Notes: generated by a model not told the origin, from the letters alone. A stretch of 64,000 nt of DNA from Promethearchaeota archaeon (GCA_029838195.1 JALGVJ010000003.1:1-64000), one strand, 5' to 3'. Shown: positions 1 to 64,000, counted from the first letter of the stretch. Numbers and translations are program-made.

Positions 1-421
1 CATTGAGAAAACGGTTTAAACTGCTCTGATCAAGGGGCACGAGCAAGGAGTCTGCCATGGAACTGAGTGATTTGTGAGGGAGAGAGCTACAGAGTCCCTG
101 ACAAAGCCTAAGAGTGTTCTTGAGTTGGGACGCAGAAAAGGCGGGGTTAATTTCCGAGAGAAAGTTTCGGAGCAGCCCATCTTGTCCTAAAATCGGAATT
201 GATTGCATCACGGGGAGCACTTCTAAAACGTTTTAGAAAGAGTGAGAGTCCCGCCTCCCATCGTGTTTGTATCGCTTGGTGAGGCAAGACTTCTCATGGG
301 TTAACATGTTACGGAGATATTATCTTCGACCTTTAATAAACCCGTGTAATATCGGCGTGATACGTGCAGGACATGGTTATTCCTAAAGCGCACCTTCCCT
401 TGGCTTGCGAGCAACGTCAAG
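1..421 (-). mobile_element. End of an IS701-like insertion sequence with the 5' part of its transposase (continues beyond the window start)
   Basis: Block is more GC-rich than its flank. A minus-strand frame from the ATG at 208 reads MQSIPILGQDGLLRNFLSEINPAFSASQLKNTLRLCQGLCSSLPHKSLSSMADSLLVPLDQSSLNRFLN; 'DQSSLNRFL' resembles IS701-type DDE transposase N-termini. The element boundary (~420) is estimated from the composition shift. Confidence 0.6.
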
Positions 422-731
422 AAAAAAAGTTTTAACTTTAAGGAAAATTATAAATTTACAAAACTTAAGTATATAAATTTTTAAATTTAAATATTATAAC
501 ATAAAATCATTACTTAGAAATACACGTTTGGAAAAATGGGAAAATTTTCTTAAAACTTTAATTGAAACATTAATATAACGTAGTTGATTCACCTTGTTGG
601 AAAAAGAATAAGTATTTGTAAAAATTTTTAATAAAAAATTAATTAGCTACAAGAAGTTCGAAGATGGGCGAGTAATTGGTTCGGGAATCCTTAATCCGCT
701 CTTAGATAAAATTAACATTTATAGGCTTCTA

Positions 732-1490
732 ATGGTATTGATTCTACAAGGAAACTTTTATAATAATGAAGTAGGTAAATGGAAAGGAAAGCCAGTTTCA
801 AATACATTTACTCCTCCCGTGGGCAGTGGTCCCATATTTCGTGCGCTTAAAGGCTTAATTAAATCTCAATTACTGCCTTATCCATTTCCCGTGGTCATGA
901 CTTTTGCCGTAACTTACAGGTGTCAATGCAAGTGTGTTCATTGTAGTGCCGTGAATCACATTAAGGAAGATCAGAAAGAGTTAAATACCAGAGAAACCAA
1001 AAAATTAATTGACGAGGCTCAGAAACTTGGAGTTACAATCATAGCCTTTACCGGTGAAGAACCCCTTCTGCGGAAAGATATTTTCGAACTCATTTCCCAC
1101 GTGAATCCGAAAAAAGCCATGTCCATCATGTTTACCAATGGGCAATTTTTGACCGAGGAGAATGTTAATAAATTGGTAAAAGCGGGGGTGTACTCTTTGT
1201 TTGTAAGCATTGGCGGCTGTCTTGCCGCTAATATTCAGTTTTACGTTTCTGCATATGGAGACGTGACTCCTTGTGATTTCACGCCTTTATCTTTTGGAAA
1301 CGTGCGAAAGGAACCGTTAAAAAATATTTGGATGCGAATGGTTAAACATCCTGCTTATAATCATGAAAGTCCTTTTTGTAGAATGCAAGATCCAAAATTT
1401 CGTAAGTGTTATATTGAGCCGATTCCCGAGGACGCCATCCTACCGTATGAGATTTCGCATTTACCCTGCAAGGATTACCGCAACCTTTAA
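732..1490 (+). pseudogene. Radical SAM/SPASM protein with an apparent internal deletion
   Basis: CxxxCxxC (CQCKCVHC) and a degenerate GGEP (TGEEP) are present. The sequence jumps from the barrel strand LFVSI directly to the SPASM start GGCLAA...YGDVTPCDF, so the latter part of the barrel is missing. Confidence 0.6.
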
Positions 1491-1817
1491 TCAACATTAC
1501 CACTTTTTGCTCTTTACAAGCAAGAATGATGATCTTCCAATTTAAATTTTATAATAAGATAATAAGGAGAAAAGGGTAATAAAAAAATGAAGTTCATGAA
1601 ATATTTATCTATTGCAGTCATCCTTCAAAATAATTTGCTCTTTCATCATCTTTCTCTTTAAAATTGAGATGAATTCTTTTGTATCAGGAAATACATAGGA
1701 GATACTCTCTCCATCCTCCTCTAAGTTAATCTCCTTCAGGAATTTGCCATCAATTTTTTCTTTTAAATCATTAACAAACATGTTATTAAAGAGAACAAAA
1801 ATTTAAATAAAATGATG

Positions 1818-1858
1818 TAACATGAGAATAATATGAGAATAACATGAAAACAATATGG
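1818..1858. repeat. Imperfect 11-bp tandem repeat (TAAYATGAGAA x ~3.7)
   Basis: taacatgagaa/taatatgagaa/taacatgaaaa/caatatgg read directly. Confidence 0.7.
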
Positions 1859-2105
1859 TGTCGGTCTTGTTTCTCAAGATCTCTTCAAGCTTCTAGGGAA
1901 AGAGAAATGCATTTAATTTTAAATTAACAATCCAAATCCCTTACATTTTCACTTTTTCAAGGAGTACGGGCTCTCATTCCCTAAAATATTAATTGAAAAA
2001 GAGTAAAATTTTAATTTGTCTATTATTTTATTTATCATCTTATATTTAATTTCATGTAAAAAATTAAAGATAATCTTAAAATGGAGGAGGTTTTCAATAA
2101 AAATC

Positions 2106-2435
2106 ATGTTTAGTAAGGAAATTAAACCAAACCAAAACTATACTTTGGAATTTGAAACTAAGAATAATGAAACGAAATATGCGGAATGGAAAATCACGTT
2201 TCGAATGCTTGGATTGCCCCACGAGCAAGCCTTTAAAACAATAACCATTTCTCCAAACCAGACGGTAGAAGAGATTAAACGAATAATTTTAAAAGAATTT
2301 CAGCTAAATCCTTTAATAGATATTCAATTACTCTTTAGAGGGAAAGTTTTATCAGAACTTAATAATATAAATGACTTCAAAATCTCCCCTGAAGAGGATA
2401 CCATTACCGTAATGGCAGTAATGAATGGAGGCTGA
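2106..2435 (+). CDS. Ubiquitin-like (beta-grasp) protein with exposed C-terminal Gly-Gly
   Basis: FKTITISPNQTVEEIKRII...IQLLFRGKVL...TITVMAVMNGG* matches the ubiquitin pattern (TVxxIK, LIFxGKxL, terminal GG). ATG 2106 is preferred to TTG 2016 because GGAGG lies at ~2083-2090. Confidence 0.85.
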   Translation: MFSKEIKPNQNYTLEFETKNNETKYAEWKITFRMLGLPHEQAFKTITISPNQTVEEIKRIILKEFQLNPLIDIQLLFRGKVLSELNNINDFKISPEEDTITVMAVMNGG

Positions 2436-3019
2436 AAAAATACTAATAAACAGATTTAATTTTTTTAAGATCATTTAATATGTAATTCATTATATTTTTT
2501 CCTCTCCCTTAAATTTTTTTTTCGCATCATGTACATGGCGATTTCATCTCACTCATGGGAATATAAGCATAATAACGACGCTTAGAGGTCTTTCCGAGAA
2601 ACTCATCTAATTCCATTTTAAAATTAACCCCTTTCTTCATCGATGATCTTGCAATCATCAAGGAGTACCGTTGGATGAGAAAATTCATTAGAAATAAGAT
2701 GGATTTTGCTAGCTCACGGCTCGAGAAGGCAAAATAAATGAATTACATGGATAATGTTAATATTTTATAATAATATTTTTATAAATTTCCTTGCTTTTTA
2801 ATGATAAATAGTGAATTTTAACACTTAAAATCTCCAAGTATTTAAAATCATTTAACCTTGTTTTGAAATACTTTCCTTTTAAACCTATTATTGTCTTTAT
2901 GGCACATGGCATTAAAAAATTTTATGATCTTTACTTCTTATTTTGTAATTTTTTAATCTTAATTTTAAGGGATTATAAAAAGTCAGCCCTTCTAATGTAT
3001 TAGAATATTTAATTTCGGT

Positions 3020-3904
3020 TTATCCCATCTTTTTTTCAGTAATCTTCTTGTTTAAATCTTTTTTCGATAAAATACGTCTCTTAGGGGATAAACCGACTGC
3101 AATCAAGAAAATAATGCAAGATATTAGAATCATGGAACTGGAAATGGGAAAATTAGTTGTTAATGACAAAAATAATCCCAAAATCGCAGAAAATGCCCCA
3201 AAAATAGGACTAATATAAAGAATTTTCTTGAAGTCATAAAGAAATTGATAAGCAGTAGAAGTTGGCATGATAATCAACGCATAAACCAACAATGCTCCAA
3301 CTATTTTTATTGAAATTGAGACAATTAATGCCGTAATGGTTAAAACTAAAAATTTAAACATCGCAACCCGAATACCCGCAGCCATTGCAATCTTTTCATG
3401 AAAGATTATGGCTAAAAATTCCCTGTAATAGATTGTAAGAATAATTATAAACCCAATGATGATGAAGCTTAAATTCAAGAAATCTATATAACGTAATCCA
3501 AATAAGCTACCCCATAATACCGAAACCGCACGCTGAGTAATCACTCCCGTTGGTAATGTTGATAGGAAGATGAATCCTAAAGCCGTTAATAGTGAAAATA
3601 AGGCCCCTAAAATGACTTCTGAGCTCAACTTTGTTTTATTTGAAAGTGGCCCCAATATTAAAGCCGTAATTAATGTAAAAATAAGGGCCGTAATTTGTTC
3701 ATCAAAATTGGGAAACATATAAGCATTTAACCAAATTCCAAAAGAAGCTCCGGCAAATGCCGCATGCGACATTGAATATCCAATATTAGTTATCTTGAGT
3801 TGTACTATTAATGTACCCACCAAAGAAAGCGCAATTGAAGCAATTACCGCTCCTAAAGCAACTTTAATTAAGATTTGACTCGGTAATTCCACTAAAAATA
3901 ACAT
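3020..3904 (-). CDS. znuB: Zn/Mn ABC transporter permease (ABC-3 family)
   Basis: SMSHAAFAG and 'VGALLVYALIIMP' motifs; multi-TM; adjacent to the ATPase. Confidence 0.9.
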   Translation of the reverse strand: MLFLVELPSQILIKVALGAVIASIALSLVGTLIVQLKITNIGYSMSHAAFAGASFGIWLNAYMFPNFDEQITALIFTLITALILGPLSNKTKLSSEVILGALFSLLTALGFIFLSTLPTGVITQRAVSVLWGSLFGLRYIDFLNLSFIIIGFIIILTIYYREFLAIIFHEKIAMAAGIRVAMFKFLVLTITALIVSISIKIVGALLVYALIIMPTSTAYQFLYDFKKILYISPIFGAFSAILGLFLSLTTNFPISSSMILISCIIFLIAVGLSPKRRILSKKDLNKKITEKKMG

Positions 3905-3913
3905 TTTCTAATT

Positions 3914-4762
3914 TCACGCTCCATTTCCTAATGTTTCCCAATTTTTCATTGCTTGTTCCATGACAATATATTTTTTAAATAGAAGATTCTCATAAGCTTT
4001 TTCAAGTGAACCATCAACATCTATCCATCCACGGTCTATCATTATAATGCGATCCACTTTTGGGGGAATTTTTATTCCATGGGATACCAATAAAATAGTA
4101 ATGCCGATTGATTTTAAATAACTTAACAATCTCATTATTTCCTCTTGCGAATTTAAATCCAAATTCGCAAAAGGTTCGTCTAATAATAAAATCTCAGGTT
4201 GTTTGCATAAAGCTTGTGCAATGAGTACTTTTTGTTGTTGCCCTCCCGAAAGTCGACCGATAGGACGATTCATAAAGCTTTCCATACCTACTACTTTTAA
4301 ACTTTCTTTAACCGCTAACCAATCTTGTTCATTCGGCGGTCTCCCAGATCCACGGCGCGCTACTCTTCCAATCATTACTATATCTTTAACTAAAAACGGT
4401 TGGTTCGGATCCATTTCAAAATTTTGAATAACATAACCGATTTTACGACGTAAATCATCCCTAGCATTTGTTATGGGATGTCCAAAGATTTCTATTATCC
4501 CATTTTTTACTTTCAAGAGACCTAAAATAGTCTCTAATAATGTGGTTTTTCCTGCTCCATTTGGTCCGAGAATTAAAATATATTCTCCCCGATAAATTTT
4601 GAGATTAACATTATGTAAGGCGGGAATCCTCTCCCCTTCATAAAAAGTATTTACATTATTCAAGAATATTATAATCTCTTTCTTTTTTTGGTCTTCTCGG
4701 AAGGTTTTTAAATTAGAATAGAATTTAAAAAATCCTTCCAACCTATTGGTTTTAATCTTCAT
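3914..4762 (-). CDS. znuC: Zn/Mn ABC transporter ATP-binding protein
   Basis: Walker A GPNGAGKT, signature LSGGQQQ, Walker B LLLDEP. Confidence 0.9.
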   Translation of the reverse strand: MKIKTNRLEGFFKFYSNLKTFREDQKKKEIIIFLNNVNTFYEGERIPALHNVNLKIYRGEYILILGPNGAGKTTLLETILGLLKVKNGIIEIFGHPITNARDDLRRKIGYVIQNFEMDPNQPFLVKDIVMIGRVARRGSGRPPNEQDWLAVKESLKVVGMESFMNRPIGRLSGGQQQKVLIAQALCKQPEILLLDEPFANLDLNSQEEIMRLLSYLKSIGITILLVSHGIKIPPKVDRIIMIDRGWIDVDGSLEKAYENLLFKKYIVMEQAMKNWETLGNGA

Positions 4763-4774
4763 ATTGAAAAAGAT

Positions 4775-5224
4775 TTATTCTGTTAATTTCTTTTTATAAT
4801 ATTTTCTTAAAGGAAAATTAGATTGAATTTCAAAAACATCATGAATAGGAGATTTCATGAATTCTTTGACATAGTCTTCTAACTCATCTAAACCCTCACC
4901 TTTAAATTGAAAAGGTTTCTTTAGCTTGATTCTTATCTCTTTTTCCTTATGAATAAATATGGCTTCAGGAATGCCTTCACTTGTTGCAACAATACGTCTA
5001 GTGCCGTATGTACATCCAGATACAAATTGTATCCCATCAATTAAACATGACATTGGCGTTGTATCACATCTTACAATGCAATATTTTTCGAGCTTATTTT
5101 TTGATAATTCCTCATTTGCAATAACGCCCATTCTAGCACCAGCAACTAGATATGGTCCCAAATGACCATGGAAATCTTTTAATGATTTTAAATCGAAATC
5201 AAATTCTTTAAATTCAGTGATCAC
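4775..5224 (-). CDS. FmdE/FwdE-family metal-binding protein
   Basis: FHGHLGP...G.RMG and C.IDGIQ..SGCT.G motifs. Confidence 0.85.
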   Translation of the reverse strand: MITEFKEFDFDLKSLKDFHGHLGPYLVAGARMGVIANEELSKNKLEKYCIVRCDTTPMSCLIDGIQFVSGCTYGTRRIVATSEGIPEAIFIHKEKEIRIKLKKPFQFKGEGLDELEDYVKEFMKSPIHDVFEIQSNFPLRKYYKKKLTE

Positions 5225-5230
5225 ATTATA

Positions 5231-5302
5231 TTATAAAAAAGTATTACTTTTAAATAATATGAAATTTTTAATATCATACTATTTTATAAAAGGGTATTAC
5301 CC
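5231..5302. promoter_or_regulatory. Paired candidate operators in the divergent promoter of the metal ABC locus
   Basis: 17-bp direct repeat ttataaaaaagtattac (5231-5247) and ttataaaagggtattac (5284-5300). Each GTATTAC core is the centre of an inverted repeat (aaaagtaTtactttt; gggtaTtaccc). Confidence 0.45.
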
Positions 5303-5319
5303 AAAAAAGTAGAATTAAA

Positions 5320-6294
5320 ATGTTTGGAAAAAATAGATTTTTGATTTTAATTACTATCTTAGTAATTGCGGGAATTTCACAGATAACGATTGTCCAATGC
5401 ATTAGTGATTCTCAACAAAATATGAATAATATCAAGCTATATGAAAGTGATTCTGAAATAAATGTTGCTGCCACTTCGGGAATTTTAGCTGACTTTGTTG
5501 GAGCGATCATAGATCAGAAACTGGACCCAATCGTAGATCCCGGTACTTGTCCTGCTCATTATGATATCCAACCGGAAGATGCCGCAATCGTTGCTAATGC
5601 GGATGTTATCTTTTATCATGGATTTGAAGGAGAATGGTTTATAACACTTGTGAATGAGAATAATCCCTCGACTAAATTAATAAAGGTTGGAAACTTGGTT
5701 AGCGGACCATGGTTACCGCCCCCTCAAGCTATAAAATATCTAAGAACAATTACCCAAGAGCTTGTTAAAATTTATCCTGAAAAAAATTTAGCGTTTAGTG
5801 CGAATCTTAACGCCTATATAACGCAAATTAACGAAAATGCGGCTCAAATAAAGCAGGAATTTGCTCAATCTTCATATTATGGTGCTAATGCTGTGGTAAT
5901 GGAATTTCAAGCCATGTTTGCCACTTGGCTCGGATTAAACGTAATGGTGACATTTGGTTCGGATGAAACATTAGGCGCACAAGATATTGAATCAATAGTA
6001 GCAGAGGCAGAAGCAAAAGCTTGTACGATTGTTATTATGAACCTTCCTTCAGGAACCGATGCTGGGAAGGAAATTGCAAGAGAAATAGGAGCTAAATATG
6101 CAATTTTCGGAAATTTTGTAGGTGATCTTAATACAGAAAGTTATATTGACCTTCTTAGAAAAAACATGGAAGCAGCAAAAGAGCCTATCACGCCTGGTTT
6201 TGATACAATTGGAATAAATAATATTTTACTGCTGATTTCCATTATTGGAATATCTATAGTTCTCATTGGACGGAGAAAAATGAGAAAAAATTAA
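5320..6294 (+). CDS. znuA: Metal ABC transporter substrate-binding protein (ZnuA/TroA-like)
   Basis: Signal peptide, 'PGTCPAHYD', 'ADVIFYHG.E', C-terminal TM anchor; divergent from permease and ATPase. Confidence 0.8.
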   Translation: MFGKNRFLILITILVIAGISQITIVQCISDSQQNMNNIKLYESDSEINVAATSGILADFVGAIIDQKLDPIVDPGTCPAHYDIQPEDAAIVANADVIFYHGFEGEWFITLVNENNPSTKLIKVGNLVSGPWLPPPQAIKYLRTITQELVKIYPEKNLAFSANLNAYITQINENAAQIKQEFAQSSYYGANAVVMEFQAMFATWLGLNVMVTFGSDETLGAQDIESIVAEAEAKACTIVIMNLPSGTDAGKEIAREIGAKYAIFGNFVGDLNTESYIDLLRKNMEAAKEPITPGFDTIGINNILLLISIIGISIVLIGRRKMRKN

Positions 6295-6447
6295 AATATA
6301 CTAAAATTAATTCATTTTTTTTTTAAATTGAATTTTACATTCCTAAAATAGCCAAATTGAATCGGTTAATTAATTAAAATAAAATCTATCAATGTGAATG
6401 ATTAAAAACATCAATGATGAACTCAATTAAAAAGAAATAATTGTATA

Positions 6448-7005
6448 ATGACTATGCTAAGAAATAACTTTATAATAAAACCTATTGGATACGTTAAAAA
6501 TACTAAGGATAAAGAAACACTTAGATATTCGAATAAAAGTATCGAATTTGATATGAAAACGGCAGCAAGTCAAAAAAACGATTTGATCATTTCGGAAATC
6601 ATTATAAATGAGGAGCATGCTGAAACACTAGATGGAATTGAAGAGTTCTCCCATTTAATAATTATCTTTTGGGCACATAAAACTCCTGAGAAAGCACGGC
6701 AAATAAAAAAAGTCCATCCCGGCGGGTTAAAAAAAATGCCTCTTAAAGGAATTTTTTCCACCAGATCTCCGATACGCCCCAATCCTATTTGCATTACAAC
6801 CGTACGCTTACTCGAAAGAAAAGATAATATTCTTATCGTTGATAGAATGGATGCCATAAACAATACGCCCGTTCTTGATATAAAACCTCACTTACGATAT
6901 TATGATGTGCCTCATAACGTGAAAATAGCAAGTTGGGTAAATGAACTAATGAATGAATATGCGAAACTTTATGATCGTTTGAAAAGAAATTTTAATTTTA
7001 AGTAA
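6448..7005 (+). CDS. trmO: tRNA (N6-threonylcarbamoyladenosine) methyltransferase TrmO/TsaA family
   Basis: KPIG, L.GIEEFSH, GIFSTRSPIRPNPI, DA...TPVLDIKP. Confidence 0.9.
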   Translation: MTMLRNNFIIKPIGYVKNTKDKETLRYSNKSIEFDMKTAASQKNDLIISEIIINEEHAETLDGIEEFSHLIIIFWAHKTPEKARQIKKVHPGGLKKMPLKGIFSTRSPIRPNPICITTVRLLERKDNILIVDRMDAINNTPVLDIKPHLRYYDVPHNVKIASWVNELMNEYAKLYDRLKRNFNFK

Positions 7006-7040
7006 AAATTATAATTTTACAAAACTTAGGTTATTAACTT

Positions 7041-7787
7041 ATGGAATTAAACCTTTTACAAATCTTTCAAGGCACTTTTTCTCTAATATATGTCATTATT
7101 TCTACGATAGTGAGTATCGTTATTCTAAGCCATTACCTTTCTAACAAAAGATTGGAGTTTATCCTTGTCGGTGTAGCAATTTTTGGCTTAGCTGGGCCAT
7201 GGATTCCAGATGCAATCACGTTCCTTGTTATAATTTTCACGAATTTTGCTGCTCAAGCCTCATTTTATCTAGAGTTCACTATTCGCATGGTATTGATTAC
7301 TACCGCTTTCACGCCCATTTCCATCATTTGTTGGCTCGGTGCCATAACTAAATTCTTAGGAATAAAATATCGAAAAATTATCTTAATAATATTCACTATC
7401 CTCATGATTATTTTCGAAATTTTCCTATTTGCTTTTTATTTCATGGATATTAGTTTACTTGGAAATTTTCATGGCCCCTTTGATTATCAATGGAGCATGT
7501 TTACCACGATTTTTTATTTATTTTGTATATTCCTCGTGATTCTCACGGGTTTACCGTTCGCAACAACGTCCATGCGAGCAAACGCTAAGAATATTCAATT
7601 AAAGGGAAAATTCATTTTACTCGCATTAATCTCTTTTGCTATCGGAGCACTCATCCCCTATATCGTTTATAATATCCCGGCTTTAGTCATTTCTCGGTTA
7701 ATCTTAGTCTCATGTGCTTTTGAATTCTATATAGGATTTCTCTTGCCAAAATGGGCGGAAAAACTCTTTCTACGGAAAGAATCTTGA
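7041..7787 (+). CDS. Hypothetical ~7-TM membrane protein
   Basis: About seven hydrophobic segments; no catalytic motif recognised. Confidence 0.75.
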   Translation: MELNLLQIFQGTFSLIYVIISTIVSIVILSHYLSNKRLEFILVGVAIFGLAGPWIPDAITFLVIIFTNFAAQASFYLEFTIRMVLITTAFTPISIICWLGAITKFLGIKYRKIILIIFTILMIIFEIFLFAFYFMDISLLGNFHGPFDYQWSMFTTIFYLFCIFLVILTGLPFATTSMRANAKNIQLKGKFILLALISFAIGALIPYIVYNIPALVISRLILVSCAFEFYIGFLLPKWAEKLFLRKES

Positions 7788-8280
7788 GTTCATTAAAAAA
7801 AATGACTATACTCCTTTTTTTTCTTTTTCATTATCCGTTTTAATTCCAATCTTAATAAATCTTTATTCATGATTATCAATAATAAGAATTAATATGAATG
7901 AATCTTTTTTCCCTTAAATAAGGACATTTTTTTAACAAAATCATTATTATCCAATTCAAAATCTTATCACTTTCACTTTTATTTTAACTTATCCATTGCT
8001 AAGAGTATGGAACAAGCAAGTTAAACATTATTTCTTGTCAAACTTAAAAGCTTTTAATCTTAACTTTTTTTCTTATTACTTTGTAGGAATTTAGAATTCA
8101 GGAAGAAGCGGTGGAAAGGTGGAAAAAAAATAAAAATATGGGAAGAATTCTTCCGAAATTAGGAAATAAGAAAAATAATCATTATTTAAAATAAAAATTA
8201 TTTAAATAAAATAATATATATTATAGATATTTCAATGATATAATAAAAAAACAAACGAAAAATCTAATTGTGTTGATTGA

Positions 8281-9171
8281 ATGGAATTAAAAGAACAATT
8301 TTCTCAAACAATAAAACTTAAAGACGGACGATTATTGGGCTATGGAGAATTCGGCGATCCTAAAGGAGAACCTATTTTTCATTTTCATGGATTTCCAGGC
8401 TCGCGATTGGAAGGCTTGTTTGCTGATGAGGTTTGTAAGCGCGCTGGAGTTCGATTCATCGGAATTGATAGACCCGGAATGGGACTTTCCACTTTTAAAA
8501 AAAATAGAACCATCTTGGATTGGCCCGACGATGTGGTAGAATTAGCTAATGCCTTGGGTTTCGATAAATTTAGCGTGGAAGGAGTTTCTGGAGGTGGACC
8601 TTATGCCGCTGCATGTGCCTATAAGATCCCTGCACAATTGAAAGCATGTGGAATTATCGGAGGGCTTGGACCGGCAACTCTTAGCAAGGAAGGTATGCAA
8701 AAAAGCGGACGTATCCTTTTTTCTATTGCTCGCACCATGCCATGGCTCCTTCAATTTTTCCTTTGGGCATCAATTGGACGTAAATCCAAGAGCTTAGAAA
8801 CAACCAAAGAAATGATAAAAAAAAGTTCTAAAAATTTACCAGAACCGGATAAAAAACTCATTGAAGACCCTATCGTGGTCATGTATTTCGCAAAAGGAAC
8901 TCAAGAAGCCTTCCGACAAGGCTCTAAAGGCCCCGCTCATGATGCAAAACTGTATGCTAAAGATTGGGGTTTTAAACTTCAAGATATCTCTCCTAATGTA
9001 AAAGTCTATCTATGGCATGGCGAACTCGATATCGACGTGCCGATCTCTATGGGACGGGCTATGGCAGAAGCTATTCCGAACTGCGAAGCCACCTATTTTC
9101 CTAACGATGCTCATATCTCAACTGCTATAAATCATTTTGATGAAATCATTAAAAAATTCAAGACCAATTAA
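8281..9171 (+). CDS. Alpha/beta hydrolase
   Basis: FHGFPGSR, DRPG.G.S, nucleophile elbow GVSGGG, WHGELD, C-terminal His. Confidence 0.92.
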   Translation: MELKEQFSQTIKLKDGRLLGYGEFGDPKGEPIFHFHGFPGSRLEGLFADEVCKRAGVRFIGIDRPGMGLSTFKKNRTILDWPDDVVELANALGFDKFSVEGVSGGGPYAAACAYKIPAQLKACGIIGGLGPATLSKEGMQKSGRILFSIARTMPWLLQFFLWASIGRKSKSLETTKEMIKKSSKNLPEPDKKLIEDPIVVMYFAKGTQEAFRQGSKGPAHDAKLYAKDWGFKLQDISPNVKVYLWHGELDIDVPISMGRAMAEAIPNCEATYFPNDAHISTAINHFDEIIKKFKTN

Positions 9172-9468
9172 ATAAATAATCATTAAATTTTTACGGTTTA
9201 ATATTTAATTACTTTTCATTTCCGCATTCAGAGAATTAAATTAAAAATATAACCTCTATATCAATGAGATTTCATTCAAACTCAATATTTTTATTCTTGT
9301 CTTTTTAGTTGGAAAATAATACCATTTTTAATTTAATAATTAAGTCTGGTATAATCCTTATTCTTATCAATTTTTTTATGATATTTTTCATTTTCTGCCA
9401 AGATTGATTCTCAAAAAAAGAGTATTTAAAAGAGTGAGCCAGTCAGGAATCTAAATAATAAAATCAAT

Positions 9469-10671
9469 TTAATATAATTTTGAATTTCTCGTATAATACT
9501 TCTTATAAATATAAAATAATGCGAAAACGGCATATAAATCAAATAAGAGTTCCAAAATAATACAAAAAAAGTAGCTATTTGGAGTTAATCTATTATACAC
9601 GTTTAAATAAAATATCATCACGCTATTAATTAAACTATAAACAGAAATAACATGGAAAAAAACAAGCGAAATTGCTAAAATCAATATTATTATAAAGAAT
9701 TTAGGTTTTATTTTGTTTCTATATATTGTCAAGCTAATAGGAATAATAACTGGAAAAGCATAAAAGAAAAGGCGGGAGTAAGACGTCCCCAGAAATCCTT
9801 GCACGAATACAAAAGGTAAAAAGAAAAGCGTTCTACGTAGATAATCATTATTCATCTTTCCAAGAACTACTAAAAAAACAATCCATAATATTCCAAAACT
9901 TAAAAAAAAAGTATAAGGATGATAGAAGAAGTTTAATTGATGATTCCTAATGTTCACCAGAAAAACAATTTTTAACGTGTAAAATGTAATTATACTAAGT
10001 TCCAACCCATAAATTAATCTTACAATTCCAAAACAAATAGCAGGTACAATCGAAACAAGAAGGGTTGATCCTAATACTTTCATGAATTCCTTTTTTTTCA
10101 AATAAAATAAAAAATAAAATATTGGCAAGAGAATCATGAATTCTCTATTTAAAACACCTAGACTCACGCTTATTGAGAAAAGAATTCTCTTATTTTCCTT
10201 AATAGCGTGGAATGATAATAATAATAAGAAAAAAGATAAAAAATCAATAAAACAAATGGCCCATAATAAAAAAATCGTTATCGGATTAAGAATGAAGAAA
10301 ATACAGCCGATATATTTGATATCATTAGGGAATTCTAACTTGTCTAAATACTTATAAAAAAGGAAAATCGATGCATATAACGCTGCGATGTTGACTATTA
10401 TAAAACTCGTAAGGGTATTAAAAGGTAAAAGATATACAAGTAAGGGCGTTAAAATTCGATATCTAAAAGGTGCCGTGGAAGGCTGAAATATGTCCTCACC
10501 CATTTCATAATAAGAAAGATCATCTACATAATATCCATGACTTAAAAAGGGGTCAATAAAAACGAGTCCATACAAAATTATCGAAAAAATAAGAACCGAA
10601 GAAATGAATAATAAAATCAAATACGGGTTTTTCAAGACTTTTAAATTAATCTTCAAAATATTCCTTCCCAA
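9469..10671 (-). CDS. Polytopic membrane protein, possibly GT-C-fold glycosyltransferase-like
   Basis: About 11 TM segments, 'DD..YY' after TM1, PF.YRIL.P and 'GVLNRE' motifs. Confidence 0.55.
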   Translation of the reverse strand: MGRNILKINLKVLKNPYLILLFISSVLIFSIILYGLVFIDPFLSHGYYVDDLSYYEMGEDIFQPSTAPFRYRILTPLLVYLLPFNTLTSFIIVNIAALYASIFLFYKYLDKLEFPNDIKYIGCIFFILNPITIFLLWAICFIDFLSFFLLLLSFHAIKENKRILFSISVSLGVLNREFMILLPIFYFLFYLKKKEFMKVLGSTLLVSIVPAICFGIVRLIYGLELSIITFYTLKIVFLVNIRNHQLNFFYHPYTFFLSFGILWIVFLVVLGKMNNDYLRRTLFFLPFVFVQGFLGTSYSRLFFYAFPVIIPISLTIYRNKIKPKFFIIILILAISLVFFHVISVYSLINSVMIFYLNVYNRLTPNSYFFCIILELLFDLYAVFALFYIYKKYYTRNSKLY

Positions 10672-10849
10672 AATTATAAATTGTAGCTAAAGTATCATGG
10701 ATTGATTGTATAAGTACTAAAATGCTTTAAATTATATGTTTTATTGAAATGATCCAAACCTAATTAAATGTTATCTTATTAGAGTCAGATTTTTAATCCC
10801 TTTTTTTGTTAAATATGATATATTATATCGATTAACCGTAGATTTAACA

Positions 10850-11070
10850 AAATTAGAATTTATCGTCAGAGAATTTGCTTATTAGCTTTTTCAAAATCAT
10901 TCGGAATGCTTTTACTAATATGAACAATGATTTCAATCTTTCTTATTGCGGCATCTTGTAGTTGCTTCTAAATAAAAAAATCCCTTTTATTTTTATCATT
11001 TAAATAATCTTCAATTAATTTAATTCATACTAATAAATGCTATATTTATCTCCCTGGATTCTTTTTTATA
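10850..11070 (-). pseudogene. Degraded HEPN (DUF86/HepT-like) toxin
   Basis: Minus strand reads LIEDYLNDKNKRDFFI*KQLQDAAIRKIEIIVHISKSIPNDF, resembling the QDAVIRxLEIIGE..K.IP of DUF86, with stops. It lies directly downstream of the MNT remnant. Boundaries are approximate. Confidence 0.6.
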
Positions 11071-11095
11071 AAACCTTCACCTATTCTGCCATTAT

Positions 11096-11340
11096 CTAAT
11101 GTTTTAAAAGAAGGTGCACGGAATCAAATGTGAAGATATCACTCTTACGACGTGATATTCGTTCTAATTCCTGCTGTAAGGTAAATAAATCAAAAAGATT
11201 TTTCTCCCCCTTAAACTCAATTAAAAAATCAATATCACTCTGTTCAGTTAAATCTTCTCATATGATTGAACCAAATAAAAAGGTTTGCTTCCCATTGAGC
11301 TTTTATAAAAATTTAATAATTTCTAATTCTAATTTCCCAG
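11096..11340 (-). pseudogene. Degraded minimal nucleotidyltransferase (MntA-like antitoxin)
   Basis: Minus strand reads IIKFL*KLNGKQTFLFGSII*EDLTEQSDIDFLIEFKGEKNLFDLFTLQQELE: LFGS...SDID motif with two in-frame stops. Confidence 0.75.
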
Positions 11341-11696
11341 CTTTAAAGATTTTATTTGAAAATTTATTTTAATAAAATTATCAGTTCAAATAAAATATTT
11401 AATATTTAACGGAGTAACATGTAAAGCATGATAATTAAATGATAAATCGTGATTTTTTTATGTATGGAATAAATTTTTCCACTTTTCTTTTGTTTTTTCT
11501 AATTTCAAATAATTACAATGATTTTGGTAAAAAGAAATGAATAGAATGATAATCGATGGCGAGCAAGAATTGACTAAAAAAACCAATAGTATTGTAAGAA
11601 ATTCAATGAAATTTCATGATATAAATCCAGAAATCTCCTATGATGCTTCTTAAATCAAATTAATTTAATAAGTTCATGTAAATATTTTAATTCAAT

Positions 11697-12512
11697 TCAT
11701 AATAATAATTCTTCTTTACTTACGGGTTCAGCACGTTTCCAATAAGATTCAAAGAGTTCTTTAGCCCAGGCTATCACGGTTTCCTCTTTTTCGGAGTATA
11801 AGCATTCAGAATAATCAATCTTTTTATAATCTGAAAAGAACATTAAAACTTTTGATTCTGTAATCAGAAGAACAATTTTTTGATCATGTAATTTGCGCAA
11901 GGTTTGAGGGATTCCTGCCTTATTGCTTAATTCGCGAAATATAGCCGGCTTCGGACCTTCAATATATTTTTCCCATTCTTCAGTTTGCACGTATTTTTTA
12001 ATTAAATCAACATGCAATATACTTCTTATTTTTATTTTTTGATTAATAATTTTTTTTTGCATGATAGGAAGATCTCTATCGAGCGTTTGTTCTGTAATGG
12101 ACCAAATAAATTGCTTTGCTTCTAATATGATTTGAGACCAGCGTTCAATATTTTCCATAGTTTGATCGAATAACTTGCAATTTTTTAAAACGCCTAAATT
12201 TAATAAAAGATGAGCGGGAATTACACTAATGTCATGAGAATTTATAAAATCTCGAAATTTAATATTCACTTCAAAAAAGTCCAAAGATTTGTTAATAAGC
12301 CATCCAAAATTAGTTCTATAATATGAATTATCAAGATTTTTCTTTATTAATTTATTTTTCATGAGACGTTTCATGTGCCTCGTGATTTCCGGACCCGGCA
12401 AATCAAATTTTTTTTCAAGTTCCGAATGTTTCCATTGTTTCTTGCTGGTTTCTCTTAGGATCTTGTATCTTGCGTCGTGAGATAATTCAAAAAAGAGTTG
12501 ATTTACATTCAT
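11697..12512 (-). CDS. Archaeal ArsR-like wHTH transcriptional regulator with DUF1724-like C-terminal domain
   Basis: LFFELSH..R..IL, 'EITRHMKRL', C-terminal 'WAKELFESYW'. Confidence 0.8.
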   Translation of the reverse strand: MNVNQLFFELSHDARYKILRETSKKQWKHSELEKKFDLPGPEITRHMKRLMKNKLIKKNLDNSYYRTNFGWLINKSLDFFEVNIKFRDFINSHDISVIPAHLLLNLGVLKNCKLFDQTMENIERWSQIILEAKQFIWSITEQTLDRDLPIMQKKIINQKIKIRSILHVDLIKKYVQTEEWEKYIEGPKPAIFRELSNKAGIPQTLRKLHDQKIVLLITESKVLMFFSDYKKIDYSECLYSEKEETVIAWAKELFESYWKRAEPVSKEELLL

Positions 12513-12605
12513 GTTTATTCAAAGAAAAAGTTTTAAAATTGCTTTAAACTATTATTATGATTTTTAATTATTTTAACTTTTTTAATTATTTTTTAAAATT
12601 AAAAA

Positions 12606-13150
12606 GGCTGTTGATAAATTAATAAGTATCCTCCTTTATTCATTTTTATGAAATAATCTCCTTAAACTGATACGATCTTCAAAACGACCCTCCACATGGG
12701 ATAGTAAATAGAAAAGATTCCAAGCACTCACCTTCAAATCCATTTCGCCCTTCACCTTCTCCCCTCCCCGGACCTGAGTACGGCCGAAATGATAATTTTC
12801 CTCCATGATTCCAAAGACGGCTTCTATTTTAGAACGAATGCATACTTTTCTTTTTGCCCCCCGCTTCTTTTTGGGATGCTTGCCTGATTCCTCCTTGGAA
12901 TGGAATTCACACTGCTTTTCATGAAAGGCTAACCATTTCAAATTCGCAGCGGTGAAATACGCATGATCTCCATGAAAACTCTTCAGCCGGCAGAGCAGCT
13001 CGTGCTGTTCTAACGAAAGAAGACCAGGACGGAGTTTTTTCTTTAATCCATGACCGACGGAATTAGAGGGGAGAAAGGTATAGTATGACCGGGGCTAAAA
13101 AAGGAGAAGAGAGCGCCTTTTTATGGGTGAGAAGAGAGGGGAGGGAAGAA
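12606..13150 (-). mobile_element. Internally deleted DDE transposon remnant (IS1182/IS5-like)
   Basis: GC-richer block. ORF 12636-12941 carries RSKIEAVFG...GR..VRG..KV..E......WN, the C-terminal catalytic-Glu region. In frame upstream is DHAYFTAANLKWL (second-Asp motif). Too short for an intact transposase. Confidence 0.7.
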
Positions 13151-13364
13151 TTTAAAATTTTTATAATTTTAACATTAGCGGATGTTGTTAAAAGGAATTT
13201 AAAGGATATTTTTATAAATGAAGTCAAAGAACTTAATCATGATAATATTTGATATTGTAAATTTCATAAAAACTGCTAGTAAATTTGATAAGTATGGAAA
13301 TTATTGAAATTTCTAAAAATTTAAGATAAAATTAATCATTTAAACCGATTTTTCTAAAGTTTAA

Positions 13365-13502
13365 AGTTAAAAATAAAAAGAATTAGAGAAAAATAAAAAT
13401 AAATCATTATAGTTAAAAATAAAAAGAATTAGAGAAAAATAAAAATAAATCATTATAGTTAAAAATAAAAAGAATTAGAGAAAAACAAAAATAAATCATT
13501 AT
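13365..13502. repeat. 46-bp tandem repeat x3
   Basis: agttaaaaataaaaagaattagagaaaaataaaaataaatcattat at 13365, 13411 and 13457 (one mismatch in copy 3); no spacers. Confidence 0.95.
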
Positions 13503-13523
13503 ATAAAAGAGGTATAAATTTAC

Positions 13524-14756
13524 ATGAATGAAGAAAAAGAAATTAAAAATGCAATGAGAGAAACGATTCAAAAAATTTGTGATGAAATCGGCCCCAGGCC
13601 TCCGTGTAGCGAACAAGAAGCAAAATGTGCCGTTTTTATTCATGAATTTCTTAAAAAAATTACCGATGATGCTAAGATCGAAAATTTTTATTGTCATCCG
13701 GGCTCTTATCGAGCGGCATTTCGCATTCCCATACTAAATCTAATTTTAGCAACAACATTCTATTGGATTTATTTTTTTTATACCAATTTGGCATTTATAG
13801 TAATTTCATTCATTTTAATTTTAACTTCAGCAATAATTATTCAAACCAATTTAATGCGCAACATTGAATTGATCGATCCTTTTTTTAAAAAAAAAAAATC
13901 GACTAACGTGCATGCAAGATTTAAACCTAAACAAGAAGTTAAAAGAATAGTGGTGATTGGAGGACATCATGATTCTCATTGGGAATTTCCGCTCTTGAAA
14001 AGATGGCCAAAATTCTATACATCGCTAATGGGAATCCCTATGATATTTACTTTTATAATGCTGGGTATTTATGGCCTGAAATTAATCTTATATCTATTTT
14101 TCATTAAATTTTTGGTGGTTCAAACTGTCGATTTCCTGTTTTTATTAATACAAACGGCTTTAATCCCGCTATTGATATATATCGCAATTAATTGTGTCTC
14201 AAATAATCCGGTCATGGGTGCAGATGATAATCTAACGTCAATCGCAATAATTTTTGAAATTGCTAAATATTTAAAAGCCTCCGATGGTCTAAACCATACA
14301 GAAATTTGGTTAGTATCCCACGGATGTGAAGAGATTGGAGATAGAGGAAGTAAACGCTTTTCTAAAAAATATCTTGATGATTTAAAGAATGCCCTCGTTA
14401 TTAATATAGACATGGTTGGAGGAAAGGGTTCCGAATTGAAAATTGACATAATGGAAGTACGCTCTCTAATAAAACTAAATGATGAGCTCGGTAAAGAGTT
14501 ATCCAAGATTGCTGCTGAATTAAATATTTCACATGAAATAGGAAATGTCATCTTTTTTACAGATTCCATGGCATATGCCCAAAATGGAATCAAAGCTTGC
14601 TCAATTGTAGGAGCTCCTAAAAAAGGATTTGCTTTACACTACCACACATTAGATGATACGATTGATAAAATAGATTTTAATAATCTATGGAATTGCTTTA
14701 GAATTTTAATAGAATTTCTCAAGAGAATAGACAAAGACAGAATACAAATTGAATGA
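13524..14756 (+). CDS. Membrane-embedded M28 family metallopeptidase
   Basis: IGPRPP.S..E, GGHHDS, GADDN, GCEE.G, NIDMVG, YHT..D; two TM hairpins. Confidence 0.9.
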   Translation: MNEEKEIKNAMRETIQKICDEIGPRPPCSEQEAKCAVFIHEFLKKITDDAKIENFYCHPGSYRAAFRIPILNLILATTFYWIYFFYTNLAFIVISFILILTSAIIIQTNLMRNIELIDPFFKKKKSTNVHARFKPKQEVKRIVVIGGHHDSHWEFPLLKRWPKFYTSLMGIPMIFTFIMLGIYGLKLILYLFFIKFLVVQTVDFLFLLIQTALIPLLIYIAINCVSNNPVMGADDNLTSIAIIFEIAKYLKASDGLNHTEIWLVSHGCEEIGDRGSKRFSKKYLDDLKNALVINIDMVGGKGSELKIDIMEVRSLIKLNDELGKELSKIAAELNISHEIGNVIFFTDSMAYAQNGIKACSIVGAPKKGFALHYHTLDDTIDKIDFNNLWNCFRILIEFLKRIDKDRIQIE

Positions 14757-14851
14757 TTAAATATTTAACACGTTTTATTATTATCTTAATTAAAAAATTT
14801 TTTATTCTGAAAAAATAATTGATAATTATAAAAAAAGATGAAATATTAATT

Positions 14852-15289
14852 TCATTTCCAATATCCTAATTCTGCCATGATTTCCATTGCAAGTTGGAAA
14901 TAGTCTCCAAAAGCCATAGTATCTTGAACATTACCTTCTATTTTTAATGATCCTGCCATGTAAGCTGCAGTGCCATCAACTTGACCGGTTAATACACCTG
15001 ATAAAGTATTCCAGTCAGCTAACATTGAAAAAGAAGCATTTTCATTTTCTCCTTCGCCGTATTCAAATTTACCATTTCCAAGTTTAATCCACCATTTAAA
15101 ATCCCTATCAGTTAATTTCATTTGAGCAGTTATTTCATCTAAATTATCTAATTCATCAATCAAATCTTCATGCTCTATTGATGTTTGTTTAATAAGTTCC
15201 ATTAATTTAAACATGTTTTTCGGATCGTCAGCTATAGTCCCACTTTCTTTCATTTCTTTTAATTCTTTAACTAAATTTTCATCTACCAT
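14852..15289 (-). CDS. SCP2 sterol/lipid-carrier domain protein
   Basis: 'G.VDG..AYMAGSLKIEGN' SCP2 signature. Confidence 0.85.
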   Translation of the reverse strand: MVDENLVKELKEMKESGTIADDPKNMFKLMELIKQTSIEHEDLIDELDNLDEITAQMKLTDRDFKWWIKLGNGKFEYGEGENENASFSMLADWNTLSGVLTGQVDGTAAYMAGSLKIEGNVQDTMAFGDYFQLAMEIMAELGYWK

Positions 15290-15785
15290 TTTTTCAACCT
15301 GTCCATGTATTAAAATCTTTTTTTTATAATGAATTTAAATTTTAACCTTTTTGCTTCATAATTCTATTAATTAAATTGATGAAACTAAAATATATAAAGA
15401 TATAGTTAAAATCATTCTTAATATGAATGAATTAGTTTATATTAAAATTCATGTTTTTATTAAAAATCATTTAAAATTATTCATTCTTTAAAGCGCCCGA
15501 GATTAATAATTCATTATAGTTAAAACCAATCTAAATTATTTAGCCCAATCTTAACTTTCTTTCATACACATGTTAATTTTTTCAAAAGATTAATAACAAG
15601 AGTAAACATAAAAAAACTCATTTAATGATTTTAATGCTCTTTAACCTCTTCTACAGCGGCTATTTTAGAAGTGCATTCTTAATATCAATTTTAAGAAAAC
15701 ATTTAAAAATTCGATTAAAATAATTTTTATATGTAAAATGTATGTTTTAAATACATTTGAATTAAATTTTTGAAAGGTCAAACAA

Positions 15786-16565
15786 TTGAAGCTTGATGGA
15801 AAAATATTTATCATAACCGGTGCCATTGAGGGTATTGGACTTTCTATTGCAAAATTATTCTCAGAAAATAATGCAAAATTGGTCTTAGCAGATATAGAAA
15901 AACCAGATCCTCAATTTAAAAATTGCGTGTCCGTTAAATATGATCCCCTGTCGCTAGTGGATGTGAAAGAATTGGTAGCCACGTCCGTGAACAATTTTGG
16001 AGCAAGAATAGATGGTGTTGTTAATACAATAAGTACTTGTGTCGTGAGAAAAGTTTCCAAATCGGATTTAGAATTATGGAATTATCACATGGATTTTAAT
16101 TTCAAAAGTGTTTTTTTCTTGAATCAAGCAGTAGCTAATCAAATGATTAAAAATGGTAATGGAGGTGTTTTTTTAAACTTGGTCACTACCGCAGCGTTAT
16201 CCGGAACTAATACCGTTGCTGCCTATTCAGCTAGTCAGGCAGCATTAATGAATTTATCAAACACAATGGCATTGGAATTAAGGCAATATAACATTCGTTC
16301 TAATTGTCTGGTCGTACCTTACATAGAATCCGGGGCAATAAAATATGGAGAACTATTTGGCGGTAAAACATTAGAAAGAATACGCCCTATGGCTTATACA
16401 TTCTCCCCGATGATGGATTTAGTTGATCCCGATCAAATTGCTAAAATTGCATTATTTTTAGTATCAAGTGATTCACATATAATTAATGGCCAAACTATAG
16501 GAATAGTTGATGATGAACTAACTAATATAAGAAATATTTTAACAAGAAAGAGGTTAAAGAGCTGA
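15786..16565 (+). CDS. SDR-family oxidoreductase, catalytic Lys replaced (YSASQ)
   Basis: ITGAIEGIG Rossmann motif and IRSN; YxxxK reads YSASQ; TTG start. Confidence 0.8.
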   Translation: MKLDGKIFIITGAIEGIGLSIAKLFSENNAKLVLADIEKPDPQFKNCVSVKYDPLSLVDVKELVATSVNNFGARIDGVVNTISTCVVRKVSKSDLELWNYHMDFNFKSVFFLNQAVANQMIKNGNGGVFLNLVTTAALSGTNTVAAYSASQAALMNLSNTMALELRQYNIRSNCLVVPYIESGAIKYGELFGGKTLERIRPMAYTFSPMMDLVDPDQIAKIALFLVSSDSHIINGQTIGIVDDELTNIRNILTRKRLKS

Positions 16566-16570
16566 TCATC

Positions 16571-17347
16571 ATGAAATTAAAAGATAAAATCATTATTGTT
16601 ACGGGAGGAGGTTCGGGAATAGGAAAAGCAATCGCCATGAGATTAGCGCAAGAAGGTGCTAATATAATTATTGCTGATATTAATGAGAACTTAGCCCGAG
16701 AAACTGCTCAAGAAATAAGTGATATGGGGCGTGAAAGCATTGCTGTTAAAACGGATGTTTCAAATGAAGATAGCGTGAAAAACATGGTAAATATAACGTT
16801 AGAGAAATTTGGACGATTAGATATAGTCGTGAGCAATGCAGGTGTATCCAGAATGGGAAAATTTATTGATATTTCAGAAGAGGATTTCGATTTCAATATG
16901 AATGTTAATGCAAAAGGCGGGTTCATTGTTTCTAAGATTGCTGCTGATGTCATGGAAAAACAAGGATATGGTAAGATTTTATTTACAATCAGCATGGCCG
17001 GAAAATGCGGAAGCCCTTTATATGCACATTATAATGCCTCTAAAGCAGCACTCTTAGCTTACATGCAAGCACTTGCCATGGAATTAGCCCCAAACATAAT
17101 AGTTAATGGTGTTTGTCCTGGATTAGTTCAAACCTCGATGCAAGAAAGAGAGATTAAATGGAGTGCTGAGCTTCAAGGAATAAGTGAGGATTTGGTAAAA
17201 TCACAGTATCTTTCCGGAATTCCTCTTCAGAAACTTGAGAAGCCAAGTGATGTTGCTAATTTAATCGCATTTTTGGCTGGTGATGATGCAAATTATATAA
17301 CGGGGCAAGCTATTAACATCACGGGTGGAATGATTTTAAGAAGATGA
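16571..17347 (+). CDS. SDR-family NAD-dependent (polyol/sugar) dehydrogenase
   Basis: TGGGSGIG, NAG, YNASK, VCPG, YITGQAINITGG. Confidence 0.92.
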   Translation: MKLKDKIIIVTGGGSGIGKAIAMRLAQEGANIIIADINENLARETAQEISDMGRESIAVKTDVSNEDSVKNMVNITLEKFGRLDIVVSNAGVSRMGKFIDISEEDFDFNMNVNAKGGFIVSKIAADVMEKQGYGKILFTISMAGKCGSPLYAHYNASKAALLAYMQALAMELAPNIIVNGVCPGLVQTSMQEREIKWSAELQGISEDLVKSQYLSGIPLQKLEKPSDVANLIAFLAGDDANYITGQAINITGGMILRR

Positions 17348-17449
17348 GAGAAAAATTAAAAAAAACATTAATAAATGTTAAAAAAATAAAAAAAGAATAA
17401 AAAAAATAAAAAAAGAATGAAAAAAAATAAAAAAAATAGGGGTTAAAAA

Positions 17450-18241
17450 ATGTTTGATATATCAAATAAAAAAATAGTAGATCTATCAATCATGATGGAT
17501 CCAACCGATCCTAATCATGCTAAAGAAACTCAATGGATAAAACAGAGAGGGACAATCCCTCCCGCATACATACCGGAAGAGCGTATCGTTGTTGAACCAT
17601 ATATTTTCATGGCAGATAGGTGCATGTGTGAATGGTTGACCATGTGGAGTCATGCAGGAACTCATCTTGAAGTTGCAATCCATTCTTATGTATATGGAGC
17701 AACGGATATTCCTGAAAAAATGCATTATAGTATTGGTGATGTACCCTTAGAAGATCTATGTGGTGAAGGTTATGCTATCGATCTAACATTTGTAGGAAAA
17801 GAAAAGAAAGAAAGTGATCCTAAAGTCATAATGGATCGATTAGAAAGATTATCCGTGTCAGGTCCGCAAGTTTTTCCTGAAGATATTGAAAAATGGGAGG
17901 AGCGAAATAATACGCACATAGAGAAAGGAGATATAGTTTTTTTACACACGCGACTTGAAATTCCCGACATTCCAATCATTCCAAAAGAGACATGTAGTTA
18001 TTTAGTACGAAGAAGAAGGATAAAGGCTATCGGCACTAATGATCATACGATCATTTATGGCGGATTAGGGCACATGTTCCTGCATGAACGTCGCATGCCT
18101 GTTGTTGAGATGTTAACCAATTTAGAAAAGATTGGCAATCAGAGAGCTTATTTCATTATTTCTCCTTTACCCATTAAGGGGATAGGAGGATCTCCCGCTC
18201 GTGTATTAGCATTTGTGGACGAAATAATCGAAGATAAATGA
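17450..18241 (+). CDS. Cyclase/kynurenine-formamidase-like metal-dependent hydrolase
   Basis: VDLS, HAGTHLE, GDIVFLHT, VE.LTNL, P.PI.G..GSPARV. Confidence 0.85.
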   Translation: MFDISNKKIVDLSIMMDPTDPNHAKETQWIKQRGTIPPAYIPEERIVVEPYIFMADRCMCEWLTMWSHAGTHLEVAIHSYVYGATDIPEKMHYSIGDVPLEDLCGEGYAIDLTFVGKEKKESDPKVIMDRLERLSVSGPQVFPEDIEKWEERNNTHIEKGDIVFLHTRLEIPDIPIIPKETCSYLVRRRRIKAIGTNDHTIIYGGLGHMFLHERRMPVVEMLTNLEKIGNQRAYFIISPLPIKGIGGSPARVLAFVDEIIEDK

Positions 18242-18327
18242 ATTAAATAATATTTTTTTTAGTTATTATTGAATTTTTTTAGAAAAAATAACAATAAATA
18301 AGAAAATAGTTTTAAAAAAAACTTAAG

Positions 18328-19011
18328 ATGGATAAAATGACAGAATTCATTTTCATGTTAACTTACAATGATGTCACTAAAAAAGACGCTATAGAAATTT
18401 ATGAGGGTATTAGGGACATTTCGGATTTGAAATTCATTGGTTTTAAGAATATAGGATTAGAAATGGAACAATATGAAAAATTAGTAGCAATGATGAAAGA
18501 GGATGGAAAAACCATTTTCTTAGAAGTAGTTTCAGATTCAGAAGAAGCATCAATAAAATCTGCAGAGGTCGGTCTTAAATTGGGAGTGGATTATTTAATT
18601 GGAACGATGAAACAATATATTGATCCAACTCTTAAAATTATAAGGGGTAAACCGATCAAATTCATGCCTTACATTGGAGATGTAATAGGACACCCTTGTA
18701 TCTTGACGGGAACCATTGAATCAATACAAGAAGATGCAATAAATATTGAAAAAAAAGGAGTTGATGGAATTAATCTCTTGGCATATAGGCATGAAACCGT
18801 TAATGTTGAAAAATTAATTAAAAAAGTCATGGAAGTAATGAAAACAAAACTAATCGTCGCCGGTAGCATAAGTACACCCCATCAAGTAAAAAAAATGCAA
18901 GAACTTGATGTATGGGCATTTACCATCGGAAGCGCAATTTTTGATAAAAAATTCGTTCCTAAAGGCTCTAATGCTGACAACATCAAAACTGTATTAAAAA
19001 TATTGTCGTGA
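18328..19011 (+). CDS. TIM-barrel protein of unknown function (ribulose-phosphate-binding barrel-like)
   Basis: FIFMLT.ND.T, IGFK, FLEVV, GHP..L.G, G.NLLAYR, AGSI, FTIGSA; located in the sugar cluster. Confidence 0.65.
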   Translation: MDKMTEFIFMLTYNDVTKKDAIEIYEGIRDISDLKFIGFKNIGLEMEQYEKLVAMMKEDGKTIFLEVVSDSEEASIKSAEVGLKLGVDYLIGTMKQYIDPTLKIIRGKPIKFMPYIGDVIGHPCILTGTIESIQEDAINIEKKGVDGINLLAYRHETVNVEKLIKKVMEVMKTKLIVAGSISTPHQVKKMQELDVWAFTIGSAIFDKKFVPKGSNADNIKTVLKILS

Positions 19012-19029
19012 TTCATAAAAATAAAAAAA

Positions 19030-20439
19030 ATGAGAGAGTTCATAAGAATGTCAAAAAAATCTACCGGCATTTTTCAAAAATTGTCCTATGGAATCGGTTC
19101 TATCGCAGATACGGGCTCATATTCAATCGTGAGCACATTTTTACTTTTTTTTTTAATAGACGTGGTTTATCTTAATGCTTGGTTAGCATCATTAGTATAC
19201 ATGATAGCCTATGGTATTTGGAATGCTATAAATGACCCAATCGTGGGTGTCTTATCCGATCGTACTCATACACGATGGGGTCGAAGAAAACCATGGATAA
19301 TGATTGGAGCTCCGCTTTCTTTACTTTTTTACATTTTAATGTGGGGTCCACCAACAAAAATTAGCAATACGGAAATCTTCATTTTCATGCTCCTCGTAGT
19401 AATAGGTTATGAGTTTGCATATAGCATGGCCGCAGTTACATGGTTTGCTGTATTTCCTGAAATATGGATTACTGTAGAAGAACGAAGCGAAATTGTGATT
19501 TATAGGCAAGTATTTGCCGTATTTGGAGGTGCTCTGGCAGTGGGATTGTTTCCCGTCATTCAAGTGCATCTTTCTGAGATTCTTGAAGAAAAAATTGGAT
19601 GGACGTTGGCCGGAGCAATCTTGGGAACGATATTTACTATTTGCTTTTTAATTTCATTGTTGGGGATTAAAGAGCGAAAAGAATATTCTTTGGACCAGCA
19701 AATGCCCTTGCTGATCTCTATTAAAACCACCTTTAAAAACAAGACACTTTTAACGTACATGATCATTGATTTGATGACTTGGAGCATGTTTGGGTGGATG
19801 AGTGCCATGTCTCCATTCTTTGTTACTCATTCACTGGGCTTAGGTTTAGATGTAGTTGCTTTAATAATGCTTCCAAACATGATCACTACGATTCTTTTTT
19901 TTGCACCTTGGAGAAAAATATATATTCGTTTCGGTTGTAAAAAGACATTAGCTCTAAGTTGCATTTTACAAGCGGGAGTTTATTTGATGGTTTTTACCAT
20001 AAAGGATATTATAGGGCTTGTCTTATGGGGGTTCTTCATGGGAATGTGCACAGCTGGAATTCTAGTAGCACGAGAAGTCATGATGGGTGATGTTGTAGAT
20101 GAAGATGAGCTTAAAACCGGGATAAGAAGGGAGGGATCTTATTTTGGATTCATGATAATGGTCGAAAAAATGTCATTAGTGGTAATCGGTCTTTTTACTG
20201 CTATCTTGTTAAGCGTATTCATCGGTTATGATCCCCAATTACCTGATCCTCCATACATGGATATCGCATTAAGGATCGGAATGGTAATAATGATTGGAAT
20301 ATTTACTATCATCTTGTTAATGTTTTTAAATTTTTATCCTTTAAGCAAAGAAAAAGTTGCCGAAATGCAAGAACAATTGGAAATAATACATGAAAAAAAA
20401 AAAGAACAATTAATGAAAAATACAAATACAAATCTCTAA
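19030..20439 (+). CDS. GPH-family MFS sugar:cation symporter
   Basis: WNAINDPIVG.LSDRT.TRWGRRKPW; DVVDEDELKTG.RREG. Confidence 0.92.
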   Translation: MREFIRMSKKSTGIFQKLSYGIGSIADTGSYSIVSTFLLFFLIDVVYLNAWLASLVYMIAYGIWNAINDPIVGVLSDRTHTRWGRRKPWIMIGAPLSLLFYILMWGPPTKISNTEIFIFMLLVVIGYEFAYSMAAVTWFAVFPEIWITVEERSEIVIYRQVFAVFGGALAVGLFPVIQVHLSEILEEKIGWTLAGAILGTIFTICFLISLLGIKERKEYSLDQQMPLLISIKTTFKNKTLLTYMIIDLMTWSMFGWMSAMSPFFVTHSLGLGLDVVALIMLPNMITTILFFAPWRKIYIRFGCKKTLALSCILQAGVYLMVFTIKDIIGLVLWGFFMGMCTAGILVAREVMMGDVVDEDELKTGIRREGSYFGFMIMVEKMSLVVIGLFTAILLSVFIGYDPQLPDPPYMDIALRIGMVIMIGIFTIILLMFLNFYPLSKEKVAEMQEQLEIIHEKKKEQLMKNTNTNL

Positions 20440-20480
20440 AAAATTTTCAAATTAAGATGTAAATAAAAAAGAAAGAGGGA

Positions 20481-20819
20481 ATGATTTTGGGAGAAATAAA
20501 AATTGTTCGGAAAGAAGAAGCAAAAGAATGGCACGAAGATGATGAATTGTGCCATCTTTACCGAGAAGATGAATCGATGGTGTTTGGTACATCGTATTTA
20601 GGTCCCGGTGAGATAGGTGCAGTAGATCCGGGCCACGCACGTGGTAAAGAAGTCTTTTTCTGTGCTCAAGGAAAGGTCATAGTAGAATTTTCTAAGGAAA
20701 AAATTGAATTAAACAAAGGAGATGCAGTTATCATTCCGGAAAATGAGCCTCATAAATTAATTAACAAATTCAATGAGCCAACCTTTATTGTATGGTCGTT
20801 GGCTCCACCTGACAAGTAA
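20481..20819 (+). CDS. Cupin domain protein
   Basis: H....E.F....G and GD...IP....H...N cupin motifs. Confidence 0.85.
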   Translation: MILGEIKIVRKEEAKEWHEDDELCHLYREDESMVFGTSYLGPGEIGAVDPGHARGKEVFFCAQGKVIVEFSKEKIELNKGDAVIIPENEPHKLINKFNEPTFIVWSLAPPDK

Positions 20820-20821
20820 AG

Positions 20822-22360
20822 GTGGTAGGAATGGAGGAATACATTCTTTCTTTAGATGCAGGTACCACTGCTTCAAAAATATCATTATTTGATACAAGAG
20901 GTAATTTAATTAGCCTATCAACACAAGAGTACGAGTTATTAACACCAACCGCACTTACAGTAGAAATTTCGGCAGAAAAATTCTGGGAAGCTTTTAAATT
21001 GGGAACACGGGAGGTGTTGAAACATTCAAATATCGATCCGGGTAGCATTAAGGCGTTTAGTTTATCGGCACAAGGGGAAACATTAATTATAATTGACAAG
21101 GAAGGAAAACCATTACGTAATGCAATTTCATGGATGGATAATCGCGCTCAAGAACAAGCAGAAATTCTTTCTAAAGAATTTCCAAATGATGAAGTATATA
21201 AAATAACAGGTCAAGTGTCTATTGTTCCCACTTGGCCTGCGGCAAAACTTCTTTGGATAAAACAGAATGAACCGAAAATATTTGAGAGAATAGAGAAAGT
21301 ATTATTAGTAGAAGATTATTTAATATGGAAACTAACGGGGCAATTTGCTTGTGAAGGATCCTTGATCTGTTCGACCGTTTACTGGAACATTACAACAGAA
21401 AAATGGTGGGATGAAATGTTAGAATTTTTAGGCATTTCACCCGCGCAATTACCAGAAATAAGACATTCCGGTGAGGTTATTGGAAACATTACAGCAAATG
21501 CGGCAAGAGAATTAGGGCTTACTACTAATTTAATTGTTTCAATGGGAGCACTTGATCAAGCATGCGGAACCATCGGAGTTGGAAATGTCAAGCCAGGTAT
21601 ATTTACGGAAAATACAGGAGCTGCATTAGCGATATGTGCGACTCAAGATAAAAACACGCCTACTTTCGATAAACAACGGAGAATTCCCGTTCATTATCAT
21701 GGAATACCTAAACGATACATGTTTCACACCTTTACAACTGGGGGAATGGTTCTACGATGGTATAGAGATAAATTCTGTCAGGAAATTATAAATGTTGCCA
21801 AGGAGAAAGGAATCGATGCTTACAAATTAATTGATGAGATGGTTAGAGAAATTCCTCCGGGAAGCGATGGATTGGTGATGTTACCTCACTTACAAGGCGC
21901 CATGGCTCCAGAAGATAATCCAAATGCTAAAGGTGTCTTTTTTGGTTTTACATTGAAGCATGGAAAAGCTCATTTTGCCAGGGCGATAATGGAAGCAATT
22001 GCTTTTATTGTTCGGAGAAATTTAGATATAGTAGAGGATATTAATATAAAAGTTAATGAAATACGTGTCTTAGGAGGAGGCGCTCGAAGTGATATCTGGA
22101 ATCAAATTAAAGCAGATGTTACAGGAAAAACCTTGGTAAGAACAGTGAATGAAGAAGCAGCTTGTCTCGGAGCAGCCATATTTGCCGGTAAAGGAGCCGG
22201 CATATATTCGAGTATTGAAGATGCCGCAAGCCAAATGATATCCATAAAAAAAAAATATGAACCAAATAATTCCAATATGAAAATATATAGTAATGCATAT
22301 CAAAAATATATTAAACTATATGAAGATTTAATTGATTTATTTTCTTTAAGTAAATCTTAA
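20822..22360 (+). CDS. FGGY-family carbohydrate kinase (xylulokinase-like)
   Basis: LDAGTT, W.DNRA, DQA, GGGARS..WNQIKAD, LGAA. Confidence 0.92.
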   Translation: MVGMEEYILSLDAGTTASKISLFDTRGNLISLSTQEYELLTPTALTVEISAEKFWEAFKLGTREVLKHSNIDPGSIKAFSLSAQGETLIIIDKEGKPLRNAISWMDNRAQEQAEILSKEFPNDEVYKITGQVSIVPTWPAAKLLWIKQNEPKIFERIEKVLLVEDYLIWKLTGQFACEGSLICSTVYWNITTEKWWDEMLEFLGISPAQLPEIRHSGEVIGNITANAARELGLTTNLIVSMGALDQACGTIGVGNVKPGIFTENTGAALAICATQDKNTPTFDKQRRIPVHYHGIPKRYMFHTFTTGGMVLRWYRDKFCQEIINVAKEKGIDAYKLIDEMVREIPPGSDGLVMLPHLQGAMAPEDNPNAKGVFFGFTLKHGKAHFARAIMEAIAFIVRRNLDIVEDINIKVNEIRVLGGGARSDIWNQIKADVTGKTLVRTVNEEAACLGAAIFAGKGAGIYSSIEDAASQMISIKKKYEPNNSNMKIYSNAYQKYIKLYEDLIDLFSLSKS

Positions 22361-22996
22361 GCAAATTTTATTCTTAATAATATTTTTTTTTTCTTTATAT
22401 CATGCCTCATTCTTTAAAATCTTCCGAATTTACACCTTAAACAACAAAAACTTTTTTATTTTAATATCAAGTATCATTTAATTAATATAATTAAGGACTT
22501 TTAAGTACAAACAAATAACTGATCAGAAAAGTATTCATTTAATTCATTCAATATTCTCATGCGAATATTTTCAAGAGTGCGCATCCCGCATTGGGTTTTA
22601 TACAAGGTATTCATCAATTTATTGCTCGACTCGTTAAACACCTTAATGGAAGGAGAAAAGGCACGCCGAGGGAAAAGCTCATGAAAATGTTGGAATCGAA
22701 ACACGTTTTCCTCATTGTTTAGTAAAGTCAATATAGCATTTTTTAACCAAGGATGCATTCCGGGTTTTAACAAGCCCAAAAGGAATTTTGGCAAATAAAA
22801 TCTTTTTTCTTTACGTTTAAAATTAAAGGAAATACCTTTTCTCCGGCAAATTCACAGCAAAATGTTCTGTTTTTTTCTCTCCTTAAAAGGATGTGATCTT
22901 TAAGTGTAGCGAACAAAAAAATTTGAATGAATATTAACTAATATAATCAATATATTAAATCGTATCAGTTTAAGGAGATTATTTTATGAAAAACCG

Positions 22997-23311
22997 TTAA
23001 TTTTGTTCCTCTAAGATTCTTTTGATATCCTCAAAATCTAACGCAATAATATTATTTAAAATTAATTTTTCCTTTTGCGTGAAACTCTTTGCTATTACTC
23101 CAAAATATTCTATTCAACAATTCCGTTCCCATTCTATTAATTATGCTTTTCTTTTGAGTTCTTCAATAATTTTCCTTGTTTTCTGAAAGGTAGATTAGCC
23201 CATTTGAATTCAAAAAAAGTAATCTCTTTCGCCTTTTCATTTATCGTAAGGATATCTATTTCATCCTTCTTGAAATCTGTCTCTCTTTCTATTAACAAAA
23301 TTACTAATCAT
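22997..23311 (-). pseudogene. Internally deleted archaeal ATPase (DUF234-type)
   Basis: N-terminus MISNFVNRK.. is joined almost directly to the C-terminal EIDILTIN....ITFFEFKW...EELKRKA* region; internal stops. Confidence 0.7.
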
Positions 23312-23335
23312 GATTAGTACTAATCTAAATTAGTA
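23302..23335. promoter_or_regulatory. Tandem palindromic operator overlapping the start codon of the DUF234 pseudogene
   Basis: Perfect palindrome tactaatcatgattagta (23302-23319) and overlapping near-copy tactaatctaaattagta (23318-23335). Confidence 0.55.
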
Positions 23336-23546
23336 TAAATTCTTTTTAAATTTTGAATTTATATTAAATTCTTATATAATCTAGTAAATTTTAAACTCTA
23401 TTGAAATAATAATTAAAGGAAAAAGATAATGCTTAACTTTATCGATTTGCGTTGTCATGGAACTCGATCCCTCTCATTTCTATTATTTGAAATATTGTTA
23501 TTTTTCCTAAAATTTTCATCTACTTAGTTTTATTTTAAAATATTTC

Positions 23547-24332
23547 TCAAATAGTAGGAAATACTATCGTCCATTTATTTTCATTCATTAAATTCGCCGT
23601 TCTACCCATTAACTCAACTGCTAATTCTCTATCAAGATTTCTTAAGATTGAATGATTATCTATTTCATCATATAACTCATATCCATTATCTATTAAATTA
23701 ATTCCATATCCAAAAAAAGTTTTTAATCCCTTGTCTAAAGAACTTATTTTTCTGCCTTCAAAAATATAATATGCTAATGCTTCGAGTTGATATGATTTAA
23801 AACATTTTCCATTAATATAATTCCATTTTTTTAATAGCTTTATCAGTTTTGTTCCTAATCCGTTATTCTTTTTATTTAAATCATTTAATTTTTCCTCATC
23901 TAACTCTGGATTAATAACAATTGTATTTCCACCTTCTGGAATTCTGAGAAAACCACGATTCAATTCAATTGCCGGAATTAAGTCTAATTCTATATCATTA
24001 TTAAAAAGGCACGGAATCGCATGTAGATAAGGTGGGCCACGAGCAATTTCAAAAGGTACGTAATATTCTTCTAAATCTCTTAATTTATATTCGAAATTAC
24101 TTAATAAATTATATTCTTCAAAGTATCCCTTAAAATACACGTCTACATCAAAATAGTTTCTGATGCATGTGTATCTATCAAAACTGCCTCCATATCTATA
24201 TCCATAACAATTTGGTTCAACTTGAGAAAATTCATTGTGAATCTTTTTTATACAATTTTTAATATATTTCTTTCTTTCGGGAGTTATTGAAATTTTTATT
24301 AAAATTTTTTCTAAATACTGATTTGGATTCAT
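23547..24332 (-). CDS. SMODS/CD-NTase (cGAS/DncV/OAS-like) nucleotidyltransferase
   Basis: Pol-beta motif GGSFDRYT.IR...DVDV, third acidic residue in LDLIPA, helical lobe LIKLLKKWN and KSY.LE.L, terminal W..VFP; no CCA-enzyme body or tail. Confidence 0.82.
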   Translation of the reverse strand: MNPNQYLEKILIKISITPERKKYIKNCIKKIHNEFSQVEPNCYGYRYGGSFDRYTCIRNYFDVDVYFKGYFEEYNLLSNFEYKLRDLEEYYVPFEIARGPPYLHAIPCLFNNDIELDLIPAIELNRGFLRIPEGGNTIVINPELDEEKLNDLNKKNNGLGTKLIKLLKKWNYINGKCFKSYQLEALAYYIFEGRKISSLDKGLKTFFGYGINLIDNGYELYDEIDNHSILRNLDRELAVELMGRTANLMNENKWTIVFPTI

Positions 24333-24355
24333 TTTTTAAAGCCTTCCAACCTTAT

Positions 24356-25075
24356 TTAATCGAATAACTTAATCTCTCCTTCTATTTTCATTTTAGAAAG
24401 AGAATATAATCGATAATTCTTTTTCTCGTCCATGGCGCAATAAACACTCGGAATGAGATATTTATTAGATAATTCTAATAACTTTAGGGTATATAATTTA
24501 CTTAAAGGGGTTAAATCTAAAATAATATCGGCATTTTTCATTTCTTTGCTAATTATGCTTTCTACTTCTTTAAAAAATTTAGATCCAAGATTTCGGTAAT
24601 CCTCATAATTATATGAAAAAGTCTTATGAATTTCAATTAATTTTTCAGATTCTTGCTTTTCTTTTCTTTTTGCCTCGGCGTCTGGAGATGTAAAACAAAT
24701 AATTTTTGAAATGGGATAACGTTTCTCTTTTAATAATTTGAATACCCTATCAGGAACTTTATAACCCTCTTTTAATACACCATATCCAGTAATGAGAGTG
24801 AAATTTTTTATTTCATAGCCTAAAATTTGACGTACTTGTTGCCGAGCAGTAGAATTTAACAAAATATTATTTATTTTAACATTTCCGACTTGTTGAAGGG
24901 TAATTCTCTGAATTAAACCCAAATCTTCTAATCGATTCAAGTGATAATGCAAATTAGAGCCGGTAGTTTTCAATTTTCGCTGTAATTCTTTTTGCTGGTA
25001 TTCTCTCTTAAATAATAATCTTAATATTTTTATTTGCGTTTCTGGAAAATCCTTTTTAATTAAATTTTTTTTCAT
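24356..25075 (-). CDS. N-terminal wHTH + C-terminal CARF-like domain transcriptional regulator
   Basis: aa ~10-85 form a wHTH (QKELQRKL..TGSNLHYHLNRLEDLGLI). Rossmann-like strands follow: FTLITGYG, KIICFTS, IILDLTPLSK (cf. CARF D.T.G.K), SVY. Confidence 0.75.
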   Translation of the reverse strand: MKKNLIKKDFPETQIKILRLLFKREYQQKELQRKLKTTGSNLHYHLNRLEDLGLIQRITLQQVGNVKINNILLNSTARQQVRQILGYEIKNFTLITGYGVLKEGYKVPDRVFKLLKEKRYPISKIICFTSPDAEAKRKEKQESEKLIEIHKTFSYNYEDYRNLGSKFFKEVESIISKEMKNADIILDLTPLSKLYTLKLLELSNKYLIPSVYCAMDEKKNYRLYSLSKMKIEGEIKLFD

Positions 25076-25112
25076 TACGTTTATATGATTTTTAAAAATT
25101 ATAATATTTTAC

Positions 25113-25151
25113 TTTAACGGCCGTTAAATGATAGACCGAACGGCGGTTAAA
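25113..25151. promoter_or_regulatory. Tandem operator in the wHTH-CARF / viperin divergent promoter
   Basis: Perfect 16-bp palindrome tttaacggccgttaaa (25113-25128) and 12/16 copy ccgaacggcggttaaa (25136-25151): GC-rich cores in an AT-rich spacer. Confidence 0.75.
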
Positions 25152-25186
25152 CAAGGATATTTAAGGGAAATAAAAATCTATTACAT

Positions 25187-25999
25187 ATGAAAAAACACGT
25201 GAATTTTCATTTTTGGCCTTATTGTAAATTTAAATGCAAGTATTGTTTTTTAAAATTTGAATACGTGAAAAGACCTTTATCCAAGAAAGATTGTATGAGT
25301 ATCCTCTTAGCGTTATGGGAATTCGGAGCTGAGAAAATTAATTTCGTAGGGGGAGAGCCTACTTTATGCCCATTCTTAGGAGAATTAATTGCTTACGCCA
25401 AGAATTTAGGCTTCACGACCAGTATCGTTTCAAATGGAACGGTAATTACACCTTCTTTCTTAAGGAAGTATGGAAAAAATATCGATTGGATTGGATTAAG
25501 CCTTGATTCCGGAAATGAAGAGACTCAAAAAGCCCTTGGACGTGGAAATGGCAACTACGTCCAAAAAACGATTAATAAAAGTCTCATGATCAAAAAATCA
25601 GGAATTAAATTAAAGATCAATACCGTTATAACTCGTTTGAATGTTAATGAGGACATGTCTGCTGTTATTAATAAAATCGCTCCTGATAGATGGAAAGTTT
25701 TCCAAATGCTCATCATTAAGGGACAAAATGATAATGAAGCAAAAAATCTCACCATTTCCTCATCTGAATTCAAGAATTTTACTAAAAGATATGCTGATTT
25801 TAATCCAATAGCTGAGAATAATGACGCAATGGTAGATTCTTATATCATGATCGACCCTTTAGGTAGATTCTTCCAAAACTCAGGAGGCACCTATAGTTAT
25901 AGCATGCCAATTTTACAAGTGGGCGTGTTTAATGCTTTTGACCAAATCACGTTTAATCATGATAAATTTATAAAAAGAGGCGGAATCTATTCTTTCTAA
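25187..25999 (+). CDS. Viperin (RSAD2-like antiviral radical SAM ddhNTP synthase)
   Basis: VNFH...CKFKCKYCF, KINFVGGEPTL, TSIVSNG, LKINTVI, RWKVFQML, ENNDAMVDSY.MIDP.GRF, KFIKRGGIY: the viperin motifs in order. Confidence 0.93.
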   Translation: MKKHVNFHFWPYCKFKCKYCFLKFEYVKRPLSKKDCMSILLALWEFGAEKINFVGGEPTLCPFLGELIAYAKNLGFTTSIVSNGTVITPSFLRKYGKNIDWIGLSLDSGNEETQKALGRGNGNYVQKTINKSLMIKKSGIKLKINTVITRLNVNEDMSAVINKIAPDRWKVFQMLIIKGQNDNEAKNLTISSSEFKNFTKRYADFNPIAENNDAMVDSYIMIDPLGRFFQNSGGTYSYSMPILQVGVFNAFDQITFNHDKFIKRGGIYSF

Positions 26000-26055
26000 T
26001 CATGAATCGTTTCCATTTACTTTATCTGAAATTATAATTCAAGGAGGTGAAAAAA

Positions 26056-26178
26056 ATGGGAAAAAGTAAGATGAATAAGTCAGCAGCTCGGAGAATTCAA
26101 TCACACGCAGATAAAACGGGAAAAAATCAAGGCTTCAAATCCAGAGCTATGCGCGCTGCTGACAAAAATAAAAAATAA
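26056..26178 (+). CDS. 40-aa basic peptide (AARRIQSHAD...FKSRA..AA), below the ORF-track cutoff
   Basis: Strong SD AGGAGGTGA at 26042-26050; MGKSKMNKSAARRIQSHADKTGKNQGFKSRAMRAADKNKK*; followed by a T-tract. Confidence 0.75.
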   Translation: MGKSKMNKSAARRIQSHADKTGKNQGFKSRAMRAADKNKK

Positions 26179-26210
26179 TTATGACTAAAAAATCAAGATT
26201 GAAAATCAAA

Positions 26211-26230
26211 TTTCTCTTTTTTTTCTTTTT
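26211..26230 (+). terminator. Oligo-T archaeal terminator candidate for the viperin-peptide transcript
   Basis: tttctcttttttttcttttt shortly after the peptide stop. Confidence 0.45.
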
Positions 26231-26365
26231 AATCCTAATACTTTACATCAATACCTGAAATAATCAATATAAATGATTATAAATTAACTAAAGTTCAACA
26301 AGTCCTACTAATAATTTATTAATATTTAGAAGTTTTTTTCTGATATAATTCATTTAAATGAATTT

Positions 26366-26630
26366 TTATTTGTTTTGCGCAATTGCTTTAGCCATTAATG
26401 GTAGTACAGCATTACCTATTTGTTTTAATATTGAACTTTTAGTTCCCTTGAAAATAAAAGTATCATCAAATGATTGTAACGCCGCCAATTCCCGTGGAGT
26501 CAGTACTCTATTAAATTTATAGTGTATGAAAACACTTCCGTGGTTCGCCTTAACGGTTCTGGCAGGTTTATCAGGATCTAATCTCCACCACGCATCACTA
26601 TAATTTTCATATAAATTTTCTCCGAATTTT
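26366..26630 (-). pseudogene. C-terminal remnant of a C5-cytosine DNA methyltransferase
   Basis: WRLDPDKPARTV..NHG..FIH....RVLTPRELAALQSFDD.F.F.G......KQIGNAV: TRD end plus motifs IX/X; no N-terminal half. Confidence 0.85.
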
Positions 26631-26952
26631 ATGGCAAAGAATGTTTGGGAGATATTTACTTTGAAGATTTTGAAGAGGGGAGCAAATATCTGGCAGAATC
26701 TGATTTAATGAGCTATGAAGATTATCTAAAAGAAAATGGCAAACACCTGGGAATATAGAAACTAATCCTAATCTTAGATAATCTCTTAAATTATTATTAG
26801 TTTCAGCGCTATAAAAAATCTTTATAATACGTTCTTTCTTTTAAAAAGCATTTCCCATTGTCTAACATTATTCTAATTCTATCTTCTTCTATGATCAGGT
26901 AATTTCCTCCAATAATAGAAATCCCGACATAAAAGGAAATGCTTGTAATAAT

Positions 26953-27750
26953 TTATTCCTCCGTCGTGAATTGAATCAATTCTTTTTGAAAGAGATATTT
27001 TAAAACAAAAGCTATGCCGATATATGTTATTTTAATTTTTTTTTCTATTTTTGTTTCTTGATTAACCATTGTTTCCAATACGGATATTTTTTTTAATTTC
27101 TTGATAAATCCATTAATAGAACCCCGAGTAATTTCTTCATTTTTTATTTTTTTCCCATAGGCTTTTCTTAGATCTTCAATGGATTCAAAATTTCTAATAC
27201 AAGTTAAAATTTTATCAAAAGACTCTTGATTTTTCATTATTTCTACAATATCTCTATAGCTTGTAAAAAATAACTCTAAAAATTCATATTGCTTTTCTGT
27301 GGGAGTTGTTAAAGGGATTCTCACTAAGTTCATATTATAGTTAATCCCAACGGCCTCTTTTCCTTTATACTTGAAATCCCCATGAATTATATCCGTATTG
27401 GTAATTAAACATCCTAAATAACACCAGATCACCATAAATCTTAAGCCTCCCGAAACATTTACCGAAATATTCTTAAATCCAAGTAATCGCTGTTTATAGA
27501 TAGTGAGGGCAAGTTCCGCCACGGGTCTAGTTTGCTCGGTAAAACTATACTCCACTATTTCCGTATTAATTAATCTTTCTTGATAATAATTTTTTAATTC
27601 TTGAATGACTCTTATTTTTTCTTCCGTACCTGAAATTTTTTCACGTTCTTTAATAAGAATTAATTTGTCCACTATTTCCTTATCTATAGAGAGTTTTAAC
27701 CTATTCGGATGGAGACCTACCAGGACGATTAGGCATTTTTTATTTTCCAA
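26953..27750 (-). CDS. Csa3-like CARF + wHTH transcriptional regulator
   Basis: CLIVLVGL (strand 1), KLILI, ISVNVSGGLR (Csa3-type N.SGG.R), C-terminal wHTH 'ITRGSINGFIKKL...IKITYIG'; TTG start. Confidence 0.8.
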   Translation of the reverse strand: MENKKCLIVLVGLHPNRLKLSIDKEIVDKLILIKEREKISGTEEKIRVIQELKNYYQERLINTEIVEYSFTEQTRPVAELALTIYKQRLLGFKNISVNVSGGLRFMVIWCYLGCLITNTDIIHGDFKYKGKEAVGINYNMNLVRIPLTTPTEKQYEFLELFFTSYRDIVEIMKNQESFDKILTCIRNFESIEDLRKAYGKKIKNEEITRGSINGFIKKLKKISVLETMVNQETKIEKKIKITYIGIAFVLKYLFQKELIQFTTEE

Positions 27751-27810
27751 TTAATATCTCCCTTTAATTTTTTAAAAAATGTATATTTTATATAGTAATT
27801 ATAGATTAAT

Positions 27811-27848
27811 AGATTTGTGCATACATCTTTTATATTATATGTGCATAT
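27811..27848. promoter_or_regulatory. Paired TGTGCATA boxes in the CARF-wHTH / nurA divergent spacer
   Basis: tgtgcata at 27816 and 27840 (24 bp apart); the first lies within the imperfect palindrome agatttgtgcatacatct. Confidence 0.5.
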
Positions 27849-28000
27849 GAAAAAATATTTAAATATGTTTTATTTATAATTATTTATTTAGGAGAAAATC
27901 TTAAATAAATAAGGAATTAAGGCATAATTTTGTAAAAATTTTTAATAGTTAATTTATGATTTATTAATTACAAAAATGCAAAGCGTTTTACCTCAAAAAA

Positions 28001-29383
28001 ATGCCAAATTTTATCGATCTATTTGGATCACAAATAGATAATAAGAAAAGGACTTTTATCCAGTATTTAACGAAAGGAAAAGAATTGAAATTTTTAGAGA
28101 AAGATTATGAGAAACAATTCAAAAGGTTTTTTATTCCTATAAAAACTAATACATCAATTCCAGAAAATTTTGAAGCAGTGGCGGTTGATGCGAGCGGAAA
28201 AAAAAGAGAATTTTCCAACGGAACTTATTTCTTAATATATAGGGCTTCTGGAATTCAAAATAATGGCAATATTAAAAGAATGTTAGATACGGATATTTTT
28301 ACTCTTTCAGAAGCGAGTACAGAAATAAATCGATATTTCGGTAGAAAATTGGAGCATATTGAATTGAAAGTCCTCGAATCATATTTAAATGAGATAGAAA
28401 AAACTAATCAGTTACGAGTTGGTTTTATTGATGGTTCCATTTATAATCGCTTAATGAGTCGGATTTTTGAATTTTCGGTGGAGGGTGATGAAAAATTTAT
28501 GTTGAATTATATTGAAAAAGTTTTTGAAGTTTTAACAAAAGCTAAAGAGAAAAATGTTGTGTTAATTGGTGTAAGCAAGGATTCCAGGGAAAGTTTTTTC
28601 AGAAATGCTTTACTTGATGAAATTTATTATGAGGAAAGAGACAAATTAAAGAAATCGGGAAAACTTACTCAAAAAGAACTCTTATTAATTGAAGATGTAA
28701 TCAAAGAGATTGATGTTTATAATGAAGATAAAGTCAGAAGATTTAAGGAATTAGTCAAAAAAAATCCAATACTTCTAAATAAAATGTATCTAATTTATAA
28801 CGAGTATCTTAATCTAAGAACTGATGGTGAAATTATGTATCGTTTTGCTAAAGATCCTGGTTATACATTTCCAATCGAAAAAGGATTAGGAAGAAGGGAG
28901 CAAGTTAATATCTTTAAACAAATGGTAAATAATACGGATAACTATATTTCAAGTAAATTTAGAAGATATCTTTCTAATCTTGACGATAAAGAGAAAAAAA
29001 AGTTCCTAATAGAAGCAAGGAGAGTTATACAAAAATTTAATAATATTCCTACTTTCATTTCATACCATATATTGCCCGATATTAGAGATAATCCCATTAA
29101 AATAGATGTTCCAGGTTGGTATTTTAAAACTTATCACAAACTGATAAACTTTCCTCACGTGTGTTTTTATAATCAAACGGATCCGATGATAGAGAAAATA
29201 TTATTAGTTAATATGAAATTATACTGTGGATTAAATAATTATAATTTACTTCTCTCTGCTGCCCATAATGATGCTGTTTTAAGAGAGAAAACATATATGG
29301 ATGTATATGAGCAATATTTACAAGATAAATTGGAATTAGTATTACCTTATAGAAGAAGAACAAAAAGACAAATATATGGATGA
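28001..29383 (+). CDS. nurA: NurA 5'-3' nuclease
   Basis: AVDAS, FIDGS, IGVSKDS, Y..LL..AH..A; overlaps the herA ORF start. Confidence 0.85.
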   Translation: MPNFIDLFGSQIDNKKRTFIQYLTKGKELKFLEKDYEKQFKRFFIPIKTNTSIPENFEAVAVDASGKKREFSNGTYFLIYRASGIQNNGNIKRMLDTDIFTLSEASTEINRYFGRKLEHIELKVLESYLNEIEKTNQLRVGFIDGSIYNRLMSRIFEFSVEGDEKFMLNYIEKVFEVLTKAKEKNVVLIGVSKDSRESFFRNALLDEIYYEERDKLKKSGKLTQKELLLIEDVIKEIDVYNEDKVRRFKELVKKNPILLNKMYLIYNEYLNLRTDGEIMYRFAKDPGYTFPIEKGLGRREQVNIFKQMVNNTDNYISSKFRRYLSNLDDKEKKKFLIEARRVIQKFNNIPTFISYHILPDIRDNPIKIDVPGWYFKTYHKLINFPHVCFYNQTDPMIEKILLVNMKLYCGLNNYNLLLSAAHNDAVLREKTYMDVYEQYLQDKLELVLPYRRRTKRQIYG

Positions 29384-31002
29384 TGATAATGATAAGAGAG
29401 AATTTTATTGGATATATTATCGGGGAGGCTTCTACTATGGAGTTTGAATTTGTCACGGATGAAAAGTTAGCTCCCCTAAAATGGGATTATTTAATGGTGG
29501 AATCTTTTGAAAGAAGGGAGGGAAAAGAATTTAAAGTGGAAATATTAGCACAAGTATCTGAAATCTTTGCTTTTAGCAAAAATATCACTATAGATACTCT
29601 TCCTTCTATGGTAAAGAAACAAATTGAACAAAATATTGTCAATCCCAAAATATATGGAAGAGCAAAGGTCTTGGGTTATATTGATAAGAATACTAAGAAC
29701 AAATTGATAAGAATTCCACGAAGAAATAGACTCCCCGGTGAAATGGTTTTTAGAGCACCTAATTCTTTATTAAGTGAATTCTTTAGTAAAAGAGAAGATG
29801 AAGGGCTTGAGATAGGAACCCTTTTAACAAATAGTCAAGTAAAGTTATTATTAGACCCGAATGGTCTCAATAGACATCTTGCCATTATAGCTCAAACTGG
29901 TGCAGGTAAATCATATACAACTGGAGTAATCATAGAGGAACTCTTTAAATTAGGGGGATCTATATTAATATTGGATCCTCACTCTGATTACGTTTTTCTA
30001 AGTCAAAAAGCAAAAGATTATTCTTTAGTGGAGAGGAGTGAATATATAAGAGTTTTTCGTAATCCCAATAGTACGGGAAGATATTCAAGTTCCTCTATAA
30101 TTAATCTACATCATTATGAAATAAATTTTGCAAACTTAGATGAGGAGGATATTGCGGAGATCTGTTTCATACCTGGGAATGCAGTCAGAATTAAGGAGAC
30201 AATAAGGTCTGCGATCGAAAAGATTGACGAAGACAATTATTCTCCTGAAAAATTGATCGAGCAATTAGAGGATATGGAAAAAAAAGCCCCCAATAGCAAG
30301 GAGCGCAGTATTATACGGAGTACAATTATAAGAGTAAGGCAGCTACTAAGATATAAGGTATTTGGAAATAATGATGTTCCTATAGAGGATATTATAAAAC
30401 CTTGGACGATCTCAGTGTTAGATCTTTCTGGATTAACAGATAAATCAATGAATTATATCGCAGCCCATATCTTACAAGAGACATATTCATATATCCTAAA
30501 TAAGGTGGATTTTCCCATATTCATCATTATTGAGGAAGCTCATAGATTTATCCCTCCTATCTCCAAAAAACAAACTTTTTGTAGTCGAATAATTAATACC
30601 ATAGCCGCGGAAGGAAGAAAATTTGGTTTATTTTTGATATTGATAACCCAAAGACCTTCCAAATTAGATCCTAACAGTCTTTCTCAATGCAATAGTCAAA
30701 TCATCATGAAAATTACTAATCCTGAAGATCAACAAGCAATTTTAAAATCGAGTGAGCGAGCTACTGAAGAATTATTGAATAATCTTCCGGCACTTTCGCC
30801 AGGTGAGGCCATCATTACTGGGGAAATCGTAAAAGTCCCAGTCATGGTTTCTATTAGAGAAAGAATTACTCGAGAAGGTGGAGCGGATATTAATATATTA
30901 GAAAAACTAAGACAAGCCAGAGAAGGATATGAAATAGAAAAAGAATCTGAGGAAGAAGAAAAATCAAGAATTAATCCTCGTAAAAATCCTTTCATGAGAT
31001 GA
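29380..31002 (+). CDS. herA: HerA bipolar DNA helicase/translocase
   Basis: HAS barrel N-terminus, RHLAIIAQTGAGKS, LDPH.DY, IEEAH.F, EGRKFG, TQRPS, SQC. Confidence 0.92.
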   Translation: MMIMIRENFIGYIIGEASTMEFEFVTDEKLAPLKWDYLMVESFERREGKEFKVEILAQVSEIFAFSKNITIDTLPSMVKKQIEQNIVNPKIYGRAKVLGYIDKNTKNKLIRIPRRNRLPGEMVFRAPNSLLSEFFSKREDEGLEIGTLLTNSQVKLLLDPNGLNRHLAIIAQTGAGKSYTTGVIIEELFKLGGSILILDPHSDYVFLSQKAKDYSLVERSEYIRVFRNPNSTGRYSSSSIINLHHYEINFANLDEEDIAEICFIPGNAVRIKETIRSAIEKIDEDNYSPEKLIEQLEDMEKKAPNSKERSIIRSTIIRVRQLLRYKVFGNNDVPIEDIIKPWTISVLDLSGLTDKSMNYIAAHILQETYSYILNKVDFPIFIIIEEAHRFIPPISKKQTFCSRIINTIAAEGRKFGLFLILITQRPSKLDPNSLSQCNSQIIMKITNPEDQQAILKSSERATEELLNNLPALSPGEAIITGEIVKVPVMVSIRERITREGGADINILEKLRQAREGYEIEKESEEEEKSRINPRKNPFMR

Positions 31003-32201
31003 GTTTTAAAATGGTTCAAATTTTACACACGGCTGACTTTCATTTAGATCCCAAAATGACTAACTTTCTTCACAGAGATCAAGAACGCAGAGATGATTTT
31101 CAGAAAAATTTTGATGAGATAATCAATTTTTCCCTAAAAGAAAGACCAGATATATTATTAATTTCGGGAGATCTTTTTGATAGCATTAATCCCAGAAATC
31201 CCGTTAGAAATCACGTGATTTCGCAGTTTAAAAGAATCCATTCAAAAAACATTAAAGCGTTTGTTATAGGCGGCAATCATGATATGCCTAGATCTATAGA
31301 AAATGCTCTCAGTCCAATTTCGATATTAAACACGATTGAATACATAGATTTCATCCAACCAGAAGGTCAATTCATCAGTAAAAGGGAGCTAAATATAAAT
31401 AATCTAAAAATAAATATCTTTGGTGAATCTTATGATGTTTTGAATACCAGAATGAGAGATCCATTGGATGAATTGAGTTTTGGAAATCTCGATGCGGATC
31501 TTAACATATTTATGGTTCATGGGAGTATAGGCTTATTTAGATATCGATATCCGGGAGATTATATCATTAAAGAAATTAATATTCCTGAAAAAATAGATTA
31601 TGTTGCAGCAGGTCATCTCCACGACCATATTGAAAAGGAAAGATACAATCCAAATTTAGGATCGAGCACTCTTATGGTTTATCCTGGTAGCATCGAGTTT
31701 TTATCTTTTAATGAAAATTTAAAAAAAGTGAAAGGATTTATGTTTTTAGAATATGATAAAGAAGGTCTAATTAATAAGGAGTTCATTAAATTGGAAACAC
31801 GTCCTATAGAGCAAATACCAATTTCGATTAATACCAATCAAGAAAATATTTATCAAACAATAATTCAAGAGATTGAGAATTTTTTAAATGATCGAAAAAT
31901 TCTAAAAGTCATCCTCGAAGGAAAGATTAAAGTTGACCAGATCGCATCAATTAAATCTTCAAAATTAATTAATTATGGAGATGAAAATTGCTTTAAATTC
32001 TTCTTAGATTCCTATTCAAAACTTGATTTTGAAACCACTGAATTAATTTTACCTGATAAAGAGAGAGCAAGCCCTATAGAAATTTTTTCACAATTTGTAG
32101 ATTCGTTAATCGCTAGGGAAGAAAATGAGAATTTTAAAAAAATTCTAATTGATGCCAAAAAAATAAGCTTAGAAAAGCTTGAAAAATTTGGGGTGAAATA
32201 A
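30999..32201 (+). CDS. mre11: Mre11/SbcD nuclease
   Basis: HTADFH, GDLFD, GNHD, HG, GHLH, YPGS.E. Confidence 0.92.
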   Translation: MSFKMVQILHTADFHLDPKMTNFLHRDQERRDDFQKNFDEIINFSLKERPDILLISGDLFDSINPRNPVRNHVISQFKRIHSKNIKAFVIGGNHDMPRSIENALSPISILNTIEYIDFIQPEGQFISKRELNINNLKINIFGESYDVLNTRMRDPLDELSFGNLDADLNIFMVHGSIGLFRYRYPGDYIIKEINIPEKIDYVAAGHLHDHIEKERYNPNLGSSTLMVYPGSIEFLSFNENLKKVKGFMFLEYDKEGLINKEFIKLETRPIEQIPISINTNQENIYQTIIQEIENFLNDRKILKVILEGKIKVDQIASIKSSKLINYGDENCFKFFLDSYSKLDFETTELILPDKERASPIEIFSQFVDSLIAREENENFKKILIDAKKISLEKLEKFGVK

Positions 32202-35200
32202 AAATAGAATTAAAATCTTTAAAATTAAGAAATTTCATGGTAATTAAAAAGGCTACTATTAATTTCATTCATGGGATAATGGCGATCATAGGGCCAAATG
32301 AAGCAGGAAAATCCACTATTATAGAGGGCGTCTTATTCAGCTTATTCGGCAAACGAGCATTTAGAGATTATGAACATTTAATCCATTTTGAATCAAATCA
32401 TGCTAAAATTTCCCTAATCTTTTCCGTTAGGGATAATATTTATCGAGTAAATCGAGAATTAAGAAAGAGCAAATCAGGTTCAACAAGTCAAATAAATGCT
32501 GTACTTTCAGAGTTAACCAATGGAGAAGAGCATTTTATTATAGCTAAAGGGGTATCAAACGTTGATTCTCAAATTGAACGAATCATTGGATTTTCTTATA
32601 ATGAACTCACGGCTTCAAATATTATCGCTCAGAAGAAATTAAACAAGATAAGTAAAATGACACCTCAAGAATGGAAGGAATTATTTAATGAATTTCTAAA
32701 CCTAAAAGGATTCGGAGATAGTATTTCAGAATTAAAAGAAGAGAAAAAAGAAAAACAAAATCAATTAAATAATGATGAGATTAGATTAGATGAATTGAAA
32801 AATAAAAAGGATGATTATTGGTCTCGATTCAAGGAATTAATTAGATTATCTAAAAATCATTATCGTAAAGCTAGAACTCACAGAAAACTCTCTAAAGAAG
32901 TAGAAATTTTATCAAAATATTTGAAAATTGTAAAAGATTACATAGAAAAAAGAGATCTAAAAATGAGACTTCAAGATGAGATGGCCTCTAAAGAGAAATT
33001 TTTAAACCAGTATAATGAACGTTTAGCTGAGATCGAGGCCTTAGAAGAAGAAACAGCACAATTAAAACATCAATTGGAAATTTATAAGGGATTAAATGAT
33101 GATGAAAAAAATTTTCTTAATATCAAAAACCATTTTGAGAATTATCAAAAAACACTAAAAAGAATAGAAGAATTAAAAGAAAAATTAAGATATATTATAG
33201 AATTAGAGGGAAAACTAGAAAATAAGAAAGAAAAATTTATAGAATACAAAGATATGCCTAATCAATTGAAACATTTCAGGGATTTAGAATCCTCATACAA
33301 ATTTTTAGAAGTTAATGTAAAGGAGAGAAATTCGCTTGAAGAAGAATTGAATAAGGTTATTACAGCCGAGAAAGAAGTAGCGAATTTAAAAAAAGATTTA
33401 TTGAAGGTAGAAGAAGATCTCAGTTATAAAAATGATTATATAGAAGCTGAAAATAAATTTCGTGAATTTAAAGCCAAATATGATCAAATAAAATATGAAA
33501 GAGATAAAAAAGAAGAATTAAAATTTGAGATTACCAAAATTAAGAAAACTTGTCCGAAAGAAACTCCCGAAGAGCTTGGAAATTTAAAAGAATATAAGGA
33601 TAGTTTGGAAAATCTTGTTAAAAAAGGTTTATTAAATTATATCACCCACTCATTTAAGTGGAATCTCCCCATTCTGATTGGATTTATAATAATTAGCTTA
33701 ATACCTATTTTTTTTGGTCGAATATTATATTCATTCATAGGAATAGGAGCATTTGCCCTATTTTTTATCTATTTATATTATAAATACCTTTCGCTTCAAG
33801 CATTAGTTAAAAAATTGGAAAATTTGATTTTTTCATTAAAAAAACTACAAAAAATAAAAGAAGAATTAAAATCAGTTGAGAAAAGCCTGGAAAAAAAATA
33901 TATTTCAATAGCTGAAATAATTAAAAGTTTATCAGAATATTATAGTAGTTCTTTTCAAGCGACGGAGGGCCTAAAAGAACAAGTATATTCATTAAATCTC
34001 TATTTTCAAGAAATTAATAAGAAATTGAATAGTTCAGAAGCTCGAATGGAAAATTTAAATAAAAAAATCAAGGAATTAAAAAAGCTCATAAAAAAGAAAC
34101 CAAAATTAGAGTATGATTTAGAAAACTCAATCAAGAATATTCATGAGGATAAAAAGCAATTGGATGCCATTTTTTCTGATGGTTTAGAAGAAAAGTATAT
34201 CAAAGAAAGGATTGACAAAATCTACTATGATGATTACATTGATTTTTCTATAGTAAAGCAACAGTTAAAGCAGATAGAAAATATTATTCTTAAAGATTTT
34301 GATCAATATAATATTTTAAAGAGAGAGATTGAAGATTTAAAAACTAAAACTAAAGATAAATCAACAGTGATTGAGAATTTAAAAAAAAAACAAAAAGAAA
34401 AACAAACTATATTTAATACTTTAGTTGAATTAATTGAAAGAATTAACCAAAAATATATAAATTCCATTACAAGTGAATTAACTATACATGAACAAGTAGA
34501 AAAAGTAATTCCTTTTGAAAATTCCATTAAAAAGCTTAATTCTTTTATCCAAGAAGATAAAAACGCACGTGACAAATTAGAAGCCCAAATAAATACAAAT
34601 AGCGCTCAGATCAATAAAAAACCGGAAGTAATTAAAAACATTAACAATATTAAAGGAGAGATACAAGAGATAATTTCCAATATAAAATCTATAGTTTTTC
34701 CAATAATCCCTGAAGAGATTTCAAATATCTTTGATAAAAATAAACCTAAAGATTGTCAGAATACCTTGGAAAATGAAATTATTGACTTAGATGAAAAAAG
34801 AAATCAAATTTATGGTGAAATGAAATCTATAAATACATCTAGAACAAAGATTCGTAATTATCTGAAAGATAATGAGCAAATTATTCATGATTTTTTTAAA
34901 ATGAAAAAAAAAGTTGAGAATTTAGAAAGAGAAATAAAAATATATAGTAAATCCATAGATTTGCTTGAACAAGTTAATAGAAAGATTTGGGATCTCCAAA
35001 TGCCCTATATCTATAGTTATATCAAGGAATTTTTACCTAAAATCACAATGGGGAGATATAGAAATATGATCATAACGCAGCCCGAATCACGTAGGAAGAA
35101 AAAATATGAATTTAAAGTATTTGAGGAAACTATAGAAACATATATAGATAAAAAATATTTATCAGGGGGTACTGATGATCAAATTTTACTAGTTATACGT

Positions 35201-35464
35201 GTTGCTGTTGCCATGTCTTTATTACCGCAATCTAAAGGACATTATCCTAAATTCATCTTTATTGACGAAGCATTCGCTTCAAGCGATGCTCAAAGAAGGA
35301 TGGAAATCTTAAATTGGTTAAAAAAAGATCTCTCCTCCATTTTTACACAGATCATTATCATCTCGCATCAAAAAGAAATTATTGAAGAAATACCCTATTA
35401 TTATAAACTCAATAGAGGAGATTTAATTGATAAATTTTTACCTGATCGAGAAATCATAAATTAA
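32198..35464 (+). CDS. rad50: Rad50/SbcC-like SMC ATPase with central transmembrane hairpin
   Basis: Walker A GPNEAGKS, Q-loop IAQ, long coiled coils, LSGG, FIDEAF, ISH; hydrophobic hairpin at ~33659-33790. The start is extended from ATG 32237 to ATA 32198 to include IKIELKSLKLRNF. Confidence 0.85.
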   Translation: MKIELKSLKLRNFMVIKKATINFIHGIMAIIGPNEAGKSTIIEGVLFSLFGKRAFRDYEHLIHFESNHAKISLIFSVRDNIYRVNRELRKSKSGSTSQINAVLSELTNGEEHFIIAKGVSNVDSQIERIIGFSYNELTASNIIAQKKLNKISKMTPQEWKELFNEFLNLKGFGDSISELKEEKKEKQNQLNNDEIRLDELKNKKDDYWSRFKELIRLSKNHYRKARTHRKLSKEVEILSKYLKIVKDYIEKRDLKMRLQDEMASKEKFLNQYNERLAEIEALEEETAQLKHQLEIYKGLNDDEKNFLNIKNHFENYQKTLKRIEELKEKLRYIIELEGKLENKKEKFIEYKDMPNQLKHFRDLESSYKFLEVNVKERNSLEEELNKVITAEKEVANLKKDLLKVEEDLSYKNDYIEAENKFREFKAKYDQIKYERDKKEELKFEITKIKKTCPKETPEELGNLKEYKDSLENLVKKGLLNYITHSFKWNLPILIGFIIISLIPIFFGRILYSFIGIGAFALFFIYLYYKYLSLQALVKKLENLIFSLKKLQKIKEELKSVEKSLEKKYISIAEIIKSLSEYYSSSFQATEGLKEQVYSLNLYFQEINKKLNSSEARMENLNKKIKELKKLIKKKPKLEYDLENSIKNIHEDKKQLDAIFSDGLEEKYIKERIDKIYYDDYIDFSIVKQQLKQIENIILKDFDQYNILKREIEDLKTKTKDKSTVIENLKKKQKEKQTIFNTLVELIERINQKYINSITSELTIHEQVEKVIPFENSIKKLNSFIQEDKNARDKLEAQINTNSAQINKKPEVIKNINNIKGEIQEIISNIKSIVFPIIPEEISNIFDKNKPKDCQNTLENEIIDLDEKRNQIYGEMKSINTSRTKIRNYLKDNEQIIHDFFKMKKKVENLEREIKIYSKSIDLLEQVNRKIWDLQMPYIYSYIKEFLPKITMGRYRNMIITQPESRRKKKYEFKVFEETIETYIDKKYLSGGTDDQILLVIRVAVAMSLLPQSKGHYPKFIFIDEAFASSDAQRRMEILNWLKKDLSSIFTQIIIISHQKEIIEEIPYYYKLNRGDLIDKFLPDREIIN

Positions 35465-35697
35465 AAAAAAAAGGAAGAAGTTTAATTAAACGTGACAATG
35501 CGACAACAAATGTTTTTCCCTTGAAAATATTTATTAATTTCATTCTAATATAAATAAAAGAAAAATAGATCTTTGAAATTCACTTTTTTAATAAATTTGA
35601 ATTTAAATTTATTAATTAAAGATTACAGAATAAAGTAATTAATAACATCATTTCAGCAAATAAAATGTATCAATAACTTTAAGAAATAAAATTTTCA

Positions 35698-36102
35698 TTA
35701 TTTTATATCTTTAATATGAGTAAAAAAGATAATTTTCTCTTTTAAAGGTGTCTCTTGAAGCAATCTTTTGTAAAGTGAATGGAATCGACCGGGATTGTAA
35801 TAAAACCATATCTCATCATATTGTTGAAGTTTTTTAGTGAAATTTTCCAAAAGATAATGGTACTCTTTTTCAGTTACTTTATTAGGATGTTTATCATAAT
35901 AACAATATTTTTCTTCTGGAAACCATACACCATATAAATCAGAAAAAATTGCCCATTTAACTCTTTTTTCTTTGCATTTTCTAATAAATCGTTGTATTGG
36001 GGTCGCTAAATATAAAATATCTGGTGTTACTTCTATATTAGTGTTTTTTAATTTTTCATTCTTTTTAGCTGAACAATGAGTTATATATATTCTCATCTTC
36101 AA
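35698..36102 (-). CDS. Hypothetical protein, DUF6884-like
   Basis: YITHCSAKK...LY....W.IFSDLYG......Y..YD pattern. Confidence 0.5.
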   Translation of the reverse strand: MKMRIYITHCSAKKNEKLKNTNIEVTPDILYLATPIQRFIRKCKEKRVKWAIFSDLYGVWFPEEKYCYYDKHPNKVTEKEYHYLLENFTKKLQQYDEIWFYYNPGRFHSLYKRLLQETPLKEKIIFFTHIKDIK

Positions 36103-36316
36103 ATTTATTGTATATTCTTTTATTATTTCCTAAAAAATATAACATTATTGTAATTAATTATAAAAAAATCTATATCTTTCCCCCAAAGGTTTATAAAAGT
36201 ATTTTTAATTTTATAATTACTACTTATGAGATACATTTAACATTTAAATAAGCTCTTAAAAACCTTATGGTATTAAAATTGTGATTATTTATTTCTTCTC
36301 TATTTAAAACGGTTAA

Positions 36317-36721
36317 TTATTTTATCATTTCATTTATTTTTTTTTCAATATGAACCGAAATAGTCCCTTTAGATGCTATTTCGATTAATGCCTCCCTAAT
36401 TACCCCATATTCTTCTTTAGAAAGGTTTCTTAAAAGAACATTTCCATATTTTGAATATAAAGAGCCGATTAATCCATTATAACCTTCATTATCGCAAATT
36501 ATTTTTGGAATTAAGCATTCACGACAATAAATTTTGCTCTTATTTTTTAATATTTCAATACAAAATGGGCAAGGGGACAATAAGCTTTTAAGATTTTTAG
36601 ATTGGTCTTGTATCCATTTGTCATCTAAGCTCTTTTTCGCTAATTTTTTTAATTTATTATCACTTGAAAAAATATTATTATTTTTCTCATTTATATTATT
36701 TTTCTTTTTAGATATATCCAT
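36317..36721 (-). CDS. Hypothetical Cys-rich protein (putative metal-binding)
   Basis: CPFC...CREC.....C. Confidence 0.6.
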   Translation of the reverse strand: MDISKKKNNINEKNNNIFSSDNKLKKLAKKSLDDKWIQDQSKNLKSLLSPCPFCIEILKNKSKIYCRECLIPKIICDNEGYNGLIGSLYSKYGNVLLRNLSKEEYGVIREALIEIASKGTISVHIEKKINEMIK

Positions 36722-36891
36722 GATTTTGAGTTTTTTTAATTTTTTAGATCAATAATATTGAAAATATTTAAACAAAAATTCTTCAAAATTGAATTATTTA
36801 AAATCCATTCATTATAAACGGGGATTTTTATTTCTTTAAATAGAACAAACCTTTTTTTTAACTTCCACAAAAATTATTATTAGAAATTATA

Positions 36892-37572
36892 ATGTCAATT
36901 GACGAGTTAATTAGGAAGAAAGGAAATTATGAAATATTAAAACAGCTCAAAATTAAAGGTCAAAATTATAATTCAATAAAACAAAAATTAAAAGAAAATA
37001 TTTCGGCAAGAACTTTGGATTATCGTCTACGAAAACTAATGGAATTAGGATTTTTAGAATCTACTAATATAATACTTGACGGTTCAGCAAAAACTAAAAC
37101 TAAAAAAAAGTATTTTTTAACTTATAAAGGTCTCTTTTTATTAACATGTTTTGAGACCTTGGAATATGTTATAATAAATAATTCTATTTTGCCACAAGAT
37201 TATTTGAAAAAGTTTAAATCAATTTTATTGAAAAATATAAATTTAAATTTCAAAAGAGTTTGGAAGCAATTAAAAATTCAAATATCTAAAAATAACACAA
37301 TTTATACCTTAAAAAAGAAAAAACCAAACAAAATTGTTAAATTTAATGATAATGGGATCATCGTAGAAACTGAGAAAGGAAAAGATTTCATCTCTTATTC
37401 TAAATTGGAAGAAGCATGGGCTAAATTTGTTAAAAACGGATATTTATTTCACAATAATTATATAGAAACATCTTATCGTAGTTCTTTCATGATGGCTCTT
37501 TTTTCACTATTACCTTATGTTAAAGTTAATGAAGGGCCTCCACTCCAAATAAAATTAGAGATTGGATGTTAA
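36892..37572 (+). CDS. HxlR-like wHTH protein with an uncharacterised C-terminal domain
   Basis: YNSIKQKL..NISARTLDYRLRKL..LGF...YFLT.KG; C-terminal domain ending RSSFMMALF.LLP. Confidence 0.7.
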   Translation: MSIDELIRKKGNYEILKQLKIKGQNYNSIKQKLKENISARTLDYRLRKLMELGFLESTNIILDGSAKTKTKKKYFLTYKGLFLLTCFETLEYVIINNSILPQDYLKKFKSILLKNINLNFKRVWKQLKIQISKNNTIYTLKKKKPNKIVKFNDNGIIVETEKGKDFISYSKLEEAWAKFVKNGYLFHNNYIETSYRSSFMMALFSLLPYVKVNEGPPLQIKLEIGC

Positions 37573-37602
37573 ATCTCTTAATTTTTTCTACATTTTCTTA
37601 AA

Positions 37603-38982
37603 TTAACGCCCTTGTTTGTTGATTAGTATATTTGGAAAGAGCATTCTTGCTAAAGAAATAAGAAGTGTTTCTAATTCTGGTGTAAAGAGTCCAATTTGAT
37701 TAGAAAAGTTTATATTAAATGGAAACCACGGTTTTATCTGAAAATATATGGGAATTTTAAGTTGGGGAATGCCTTCTTTCCTTTTATCATCATCAAACAT
37801 TATTTTTATCCAAGATTCATAATCTGTACTTTGATAAGGATTTTCAACATTAAAAAAACAAGAGCTTAATCCACCAATATGTCTTGCCTTATCATGACCC
37901 CATCTTGCAAAATATTGACGATTTTTTCCTGCTGATACCCCCTTTAAATTAGCTGAAAAATTTCCATTTCTCCCAAGAGTTTCTGTTTTACCTATATAGA
38001 GGGGAATAAATTTAGAGGGAAGAGATTCTTGGGAAAAATCAGGTAGAGTTTTAATATCAGAACGAAGAACATAAACCATATAAATTAATCCATCAGTAAA
38101 AAAGGGAACTTGTTCCTCATAATCACCAAATGCATTGTTATTATCTATTTGACTATAATAATTATAAGATTCTTCTATTATCATCGCTGCTTTAATTACC
38201 TGGTCAATCATAAAAGGGTGCCTTTTTAATATTTTTAATCCATTTATATCTTCAAATTTTACTCTATAGGATTTTTCATCATAATCAAAAAGAGGAATTA
38301 AATTTATTTTATTAGATAAAGGTGGAAAAGGTATATTTTCTTCTTTTAAGAACCACGTATTAAACCATTCGTTCCATAAAGAAATTGAATCATTTCCTAA
38401 GATTTCAATTAAATACTCTTTTTTTGAAAGCGTTTTTAACTTAAAATTTAAGAGGTTTGAAAAAAATTTTGAATTCTGCCATTTTTGTCTACTAATAAAA
38501 TTATGATTTATTAATGCCCTTGGAAATCTTAATGCAAAATAGGATATTAAGATCGCTTCAGCATTCGAAAGATTAGAATGAAGTTCAAAAGGAAGAATAT
38601 TTTTAATTATCCGTTCTTTATTCCAAAAAAATAAAACAAGAAAAAGTGGAAGTTTTTTATCTTTTTTGAAAAAATGAGCATGCATTCGTATATAGAAGTT
38701 ATCTTCTAATAGAGACAATCCTTTGAAATGTTGTTTTAAGCGATTTATATTTTTAGTTGTTGATTTTCCGATATATATACTTTTTACTAAGGAACCGTCA
38801 TATTTAATGAAAATATAAAGAAATTTTTTCCCGGAAATCTCACTTTTTAAAGATTCAAATACATTATTCCATGATTCTGGTTCAAATTTTATAGTTTCTT
38901 CTTGTAATAATACAATTTTATCAGGAAATAATAAGAAATATTTAAATATTTCTTCTATTTTTTGAAATTGGTGATTATCCAC
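37603..38982 (-). CDS. Protein with two GIY-YIG-like nuclease domains
   Basis: Domain 1: FLYIF...IYIGKS....RLKQH...AEAILI...LIN. Domain 2: GLIYMV...PLYIGKTE...FARW...LETLLI...LINKQGR. Confidence 0.7.
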   Translation of the reverse strand: MDNHQFQKIEEIFKYFLLFPDKIVLLQEETIKFEPESWNNVFESLKSEISGKKFLYIFIKYDGSLVKSIYIGKSTTKNINRLKQHFKGLSLLEDNFYIRMHAHFFKKDKKLPLFLVLFFWNKERIIKNILPFELHSNLSNAEAILISYFALRFPRALINHNFISRQKWQNSKFFSNLLNFKLKTLSKKEYLIEILGNDSISLWNEWFNTWFLKEENIPFPPLSNKINLIPLFDYDEKSYRVKFEDINGLKILKRHPFMIDQVIKAAMIIEESYNYYSQIDNNNAFGDYEEQVPFFTDGLIYMVYVLRSDIKTLPDFSQESLPSKFIPLYIGKTETLGRNGNFSANLKGVSAGKNRQYFARWGHDKARHIGGLSSCFFNVENPYQSTDYESWIKIMFDDDKRKEGIPQLKIPIYFQIKPWFPFNINFSNQIGLFTPELETLLISLARMLFPNILINKQGR

Positions 38983-39338
38983 ATTTTTTAAAATTAAAAT
39001 TTCTTTTAATAATAAAAAGCGAAAAAAAATGCGCTAATCAAATTAAAAGTTAGGAGAGCATATTCTGTGAAGATAATCAGAATATATTATTATCAAATAT
39101 GGTAAAAAAATAGTTTAAATTTAAAAAATATCATTTGAATGAGATTATGAATAAGAAATTTAAAAAATTAACTAAAGAAATACGCGCTTTTTAAAATTCT
39201 TCTATTATATATATTTTTCTATTCGAAGAGGGAGAAATAATTAATTGCTAAATAAATATAGAATACAGATATTCACTTTTATATTCAATTAATCTTATAT
39301 TAATATAATTTATTTGATTTTATTAAGATGATTAAAGA

Positions 39339-40412
39339 ATGGAATCTCAAATAGATTTCGATATTAATGGAATTCAAAATATTTATGAAATTGTTGAAAA
39401 ACAGGTTAAACGCTTTCAACAACTACGACAATTAGTAAGAGAATTAAAATTTATTCCTGTAGACCCCATTGCGACTTATTCATCAGTTACTTATAAGTCT
39501 ATTGATGGTGGAAAAATGGGGATTTCATTTCATCCCTTTGAATTTGATTTTATTGTAATAGCAAATTCAATGGGTAGTGAATTGTTGAAATATTTAGTTC
39601 CAAAATCTGATTTTCTTAGTTCTTCAGATTTTCTTTATATGAATGGTTTTAAACAAATTAAATATTTACTAAATATTTTGGATTTAAACACGGTTTCAGA
39701 ATTATCTGATTTATTAATAAATCCGCAAATGGCAATGGAATTAACTGAATATGCTTGTATTTTCGAGAGATTAGGAAGAGATAAAAATGATCCAATAATT
39801 GTAATGAAAGATGGTCTTTTAAGGACAAAAGCGATTAAATATCAAATCATACCGAAAATGATCTCTTTTCTTAAAACTAATCCCAAGAGAAAATTAATTG
39901 GTGTTGCTAAAAGTTCACAGGTAATAAATCTAATATCGACAGCATTATATCTTGAAAAAGTAGTTCCTAAGAATTGCACAGGATTTATTGAGATTCCTTG
40001 GGAAATTGAAAAATTAGCATATAGGCAAAGTAAAATGAAATATCATTTGTATTATTCTTTTGGAAAGCTTTACGTGGCAAAATTATGTAAGAGATCAAAT
40101 CTATTAATCACTATTGAAATTCCTTATGATTTTAAAAATGATCAACCTGTTTATACTAAGTATGAAATTTTTGAAATTATTGGCCATTTAATCAAGGATT
40201 CAAGTGGATCCTATCCCATATTAGGATATCCCCAAACAATCATGAGAGCTCATGAAAAAGCTGTTAGGACTGGATTTTCCGCTTCTATTTGGAGAGATAA
40301 AATAATTAATTATTTATTAGAAAAACTTGGAGATAGAAAAATTAGGATTTTAATCCAAGAGAGTCATTTTCTTAAAGAATATGTACAAAAAGAAATATTA
40401 GGGGGGATATAA
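39339..40412 (+). CDS. Second, divergent NurA-like nuclease
   Basis: SIDGG, MKDGLLR, IGVAKSS, GYP....RAHE.A. Confidence 0.8.
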   Translation: MESQIDFDINGIQNIYEIVEKQVKRFQQLRQLVRELKFIPVDPIATYSSVTYKSIDGGKMGISFHPFEFDFIVIANSMGSELLKYLVPKSDFLSSSDFLYMNGFKQIKYLLNILDLNTVSELSDLLINPQMAMELTEYACIFERLGRDKNDPIIVMKDGLLRTKAIKYQIIPKMISFLKTNPKRKLIGVAKSSQVINLISTALYLEKVVPKNCTGFIEIPWEIEKLAYRQSKMKYHLYYSFGKLYVAKLCKRSNLLITIEIPYDFKNDQPVYTKYEIFEIIGHLIKDSSGSYPILGYPQTIMRAHEKAVRTGFSASIWRDKIINYLLEKLGDRKIRILIQESHFLKEYVQKEILGGI

Positions 40413-40415
40413 TTA

Positions 40416-42593
40416 ATGGAAATGAATATTGGAGAACCTATAGGAATATTTTTGGGGATTGAAAGTACGACTTTTGAATATTTAGCAAGCATTATTACTC
40501 CATATCAATTAGATTATTCTCCAACAATTGGAACTTTTATACTAATCGATAATTTTGATGAGTATATTGTTGCTCGTGTAATGGAATATATCCCGCAAGG
40601 AGAAATGATTTCTTTTTATGGTAAAAAATGGTTATCTGAAGTAGCATTGACACCTGAAGTAATTGGGCAAGATATTAAAACAAGTAAGATAAGCTATTCA
40701 GTTAAAATAAAATTATTAGGGCGATTGAGTAAAAATTTAAGGACATTTATTCCTGGTATAAAAAGAATTCCTCACCTTACAAGTAAAGTTATTCAACCTA
40801 ACTCGAAAATCGTGAAAATCATATGTAATAAAGCATTGAAAGAAATGGAACAAGGAATAGAAATAGGGAATTATTGGAGTGATGAAAATATTAAGATACA
40901 TTTTGATATGAAAAGCTTAATTGGAAAAAGGACTTTCATATTCGCCCGAGCAGGTTACGGAAAAAGCAATTTAATGAAAATTATTGCTTCTAATTGGAAG
41001 GAAGAGTTTGGAAGTTTAATTATTTTTGATCCCGAGGGAGAATATTCAATTACAGATAAAAAAGAGCGCCCTGGAATAATGGATCAAATTCCCGCATTAT
41101 TAATAACTAATCGTATTGGAATTCAAGAAGGATTAGGTAATAATGTTTATAATAAATTAAAATTTGATTTTAGGAAGTTTCATCCAAAATTTATTATACC
41201 TATTATTGTTTCAGAGAGTAAATATGAATTTGTTTTTTTCAACAAGTTAATGAGCCTTACAAAGGAACAATGGTGTAATTTAATTGATTATTTATATGAA
41301 AATAGGTACAATGGAGAATATCACGAAATTGCGGAAATTATGGGAATAAAATATGAAAAACCTGTTGATGTTACTCCAATAATGAATAACATTATTCCTC
41401 CAATGGATCAATTACATGACCCAGAATCAAAACTTTTCTCAATATTAGAAAAAGCGGTAAAAAAAAATCTGATTATAATTATTGATATCTCATTATTAGC
41501 TTCAAATAATGCACTGAATTTATCTTCATTAATAATAAGTAAATTTTTCCGTAAAAATCAAAAAGAATTCACTATGAAAGGAAGGGATTTAAATAAAATT
41601 ACTTTTGTAATTGAAGAAGCTCAATCAGTAATAGGGGGCACGAATAATGTAAGTAAATTCGTTGAACTTGCTAAAGAAGGCCGGAAATATCAATTAGGGG
41701 CTATATTTATAACACAACAGCCAGGAAGTATTTCAATGGACATATTAAGTCAAGGAGATAATTTCTTTGTTTTTCATCTTTTAAGTAAAGATGATTTAAG
41801 AGCACTTCAAAAAGCTAATGCTCATTTTTCAAATGATATTCTAACTCAAATCTTGAGTGAACCTATTCCCGGTAAAGCATATATGTGGACCTCTCATCAG
41901 CCATTCGTAATTCCGCTTCAAATAAAAAATTTTGAATTAGAAGCAACACCAAATAAAGCTAAAGAAATACAAGCTCAAAATGATCTTTTAATGCCTATTT
42001 TAAACGAAATTGTTGAAATTTCCGAAATTGAAGAAAAAATAATAGAAAAATTCCAAACCATTTTAATAAATAATCAAATTGACATTCGGGATAAAGTTTC
42101 AATATTTAATAATACCTTAAAAAAAAAAATTACGGTTCAAACTTTTAAATTACTTTCCGAAAAAGAAATTAAATTCTTAGAAGAAAAAGATCTTTTAGCT
42201 AAAAATACAGAGACAAATAAACCTTATGCAGTAAGTTATAATTATCTCAGTGAGTTATATCAGAAAGCTCTTATGAAACATTCATTAAAAATAAAAAAAA
42301 ATATTCCTATTGAAGCAAATAGTACCGATTTGAAAATGATTATAGATGATTATTCTGTTAATATAAAAAACAATCCGAAAGATGGTAATTATGTAGAAAA
42401 TTTATATTATAGTTTTGAAACGGAAAAAGCAATAAAATTCAGACGTAAAAAAGACGATAAAATTCTTTGGATACCTAAATCTGCTATAAAAAATAAATGG
42501 GTTAAAGATAACAGTCTCTCTCAAAAAATTATTTTAAATTATATTCCCTCAGATTTCCAATGGAGTAAAGATAGAGAATTTAATGATAGGTAA
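40416..42593 (+). CDS. Second HerA-like (DUF87) ATPase with C-terminal extension
   Basis: FARAGYGKS, FDPEGEY, IEEAQ, KEGRKY.LG..ITQQPG. Confidence 0.85.
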   Translation: MEMNIGEPIGIFLGIESTTFEYLASIITPYQLDYSPTIGTFILIDNFDEYIVARVMEYIPQGEMISFYGKKWLSEVALTPEVIGQDIKTSKISYSVKIKLLGRLSKNLRTFIPGIKRIPHLTSKVIQPNSKIVKIICNKALKEMEQGIEIGNYWSDENIKIHFDMKSLIGKRTFIFARAGYGKSNLMKIIASNWKEEFGSLIIFDPEGEYSITDKKERPGIMDQIPALLITNRIGIQEGLGNNVYNKLKFDFRKFHPKFIIPIIVSESKYEFVFFNKLMSLTKEQWCNLIDYLYENRYNGEYHEIAEIMGIKYEKPVDVTPIMNNIIPPMDQLHDPESKLFSILEKAVKKNLIIIIDISLLASNNALNLSSLIISKFFRKNQKEFTMKGRDLNKITFVIEEAQSVIGGTNNVSKFVELAKEGRKYQLGAIFITQQPGSISMDILSQGDNFFVFHLLSKDDLRALQKANAHFSNDILTQILSEPIPGKAYMWTSHQPFVIPLQIKNFELEATPNKAKEIQAQNDLLMPILNEIVEISEIEEKIIEKFQTILINNQIDIRDKVSIFNNTLKKKITVQTFKLLSEKEIKFLEEKDLLAKNTETNKPYAVSYNYLSELYQKALMKHSLKIKKNIPIEANSTDLKMIIDDYSVNIKNNPKDGNYVENLYYSFETEKAIKFRRKKDDKILWIPKSAIKNKWVKDNSLSQKIILNYIPSDFQWSKDREFNDR

Positions 42594-42615
42594 AAAAGAT
42601 TTTAAATCATAAGAA

Positions 42616-43860
42616 ATGACATTAGTCAAATTAATTAACAGCATTTTAGAAATAGCGCGTAAAACTACGACTTATAAATTTGCAACCTTACTTTCTATTT
42701 TTGATTATGTTATAGATCATCCTGAAGAAGAGCCGATTAATAATTTTCATTTTATTCCAATAATCTATTTAGCAAGGCAATTCTTTTCCTATTATTATCC
42801 TCTTTCTTATTATGATTTTTCTCAAGGAACATCTACCGGGCTTGCGATTTATTCTCAAATCAATAAAAAATTAAAAAATAATGATAAGATAAATGACAAA
42901 TTATTATTAAAAGCCTTGAAGTCTCGAGCAGAGGGAATTGTTTGGATCAATCAATTGTATGATTCTCCCGATATGCTTCCAGAAATCCTTGTTAAGTTAC
43001 TTTGGGACATTCGAGGTAAGATTATTGATCAACCCTTGCATTATATTTCAAATATAGCAGGGACAAAACGAAGGTTTTTCGGCATAATAAATAAAACCCT
43101 TCAATTTGATTCTACTTATGAGGTTCATCGAGAAAAAGCAAGAAAGCAGCTTCCTCCCAACGAGCCCATGAATTGGTTGCAAATATTCATGTATGATCAA
43201 ACTTCTCTAATAATTGATGATCTTACTTATAAGGAATTAGCCCGATTTAGATTTTGGATTCGTGATGTGATTTTAAAGAAATGGTTTGAATTTTCACATG
43301 AAATTGACAAGAACAAGGGAAATATTTCTTATGATTATGGGGAATTTTTTAATATCTTGAATTTAGCCTATAAAAAAGAGATTTCTCGTGATTCATATTT
43401 GATATCTCGTTATAGAGATTTCTATATTCATATAGGAGCTCTTATTTCAATTTTTTCGGGGAAACGCTTCAATTCTAATGATAATTTTCAAATAGATCAT
43501 TTATTACCTTGGTCCTATTATCGCGTCAATCGTTTTTGGAATCTTTTTCCTCTTGAACCCGATATAAATCGAGAGAAATCAAATTATCTTCCGCGTCTCA
43601 CGGAAGAAATAGAGAAGAGAATTGCTCACCATTTAGAAGCGTGTATAAATAATTTAGACAACTCTTTAATAAAGAATGATTTGACTTATTTTTATTGGAT
43701 TCTTCAGAAGGATTTTACTTTTACTATTGAAGAATGTCATGCGGATGAAGTCGTGGAGCAATTATTGGTAGCAATTAAGAAAGATCTAAAGAATTTAAGA
43801 AGAATCATTCCGGGAAAAGAATATATTAAAGATACCTCATCAATCAAGGAGGGCAAATAA
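42616..43860 (+). CDS. HNH endonuclease (type IV restriction-like)
   Basis: N-terminal TTYKFA.L and C-terminal IDHLLPWS.....WNL.P....N..KSN. Confidence 0.82.
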   Translation: MTLVKLINSILEIARKTTTYKFATLLSIFDYVIDHPEEEPINNFHFIPIIYLARQFFSYYYPLSYYDFSQGTSTGLAIYSQINKKLKNNDKINDKLLLKALKSRAEGIVWINQLYDSPDMLPEILVKLLWDIRGKIIDQPLHYISNIAGTKRRFFGIINKTLQFDSTYEVHREKARKQLPPNEPMNWLQIFMYDQTSLIIDDLTYKELARFRFWIRDVILKKWFEFSHEIDKNKGNISYDYGEFFNILNLAYKKEISRDSYLISRYRDFYIHIGALISIFSGKRFNSNDNFQIDHLLPWSYYRVNRFWNLFPLEPDINREKSNYLPRLTEEIEKRIAHHLEACINNLDNSLIKNDLTYFYWILQKDFTFTIEECHADEVVEQLLVAIKKDLKNLRRIIPGKEYIKDTSSIKEGK

Positions 43861-44044
43861 AGGAGTTTTGAAGGCATATAATTTTATTTTCTATAAATTT
43901 TAAATCAGTTTTATGGTTAATGGAAATTTAATGGAAAAAAGAAGTAATCTAAAAAAATTAATTTCTAACTATTCATATTAGGGGGGTCATGTTTTTATAG
44001 GCATACTGCATTATTTTGTTTAATAACAAAAAAAATGAGGACCA

Positions 44045-45709
44045 ATGGAATTTGAAAATAGAATTTCTCCAGCGGTGGTTGATGAGACCTCATGGAAGGA
44101 GAATGAGGAGCAGGTTTCGGTCAAGCCTGAATTGGAGGTGGCCACGGTTCTTTCTTATTTTGAGGAGCAGCGGGATCCTGTTGGCAAAATAAAGAAAAAG
44201 TCGAAGGAGCAATATCAGAGCTTATTGAAGCTTTATTGGCCTTATTATTTGATTCCGCTGAGCGAGGAAAATAGTGCAATTGGGATTGACGGCATGGCCT
44301 TAAGTTCTCTGGAGCTATTCAAAGGTCTGGCGATTAGGGAAGAGCAGATAAGGAACGAATTAAAAAACTTGGAAGATGCTGCGTTGCTTGAAGGGCTGGC
44401 AAATTTACAAGAAGCTTATAAAAGTTTAGGGGAGAAAGAGAAAGTAAAAGGCCTATTGTCTCCCGAATTCACGAAAGCCTTAATTGATTTAAGCAATTAT
44501 AGCTTGAAAGAGGGGTATTTGGGAATCTCCATCACGCCAGTTGTAGATGAGGATAAAGCTACAGAGATTTTTGAGAAAGTGGACATTTACGTGAAGACTA
44601 TAGCGGAAATAAAAGGTGATATTGATAAGAAGAATCAAATGATTGAAGAGGCGCTTAAACAAAAGAAAGAGGAAATAAATGGAGAAATCAAGGCGTTAGA
44701 AGCGGAGTATGACCAAAAAATAAATGAAATGACTCCTATCATCGAGGAAAATAAGCGAAACATTAATTCTAAGAGACAAGGCGAGATTGCGCATTTAAAG
44801 GAAGAGCGGAACAAGGAAATCGTCCAGACCATGAATTTAATCAAGGAATCTTTCAAGCCTATAGAAGCGAAAGTGGCATTTCTCAATGATTTATGGGAAA
44901 AAGACAAGAATACGGTGTTGAATATAAACGAGTCGGGAGAATTAATATCAGAAATCGAAGGGAGCATTGACCGGTTCAAGAATAGGATAAAAGAATTTGA
45001 TACTGAATTGACTAATATCCGTCAAGAAATCAATAAGATTGCTGAGCGTTTCACTCAAATTAATCAAAAATATGATAATGAGGAAAATATTGTTAATTCA
45101 AAATATGATAAACAAATTCAAGAAGAGGAGGCAAAAATCTCGGCTTTAGAAAACGAGAAAAGCGGAAAAATTAAAGAACGGCAAGAGATGGCAAATAAAT
45201 TAGACCAGCAATTAGCTCACCTCCAAGAATTAACGGATTCATTCAAAGAGCAATTAGACCAATCTGTTTCAGATTTAGATGAATATATTGCGAGAAATAC
45301 GGAATTAGGAAAACCTCTTAAATTAGAAGTGCCCATTTGGGTGGCTAAATTTTTTCATGTTAAAGAAGGTAGTCGTCAAATAGTTTTACCTCCGGTTTTT
45401 CTCCCAAGAATCATGCCGAAGAAAATAAAAGATGATGGATTAGGGCAAAATGATATACCGGTCATGATTTACAATGAATTATTCATTCCACATCTCAAGG
45501 AAACCTTTCAGAAATTTCTACAAGAAGAATCTGCCGCGAAAAAGCAAATGGAGGAAGATATAGGCGAGCAAGATTATCTTAAAATTAAAGAAATTCGAAA
45601 TCGTTTTATTGACGGGATTGACATGCTCTTGGGAAGGCAATTGATCTCTGCCAAAGCAAAAGAGATCATCCAAGCTAACGTGCTGGCAGCCTTCAAATCA
45701 TTTGAATAA
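44045..45709 (+). CDS. Large coiled-coil hypothetical protein
   Basis: Long E/K/Q heptad region between small globular ends (YWPYY; VPIWV); no NTPase motif. Confidence 0.75.
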   Translation: MEFENRISPAVVDETSWKENEEQVSVKPELEVATVLSYFEEQRDPVGKIKKKSKEQYQSLLKLYWPYYLIPLSEENSAIGIDGMALSSLELFKGLAIREEQIRNELKNLEDAALLEGLANLQEAYKSLGEKEKVKGLLSPEFTKALIDLSNYSLKEGYLGISITPVVDEDKATEIFEKVDIYVKTIAEIKGDIDKKNQMIEEALKQKKEEINGEIKALEAEYDQKINEMTPIIEENKRNINSKRQGEIAHLKEERNKEIVQTMNLIKESFKPIEAKVAFLNDLWEKDKNTVLNINESGELISEIEGSIDRFKNRIKEFDTELTNIRQEINKIAERFTQINQKYDNEENIVNSKYDKQIQEEEAKISALENEKSGKIKERQEMANKLDQQLAHLQELTDSFKEQLDQSVSDLDEYIARNTELGKPLKLEVPIWVAKFFHVKEGSRQIVLPPVFLPRIMPKKIKDDGLGQNDIPVMIYNELFIPHLKETFQKFLQEESAAKKQMEEDIGEQDYLKIKEIRNRFIDGIDMLLGRQLISAKAKEIIQANVLAAFKSFE

Positions 45710-45896
45710 CTCCACTATTTTTTATTATTTTAAATATTTGTTAGCAGAGAGAAATAGTTAGTAATGGTAAAATCAATTCATATTATTTTTAAAGGAGGTA
45801 ATCAAGTTCGTTTTTAAAAACAAATCTTAAAAAAGGTTCAATAAGAGAATTTTTTTCCATGAAACGGAACATTTTATCAATTTAAAAGTAAATCGA

Positions 45897-46550
45897 TTAT
45901 TTTGACTTGTGAGTTCTAACTAAATCTACTATAGATTCTTCTGCTTTAAGGGTAAGAAGGCGATCTTTTTCTATCAAATGTAATTTTCTGGCCTTTTCAT
46001 TAATCAACCACAATTCAGAATGAATGTTTTCTTCGTCTTGTTTATTTTGATTTTTCCCTGGTAAGCGAATAGAACAAGATTGTAAATTGTCTATAATGCC
46101 ATAGATATAATCTCGAGAAATAATAGCATATTTGTCATGGATTTTTAATAATTTGAAGTACTCTTGAGGCTGATATTGGTCGCATTTATATTTAAAATGA
46201 AATTCCTTATTTTTATTAACATAAATGGGCATGCCACAAAAAATACATCTTCTTAAAGATCCTTGCACTTTTAAGAATCTTGGTTCTTCTGATAGATAAT
46301 ATTTAAATTTTGTATGACCATATCTTGTTTTATAACCTGAAAGACTTTGGAATTTGAAGATCTCATTATCTTCTTTAGCCCTTTTTTCCAAATGGTATTT
46401 AATTTTAGAAAGAGTCCAATCTTGAGCGGTAAAATAACCTTTTTGATAAAAAAAATCAGAATGTACATAATCAAGAATCTCCAATGGAGCACAAGGCCCA
46501 AATTCGGATACAATGTTTTTAATGAAATCCATTTTAGAATATAAAACCAT
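45897..46550 (-). CDS. Hypothetical protein with a putative Zn site
   Basis: CIFCG.P........H...C; co-oriented downstream of the SMC-NYN gene. Confidence 0.65.
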   Translation of the reverse strand: MVLYSKMDFIKNIVSEFGPCAPLEILDYVHSDFFYQKGYFTAQDWTLSKIKYHLEKRAKEDNEIFKFQSLSGYKTRYGHTKFKYYLSEEPRFLKVQGSLRRCIFCGMPIYVNKNKEFHFKYKCDQYQPQEYFKLLKIHDKYAIISRDYIYGIIDNLQSCSIRLPGKNQNKQDEENIHSELWLINEKARKLHLIEKDRLLTLKAEESIVDLVRTHKSK

Positions 46551-46602
46551 GAACTTTATTTTTTTTTAAAATCTTCCCCTTTCTGAATAAAAATTTAAAA
46601 TT

Positions 46603-49600
46603 TTATAGTTTACCATCCATTATTTTTTTAATTTTTTCTTCGAAACCTTCTTCAAATTGAATTCTATTTACTAATATGTTATAACGTATGGAGTGTTCCT
46701 CAAGAAATTGATTATATTGAGGATATTTTTCTCGATAATCCAAATATCTATCATTAGTAATAATATAAGAATTGTTTTTCCGTGCAAAATCTATGATGAA
46801 CCAATCATCATCTCTTCCTGCTGGTGCTTGAGAGATGGTTGGTTCATTAATTAATTTTTCAAATAACATTAGTTCTCCTTCAGAAATTTTATGTCTGATT
46901 CCCGAACCAAAAAGAATTAAAATATTTTTTTCTGGTACTCCCAAATTAATAAGTTTCTTCTTACAATTAAGTACATTTCTAATTGAAGGTTTATTTGAAA
47001 TGGGATTACTATAAGCGATATTAGATCCATCCAGAATGAATGAAAATTCAAGAGAATCTTCTAAACCATCGTCAATTCCAAGAATGGGTCGTTTTTGAGA
47101 AATCGTAGATTCAGAGAAATTCCCATTATTATTAATTAAAGGTATCTTTCCTACATTAAAATCTAAAATTTTACGTTCTGAATTAGGAAAATTAATCTCT
47201 TGATAATATCCTTGAGTAGCCACTTCTTTTTGGAAATCATTAAGAATTTTAAGTTGAGAATTTAGACTATCGATATTAGAAGTAATCCCCCTCTTTTTTT
47301 CTTCATCAATAGTTCTTTCTACGAGTTCTGCGATGGTATCTAAATCCTCTTTTAAAGGCAGTAAATTGATAAATTTGGTAATATATCCTTTTTGAACCAT
47401 TTCTTCTTGAAATTGGTATAAATTTTGACCATGCTCGTGATCTAATAATGCATACGATTCATCAAGGACGACAATATTATATTTAGCAATTTTTGCACTC
47501 ATGGAGATAATGGAGCGACAATAAGCATAAGTCTTCTCGCCGCTTGAAAATTCTTCCAAATCTCTGGTTTCTTGTAACCCTGCTTTTGTTTCAAATATTA
47601 TTGTTTTATTTTTAATATCAAATTGTAAAATTTGAGAATAATCTTTAAACACGTATTCGAAAAATTCCTTTTTACCATAGATATCTTTAAAAATTTTATC
47701 AAATTGTTCAGTTATAATTTTTAAATGAGCTTCATTTTTAGGTTTCTTCCCTTCAATGACCTTTTCTATATCATCTTTAAGAATTTTCAATCGTTTTTGG
47801 AGTTCTTTTGTAGAATTAATATATTTATTTAGTTTTTCGACATGATTATTATAATAATCAATGAATTTTCCCATTTCCAAAAACCCGAATTTCCGTGCAA
47901 CCTCTTTTATTTTTGATGTTAATGGTTCTAATTTTTTTTTAAGATCTTCTACTGATGCTTTGATTTTTTCCTCCTCATATTCCATTTTATTTAATTCTTG
48001 TTTATCTAATTCAAGCTTTTGATTAAGTTCAACAATTTTTTGTGTAAGAGCCTTTGGATTTGGATGTGGTTGATTCCTGTTTAGCCCTAATTTATTAATA
48101 AGGGATAATTTAGAAGGGATTTCATTAATTCGATTTAATAAATTCTCAATATCTTCGATTTTTTTCTTACGGGAATCAATTTCACGCTCTAAATTTTCAA
48201 TATTTTTCGTTTTTTCTGTTATTTTTTCTTTTAAATTCTTAATTCTTGTGTTGAGATTAATATAATCATCGATTTTAGAACTCTTACCCATCAATTGCTT
48301 TTTTAAATTCATCAAACTTTTTTGATTCTTGCTATATTTTTTTAAAATTTCAAGAATTTCTTTATTTTTTTTAATTTTTTCATTTAAACCTTGAACGGTA
48401 TTTTTATATTGTTTCAATTTCTCATTTTCCTTAAAAACAAGATTATTCTCCTCAAAAATCTCATGAAGCTTTTTAAAAGAAAAATAGAGTTCATTTCCAT
48501 TCTCTAATTTAAATTTAATGAGGTTTTCTTTACCAAAATCATGAGAACTAGCTTTGCTACAAGTATCCCGTAATTGGGTTAGAAATTTATTTATTTCAAT
48601 AATTCTTTCATTCTTTTTATTTAATTGTTCAATAATGCTTTTAGAATCAGTTAATTCCTCTTCATATTTATTTATTTTTTGTCCAATTTCTTTAATAATC
48701 AAGTTTGATTCTTTTTCATGTAAACTCTCTAAATTCAAGTTGAAGTCATGAATTAATCGTTTTTCTAATTTATCCCTTTCTTTTTCCTTTTTTCCTATCT
48801 TTTTTAATAAGTTTTTGGTTTTTGTATCAAATTGATTTTGAAAATCTTCATATTTTTTTTGATAGTCAATTAATTTCTTATAATCTACTTCTTTTTTTTC
48901 TTTAAGCTGCTCAAGCTTCGATTCCTCTTCTTGTTTTTGCAGAGTTAAGCTTTCTTCGTCATTCTCACATATAAATAATAATTTTTTAAATAATCCAATT
49001 TGTTTTTCTATTTTTTCTATTTTCGATTTTCTATTTAAATTACTGTTCTTAAATTGATTGATTCTATTTAATTGGTCACTATATTGTTCTTGTAATTTAA
49101 TATAGGAAGTAATTGTATTACCTGTCATAGATTCAGATATCCATTCTTGATATTGATTTAGAAACTCTAATTTTTTCTCTAAATTTTTTATTTTTTGTTC
49201 TATTTTTGCTACAAACACATCCTTAAAGAATAGAATTTGCTGTTTAAGAGATTCATCTCCCCTAATGGTTCGAATATTGAAGCAATCACGAAATTTTTCA
49301 TGGCTGATTTCTCTCTCTCCTCTGTTATCTATTTCATAAAAATTTCCAAGACTCAATGGATTAATCCGATTTAAGCTATTATCAAATTTCCATAAATGGG
49401 GTATTAATTTCACTTTATATTTGAGATTTTTATTAATTTCAAATATAATTTCACATGATTCAATGGCTTTAATAAATTTTGTAAAGTTAGCTTCATTTTT
49501 GAAAATATAATTATCTGAAGCAATTTCAAGGAGTGTAGCGGCCATGGATTTACCAATTCCATTTTTACCATGAATAGTGATGATACTCTGAGGTGCGATA

Positions 49601-49671
49601 TAAGGAATAACGTTTCTTCCTCTTGCATTAATATTAATGCTAATGTATTGAGCTGGTTTCATATCAAGCAT
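46603..49671 (-). CDS. SMC/Rad50-like ABC ATPase fused to a C-terminal Regnase/Zc3h12a-like PIN (NYN) RNase domain
   Basis: Walker A GKNGIGKS, long coiled coil, FSSGEK, VVLDES. C-terminal FILDGSNIAY ... GRDDDWFII.FA.....IITNDRYLDY. Confidence 0.82.
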   Translation of the reverse strand: MLDMKPAQYISININARGRNVIPYIAPQSIITIHGKNGIGKSMAATLLEIASDNYIFKNEANFTKFIKAIESCEIIFEINKNLKYKVKLIPHLWKFDNSLNRINPLSLGNFYEIDNRGEREISHEKFRDCFNIRTIRGDESLKQQILFFKDVFVAKIEQKIKNLEKKLEFLNQYQEWISESMTGNTITSYIKLQEQYSDQLNRINQFKNSNLNRKSKIEKIEKQIGLFKKLLFICENDEESLTLQKQEEESKLEQLKEKKEVDYKKLIDYQKKYEDFQNQFDTKTKNLLKKIGKKEKERDKLEKRLIHDFNLNLESLHEKESNLIIKEIGQKINKYEEELTDSKSIIEQLNKKNERIIEINKFLTQLRDTCSKASSHDFGKENLIKFKLENGNELYFSFKKLHEIFEENNLVFKENEKLKQYKNTVQGLNEKIKKNKEILEILKKYSKNQKSLMNLKKQLMGKSSKIDDYINLNTRIKNLKEKITEKTKNIENLEREIDSRKKKIEDIENLLNRINEIPSKLSLINKLGLNRNQPHPNPKALTQKIVELNQKLELDKQELNKMEYEEEKIKASVEDLKKKLEPLTSKIKEVARKFGFLEMGKFIDYYNNHVEKLNKYINSTKELQKRLKILKDDIEKVIEGKKPKNEAHLKIITEQFDKIFKDIYGKKEFFEYVFKDYSQILQFDIKNKTIIFETKAGLQETRDLEEFSSGEKTYAYCRSIISMSAKIAKYNIVVLDESYALLDHEHGQNLYQFQEEMVQKGYITKFINLLPLKEDLDTIAELVERTIDEEKKRGITSNIDSLNSQLKILNDFQKEVATQGYYQEINFPNSERKILDFNVGKIPLINNNGNFSESTISQKRPILGIDDGLEDSLEFSFILDGSNIAYSNPISNKPSIRNVLNCKKKLINLGVPEKNILILFGSGIRHKISEGELMLFEKLINEPTISQAPAGRDDDWFIIDFARKNNSYIITNDRYLDYREKYPQYNQFLEEHSIRYNILVNRIQFEEGFEEKIKKIMDGKL

Positions 49672-49685
49672 TTTTCTTTCCCTCT

Positions 49686-49898
49686 TTATATTTTATTTCT
49701 ATTATCAAGGTATTTTCGGAACTCTTCATTAGAAAAATTTTCAAAATTATTACATTTAATGAGGGAATCCAGGAATTCTTGATAAACATCTTCTAAATTA
49801 AACGTCTCAACAATCTTCTGAATTAATGATTCTGTAATCATCTCATAATCCATAATTATTTCACGTAAAATATTTTTGCAGTTTTCCAATAAATACAT
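49686..49898 (-). CDS. Small acidic hypothetical protein (or gene remnant) upstream of the SMC-NYN gene
   Basis: 70-aa ORF ending 14 bp before the SMC start; no motif recognised. Confidence 0.4.
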   Translation of the reverse strand: MYLLENCKNILREIIMDYEMITESLIQKIVETFNLEDVYQEFLDSLIKCNNFENFSNEEFRKYLDNRNKI

Positions 49899-50185
49899 GT
49901 GTTTTTTAGAAATTTATATCTTTCTAAAAATATAAAATTAGAAAATTTAAAAAATTCGAATCTCGCTTCATCACCATAACGACAATAAAAATTAAAAAAA
50001 TGTTATCATCCAATTCTCTAATAAACCACATTAATATAAATTTTTTTTTTGGTAATTGAGATAAATTAAATAATATCATCAAGAAGATTACATAAGAAAT
50101 GGTAGATTCAAAGAATTTAATATTATTAAGATTAATCTTTAAATGAGTATCAATAAGCAAAAAAAGGAAAAAGGTATGTAAAATC

Positions 50186-51310
50186 GTGTCAGAGAAAGAA
50201 AAAGAAGAAGGGATATATTATATTGATGCCAAGCAATTAGAAAGCTTTATGAGGGACGTTTTCATAGCGTTAGGCGTGCCCGAAGAGGATGCGAAGATCA
50301 TAGCAGATGTCTTAATCACGTCTGATTTGCGGGGGATAGAGTCTCACGGCGTTCAGCGTTTCAAGATGTATTATGATAGAATTCGTGCGGGCATTTATGA
50401 AACTAAAACCAAGATTGATGTCATAAAAGATGGCCCCACCACGGCGTTATGGGATGGTAATAACGGAATGGGGCACGTCATTGCGTATAAAGCCATGAAA
50501 ACAGCCATAGAAAAGGCAAAGAAGTACGGATTAGGCGCCGTGGCGGTCAGGAATTCCACGCATTTTGGGATTGCCGGCTATTATTCCTTGATGGCGATAA
50601 AAGAAGGCATGATTGGCATTACAACCACGAATGCGAGACCGTCGATTCCTCCGACTTTTGGGTGCGAACCGATGTTAGGTACGAATCCCTTGACAGTGGG
50701 AGCTCCAACAGATGAAGAATTTCCTTTTCTCTTGGATTGCGCGACTTCTATCATCCAGCGGGGAAAAGTAGAGCTATATGCTCGGTTAAACAAGAAACTT
50801 CCGAAAAATACGGTAATTGATGACAAAGGAGAAGAATTAAGAGATCCTCAAGAAATTTTAGATAAGATGTTAGAAAGGAAAGCTTGTTTATTGCCATTAG
50901 GGGGGAAGGGAGAAGAAACTGCTGGTTATAAAGGATATGGATATGCTACAGTGGTCGAGCTGTTATCTGCTGCCTTGCAAGAGGGGATATATTTAAGGGA
51001 TACCTTAGGGATCAAGGAAAATGGACAAAAACGATTAAAAGTAGGGCATTTCTTCTTGGCAATTAATATAGAGAATTTTGCCGGTTTAGAATCATTTAAA
51101 AGAACCGCAGGTAATATCATGAGAGATTTGCGAAGTTCTCGAAAGATACCCGGCAAAGAAAGAATTTATACTGCCGGTGAAAAGGAGCACGAGATGAGCA
51201 AGAAACGAGAAAAAACGGGAATCCCCCTTAATAAGAGCATTCAAGAAGATCTTTTAACCATGCAAAAAGAATTAGGATTAACTCAATATAAATTTCCTTT
51301 TAAATCATGA
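50186..51310 (+). CDS. Ldh_2 family (malate/L-lactate/sulfolactate) dehydrogenase
   Basis: DLRGIESHG, RNSTHFG, GTNP, D.ATS, GYKGYG. Confidence 0.92.
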   Translation: MSEKEKEEGIYYIDAKQLESFMRDVFIALGVPEEDAKIIADVLITSDLRGIESHGVQRFKMYYDRIRAGIYETKTKIDVIKDGPTTALWDGNNGMGHVIAYKAMKTAIEKAKKYGLGAVAVRNSTHFGIAGYYSLMAIKEGMIGITTTNARPSIPPTFGCEPMLGTNPLTVGAPTDEEFPFLLDCATSIIQRGKVELYARLNKKLPKNTVIDDKGEELRDPQEILDKMLERKACLLPLGGKGEETAGYKGYGYATVVELLSAALQEGIYLRDTLGIKENGQKRLKVGHFFLAINIENFAGLESFKRTAGNIMRDLRSSRKIPGKERIYTAGEKEHEMSKKREKTGIPLNKSIQEDLLTMQKELGLTQYKFPFKS

Positions 51311-51343
51311 AATTAAAACCAAGAAATTCAATTTATCTAAATT

Positions 51344-52813
51344 TCACAATTTTTTATTTCTTTCTTGCTTATTTTTGAAAATGGTTCCATTCGTTCGACC
51401 AATAATCGGTTCGGAATGAATGATGACTTCCAAACTCTTTTCCAAGTTTAACCTTTCTTTTATTTCAAGTTCCAAACGGGACACGAGATTATGTACTTGG
51501 AAAATATTTAACGAGCCATCAAAAAAAACGTGAATTTCTAATATTAAATGATCCAAGGTTTTCCAGAATTCTAATCCATGATATCCTCGTATAGCTTCAT
51601 ATTTTTTTAGAATTTCCTCAATTTCTGCTTTAAGTTCCAATTTTTTTTCCTTATCTTTCAATGCAAAATCCACGGGTTCCATACCTTTTTCTACATGTTC
51701 AATTTGAGGCTCAATATGAGTAATGATGCGGGTGAGTTCAGGCGCTAATTTTTTAATGTCTCGTTCAAATCTCGTAGAAATGTCATGAGCTTGTTGGAGC
51801 GACAAATTAGGAATCATCACGATGGTGAAGGAGAAAAACAATTTATCTTTAAAAGAAAACAAGTTGCATTCTTTAAGTTCCGTTATTTCTGGATATTCTG
51901 GTTTTAAAGAATACACGATATTCATGAGATTATCCTTATAAATTAATTCGCTTCCTAAAGGATTCATTTCAATAATCATTTCTAACTCGTGAGCGGGGAA
52001 CAATCGTTTCCCAATAGCTTTTATTGCTAAATTAATTTCATTTGCTCGCGCCACGGAGATATGATCTTCAACAAATAAAACGATTTCTATGAATAATCTA
52101 TTCTTAATAACTCGTAATTTTATATCTTGAATCCCATTTACGTGCTTGAGATTAAAAATTTCTCGTCGAAATTGTTCCATGATGTATTGATTAACGGGAT
52201 TCACGTCCATTAATGCATTAATTCCGCCCCTTAATAATTTAAGAGCTCCAACGATTATCCAACCGGATAAAATGATGCTGATGATGGGATCCATGAAAGT
52301 GATGCCTACGAGGGATAAAATAAAACTTGCCAGTACTAATAAAGCCCGTAGCGAATCTTGAAATAAATTTAATCCTTGTAATTCCAAGGATAAACTCCTG
52401 TTCTTTTTTCCTTGCCAAATCAAAATCCTCGAATAAGCCATGTTAATCATGAAAGAAATTATCAAAAAGATCATTCCGGTTTCTGGATTTTTAATTTCAA
52501 ACACGCCTGTTAAAAGCGTGCGAAGTGCATTAAAAACTAAAAACATGTAAATAGCGATTAGAATGACGCTTTGAATTAATGCTCCAATTTCATCAATCTT
52601 AGAATGTCCATACATGTGTTCATGGTCAGCAGGTTTTCCGCTTTGATATAAAAAATATAAAGTAATGGATATGAACACGATATCTACTAACGTATCTATA
52701 GTTTCAGATAAAAAACTCAAGCTATTAGTAATTAATACTCCAATGATTTTCAAACACGATTGAATCAAGATGATGAAAAGAGTTATAACGCCAAATTTCA
52801 TTTTATCGTTCAT
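51344..52813 (-). CDS. Cation diffusion facilitator transporter with three C-terminal ZT_dimer-like domains
   Basis: KPAD.EH.YGH.K; three repeats ending in (H/E)xxP (EMNP, HIEP, HSEP). Confidence 0.85.
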   Translation of the reverse strand: MNDKMKFGVITLFIILIQSCLKIIGVLITNSLSFLSETIDTLVDIVFISITLYFLYQSGKPADHEHMYGHSKIDEIGALIQSVILIAIYMFLVFNALRTLLTGVFEIKNPETGMIFLIISFMINMAYSRILIWQGKKNRSLSLELQGLNLFQDSLRALLVLASFILSLVGITFMDPIISIILSGWIIVGALKLLRGGINALMDVNPVNQYIMEQFRREIFNLKHVNGIQDIKLRVIKNRLFIEIVLFVEDHISVARANEINLAIKAIGKRLFPAHELEMIIEMNPLGSELIYKDNLMNIVYSLKPEYPEITELKECNLFSFKDKLFFSFTIVMIPNLSLQQAHDISTRFERDIKKLAPELTRIITHIEPQIEHVEKGMEPVDFALKDKEKKLELKAEIEEILKKYEAIRGYHGLEFWKTLDHLILEIHVFFDGSLNIFQVHNLVSRLELEIKERLNLEKSLEVIIHSEPIIGRTNGTIFKNKQERNKKL

Positions 52814-52903
52814 GTCTTTCTCTGCCTTTAATTTATTAGAATTAATGTAAAAAATAGAAATAAAAAAATAAAGAATAACTTTTGAACTTTTTGGATTTAA
52901 CGG

Positions 52904-54139
52904 TTATAATGCTTCTCGAGGAATTATTACTTCTAAATCTGAGATGGGATAAGAGCAGCATGGATGGAAATAATTAAATTTTTTATCTCCTTCTCTTCGC
53001 CAATCAGAGAGCGGATTAACGTACACATTTCCTGATACCAAAAGTGAACGGCAGAATCCGCATTCTCCTGAGCGACATTTTGAAGGCGGAGCAAGATTGG
53101 CTCTTTCTAAAGCCACTAATACGGATTCCGTGGCAATAGCAGGAATTTCTTTCGTTAGAGTACCAATAGTCGCCTTGATTTTAAAGGTTTTTTCTGCAAC
53201 TGTTTGAGGATAGCCAGGCAACGCCAACACGTTTTTTGGTTCTCCAAAAGCTTCTCTCCGCACTCTTTTTGGAGGTAGATTGAATTTTTTGAGTTGCTCT
53301 TCCACAAAATTATACATGACTTGAGGACCGCAGATAAAAAATGAACTATTATTTACGTCGGTGTATTTTTCAATGATCTCAGAGGTAATAAAACCCGTTT
53401 CACATCCTGTAAGGGTGACTTCTTCAGAACTCAATACGATGACCATTTTAAATTTGTCTGGATGCTCGCTTTCCATTTTTTTAAGCTCATCATGGAAGAT
53501 GATATCTTCCTCATCACTACAACCATAAATTAATGTCAGCTTTGCATCGCAATTCCCTTCAATGATATCTTTAGCAATAGATCGAAACGGCGTAATGCCT
53601 GAGCCACCTGCGAGCCCCACGATGTGTTGCTTATCCCTCAACGGTTCGTAATAAAAGAAACCTTCGGGTCCGGAGGTCTCGATTTTCGTGCCTACTGTCC
53701 AATTATCCCATATATAATGGGTTAAAAATCCCTCTTCTTCCCTTTTAATCGTAAGGTCATAAAACCCTTTTAAAGCTTCGGATGGGGAAGAAGAGATGGA
53801 ATAAGGTCGGGTAATCCTCACGCCATTTACGTTAACTTTCACGCTTAAATATTGTCCGGCTCGAAAGTAAGCTAACTCTTTAGTGGGTGAATCGGGATTG
53901 GGTACTAACCGGAATGTTTTTGTTGATTTAGTTTCATCTTTAATTTCATTGATTTTCAGGTACTGGCGTTTCGGATGCAATTTTTTAGCCAATTCATTCA
54001 TGGGGTCAGATTTTATGGGTTTGCTTGGCGCTTTTTCAAACCTTTTTTTCCGCTCTGGTACCAACTTAGTAAATGCAAGCAAATCCTTTGTATTACTTCT
54101 AACCGTGATGGTCAAGTCTTTATCTTGTTTTCCACTCAT
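52904..54139 (-). CDS. FNR-type FAD/NAD(P) oxidoreductase with C-terminal [2Fe-2S] ferredoxin
   Basis: FRAGQY, RPYSISS, AGGSGITP, FICGP, CRSGECGFC...C. Confidence 0.9.
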   Translation of the reverse strand: MSGKQDKDLTITVRSNTKDLLAFTKLVPERKKRFEKAPSKPIKSDPMNELAKKLHPKRQYLKINEIKDETKSTKTFRLVPNPDSPTKELAYFRAGQYLSVKVNVNGVRITRPYSISSSPSEALKGFYDLTIKREEEGFLTHYIWDNWTVGTKIETSGPEGFFYYEPLRDKQHIVGLAGGSGITPFRSIAKDIIEGNCDAKLTLIYGCSDEEDIIFHDELKKMESEHPDKFKMVIVLSSEEVTLTGCETGFITSEIIEKYTDVNNSSFFICGPQVMYNFVEEQLKKFNLPPKRVRREAFGEPKNVLALPGYPQTVAEKTFKIKATIGTLTKEIPAIATESVLVALERANLAPPSKCRSGECGFCRSLLVSGNVYVNPLSDWRREGDKKFNYFHPCCSYPISDLEVIIPREAL

Positions 54140-55707
54140 TTTATCACGCCCTCCTTTATTAATTCTTGTAAAGTCAACAATCCCGCAGTTTCTCCATCCT
54201 TCATGGCGCTACTGTACCCGTGGCAGCGTTTTCCAAACCCTCCGCAGAATTCTAATCCTTGAATGTGTTTCTCATCATTCATGTTCATTAACCGTGCGAT
54301 AAAAGAATCCCAAGAATCGGGTTCATATCCATACACGACGCCGTTATATGTTCCCGTATATCTGGCAAATGTTTGAGGGGTTGCTATTTCAATTTCTTCT
54401 ATGTGGTCCATGATATTGGTTCCCGTAGCTTTTTCAAAATTTCGGATTAATCCTTCGGCAATCTTATTTTTCAATTTAAAATATTCTTCCGGCTTGACAT
54501 TATCCCACACTCCCGGAAGGAACGCGGAGGTTATGGAAAGAATGCTTGTTCCTGGAGGGGAACAATCAGGAATGGCTGCATTCAAGCATATGGTAGCTTG
54601 GACTTTAGGAATCTCTAATTTACCTAAAGATTCATAAAGAACATCGGTATCTGAGGTTTCGTTGATAAAATAACTATATTCTGTTAAACCCAACTCTTCT
54701 GCGGATGCATCTAATCCCATGTACACAACAAACGTCGAAATGGCGTGCCGCCGAGCATTGATTTCCTTTAATGCGATTTCCGGGACTTCACTTTTTGGAT
54801 AAATGAGTTTATTATATACAAGAGTAGGGGATGCATTGGAAACCACGTGGTTAGTTTTGATTTTATCGCCATTTGATGTTTCAACACCCACGACCCTGCC
54901 ATCTTCTACTAATATTTTGTCAACCCTGGTATTGTATTCTATTTTTCCTCCAAATTCTCTTATTTTAGCATCTAAGGCGGTTGTAAATTCATTTGAGCGA
55001 TATTTGGGTATGTATGCCCCTCTACGGATGTATAGATATGTCATGATAGTATATATCGTGGAATTCATTCTGCTTTCTGGTAGGCCTAAATAGACCCAAT
55101 AAGCATTTAATATTTTTCGTGCTTGTTCAGGGATACCTAAAGCATCTTGAACTTCTTTAAGAGAATAAGCTGAAGTTTTTAAAAAATTGGAGTGTTCTTG
55201 TAATAAAACTTTTTGATCTGGATTTCCTTTGGTTTGCCCAATGTAGGTTGTCGCTCGCAGGATGTCCTCCCCTAATTTGAAGAATTTCTCCACGGATTCT
55301 TTACTCCCCGGTACTTCTTTTTCGAGCGCTTCAATGAATTCATTTATTCCAAAGGGCATTGTAACATCGAGTTTCTCCTTAGGATCTGTTAAAATGAGCC
55401 TATATGCTTCTGGAACCCTAATGAATTCCGCATCTAAATTAAATTTATCTTCAAATAATACTCGAATGCCACCTTTATCATCTGGTGGCCCAAAATCGCA
55501 CAATTCGTGTAAAGATGTTTCAAATTCAAATCGTCCCCTAACAAAACTTGATGCAAATCCACCGGGTAAATTATGTTGCTCTAAAAGTAGAACTTTCGCT
55601 CCTTTCATGGCTAATTGAGTTGCTGCCACTAATCCGCCGTTTCCCGCTCCTATAATCACCGCATCATAAGCAGCATCATATTTTTCTTGCGTTATTTGTT
55701 CTGTCAT
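54136..55707 (-). CDS. Phytoene desaturase/retinol saturase-like FAD oxidoreductase
   Basis: IIGAGNGGL, LLEQH..PGG...SF.RG.F.FE, ATP.T..RYT....G..YG. Confidence 0.88.
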   Translation of the reverse strand: MTEQITQEKYDAAYDAVIIGAGNGGLVAATQLAMKGAKVLLLEQHNLPGGFASSFVRGRFEFETSLHELCDFGPPDDKGGIRVLFEDKFNLDAEFIRVPEAYRLILTDPKEKLDVTMPFGINEFIEALEKEVPGSKESVEKFFKLGEDILRATTYIGQTKGNPDQKVLLQEHSNFLKTSAYSLKEVQDALGIPEQARKILNAYWVYLGLPESRMNSTIYTIMTYLYIRRGAYIPKYRSNEFTTALDAKIREFGGKIEYNTRVDKILVEDGRVVGVETSNGDKIKTNHVVSNASPTLVYNKLIYPKSEVPEIALKEINARRHAISTFVVYMGLDASAEELGLTEYSYFINETSDTDVLYESLGKLEIPKVQATICLNAAIPDCSPPGTSILSITSAFLPGVWDNVKPEEYFKLKNKIAEGLIRNFEKATGTNIMDHIEEIEIATPQTFARYTGTYNGVVYGYEPDSWDSFIARLMNMNDEKHIQGLEFCGGFGKRCHGYSSAMKDGETAGLLTLQELIKEGVIK

Positions 55708-55962
55708 GATTTTTTCTCTTTCTTTAATTTGGATTATTAAATTATATGATTATCAGAAACTATTAAAGTCTTTTTCATTTAAAAATCCAAAATTTTACAT
55801 GATTGGAAAAAAGCTCGGTTCTGAATTAATTTCAAATAATAAGCATCCATGGGCGTCCTTATTAATCGAATTTCCTTAATAAATGAATCTTAAGCTTAAA
55901 ATTTTCCTCATGAATAAAATATTATTTAAATGCGGAAGTAGGCTTTTAATAGAGCAAATTCA

Positions 55963-57429
55963 TCATCCTAAAAATCGACGAATATTGGCTGCCATTAATA
56001 CTTGCTCTTCGATGTTCACGTTTTTAATTTTCTTGAGAGATGAAGAAATAAAAGTGGTAATACTTTCATGCTCTTCATTAATTTCATGGTCAATATTTAA
56101 TTCATTTATTTTTTCTATTAATGGTTCAGGTAAGTAATCTTGGTGGGGATTATAATATTGTAAAGCATCTTTAAGGTCTTTTCGAAAATTTACATAAACC
56201 TCCTCCACTTGTTCTAAATCTTTATCGGAAAGAGCGTTAAGCCCTAAAATTTCGGGAGGAATCCCGATGGAGTAAAGTGCAGCCGTAAAGGTGATGGCTC
56301 TTGGTAGCTGAATACCGTTGACACTTCGAGAATAGCCGAATAGACCAATGTGTAGTTTTCTTTTCCTGCGTTTTGGAACAAATCTAGCAATTTTGTTGAT
56401 GAAAGGGGCGAGAAGTTTAATTTGTCTTGAATATTCTTCAATATATTTGTCTAAGATTGGTAGAATTTTTTCTTCTTCTACCTTACGGGGAGGAGAACGT
56501 TTTCGCTCTTTAATTTGATTTATAGCCCGTGTTACCTTCTCCGGTGGATTATCATATTTAAATGCGGATTGAATGGTGAAGGTATGCACGCTCGGATATT
56601 CATTTGATACCCGCTCTACTGTATCTGGGCAAAGATTTCCTCTAAAGGGGGGTGATCCTACGCCAATAATGGGAAATAATTCTATGTTTATTTTTTCAGC
56701 TAAGTTATAAATTTTCTGAAGGGCAATTTTGTTGAATAATACAGCTGATAATAAGCCATAGTTCATCGCAGGATCTGATCTCGCTAAAAATACACGTTGA
56801 TATTCAAAATCTTTATCAATTAAATATTCTCGCAAGATCTCGTGAGCAGATAACATGTGTTCTTTATCCTCAAAAAGAGGAATGACATTAATTTGTTCTG
56901 GCTTGAATTTTCCAATCCATTCTGCAATGGTAATATCTCCCCCTTGAAAAGCAAAATTCTGCTTGCCAACCACAAAATCCTTGTAATATTTATAGATCCT
57001 TTCAATACTTTGAACAGACGTTGTCATGGGAAGAATTATTTCAAATATTGGCGCTATATCATCATTAAATAGTAAATTAGAGGCATCAAAAGATCGAGGA
57101 ATGCTCTCTAAGGTCTCTAAAAGTATCTTTGCTTCTGCTCTTTCAATTAAAGGATTAGGAACACGCAAGGTAAGGAACACGTCTCTTCCCAGCCGCTTTT
57201 CCTCAAAAAACGTTTTATAGCGCGTTATTAATTTTTTCACGACATAATTATCAATTTCTTTTCCTTCACAATCCCACATCTGCTCATCGCATCCCAAATG
57301 AGAAAAAGCATAATAAGCTTCCATTATCTCGTCTTCACCCCCAATTTCAGAACTCTCTGTAAAAAAAGGGGAATTAACGTTATCGGGATGCTGTGTGGAC
57401 ATGCATTTTGGAATATTCATGCGGATCAT
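55963..57429 (-). CDS. ppcA: Archaeal-type phosphoenolpyruvate carboxylase
   Basis: IPKCMSTQHPDN, MWDCEGK, VIPLFED, RVFLARSDPA, GSPPFRG, LPRAITF. Confidence 0.96.
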   Translation of the reverse strand: MIRMNIPKCMSTQHPDNVNSPFFTESSEIGGEDEIMEAYYAFSHLGCDEQMWDCEGKEIDNYVVKKLITRYKTFFEEKRLGRDVFLTLRVPNPLIERAEAKILLETLESIPRSFDASNLLFNDDIAPIFEIILPMTTSVQSIERIYKYYKDFVVGKQNFAFQGGDITIAEWIGKFKPEQINVIPLFEDKEHMLSAHEILREYLIDKDFEYQRVFLARSDPAMNYGLLSAVLFNKIALQKIYNLAEKINIELFPIIGVGSPPFRGNLCPDTVERVSNEYPSVHTFTIQSAFKYDNPPEKVTRAINQIKERKRSPPRKVEEEKILPILDKYIEEYSRQIKLLAPFINKIARFVPKRRKRKLHIGLFGYSRSVNGIQLPRAITFTAALYSIGIPPEILGLNALSDKDLEQVEEVYVNFRKDLKDALQYYNPHQDYLPEPLIEKINELNIDHEINEEHESITTFISSSLKKIKNVNIEEQVLMAANIRRFLG

Positions 57430-57740
57430 CGTTCTCCTTTTATTAAAATAAATAAGGTAAAATAAAGGGATTAATTTACTTCTTATTCTTTAATGGTTCT
57501 AAAAATCTATTTTTATTTGACGAATTTTTTAAAAACCTTATTTGGCTAACTACAGGAAAATAAGTCAAAACGAAAACATCCATTTTTATCAAATTTCTTA
57601 AAGCTTTGCTAATGATTCTTAATTCTGAGAAATAAAAGCATGAATATCTAATAAAATTATCTTTAATTGATATATAACAAGTTATTGTTCCATTCAATGT
57701 GGTTAGAAAATATTTAATTACATAAGGAAATCCAACTCAA

Positions 57741-58613
57741 TCATTTTCGAGAGGGGGAGGCATAGCAATAATCACAATCATGCTTGCATTTGAAAATCCC
57801 CGTATATCCCCCAATATCTTTTGATTTGTGACAATTACAATTCTTTCTCTGGCCTGTATCGCGAATTTTTGGAATGGTTTCTCCCGCTAATGCTTCGATT
57901 TTAGTCGCATCAATACAACATGCTTGTTCAATTCCCGAAATTCTTAACAAATCAGGTTGACAACACGCCTTCATCACTACATCATGTTTTTTACATGTCG
58001 AGAGTAATTTTATTACAATTTCTTTTTTTTCCTGGAATGACAAGGTAACGGGATGTTTTCCTCGAGCAATCATTCTTTTTTTTACTTTTGGATAAATGGT
58101 AACAAAAGAAAAGATCATTTCTTCAAGTCCTAAAGAAGAGATGGTCTCGATGATGTATTCAAAATGAGTTAAATTATCATGAATTTTTTTTCCTTTCTTG
58201 TAAAAAACAATTGGATCAAATCTAAAATTTACCGCTAATTTGCCGAAAGTCTTGATTAACCATTTTAATTGCTCGAATCTTTCCTCTAAAGAGATGGTCA
58301 CATTAGGCTCTAATTCCGAGGGAGAATTAATGGTAAAATGAAAATAATGGGCTTTATATTGATTAAATAGTGGACGGTTCTGATGGTAGCATTTAATAAA
58401 AGGACCAAAATCTTTTGACCACCATACCCAGCATTTTACATCCTCCGGCAAGAGAGATACTCGATATACTTGCTTTGGATTAAAGGGATTGCGCACGTCC
58501 ACGTATCCCATATTAATTTTATCCATGACCCAATCCATCAAAAAAGCCGGAATATCACACCTTCTGGAACAGGATAGGATGGGAGATTTTACAAAAGGAA
58601 TGGTCGCATCCAC
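57741..58613 (-). CDS. DUF1848 family protein
   Basis: S.SRR.DIPAF, V.NPFN, RFDPI, D.GQR..C.C..S.DIG.Y, C.H.C.YCYA. Confidence 0.88.
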   Translation of the reverse strand: MDATIPFVKSPILSCSRRCDIPAFLMDWVMDKINMGYVDVRNPFNPKQVYRVSLLPEDVKCWVWWSKDFGPFIKCYHQNRPLFNQYKAHYFHFTINSPSELEPNVTISLEERFEQLKWLIKTFGKLAVNFRFDPIVFYKKGKKIHDNLTHFEYIIETISSLGLEEMIFSFVTIYPKVKKRMIARGKHPVTLSFQEKKEIVIKLLSTCKKHDVVMKACCQPDLLRISGIEQACCIDATKIEALAGETIPKIRDTGQRKNCNCHKSKDIGGYTGIFKCKHDCDYCYASPSRK

Positions 58614-58983
58614 GCATGTTCCCTCTGAATTAATCGCATTACTTTAATTCATTTCAATTAACTGAATAAAAAATATTCTAAGAAAAAAATAAATTAAACA
58701 ATAAATAATTAATTGAAAAGTTTTAACAAGAGGATTACAATAAAATGATTTTATCAGGTAAGCGGTCGTTTTCTTTAAAATTTATCCTTTTTTTTATTCA
58801 CCTTCCATTGTTTCTTTACTCTGCGGAGGTAGGATTTCTCATTTCCTAAAAAGAATTAAAAATTTTACTTTTTGTAATTATTTTATTAAGGTCATTTATT
58901 TTCAAGGATAAACTATTAATATCTTTTTGAATCTTTAAAAATTATACATGAAATTACAAATCATTTCAAGTTGGATTTAAATC

Positions 58984-60006
58984 ATGATTCCTTCAATAGA
59001 ATGGGTGGACAATAAGGTAAAAATGATTGACCAAACGGTATTACCGTTTGAGCTGAAATTTCTCGAATTTACCGATTATCGTGATGTGGCACGCTCTATC
59101 AAGGTAATGAACATAAGAGGCGCTCCCGCAATCGGCGTGGCAGCAGCTATGGGTATGGCACTGGCAACAATTGAGTATAAAGAATTACCCAAAGCCCAAT
59201 TCTTAGAAAAAGTAAAAGAAGCTGCTGAAGTCATTAAAAACACGCGGCCTACAGCTTCTAATCTCTTTTGGGCTGTTAATCGCATGTTGAATCTCATTCA
59301 TTCCCTTCCCGACAATCCTGAAGAAATATCAGAATTGGTCATCGAAGAGGCTAAATTAATGGCTCAAGAAGATATAAACGTCAATAAAAGTATTGGCAAG
59401 CATGGTGCCACGATTTTAGAAGATGGAGATACGGTTCTCACGCATTGTAATGCAGGTTCCTTGGCCACGGTTCAATATGGAACAGCTTTAGCTCCCATAA
59501 GATCGGCTATCGAACAAGGAAAAAAAATCAGCGTGATTGCGGATGAAACAAGGCCTCGACTACAAGGAGCTCGATTAACTGCTTATGAATTGCATTATGA
59601 TAATATCCCCGTAAAGGTCATTTCAGATACCTCTTCTGGATTATTAATGCGATTAGGAAAAATTGATAAAGTTATCGTGGGAACAGACCGAGTTACTACT
59701 GATGCCGTGTTCAACAAAATTGGAACCTATTTGGTGGCGTTAGCAGCAAAAGATAATAATATACCATTTTACGTGGCAGCACCCACATCCACTTTGTCTC
59801 TTCACGAAACCATTGAGGATGTTACCATCGAACAGAGAGATAGTTCCGAAGTTTGTACCGTGTTAGGTAAAGTACGCATCGTACCGGAAGGAGTGGAGTG
59901 CTTGAATTATGCGTTTGATATTACTCCATTCCGGCTTGTTACAGGGATAATTACAGAAGATGGGATTTTTACGCCGGAAGAATTGTTAAAAAAATATAAA
60001 ATTTAA
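58984..60006 (+). CDS. mtnA: S-methyl-5-thioribose-1-phosphate isomerase
   Basis: DQT.LP, RGAPAIG, RPTA.NL, LTHCNAG.LAT, ETRP.LQGARLT, NKIGTY, FDITP. Confidence 0.93.
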   Translation: MIPSIEWVDNKVKMIDQTVLPFELKFLEFTDYRDVARSIKVMNIRGAPAIGVAAAMGMALATIEYKELPKAQFLEKVKEAAEVIKNTRPTASNLFWAVNRMLNLIHSLPDNPEEISELVIEEAKLMAQEDINVNKSIGKHGATILEDGDTVLTHCNAGSLATVQYGTALAPIRSAIEQGKKISVIADETRPRLQGARLTAYELHYDNIPVKVISDTSSGLLMRLGKIDKVIVGTDRVTTDAVFNKIGTYLVALAAKDNNIPFYVAAPTSTLSLHETIEDVTIEQRDSSEVCTVLGKVRIVPEGVECLNYAFDITPFRLVTGIITEDGIFTPEELLKKYKI

Positions 60007-60093
60007 TCTTTTATCTTTTAATTTTTCTGTAGGTCTCGAATTTTTTAATATCAAATAGATTTGAGCATTTTCATCTTAATTTTTCGCATGAAA

Positions 60094-61083
60094 TTAATTA
60101 GAAAATAATCCGTTTAACACGCTTCTTAATTGATGTAAATTCTTGGTATTACTAAGAGCCATTCGAATATTTGTAGAATTTTCTATATCTTTTGTTAACC
60201 AAATGGAATTTCGTTTCAATTCAATGAATTTAAAAGATTCTTTATTATAAGGTAATTCAATATTTTCTAAGAATTGATCAATTATTTTTTCATATAATTC
60301 TAAATTCTTCTGCATGAGTTTTAAACCATTTTCATGGGGAATCCAATTCCCTGTTTTCAAGAATTGGTCTACTTGTTCGAATATTGCGGGATTACCCATG
60401 GAGGCTCTTCCAATCATTAATGCATCCACTTTTACGTGTTCAAGATAATACCTTGCCATTTTTCCGTTAAAAATATCTCCATTTCCCACTATCGGCAAAT
60501 TCAATCGTTCCTTAAGTTTCTTAATGGTTTCTAAATCAAGATTTTCTCTCTCGAATCGATGTTTTACCGTTCTTCCATGAACTGTTAAAAATTCAATATC
60601 TAAATCGTTAATGAATCCACAAAATTCCTCGACATTTAAAGGTTCTTCAAAACCCGTTCTAATTTTTAATGAAACCGGAACAGATGAATATTTTAAGGCC
60701 GTTTCCACTATTTTTTTTAATTTATCTAAATTTTTAAGCAAGAATCCTCCATATCCCGCTTTAAGAGCTCTCTTTGAAGGACAGCCTGCATTAATGTCTA
60801 AAATGTCGTAGCTATAACTTTCTAAGTGATCGAGTGCTTTCTTTAGCGCTTCGGCATCCTCCCCGATTATTTGAATGCTAATTGGTTTTTCTTCTTTAAT
60901 TTTCATGAGAGGTAATTGAACGGATTTCGGATTTGAAGCAATTCGTTTAGCATAAATCATGGGAACGCTCACTAATCCAATGGGATAAAAATAACGACAA
61001 AATCGCCTATAGGGTGCAGTTGTCACGTTTTGCATTGGTGCCAGCATGAGGTTGTTCTTTAATGCCAAACGACCCAACTTCAT
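60094..61083 (-). CDS. dus: tRNA-dihydrouridine synthase
   Basis: LAPM, DIN.GCP, K.R.G, VHGR, GNGDI, MIGR...GNP. Confidence 0.92.
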   Translation of the reverse strand: MKLGRLALKNNLMLAPMQNVTTAPYRRFCRYFYPIGLVSVPMIYAKRIASNPKSVQLPLMKIKEEKPISIQIIGEDAEALKKALDHLESYSYDILDINAGCPSKRALKAGYGGFLLKNLDKLKKIVETALKYSSVPVSLKIRTGFEEPLNVEEFCGFINDLDIEFLTVHGRTVKHRFERENLDLETIKKLKERLNLPIVGNGDIFNGKMARYYLEHVKVDALMIGRASMGNPAIFEQVDQFLKTGNWIPHENGLKLMQKNLELYEKIIDQFLENIELPYNKESFKFIELKRNSIWLTKDIENSTNIRMALSNTKNLHQLRSVLNGLFSN

Positions 61084-61222
61084 TTTTATCCCGCTTCAAT
61101 TATAATACTATCGAATTGACGATTGAGAATGAATGATCGAGAGATTTTTTACAAAACATTTCCTTTTTTCATTAAGAAGGAATTAATAATCTCAAAAGAA
61201 TCTTATCAAGCAGGAAAAAGCC

Positions 61223-61738
61223 ATGAGCAGATACTTAAATAAATTTGAATTTCAACCTACCGAAGTAGAAATCAACTACTTGGAAGGGGAACCCCTAAAA
61301 TTAACCGAAAAATTCTCATTTTATCATAATAAAAATTTCTTTCGAAATAAGATCACCCCCCTTCAGATTCTCATGAAAAATTACGTTAAAACCCCTTTAA
61401 CCGCCGCAGGCATTCGGGATTCTTATTTAGACGAAAAATACACGCAAAAATATTTAATCGTAATATTTACTGATAATGAGACCATTAAAAAAACAAATGA
61501 AATCCTTGCGTCAAAAGAAACCCTCCCGATTTCTCCCTCATGTTATTACATGGAATCTACTGCTGAATATTTCTTATTGCTTGCCCGAGACTTAGATGGC
61601 TTGAAATATGGTCTCCAAACAATGGAACTTTTTCTAAAACAAGTTTTAGATCATTATTTCAAGCAGCAAAATTTTGATGATTACATAAAAATTAGGCCCT
61701 TTCAACTGAAGGCGTGTCAACCGTTAAAAGAACCATGA
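61223..61738 (+). CDS. Hypothetical protein (weakly like GH20 domain 2)
   Basis: QPTEV...G and 'Y.......LL.A....GL.YG.QT' pattern; no catalytic barrel. Confidence 0.5.
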   Translation: MSRYLNKFEFQPTEVEINYLEGEPLKLTEKFSFYHNKNFFRNKITPLQILMKNYVKTPLTAAGIRDSYLDEKYTQKYLIVIFTDNETIKKTNEILASKETLPISPSCYYMESTAEYFLLLARDLDGLKYGLQTMELFLKQVLDHYFKQQNFDDYIKIRPFQLKACQPLKEP

Positions 61739-61760
61739 AAAGAAAAAAATTCCTTTTTCT

Positions 61761-63512
61761 TCATTTTATAAATTTCCAAGGTTTTTGTCTCTTTAATTTA
61801 TATGCTTTTTCAGCATATTCTTCGATCATGCGATGCGTGTTGAAATAAGCCACTAACGAAATCGCGTTTTTTTGCCGAAAAATCCATTCCGATTGATTCA
61901 AATAAGTTGGAATGATATCATTTTCTAAGATATCATAAATCGCCATGGAATCAATGGTCCAATCATTAGAAATGCGTGGATCGTTTGGATTCGAATCGTC
62001 CGGGCCAATAGCCCATCCGGAGAGGGGATTCATTTTATAGCCTTCCAACCACCATCCATCTTGCACGCTGAAATTAGGCACGCCATTCAATGCTGCTTTC
62101 ATGCCGGAAGTTCCGCTGGCTTCTCGATATCGCTCGGGCGTGTTAAGCCATAAATCCACGCCGCTTGTTAACAAATGAGCGAGGTCCATCCCATAATTTT
62201 CCATCAAGACTACTTTTACGCCAAATTTATCAAATAAATATTCTCCGGCTTCATATATCTTTTTAATGTATTCTTTTCCTGCAATATCTTTAGGATGCGC
62301 TTTACCGGCAAAAATGAATTGAACGCGATCTTTACAAATTCTCCCCAACCTATCGATATCATAAAAAATTAAAATAGCCCGTTTATAGGTTGCGAAGCGT
62401 CTAGCGAATCCTATGGTTAATAATTCCTCATCCAACAGATTCCAAGAATGTGCTTTTTGATACTTTATCAAACTCCATTTATTTTCTAAATGGGCGTCAA
62501 ACAAGTCTAAATCATCAATTTCGAGTGCATTTTGAAAAATAATAGGATTAGCTTTCCAATTTGGCCACATTCTGTCATAGATTTTTTTCATGGGAGCAGA
62601 TACCCAAAAGGGCAAATGTATTCCGTTTGTAATATAATCTATCTCGAAATTAGGAAACATCTTTTTCGTTATTTCTCCGTGCTTTTTTGATACGGCATTT
62701 CGATATCGGGATAAATTCATGGCTAAATAAGTCATGTTCAACTCTCCATTGTCATCTCCTAATTTCCTCAATTCTGGAGGAAAACGATCCATGAATACTT
62801 TTTTTACTAAATCATCTTTAAATCGGTCATGGCCTGCCGGAACGGGAGTGTGCGTGGTAAATGCAACGTGTTCTCTAATTTTTTCGATATCTCCACCAAA
62901 TTGTTCATGAAGCTCTAAGGTGGCAAAAACCCCGTGCCCCTCATTAATGTGGTATGTTTTTATATTGTTGTACCCCAACGACTTTAATAATTTGACGCCT
63001 CCAATCCCTAAAATCATTTCTTGTACGATGCGATTCCATCGAGATGTTGAATCATAAAGAGACCCCGTCATTTTTTTCATCCACGGTTCGTTTCCTTCCA
63101 CGTCTGTTGTCAATAAATATATAGGAAGGACGTGCCCCGAATGCCCCACCACATTATATTGCCACGCTGAAACTAATACATCTTTATCTTCGATTTTTAC
63201 AGTAATGGGTTTCTCTACTTTATCAAATTCGTAATAAAAACTCCATTGAATCTCTTTTTCCACTTGTTCTCCTCGTTCATTAAAAAGCTGGTAAAAATAT
63301 CCCGCACTATAGCATAAGCAAATCCCAACCATTGGGATTTCCAAATCTGCGGCGGATCTTACCGTATCTCCGCTCAACACCCCAAGACCTCCACTATACG
63401 TTGGAATGTTGGAATCTAAACCAATCTCCATGGAAATATAAGCAACTAACGTATCATCTTTCCTTTCCTCTTCTAAATCCATGCTTAACCATCCCTGAGT
63501 ATTTTTATTCAA
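61761..63512 (-). CDS. glgP: Alpha-glucan (glycogen/maltodextrin) phosphorylase
   Basis: YSGGLGVL.GD, HINEGH, FTTHTP, FARRFATYKR, AGKAHP, EASGTSGMKA. Confidence 0.95.
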   Translation of the reverse strand: MNKNTQGWLSMDLEEERKDDTLVAYISMEIGLDSNIPTYSGGLGVLSGDTVRSAADLEIPMVGICLCYSAGYFYQLFNERGEQVEKEIQWSFYYEFDKVEKPITVKIEDKDVLVSAWQYNVVGHSGHVLPIYLLTTDVEGNEPWMKKMTGSLYDSTSRWNRIVQEMILGIGGVKLLKSLGYNNIKTYHINEGHGVFATLELHEQFGGDIEKIREHVAFTTHTPVPAGHDRFKDDLVKKVFMDRFPPELRKLGDDNGELNMTYLAMNLSRYRNAVSKKHGEITKKMFPNFEIDYITNGIHLPFWVSAPMKKIYDRMWPNWKANPIIFQNALEIDDLDLFDAHLENKWSLIKYQKAHSWNLLDEELLTIGFARRFATYKRAILIFYDIDRLGRICKDRVQFIFAGKAHPKDIAGKEYIKKIYEAGEYLFDKFGVKVVLMENYGMDLAHLLTSGVDLWLNTPERYREASGTSGMKAALNGVPNFSVQDGWWLEGYKMNPLSGWAIGPDDSNPNDPRISNDWTIDSMAIYDILENDIIPTYLNQSEWIFRQKNAISLVAYFNTHRMIEEYAEKAYKLKRQKPWKFIK

Positions 63513-63725
63513 ATAAAGTCAATTCATGTTAAATTAAAAAAATAAAAAACCATGGTTTGAGTTAATATTTTTATATGGTAATTTAAATTTAAATTTGAAC
63601 AATTTTTTTTATTAATTCCATCATGATATTTTTTCTGGCGGTGAATAATTTAAATAGTAACATGCATGCTTAAAACGCTAACAAGAGTTTTTTAATTAAA
63701 AGAAGAATGAAGAAAAATAATTAAT

Positions 63726-63998
63726 TTAAAGTTTAAGGGTTTTATTGGATAATATTTCTACTTTAATGTTAGGATCTTTTTTCGAAAGAATTTGCTGGTA
63801 TTCATTCAAATCCTTATCCCAATTATGCATGGGAACGACTATTTCAGGCCGGATGTCGACGGCAGCGTCGCTAGATTCTTCAAAGTCCATGGTATAAGTT
63901 CCTCCGCAAGGAAGAAGTGCTACGGTGATGCCTTCATTTGCTAACTCCTTCATTTCGGGGATTCTTTCTGTATCTCCTGCATGATATATTTTTTTCCC
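63726..63998 (-). CDS. MBL-fold metal-dependent hydrolase, 3' part (5' end outside the window)
   Basis: IYHAGDT..IPEM, LLPCGG.YTM, VPMH. Confidence 0.85.
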   Translation of the reverse strand, partial: GKKIYHAGDTERIPEMKELANEGITVALLPCGGTYTMDFEESSDAAVDIRPEIVVPMHNWDKDLNEYQQILSKKDPNIKVEILSNKTLKL

Positions 63999-64000
63999 TT

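What the first reader, a model, noticed from the sequence alone, without database searches (positions are those of the whole stretch)
23547..26230. Candidate 'interferon-like' circuit: cGAS/OAS-like synthase + wHTH-CARF transcription factor divergent from viperin
Seen: an SMODS/CD-NTase gene 23 bp downstream of a wHTH-CARF gene on the minus strand, a 111-bp spacer with palindromic sites, and an intact viperin plus a small peptide on the plus strand. No Cap2/Cap3, TM, phospholipase, TIR or nuclease effector is adjacent. Established: CD-NTases and OAS make cyclic or 2'-5' oligonucleotide messengers; CARF domains bind cyclic oligonucleotides; Csa3 is a CARF-HTH transcription factor; viperins make chain-terminating ddhNTPs and in animals are induced downstream of cGAS-STING/interferon. 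Inference: here the messenger receptor is a transcription factor rather than a suicide effector, and it switches on viperin on infection. That would be a non-abortive, inducible antiviral pathway in a probable Asgard archaeon. I do not know this three-part arrangement as a described system.
Basis: partly seen in the sequence, partly recalled or inferred. Interest (0 to 1): 0.93.

Follow-up and report, generated by a model that had tools for sequence, protein, structure and literature searches.

The report
Signal-sensing regulator wired to archaeal viperin
In an Asgard archaeon, a DNA-binding regulator with a cyclic-nucleotide sensor domain sits back-to-back with the antiviral enzyme viperin, shares two conserved docking sites with it, and is co-transcribed with a cGAS-like signal synthase. 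This looks like an inducible, non-suicidal antiviral switch, but the synthase is an optional part of it.

Summary
23547-24332(-) is a divergent CD-NTase with a CdnC/CdnD-like fold and intact catalytic acids. 24356-25075(-) is an ArsR-type wHTH fused to a C-terminal CARF domain. 25187-25999(+) is an intact prokaryotic viperin, followed by a 40-aa peptide gene.

The 111-bp spacer holds two 16-bp operators, 23 bp apart. In 36 non-redundant Asgard loci carrying this regulator:
- Both operators sit at fixed positions (-52 and -75 from the regulator's ATG).
- Viperin or its remnant is the divergent neighbour in 19 loci.
- The 40-aa peptide alone is the divergent neighbour in 5 loci.

Control of viperin by the regulator is therefore well supported. 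The NTase link is narrower. It follows the regulator in 7 of 36 loci, all in one branch of the regulator tree. All three genes occur together intact only here, with a decayed copy in L009. Other loci replace the NTase with a TPR protein, HEPN-like genes, a STAND NTPase or helicases. One 99%-complete genome has the regulator and viperin but neither this NTase nor Cas10.

I rate "NTase makes the ligand" at about 0.45. I found no paper describing this wiring. Earlier notes of this scan report Csa3-type CARF regulators beside viperin in other Asgard genomes.

The parts
23547..24332 (-). CD-NTase (cGAS/DncV-like nucleotidyltransferase), 261 aa, second gene of the regulator operon
   Evidence: PADLOC Cyclase 2.7e-23, NCBIfam CBASS_cyclase_b 2.2e-13, Pfam SMODS just below cut-off. 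PDB profile hit to CdnD 6p8u at 4.7e-7. AF2 pLDDT 90.1; Foldseek top hits are CdnC, CdnD, CdnB, CdnG, CdnE, cGAS and DncV, TMq up to 0.79. The G[GS] loop, D62-x-D64 and E115-x-D117 are conserved in 9 orthologues.
24356..25075 (-). Regulator: N-terminal ArsR-type winged HTH (residues ~1-85) plus C-terminal CARF domain (residues ~89-230), 239 aa
   Evidence: HTH_5 7e-8; PADLOC CARF_m5 6e-15 covering residues 18-217. AF2 pLDDT 89.8. CARF matches at Z 11-13 to Can2 8bao, Csm6 6tug, Cdn1 and Card1; wHTH matches at Z~10 to ArsR/CzrA/NolR. The CARF signature D187-x-T189-x-x-x-K193 is invariant in 27 homologues.
25090..25109 (-). AT-rich TATA-like stretch of the regulator-NTase promoter (inferred)
   Evidence: In sibling loci the same position, 5-8 nt after site B, carries TTTATAA/TTTTAAA about 30 nt before the ATG. 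Inference only.
25113..25128 (.). Operator site B: perfect 16-bp palindrome TTTAACGGCCGTTAAA
   Evidence: The homologous site lies at -52±2 from the regulator ATG in nearly all loci.
25136..25151 (.). Operator site A: 13/16 copy of the same motif, 23 bp from site B, ending 5 bp before the viperin TATA box
   Evidence: The homologous site lies at -75±2 in most loci.
25157..25164 (+). TATA-like box (ATATTTAA) of the viperin promoter, about 26 nt before the ATG, implying a leaderless or near-leaderless mRNA (inferred)
   Evidence: Sequence. The conserved counterpart 'cctttaaaaata' occupies the same place in sibling loci. Inference only.
25187..25999 (+). Prokaryotic viperin (pVip), 270 aa, radical-SAM ddhNTP synthase family
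   Evidence: NF038283 1.2e-88 (297 bits, cut-off 180); PADLOC pVip 1.6e-85; Radical_SAM 7e-23. C13-x3-C17-x2-C20 present. It is the only viperin in the genome.
26056..26178 (+). 40-aa basic peptide gene, co-oriented 56 bp after viperin, with a GGAGGTG ribosome-binding site
   Evidence: Orthologues at 71-80% identity lie divergent from the regulator in L007, L010, L011, L014 and L022, and after viperin in L033/L034. At least 84 protein clusters exist, all named sources Asgard; one carries the UniRef label 'SMP domain'. No Pfam hit.
26211..26229 (+). T-rich tract, likely archaeal terminator of the viperin-peptide transcript (inferred)
   Evidence: Sequence. Inference only.

Best explanation
This is a small inducible defence module built around a ligand-responsive transcription factor.

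- The wHTH-CARF protein most likely binds as dimers to two 16-bp pseudo-palindromic operators (half-sites TTTAAC/GTTAAA, 23 bp apart). The operators lie between two back-to-back archaeal promoters, each abutting the BRE/TATA of one promoter.
- From there it controls the viperin plus 40-aa-peptide transcript on one side and its own transcript, which also encodes the CD-NTase, on the other.
- On infection the CdnC/CdnD-like NTase makes a cyclic (or linear) oligonucleotide. The CARF domain binds it, and the change in operator occupancy raises viperin expression. Viperin makes chain-terminating ddhNTPs.
- Because the NTase is in the regulator's own operon, the signal could amplify itself.
- There is no cell-killing effector, so the output is transcriptional and non-abortive.

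Shown: the folds and families, the operator conservation, and the gene linkage. Inferred: DNA binding at these sites, dimerisation, ligand identity, the NTase as ligand source, and the sign of regulation.
For: 1. Parts are confidently identified: CD-NTase fold with intact catalytic acids, wHTH plus CARF with an invariant [DN]x[ST]xxx[RK] motif, and viperin above the curated cut-off.
2. Operators: 68 of 72 matches (up to 3 mismatches) to the 16-mer in 436 kb of related loci fall at -52 and -75 from the regulator start, between two TATA-like boxes.
3. Regulator-target linkage in 36 non-redundant loci: the divergent gene is intact viperin in 11 (plus 2 cut by contig ends), decayed viperin in 6, and the 40-aa peptide alone in 5.
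4. Regulator-NTase linkage: every close orthologue of this NTase whose context could be read lies directly downstream of the regulator (7 non-redundant loci, one of them the G279 genome). All 7 NTase-linked regulators group together in the regulator tree (12-row group, support 89/87), apart from a 20-row clade (99/97) that holds 6 of the 7 TPR-linked rows and all the viperin-helicase-linked rows.
5. No effector with a nucleotide-sensor domain is adjacent, so the CARF regulator is the only candidate receptor in the locus.
6. The nearest solved relatives, CdnC and CdnD, make cyclic tri-AMP (established knowledge). CARF-family domains have been solved with cA3, cA4 and cA6 bound; examples are among the matches.
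Against: - Only 7 of 36 regulator loci carry the NTase. The intact trio is unique to this window, and L009 keeps only a 50-residue viperin remnant.
- The CARF signature residues are invariant across NTase-linked and NTase-less regulators. This suggests a common ligand that is available without this NTase.
- The genome holds two Cas10 genes.
- In four sibling loci the NTase is followed by a HEPN-like or AbiV-HEPN gene (L007, L009, L010, L011), so there the NTase may serve another partner.
- G159 (99% complete) has the regulator and viperin but no Cas10 and no NTase of this family.
- Pfam and NCBIfam scores for the NTase are below their curated cut-offs.
- Nothing here shows what activates the NTase.
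Confidence: 0.45

Rival explanations
1. Same regulator and same control of viperin, but the ligand does not come from the adjacent NTase. The CARF domain senses cyclic oligoadenylate made by type III CRISPR-Cas (as Csa3 does) or another diffusible alarm signal. The NTase is cargo of the regulator's operon: a CBASS-like module that has lost its HEPN-type effector here and is merely kept under the regulator's control, as CapW or CapH/CapP control CBASS.
For: - 29 of 36 regulator loci lack the NTase.
- CARF motif residues are invariant across both groups of regulators.
- Two Cas10 genes are present in this genome, and Cas10 is present in 3 of 4 other regulator-bearing genomes.
- HEPN-like or AbiV genes follow the NTase in L007, L009, L010 and L011.
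- The downstream slot of the regulator operon is filled by many unrelated defence genes: TPR, STAND, helicase and HEPN-like.
Against: - The HEPN-like genes also occur directly after the regulator without any NTase (L014, L029, L044). The L007 version is a bare 188-aa HEPN-like protein with no sensor domain. They therefore do not look like dedicated NTase receptors.
- NTase-linked regulators cluster in the tree.
- G159 has no Cas10.
- No effector remnant is detectable downstream of the window's NTase.
- The NTase's catalytic residues are intact.
Confidence: 0.33
2. The CARF domain senses something other than a cyclic oligonucleotide. Candidates are RNA ends with 2',3'-cyclic phosphate (as the RtcR CARF does), or a nucleotide metabolite linked to viperin chemistry. 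On this reading the regulator reports RNA damage or nucleotide-pool stress rather than a dedicated second messenger.
For: - G159 has the regulator and viperin without Cas10 or this NTase.
- HEPN RNases, which leave 2',3'-cyclic phosphate ends (established knowledge), recur in these loci.
- CARF_m5 is a minor, uncharacterised clade.
Against: - The best structural matches are cOA-binding CARFs.
- This reading gives no role to a catalytically intact CD-NTase in the same operon.
Confidence: 0.1
3. The NTase is not a signalling enzyme. It nucleotidylates a protein or RNA, like the MNT antitoxins of HEPN-MNT pairs or a CCA-adding-type enzyme, and its neighbourhood with the regulator is incidental.
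For: - One source labels orthologue P0039 a CCA-adding enzyme.
- A HEPN-like gene follows the NTase in four loci.
- Pfam SMODS is below its cut-off.
Against: - The PDB profile search gives CdnD at 4.7e-7 against 0.17 for CCA-adding enzymes.
- All top 50 fold matches are CD-NTases or cGAS, and they include the C-terminal helical lobe that MNTs lack.
- No HEPN gene is present in this window.
Confidence: 0.07

Closest known systems
Csa3a/Csa3b (CARF-wHTH transcription factors of Sulfolobales type I-A CRISPR loci; PMC8844856, PMC8699464, PMC5389559)
   Same: Both combine a CARF sensor with a winged-helix DNA-binding domain. Both have paired palindromic operators in a promoter region, and in both the proposed output of cyclic oligoadenylate binding is control of defence genes.
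   Different: - The domain order is reversed (wHTH N-terminal, CARF C-terminal), and the best model is PADLOC CARF_m5, not CARF3/Csa3.
- The target is viperin and a small peptide, not cas genes.
- A CD-NTase rather than Cas10 is the linked synthase.
- A true Csa3-like protein (26953-27750) sits 0.8 kb away as a separate gene.
CBASS (CD-NTase plus cyclic-oligonucleotide-activated effector), especially type III with CdnC/CdnD
   Same: Both have a CD-NTase fold closest to CdnC/CdnD with intact catalytic acids, lie in a defence island, and place a nucleotide-sensor protein in the same operon.
   Different: - There is no killing effector and no HORMA/Trip13 or Cap2/Cap3.
- The only sensor protein is a transcription factor.
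- The NTase is short (261 aa) and falls below curated family cut-offs.
CapW and CapH/CapP transcription factors of CBASS (PMC9122588, PMC11662680)
   Same: Each is a wHTH regulator encoded next to a CD-NTase that binds a palindrome in the shared promoter.
   Different: CapW senses single-stranded DNA through a WYL domain and merely de-represses CBASS. Here the sensor is a CARF domain and the divergent target is a different defence gene.
Prokaryotic and Asgard viperins (pVip; PMC11291487; bioRxiv 10.1101/2023.09.13.557418), including the archaea-only 'viperin + TPR protein' type (PMC12988326)
   Same: The viperin is a regular member of the family. The ~1040-aa TPR protein that replaces the NTase in 8 sibling loci matches PADLOC model PDLC02907; from its number, next to the pVip models, I take this to be PADLOC's viperin-associated TPR.
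   Different: The three papers read do not mention a CARF regulator, an operator or a CD-NTase beside viperin. The known partners there are nucleotide kinases and TPR proteins.
Animal cGAS-STING-interferon-viperin axis
   Same: The proposed logic is the same: a cGAS-like enzyme makes a nucleotide messenger, a receptor switches on transcription, and viperin is induced.
   Different: This is an analogy of wiring only. The receptor is a CARF transcription factor acting directly on DNA, with no STING, kinase cascade or cytokine. No common descent of the circuit is implied.

Membership tests
CD-NTase / SMODS superfamily | Pol-beta NTase catalytic triad: G[GS] loop, DxD, and a third acidic residue | tested here: met
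   GGS, D62-V-D64 and E115-L-D117 are conserved in 9 orthologues.
CD-NTase / SMODS superfamily | Bilobed cGAS/DncV-like fold | tested here: met
   AF2 pLDDT 90.1. Foldseek gives CdnD 6p8u at TMq 0.79, and CdnC, CdnB, CdnG, CdnE, cGAS and DncV at probability 1.00.
CD-NTase / SMODS superfamily | Score above curated family cut-offs | tested here: not met
   Pfam SMODS scores 25.8 against 26.5 bits; NCBIfam CBASS_cyclase_b scores 50 against 200 bits. It is a divergent member. The PADLOC cyclase model gives 2.7e-23.
CD-NTase / SMODS superfamily | Synthesis of a cyclic di- or oligonucleotide | not testable with these tools
   Needs an in vitro reaction plus LC-MS.
CBASS system | Adjacent effector activated by the cyclic nucleotide (SAVED, STING, phospholipase, nuclease, TM, TIR and similar) | tested here: not met
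   No such domain was found in the ORFs flanking the NTase. No remnant was found in 22301-23600.
CBASS system | Optional regulators Cap2/Cap3 or HORMA/Trip13 | tested here: not met
   Not detected among neighbours by Pfam, NCBIfam or PADLOC.
CARF superfamily | Rossmann-like CARF fold | tested here: met
   Residues 89-230 match Can2 8bao (Z 12.9, rmsd 2.2, 119 aligned), Csm6 6tug (Z 12.5), Cdn1, Card1, Cad1 and ring nucleases. PADLOC CARF_m5 gives 6e-15.
CARF superfamily | Conserved motifs after beta-1 and beta-4 ([DN]x[ST]xxx[RK]) | tested here: met
   G97-x-G99 follows the first strand. D187, T189 and K193 are invariant in 27 sequences.
CARF superfamily | Binding of a cyclic oligoadenylate or related ligand by a dimer | not testable with these tools
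Csa3 family | N-terminal CARF followed by C-terminal wHTH | tested here: not met
   The order is reversed: wHTH at residues 1-85, CARF at 89-230. It works like Csa3 but is not a member.
Prokaryotic viperin (pVip) | Full-length match above the curated cut-off and a radical-SAM CxxxCxxC motif | tested here: met
   NF038283 scores 297 bits (cut-off 180) over positions 2-280 of 281. C13, C17 and C20 are present.
Prokaryotic viperin (pVip) | ddhNTP synthesis and antiviral activity | not testable with these tools
   Asgard viperins were reported active against phage in E. coli (PMC11291487). This protein itself was not tested.

The most novel reading that the evidence does not exclude
Asgard archaea possess a complete, non-abortive innate-immune circuit. 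A cGAS-like CD-NTase makes a nucleotide messenger whose only receptor is a CARF transcription factor, and that factor directly switches on viperin and a small stress-type peptide. This would be the first CD-NTase pathway with a transcriptional output in prokaryotes, and a functional analogue of cGAS-to-viperin induction in the lineage closest to eukaryotes.
Probability: 0.4. Interest if true: 0.9.

Novelty: new variant of a known kind. Interest (0 to 1): 0.72.

Why it matters
Known CD-NTase (CBASS) pathways end in a cell-killing effector, and viperins in prokaryotes are treated as stand-alone, presumably constitutive enzymes. A messenger-sensing transcription factor placed between them would show two things. 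First, prokaryotic cyclic-nucleotide immunity can drive gene induction rather than suicide. Second, viperin is an inducible gene in archaea as it is in animals.

The conserved operator, the small size of the parts and the availability of E. coli assays for Asgard viperins make this directly testable.

Even under the more conservative reading, where the ligand comes from elsewhere, two results stand. There is a new reversed-order wHTH-CARF regulator family with a defined operator, and viperin belongs to a CARF-controlled regulon in Asgard archaea. I found neither in the literature I could search.

Tried and rejected
- Homodimer prediction of the regulator (complex prediction): no verdict (score 0.27, mark 0.42). 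It counts neither for nor against dimerisation.
- Search for a decayed effector downstream of the NTase (tblastn of sibling-locus HEPN-like, AbiV, TPR and other proteins against 22301-23600 at E up to 50): only noise.
- Genome-wide search for further operator copies: 6 matches on the two strands against 3 for the control pattern; the two strands of the window's own site are the only operator-like ones, so no wider regulon was detected at that stringency.
- Rfam and tRNA scans of the region: nothing, so there is no integration-site clue.
- Repeat search in 22300-28100: only AT-rich chance pairs.
- ESM Atlas look-ups for the HEPN-like protein and the N-terminal 650 residues of the TPR protein: uninformative (scores 0.86 or below, or generic TPR).
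- Neighbours of more distant NTase relatives in six other Asgard genomes: no recognisable CBASS effector, only a PDC-S15 candidate-system match beside one NTase and a HerA/mad8-like ATPase beside another. The ancestral partner of this NTase branch stays unknown.
- CCA-adding enzyme reading of the NTase: rejected on profile and fold ranking.
- Pfam SMP assignment for the 40-aa peptide: not confirmed, with no hit at E up to 0.1. It rests only on one UniRef label.
- The CARF classification paper (NAR 2020) could not be opened, so what its authors say about clade CARF_m5 was not checked.
Full report
**1. What is in the window**

Between a sugar-utilisation block and a nurA/herA/mre11/rad50 block lies a 2.7-kb module. 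The sugar block comprises an MFS transporter at 19030-20439 and an FGGY kinase at 20822-22360. The repair block spans 28001-35464.

On the minus strand, a 239-aa gene (24356-25075) is followed after 23 bp by a 261-aa gene (23547-24332). On the plus strand, after a 111-bp spacer, come a 270-aa gene (25187-25999) and a 40-aa ORF (26056-26178). The 40-aa ORF has a GGAGGTG ribosome-binding site and is followed by a T-rich tract. The one adjustment is that the peptide's likely start is the ATG at 26056, not the GTG at 26047.

**2. Identity of the parts**

*NTase.* It matches a PADLOC oligonucleotide-cyclase model at 2.7e-23 and NCBIfam CBASS_cyclase_b at 2.2e-13. It scores just under the Pfam SMODS cut-off, 25.8 against 26.5 bits.
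- A profile of nine orthologues finds P. aeruginosa CdnD (6p8u) at 4.7e-7, against 0.17 for CCA-adding enzymes.
- The AF2 model (pLDDT 90.1) superposes on CdnD (TMq 0.79), CdnC, CdnB, CdnG, CdnE, cGAS and DncV. Nothing else appears in the top 50.
- The G[GS] loop, D62-x-D64 and E115-x-D117 are conserved.
- It is therefore a short, divergent, catalytically intact CD-NTase nearest to the CdnC/CdnD branch.

*Regulator.* It has an ArsR/MarR-type winged helix (HTH_5 7e-8) and matches PADLOC CARF_m5 over residues 18-217 at 6e-15.
- In its AF2 model (pLDDT 89.8), residues 89-230 align to the CARF domains of Can2, Csm6, Cdn1, Card1, Cad1 and ring nucleases at Z 11-13. Residues 1-75 align to ArsR-family wHTH proteins at Z about 10.
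- The CARF signature D-x-T-x-x-x-K (187-193) and the glycine-rich loop after strand 1 are invariant in 27 homologues.
- The domain order is the reverse of Csa3.

*Viperin.* It scores 297 bits on NF038283 (cut-off 180) and keeps the CxxxCxxC motif. It is the only viperin in the 4.5-Mb genome.

**3. The spacer**

The spacer contains the perfect palindrome TTTAACGGCCGTTAAA (25113-25128) and a 13/16 copy 23 bp away (25136-25151). Within one window this is not statistically remarkable: 3 matches against 1.05 expected. The comparison with other loci is what counts.
- I collected 58 related loci from assemblies, GTDB genomes and JGI metagenomes.
- In 436 kb of this DNA, 68 of the 72 matches to the 16-mer (up to 3 mismatches) fall at -52±2 or -75±2 from the regulator's start codon.
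- Aligned by eye, the spacers share one plan. Reading from the divergent gene's start codon to the regulator's ATG, the order is: about 25-30 nt, a TATA-like box, 4-5 nt, site A, about 7 nt, site B, 5-8 nt, a second TATA-like box, then about 30 nt.
- Both sites therefore lie between two back-to-back promoters, each touching the BRE side of one TATA box.
- This geometry fits a dimeric wHTH protein that regulates both transcripts. It does not tell activation from repression.

**4. Gene linkage**

After merging regulators that are at least 95% identical, 36 non-redundant loci remain.

| Position relative to the regulator | Gene | Loci |
|---|---|---|
| Divergent | intact viperin | 11, plus 2 cut by contig ends |
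| Divergent | decayed viperin (frameshifted or short remnant) | 6 |
| Divergent | the 40-aa peptide alone | 5 |
| Divergent | viperin followed by the peptide | this window and L033/L034 |
| Downstream, same strand | this CD-NTase | 7 |
| Downstream, same strand | ~1040-aa TPR protein | 8 |
| Downstream, same strand | HEPN-like protein, STAND NTPase, large helicase or unknowns | the rest |

- In eight loci viperin is followed by an SF1 helicase (MkoA-like), mostly with a ~390-aa gene after it.
- The TPR protein matches PADLOC model PDLC02907, numbered next to the pVip models. PMC12988326 mentions an archaea-only "viperin + TPR" system type.

Every close orthologue of the NTase whose surroundings could be read lies directly after the regulator. 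This includes a second GTDB genome, G279.

In a maximum-likelihood tree of the regulators, all seven NTase-linked proteins fall in one 12-row group (support 89/87). Six of the seven TPR-linked rows and all the viperin-helicase-linked rows form a separate 20-row clade (99/97).

The full trio of NTase, regulator and viperin is intact only in this window. L009 has the regulator, the NTase and an AbiV-HEPN gene, plus a 50-residue remnant of the viperin N-terminus in the divergent position.

The family is rare and patchy. Full-length copies occur in four genomes (a fifth copy, in G213, carries two stop codons) of 301 sampled from the phylum. All are Promethearchaeota or Lokiarchaeia by record title, except one contig binned as Patescibacteria.

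**5. Reading**

The comparative data strongly support the view that this wHTH-CARF protein is the local regulator of viperin and of the small peptide. I put that at about 0.8.

That its CARF domain responds to a cyclic oligonucleotide is the default expectation from the fold matches, at about 0.6-0.7.

That the adjacent NTase supplies the ligand is plausible but not secured, at about 0.45.
- In favour: the two genes are in one operon, the NTase-linked regulators are phylogenetically coherent, and no other receptor is present in the window.
- Against: most regulators lack the NTase, and the CARF motif residues do not differ between the groups.
- Against: this genome has two Cas10 genes, and three of four other regulator-bearing genomes have Cas10.
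- Against: four sibling loci place a HEPN-like gene after the NTase.
- Against: G159, at 99% completeness, has the regulator and viperin with neither Cas10 nor this NTase.

The main rival keeps the regulator-viperin link but draws the signal from elsewhere. On that reading the NTase is one of several interchangeable cargo genes in the regulator's operon.

**6. Comparison with what is known**

- The module works like Csa3 (cOA-sensing CARF-HTH factors with paired palindromic operators; PMC8844856, PMC8699464, PMC5389559). It is not a Csa3 family member, because the domain order is reversed and the CARF clade differs.
- It contains a CD-NTase but fails the defining CBASS feature of an adjacent effector.
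- It resembles the CapW and CapH/CapP arrangement only in having a wHTH regulator next to a CD-NTase.
- Searches of the held literature found no description of a CARF regulator, an operator or a CD-NTase associated with viperin. The terms were viperin/Asgard/CARF, viperin/CD-NTase/transcription, and CD-NTase/CARF/HTH. The three viperin or archaeal-immunity papers and the CRISPR classification paper that I read also had none.
- Earlier notes of this scan report Csa3-type CARF regulators divergent from viperin-helicase-nuclease operons in at least eight other Asgard genomes. The viperin-CARF theme is therefore recurrent in the scan's own data.
- What is new here is the reversed-order regulator family, its defined operator pair, and the co-operonic CD-NTase with no killing effector.

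**7. Verdict**

This is a new variant of known kinds of system: cyclic-nucleotide signalling with a transcriptional output, wired to viperin. It is of clear interest because the circuit is small and directly testable. The NTase step remains an inference that rests on one intact locus and one decayed one.

Noticed in passing
window 26953-27750 (-): A second, true Csa3-like regulator (CARF N-terminal; PADLOC CARF3 2.5e-13, Pfam Csa3_N) lies convergent to the viperin-peptide transcript and head-to-head with the nurA-like/herA/mre11/rad50 block. Homologues of it recur in regulator loci: L003/L004 directly after the TPR gene, and L037. A different Csa3-like gene sits directly upstream of the regulator in L017 and L037.
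   Followed up: partly
window 22361-23546: A 1.2-kb AT-rich stretch lies downstream of the NTase and holds only short ORFs (97, 53 and 54 aa; no family hits). Sibling loci have a HEPN-like or AbiV gene at this position. No remnant was detectable.
   Followed up: yes
L025, L030, L039, L041, L046 (also L024, L027, L042), minus strand after viperin: In eight loci viperin heads an operon with a ~790-aa SF1 helicase (AAA_11; PADLOC MkoA 5e-11), mostly followed by a ~390-aa unknown protein. This is the same viperin plus Mokosh-like theme that earlier notes of this scan reported under Csa3-like regulators.
   Followed up: partly
L018, L019, L021, L049, L051, L054, L056: Paralogues share the regulator's wHTH (44-52% identity over residues 1-130), and most share operator site B at -54. 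They continue into CBM96-like and zinc-ribbon domains (359-762 aa) instead of CARF. This is the same DNA-binding head on a different sensor or output.
   Followed up: partly
L059:4001-4123 and L061:4001-4114: The 40-aa peptide family (84 or more clusters; Loki, Odin and other Asgard MAGs) also occurs without the regulator or operator, again in defence islands. L059 places it next to a STAND/SLFN-helicase gene and PglZ; L061 places it next to a PLD-helicase and an MmeI-like methyltransferase.
   Followed up: partly
L015 (JANBVM010000002.1): This contig is labelled 'Patescibacteria group bacterium', yet it carries the Asgard regulator (apparently split), the TPR gene and a viperin remnant. It is probably a misbinned Asgard contig.
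   Followed up: no
G159:C68:7852-9475: A 99%-complete genome of the same family has the divergent viperin-regulator pair. It has no Cas10 palm-domain hit and no NTase of this family, so the ligand source there is unexplained.
   Followed up: partly
window 22794-22821 vs 25058-25085: A 28-nt stretch is 86% identical to the regulator's start-codon region, with ATG replaced by AAG, and no operator lies beside it. It may be chance in AT-rich DNA or a relic of a duplicated regulator 5' end.
   Followed up: no
G000 contigs C79:9847-10230 and C48:18215-18709: Two Cas10-type palm domains lie in 911- and 946-aa ORFs elsewhere in the genome. The host therefore probably has two type III CRISPR-Cas systems able to make cyclic oligoadenylates.
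   Followed up: no

Follow-up and report, generated by a model that had tools for sequence, protein, structure and literature searches.

SMC/Rad50-like immune sensors, among them Lamassu, Wadjet and human Smc5/6, are an active field of study, in which effector release by the ATPase cycle is now being resolved. In RloC and PrrC, a Rad50-like ABC ATPase with a coiled-coil insert and a C-terminal RNase, thought to be gated by the ATPase, are carried on one polypeptide. A cassette of a Promethearchaeota archaeon shares with Lamassu (LmuABC/DdmABC; ABC-3C) a Rad50/SMC-like coiled-coil ATPase as the presumed sensor, accompanied by one or two small accessory proteins and a toxic effector that varies among relatives, and shares with RloC the joining of a Rad50-like ABC ATPase to a C-terminal RNase-type domain in a single chain. 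We consider it rather probable that this cassette is a defence system of three components, directed against viruses or mobile elements, and that its ATPase represents a Rad50/SMC-like ABC family not characterised before. Because no known defence model matched, the assignment of this candidate to defence rests on its context and architecture.

The cassette was found in a stretch of 64,000 nucleotides (GCA_029838195.1 JALGVJ010000003.1:1-64000; hereafter the window), and all of its features lie on the minus strand. Three ORFs were listed, encoding a small acidic protein (49898..49686, 70 aa), an ATPase::NYN protein (49671..46603, 1022 aa) and a partner protein (46550..45897, 217 aa). The intergenic gaps are 14 and 52 bp, and each contains a GAGG/GGGG-like ribosome-binding motif. 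The small upstream ORF noticed in the sequence-only reading was conserved across loci, but its listed start is probably too early: homologues begin at the residue matching M16, and the likely gene (49686..49853) encodes an acidic helical protein of about 55 aa with a pI of 4.3. An AT-rich region at 49854..50185, 5' of the cassette and common to the divergent Ldh_2 gene, is probably the promoter region as judged from its sequence; the TATA-like ATATAAAT upstream of the small ORF was not significant given the AT-richness there. The GC content of the cassette was 0.25-0.28, compared with 0.36 in flanking core genes.

The large protein had been described earlier as split ABC-ATPase motifs around a long coiled coil, and this description held. 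Walker A (G35-x-N-G-x-G-K41-S), the signature (F708-S-S-G-E-K), Walker B (L736-D-E-S) and the D-loop residue D744 were invariant in 28 orthologues, and an AlphaFold2 model (mean pLDDT 79) agreed. In the model, the N-terminal half of the head (aa 1-140, 49252..49671), with Walker A and the Q-loop region, and the C-terminal half (aa 668-835, 47167..47670), with the signature, Walker B, D-loop and tail, are separated by an antiparallel coiled coil (aa 141-667, 47671..49251; modelled segments aa 142-375 and 416-665). The apex of the coiled coil (aa 376-415, nt 48427-48546) is a non-helical beta/alpha element of 40 residues, in which S398 and F399 are invariant, and is no SMC hinge. The head is followed by an acidic linker (aa 836-875, 47047..47166; pI 4.3), disordered across aa 838-872 (pLDDT 27-34), and by an NYN domain (aa 876-1022 plus the stop codon, 46603..47046; modelled aa 878-1018). 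The head tail, G-Y-Y-Q-E-I, is typical of the family, and NYN-less relatives terminate at GYYQ.

The fold of the head matched Rad50 (Z 13.5, 301-304 aligned), RecF (Z 13.8) and SMC (Z 12.9), and Foldseek matched the protein to full-length Rad50 (E 6.7e-11), Smc5/6, condensin, MukB, LmuB and JetC. Homology of the head rests on the fold, because profiles of the head halves searched against PDB sequences gave generic P-loop matches (ABCE1, E 0.0045) or none, and no Rad50. Rad50/SbcC sequence models did not detect the protein: SbcC_Walker_B gave an E value of 0.066, and NCBIfam scores were far under the cut-offs. By its modelled structure, the protein is thus a Rad50/SMC-like ABC ATPase with a long coiled coil. 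It resembles Rad50-Mre11/SbcCD, its best structural head matches, in the long antiparallel coiled coil that interrupts its ABC head and in the association with a nuclease, but it differs in having no zinc hook (no CxxC anywhere in the 1022-aa sequence), Mre11-type phosphoesterase, Q-loop Gln or His switch. The Q-loop region is unusual (R137-G-[DN]-E-S), with the expected Gln absent, and L771-P772 stands where the His switch is expected, these positions being assigned by sequence pattern and model strands, not by residue-level structural alignment. Both R137-G-[DN]-E and L771-P772 are invariant in the family and largely kept in the wider ATPase family. The intact Walker A and B, signature and D-loop, together with the odd Q-loop region and Leu-Pro, suggest a slow-hydrolysing ATP-binding switch, not a motor; alternatively, the missing Gln and His switch could mark an ATPase without any cycling.

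The wider family to which the ATPase belongs spans four phyla (Asgard, Nitrosopumilales, Actinomycetota and Chloroflexota) and is without a curated model in Pfam, NCBIfam or PADLOC. Its members share a core that carries a fused NYN domain, a separate beta-CASP nuclease, or SIR2 with a DNA methyltransferase. In a quick tree, the NYN-fused members clustered as one group, with a beta-CASP type as its sister. What the sequence-only reading missed is the far larger, undescribed family of which the cassette forms a single branch; its other branches carry different effectors, and its members are probably antiviral systems that exchange them. The wider ATPase family and the exchange of effectors on a conserved core are what is new here. 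As that reading had supposed, the fusion is apparently undescribed: no such system was found in PADLOC 2.0.0 or in the literature searched, which did not extend to the ABC ATPase classification of Krishnan et al. 2020.

The sister systems with beta-CASP or SIR2 on the same core provide a ready-made comparison, and the present family offers a natural single-chain version in which the effector is tethered to the head via a flexible linker. Bench tests are feasible, since the wider family occurs in cultivable Actinomycetota (Microbacterium sp. GCS4).

The small proteins accompany the ATPase in its relatives too, the partner in the archaeal types A-D. The small ORF lay 5' of the ATPase at every locus with enough sequence, with 44-57% identity and an invariant Q-E-F-x-D-S, and an acidic ORF of 50-65 aa abutting or overlapping the ATPase start was present in all five system types; single-sequence comparison among the small ORFs of distant types gave no similarity. 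A role for the small protein as an effector-specific antitoxin was rejected because it accompanies the ATPase whichever effector is present.

The 217-aa partner (45897..46550; pI 9.1) was modelled (pLDDT 86.5) as an N-terminal winged helix followed by a C2HC zinc ribbon, with the C-terminal part rich in beta structure. The earlier suggestion of a downstream Zn-site protein was borne out by C102, C105, H118 and C123, which are invariant. The partner has 48 homologues, none with a Pfam family. By hhalign, it is a homologue of "X206", the partner found in NYN-less systems (probability 98.6, E 6.7e-16, 188 columns); hhalign showed no similarity between the zinc/winged-helix family and either the bacterial 321-aa partner or the 300-aa protein. 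An ESM Atlas feature search with the 217-aa protein scored no higher than 0.83.

Since wHTH repressors are frequent in defence operons, the partner might only regulate transcription of the cassette, in which case ATPase::NYN, with or without the small protein, would be the working system. The partner is basic, and fold searches matched it solely to the Fur/MarR/PadR type of winged helix, a common fold (Z up to 7.5, TM <0.5; PDB Foldseek, VIA and ESM Atlas). On the other hand, it is better conserved among homologues than the ATPase (58-64% against about 50% identity), it adjoins the ATPase in two gene orders, and it is kept throughout the archaeal types A-D, alongside three different effectors and across two phyla of archaea, in reading frames that often nearly abut or overlap that of the ATPase. 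A regulator is therefore unlikely; this pattern of conservation and linkage is typical of a subunit.

The C-terminal domain is a Zc3h12a/Regnase-type NYN domain by HMM, PDB profile and fold, as proposed earlier. PF11977 (RNase_Zc3h12a) matched aa 879-1009 with 45.8 bits against a gathering score of 23, and no other PIN/NYN family was reported at E<1. The family profile matched ZC3H12B in the PDB (E 1.1e-8), and the VIA fold search gave Z scores of 16.4 to ZC3H12C and MCPIP1 (rmsd 2.7-2.9, 143-145 residues), 15.6 to KHNYN and 13.0 to PRORP2, with Foldseek TM scores by target of 0.66-0.73. Among the acidic motifs that had been pointed out, D881-G-S-N, D955-D956 and N973-D974 were invariant in the 28 orthologues, and D881, D955, D956 and D974 correspond to D141, D225, D226 and D244 in the catalytic residue list of MCPIP1 (PMC5499597). 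The last Asp of TND.Y.D did not hold up: position 978, equivalent to MCPIP1 D248, was D in 6 of the 28, E in 16 and another residue (Q, N or K) in 6. The domain shares its Pfam family, its fold, about 20% identity over 143-147 residues and the DxxN, DD and ND catalytic motifs with Regnase-1/ZC3H12A-D, KHNYN and N4BP1, animal RNases of a family that acts in antiviral and immune RNA decay (PMC5499597). It differs from these in its attachment to an SMC-like ATPase and in having neither a CCCH zinc finger nor a KH or ubiquitin-binding domain; just 4 residues follow the NYN fold before the C-terminus. The same NYN clade was also fused to a BrxL-like Lon and, separately, to a BrxC/D-like ATPase in Promethearchaeota.

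A PIN-like domain on a Rad50-like ATPase might instead cut DNA within a conflict system, at flaps, ends or clamp-held invader DNA, in the manner of Mre11-Rad50 or JetD-Wadjet. PIN-like domains include FEN-type DNA nucleases (PMC5499597), the ATPase is Rad50-like by fold, and its relatives are paired with beta-CASP, a family including DNA nucleases, and with DNA methyltransferases. However, all of the closest solved relatives, by sequence as well as by fold, are RNases (ZC3H12A/B/C, KHNYN and PRORP), and by inspection no FEN-type helical arch or H3TH extension was apparent in the model. We regard cleavage of DNA as decidedly unlikely.

The earlier likening of the cassette to RloC and Lamassu stood for the logic, a sensor ATPase apparently gating a toxic effector, which the context and the exchange of effectors fit; the cassette is not a member of either. 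Unlike Lamassu, its effector is fused to the C-terminus of the ATPase, with no separate LmuA carrying a docking domain and no LmuC; the effectors listed for Lamassu (Cap4, Mrr, protease, Sir2, FMO, HNH, SMEK and lipase) do not include NYN/PIN, and the accessory partner is a wHTH/zinc-ribbon protein. Foldseek matched LmuB structures (E 7e-6), and some short LmuB proteins are likewise without a zinc hook and carry degenerate ATPase motifs (bioRxiv 10.1101/2025.04.02.646746; PMC10586767). The defence-model check that had been called for gave weak, mainly coiled-coil matches to the large protein: the best LmuB score was 25.6 bits (E 1.7e-6, aa 536-717 only; relatives 33 bits or less; PADLOC 2.0.0, 2023), and the JetC score, in the coiled coil, was 25.3 bits. 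Another Rad50-like protein in the same window scored 59 bits to the LmuB model. The partners matched neither the LmuA and LmuC models nor, from Wadjet, JetA kleisin, JetB KITE or JetD Toprim; no PADLOC family matched P0002, and P0003 gave just weak ZorE and PDC-M11B matches. In contrast to RloC/PrrC, the nuclease is an NYN/PIN domain, predicted to be metal-dependent, and not a HEPN-like anticodon nuclease, there are two conserved partner genes and the zinc hook is absent. AAA_13, HEPN and other PrrC/RloC models did not match the 1022-aa protein.

The cassette is most likely an abortive-infection RNase system. The ATPase would dimerise, probably via the coiled-coil apex and the heads, and may sense a nucleic-acid structure associated with the invader, a task in which the small acidic protein and the basic winged-helix/zinc-ribbon partner would share. 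ATP-dependent engagement of the heads would then bring together or unmask two NYN domains on their flexible linkers, which as Mg-dependent endoribonucleases could act on viral and/or host RNA and cause abortive infection or growth arrest. In this scheme we infer what the system senses, that the ATPase dimerises, how it uses ATP, that the NYN domains cut RNA, what the two small proteins contribute and that the phenotype is defence, and likewise the "DNA sensor" role and the coupling of RNase to ATPase put forward in the sequence-only reading. Regnase-1 PIN activity in vitro requires PIN-PIN dimerisation (PMC4772114), and activation of the NYN domains by proximity is therefore plausible. A candidate system with a MARF1-like NYN, HEC-09, gave no defence in an E. 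coli test (bioRxiv 10.1101/2024.01.29.577857). This result, the variability at the D248 equivalent and the frameshift-split copies were counted against the defence reading.

The Asgard variant shares a domain family used by animals in antiviral and inflammatory RNA decay, and the cassette is an added candidate on the short list of immune modules common to Asgard archaea and eukaryotes. A joint reading, in which the cassette is the Asgard branch of an archaeal-bacterial defence superfamily and its NYN clade also shares direct ancestry with Regnase-1, N4BP1 and KHNYN, is speculative, and we think it improbable as a whole. The core of the superfamily would comprise the small acidic protein and an SMC-like ATPase without a zinc hook or His switch, with the wHTH/zinc partner in archaea and interchangeable effectors. 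If this were true, ATPase-gated RNA decay would be a further immune module inherited from an archaeal ancestor.

The search for the same architecture elsewhere showed that the fusion is no assembly artefact: more than 28 full-length orthologues were found, and the small ORF, ATPase::NYN and zinc/winged-helix protein occurred together in about 35 loci, in two gene orders and in many independent assemblies. A related-locus search with P0141 alone found nothing. The cassette was sparse, with matches in 6 of 301 Asgard species genomes searched and in 2 of 68 others within its own family; when NYN-only matches were included, 17 of 90 high-quality genomes were positive. Several copies were split by frameshifts (L004, L049, L064). 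By its sparse distribution and low GC, the cassette is an accessory gene set.

Such a gene set might belong to a mobile element, an integrated plasmid or provirus, and help to maintain that element, enforce addiction to it or keep competitors out, and not serve host immunity as such. The low GC, the patchy distribution, the cross-phylum relatives and the ParA-like or ParB-like genes near three homologous loci are consistent with this. However, a search with the family alignment found no relative in 2.9 million viral contigs, no integrase or tRNA adjoins the cassette in the window, and the neighbours are mainly other defence genes, so that an element serving itself is very unlikely. The two readings overlap because mobile elements often carry defence systems. 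A housekeeping factor that couples RNA processing to the handling of chromosomes or DNA ends (clearing R-loops or transcripts, for example), or that has a PRORP-like role in tRNA maturation, would fit the PRORP similarity (Z 13.0) and the Zc3h12a-type NYN proteins that are common in other Asgard families at a conserved, housekeeping-like position, but is hardly credible given the sparse occurrence, the variable neighbourhoods, the frequent frameshifts and the exchange of the effector for SIR2 or beta-CASP. Returning to the preferred defence reading, the neighbours of homologous loci varied from locus to locus and included DpnII, TIR, PRTase-CE, type I-D Cas, PLD+UvrD, MNT-HEPN and GIY-YIG, an apparently defence-rich set. 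The same window also encodes viperin (285 bits), an oligonucleotide cyclase and HerA.

The three genes of the cassette lie on the minus strand and were read in the window as a small ORF (49898..49686 as listed), a 1022-aa ORF (49671..46603) and a 217-aa ORF (46550..45897), with gaps of 14 and 52 bp between them and a purine-rich ribosome-binding motif in front of both downstream genes. Because homologues of the small ORF begin at the residue equivalent to M16, the true small gene is probably 49853..49686, encoding 55 aa with a pI of 4.3. Its product is helical and acidic and has an invariant Q-E-F-x-D-S motif. A 78-aa TTG ORF (49924-50160, minus strand) in the AT-rich intergenic region upstream of the cassette had no homologue among the related loci and is probably not a gene.

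The only Pfam domain above threshold in the 1022-aa protein was RNase_Zc3h12a (PF11977) at aa 879-1009, which scored 45.8 bits where the gathering threshold is 23. When a profile built from the C-terminal domain of the family was compared with the PDB, the matches were ZC3H12B (E 1.1e-8), ZC3H12C and ZC3H12A (approximately 2e-8 to 5e-8), KHNYN (1.8e-4) and PRORP2 (2e-4); other PIN families were not matched. An AlphaFold2 model built from an alignment of 28 orthologues (mean pLDDT 79) consists of an ABC head (aa 1-140 and 668-835), two long helical arms (aa 142-375 and 416-665) with a 40-residue apex between them, a disordered acidic linker (aa 838-872, pLDDT ~30) and a compact NYN (Regnase-type PIN-like nuclease) domain (aa 878-1018). 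In VIA-align comparisons, the NYN domain gave a Z of 16.4 to ZC3H12C and MCPIP1/Regnase-1 (rmsd 2.7-2.9 over 143-145 residues), 15.6 to KHNYN and 13.0 to PRORP2. These results bear out the assignment of the C-terminal region to the PIN/NYN nucleases in the sequence-only reading.

The ATPase head gave Z scores of 13.8 to RecF, 13.5 to Rad50 and 12.9 to SMC, and Foldseek ranked Rad50 first (E 6.7e-11), followed by Smc5/6, condensin, MukB, LmuB (7e-6) and JetC. Walker A (G-x-N-G-x-G-K-S), the signature (F-S-S-G-E-K), Walker B (L-D-E-S) and D744 of the D-loop were invariant in the 28 orthologues, in agreement with the earlier description of ABC-ATPase motifs split by a long coiled coil. The Q-loop position is consistently R-G-[DN]-E without a Gln, and the expected His-switch strand ends in an invariant Leu-Pro, both positions being assigned by sequence pattern and model strands rather than by residue-level superposition. 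A CxxC hook motif was searched for in the 1022-aa protein and was absent. In the NYN domain, D881, D955, D956 and D974 were invariant in the 28 orthologues and aligned in the profile comparison with D141, D225, D226 and D244 of MCPIP1, which are listed as catalytic (PMC5499597). The fifth Regnase catalytic position (978) was acidic in 22 of the 28.

Full-length fusions of ~1000-1027 aa with 42-87% identity were found in NCBI, JGI, ENA and Logan assemblies, which indicates that the fusion is real and not an assembly artefact. The three-gene unit proposed earlier was likewise recovered by tblastn, the genes occurring together in every locus with sufficient sequence, in the order small-ATPase-Zn/WH or Zn/WH-small-ATPase (Zn/WH being the 217-aa winged-helix/zinc-ribbon partner). 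The gene for the fusion was broken into two ORFs at differing positions in three loci, L004:1-2902, L049 and L064 (618|360, 650|288 and 408|313 aa, respectively); these are probably frameshifts, decaying copies or assembly errors. Zn/WH had 48 homologues (48-88% identity), none of which contained a Pfam domain. Its residues 1-87 form a winged helix, a common fold, and fold searches matched nothing outside this region. C102, C105, H118 and C123 are invariant, and in the model they make up a C2HC site carried by a pair of beta hairpins.

The main new result is a wider ATPase family whose effectors are exchangeable. In a whole-protein profile search against 1.84 billion representatives, many related ATPases were ~770-850 aa long, aligned over profile positions 8-826, and stopped at a family G-Y-Y-Q tail, the exact start of the NYN linker in the window protein. 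Family loci from genomes and metagenomes were classified with purpose-built HMMs into five types. Type A (small, ATPase::NYN, Zn/WH; ~35 loci) was found in Asgard archaea. Type B (Zn/WH, small, ATPase, beta-CASP/metallo-beta-lactamase nuclease) was found in L019 and L047, its Zn/WH having 39% identity to the window partner. Type C (beta-CASP, small, ATPase and the proteins X206 and X300) occurred on low-GC metagenome contigs, and type D (small, ATPase, X206, X300, SIR2, Eco57I-like methyltransferase) in Nitrosopumilales and others. Type E (small, ATPase, the partner X321, SIR2, N6/N4 methyltransferase; ~30 loci) was found in Actinomycetota and Chloroflexota. X206 is homologous to Zn/WH (hhalign probability 98.6, E 6.7e-16, 188 columns including the CxxC...H...C site); neither X321 nor X300 showed similarity to Zn/WH by hhalign. 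In each of the five types, an acidic ORF of 50-65 aa adjoins the start of the ATPase or overlaps it, and Walker A, the signature, Walker B and the Leu-Pro were invariant across 22 diverse ATPases.

In a quick maximum-likelihood tree of the ATPases, with a careful search unfinished and a midpoint root used for drawing only, the NYN-fused ATPases formed one group (SH-aLRT 98) that was sister to type B (100). Both were nested inside the archaeal beta-CASP/X206 types, and the bacterial type E lay across the midpoint root. This topology would be compatible with a single fusion in which NYN replaced a separate beta-CASP effector, the direction depending on the real root.

The archaeal relatives with a separate beta-CASP/metallo-beta-lactamase nuclease and no fused NYN include L019:2789-7749, L065, L069 and L073. 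The nuclease gene takes one of two places: downstream of the ATPase, in which case Zn/WH and the small ORF precede the ATPase, or upstream of it, in which case X206 and a 300-aa uncharacterised protein follow the ATPase. A conserved operon of Actinomycetota and Chloroflexota (L036:5974-12147 from Tepidiformaceae, L045 from the cultivable Microbacterium, L037-L043 and L082-L102) comprises a small acidic ORF, a ~790-aa ATPase, a 320-aa uncharacterised protein, SIR2_2 and an N6/N4 DNA methyltransferase that is usually convergent. PADLOC 2.0.0 lacks a model for its ATPase and for its 320-aa protein, and the operon, a relative of the window cassette, may be a modification-linked defence system.

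The ATPases and partners were also compared with known systems. No PADLOC 2.0.0 family was matched beyond weak LmuB or AriA hits (<=34 bits). The sequence-only reading had likened the protein to Lamassu and RloC; this likeness holds in logic, in that a Rad50-like ATPase would gate a toxic enzyme, but does not extend to membership. The protein has only a weak LmuB match and no LmuA or LmuC of Lamassu, lacks the HEPN domain and hook of RloC, and is not a member of Wadjet. The domain itself belongs to PF11977; however, the protein falls outside the Regnase family, having no CCCH finger. Described Lamassu effectors include neither NYN nor PIN (bioRxiv 10.1101/2025.04.02.646746), and prokaryotic PF11977 members were of unknown function in a 2017 PIN classification (PMC5499597). 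Two Asgard defensome papers make no mention of NYN or SMC-like systems, and among the papers searched none combined Asgard, NYN and defense, consistent with the earlier view that the fusion had not been described. The cassette can be placed with a known kind of system, that of a putative SMC-like sensor with swappable effectors.

By analogy with Lamassu and RloC, the Rad50-like ATPase may silence the toxic enzyme until an invader-specific nucleic-acid structure is met. Each NYN would be tethered to its head by the ~35-residue flexible linker. The Regnase-1 PIN monomer is inactive, and a head-to-tail PIN-PIN contact is required in vitro (PMC4772114); because of this requirement, ATP-driven head engagement in a dimer could activate the RNase by proximity. 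The ATP-binding motifs are kept but neither the Q-loop Gln nor the His switch is, which would fit a role of the ATPase as a slow switch. The basic Zn/WH partner is kept with the ATPase regardless of the effector, and a role as a subunit that binds nucleic acid is likelier for it than one as a repressor only. The acidic small protein might act as an autoinhibitor.

C-terminal NYN domains of this clade were also found in a set of other proteins (P0115, P0125 and P0123), namely a 527-aa BrxL-like Lon protease, a 1615-aa Promethearchaeota protein whose match to the BrxC/D ATPase is weak, and an FHA domain protein. NYN therefore behaves as a shuffled effector module, apparently also in other probable conflict systems. 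Zc3h12a-type NYN without the SMC fusion was present in many other Asgard genomes (41/76 in one family and 13/28 in another), genomes of family f9 among them. In two genera, a 165-aa protein (L012:1471-1968, minus strand; L014:1369-1866, plus strand) combines an N-terminal C2HC-type zinc finger, under the Pfam threshold, with PF11977 (45-53 bits). Its gene lies between those for a CitMHS transporter and alanyl-tRNA synthetase, and it looks like a housekeeping 'mini-Regnase'.

The ATPase was detected in 6 of 301 Asgard species genomes, all within one order, and in just 2 of 68 other genomes of the window's own family. Neighbours varied by locus and included DpnII, TIR, PRTase-CE, a type I-D CRISPR-Cas set, PLD with a UvrD-like helicase, MNT-HEPN, GIY-YIG/DUF4357 and DUF4365. 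The cassette thus appears to be accessory and to reside in defence contexts. The source organism is an Asgard archaeon; among named homologues, the closest come from Promethearchaeota/Lokiarchaeota. Flanking genes include one for an archaeal-type PEP carboxylase and one for an Ldh_2 that resembles sulfolactate dehydrogenase. A window-wide search found neither a tRNA nor an Rfam RNA. The GC content of the cassette was 0.25-0.28, compared with 0.36 in the adjacent core genes, and the cassette forms the end of a low-GC stretch with several defence genes, namely viperin, an oligonucleotide cyclase, two HerA/NurA sets and an HNH protein. The viperin gene (PADLOC pVip, 285 bits) is divergent from genes for a wHTH regulator and the CBASS-type oligonucleotide cyclase (81 bits) at 23547-25999. 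At 39339-45709 (plus strand), a NurA-like gene forms a tight co-oriented set with the genes for a 725-aa HerA (PADLOC HerA, 88 bits) and for an HNH_4 protein of 414 aa. The set probably represents a defence system of its own, based on HerA; it is followed by a gene for a 554-aa coiled-coil protein, convergent with the cassette. A further co-oriented set at 28001-35464 (plus strand), with a Csa3-like gene upstream, encodes another HerA (131 bits to DUF87), a phosphoesterase resembling Mre11 and a Rad50-like protein of 1075 aa. The 1075-aa protein scored 59 bits with a PADLOC LmuB model, above the score of the NYN-fused ATPase.
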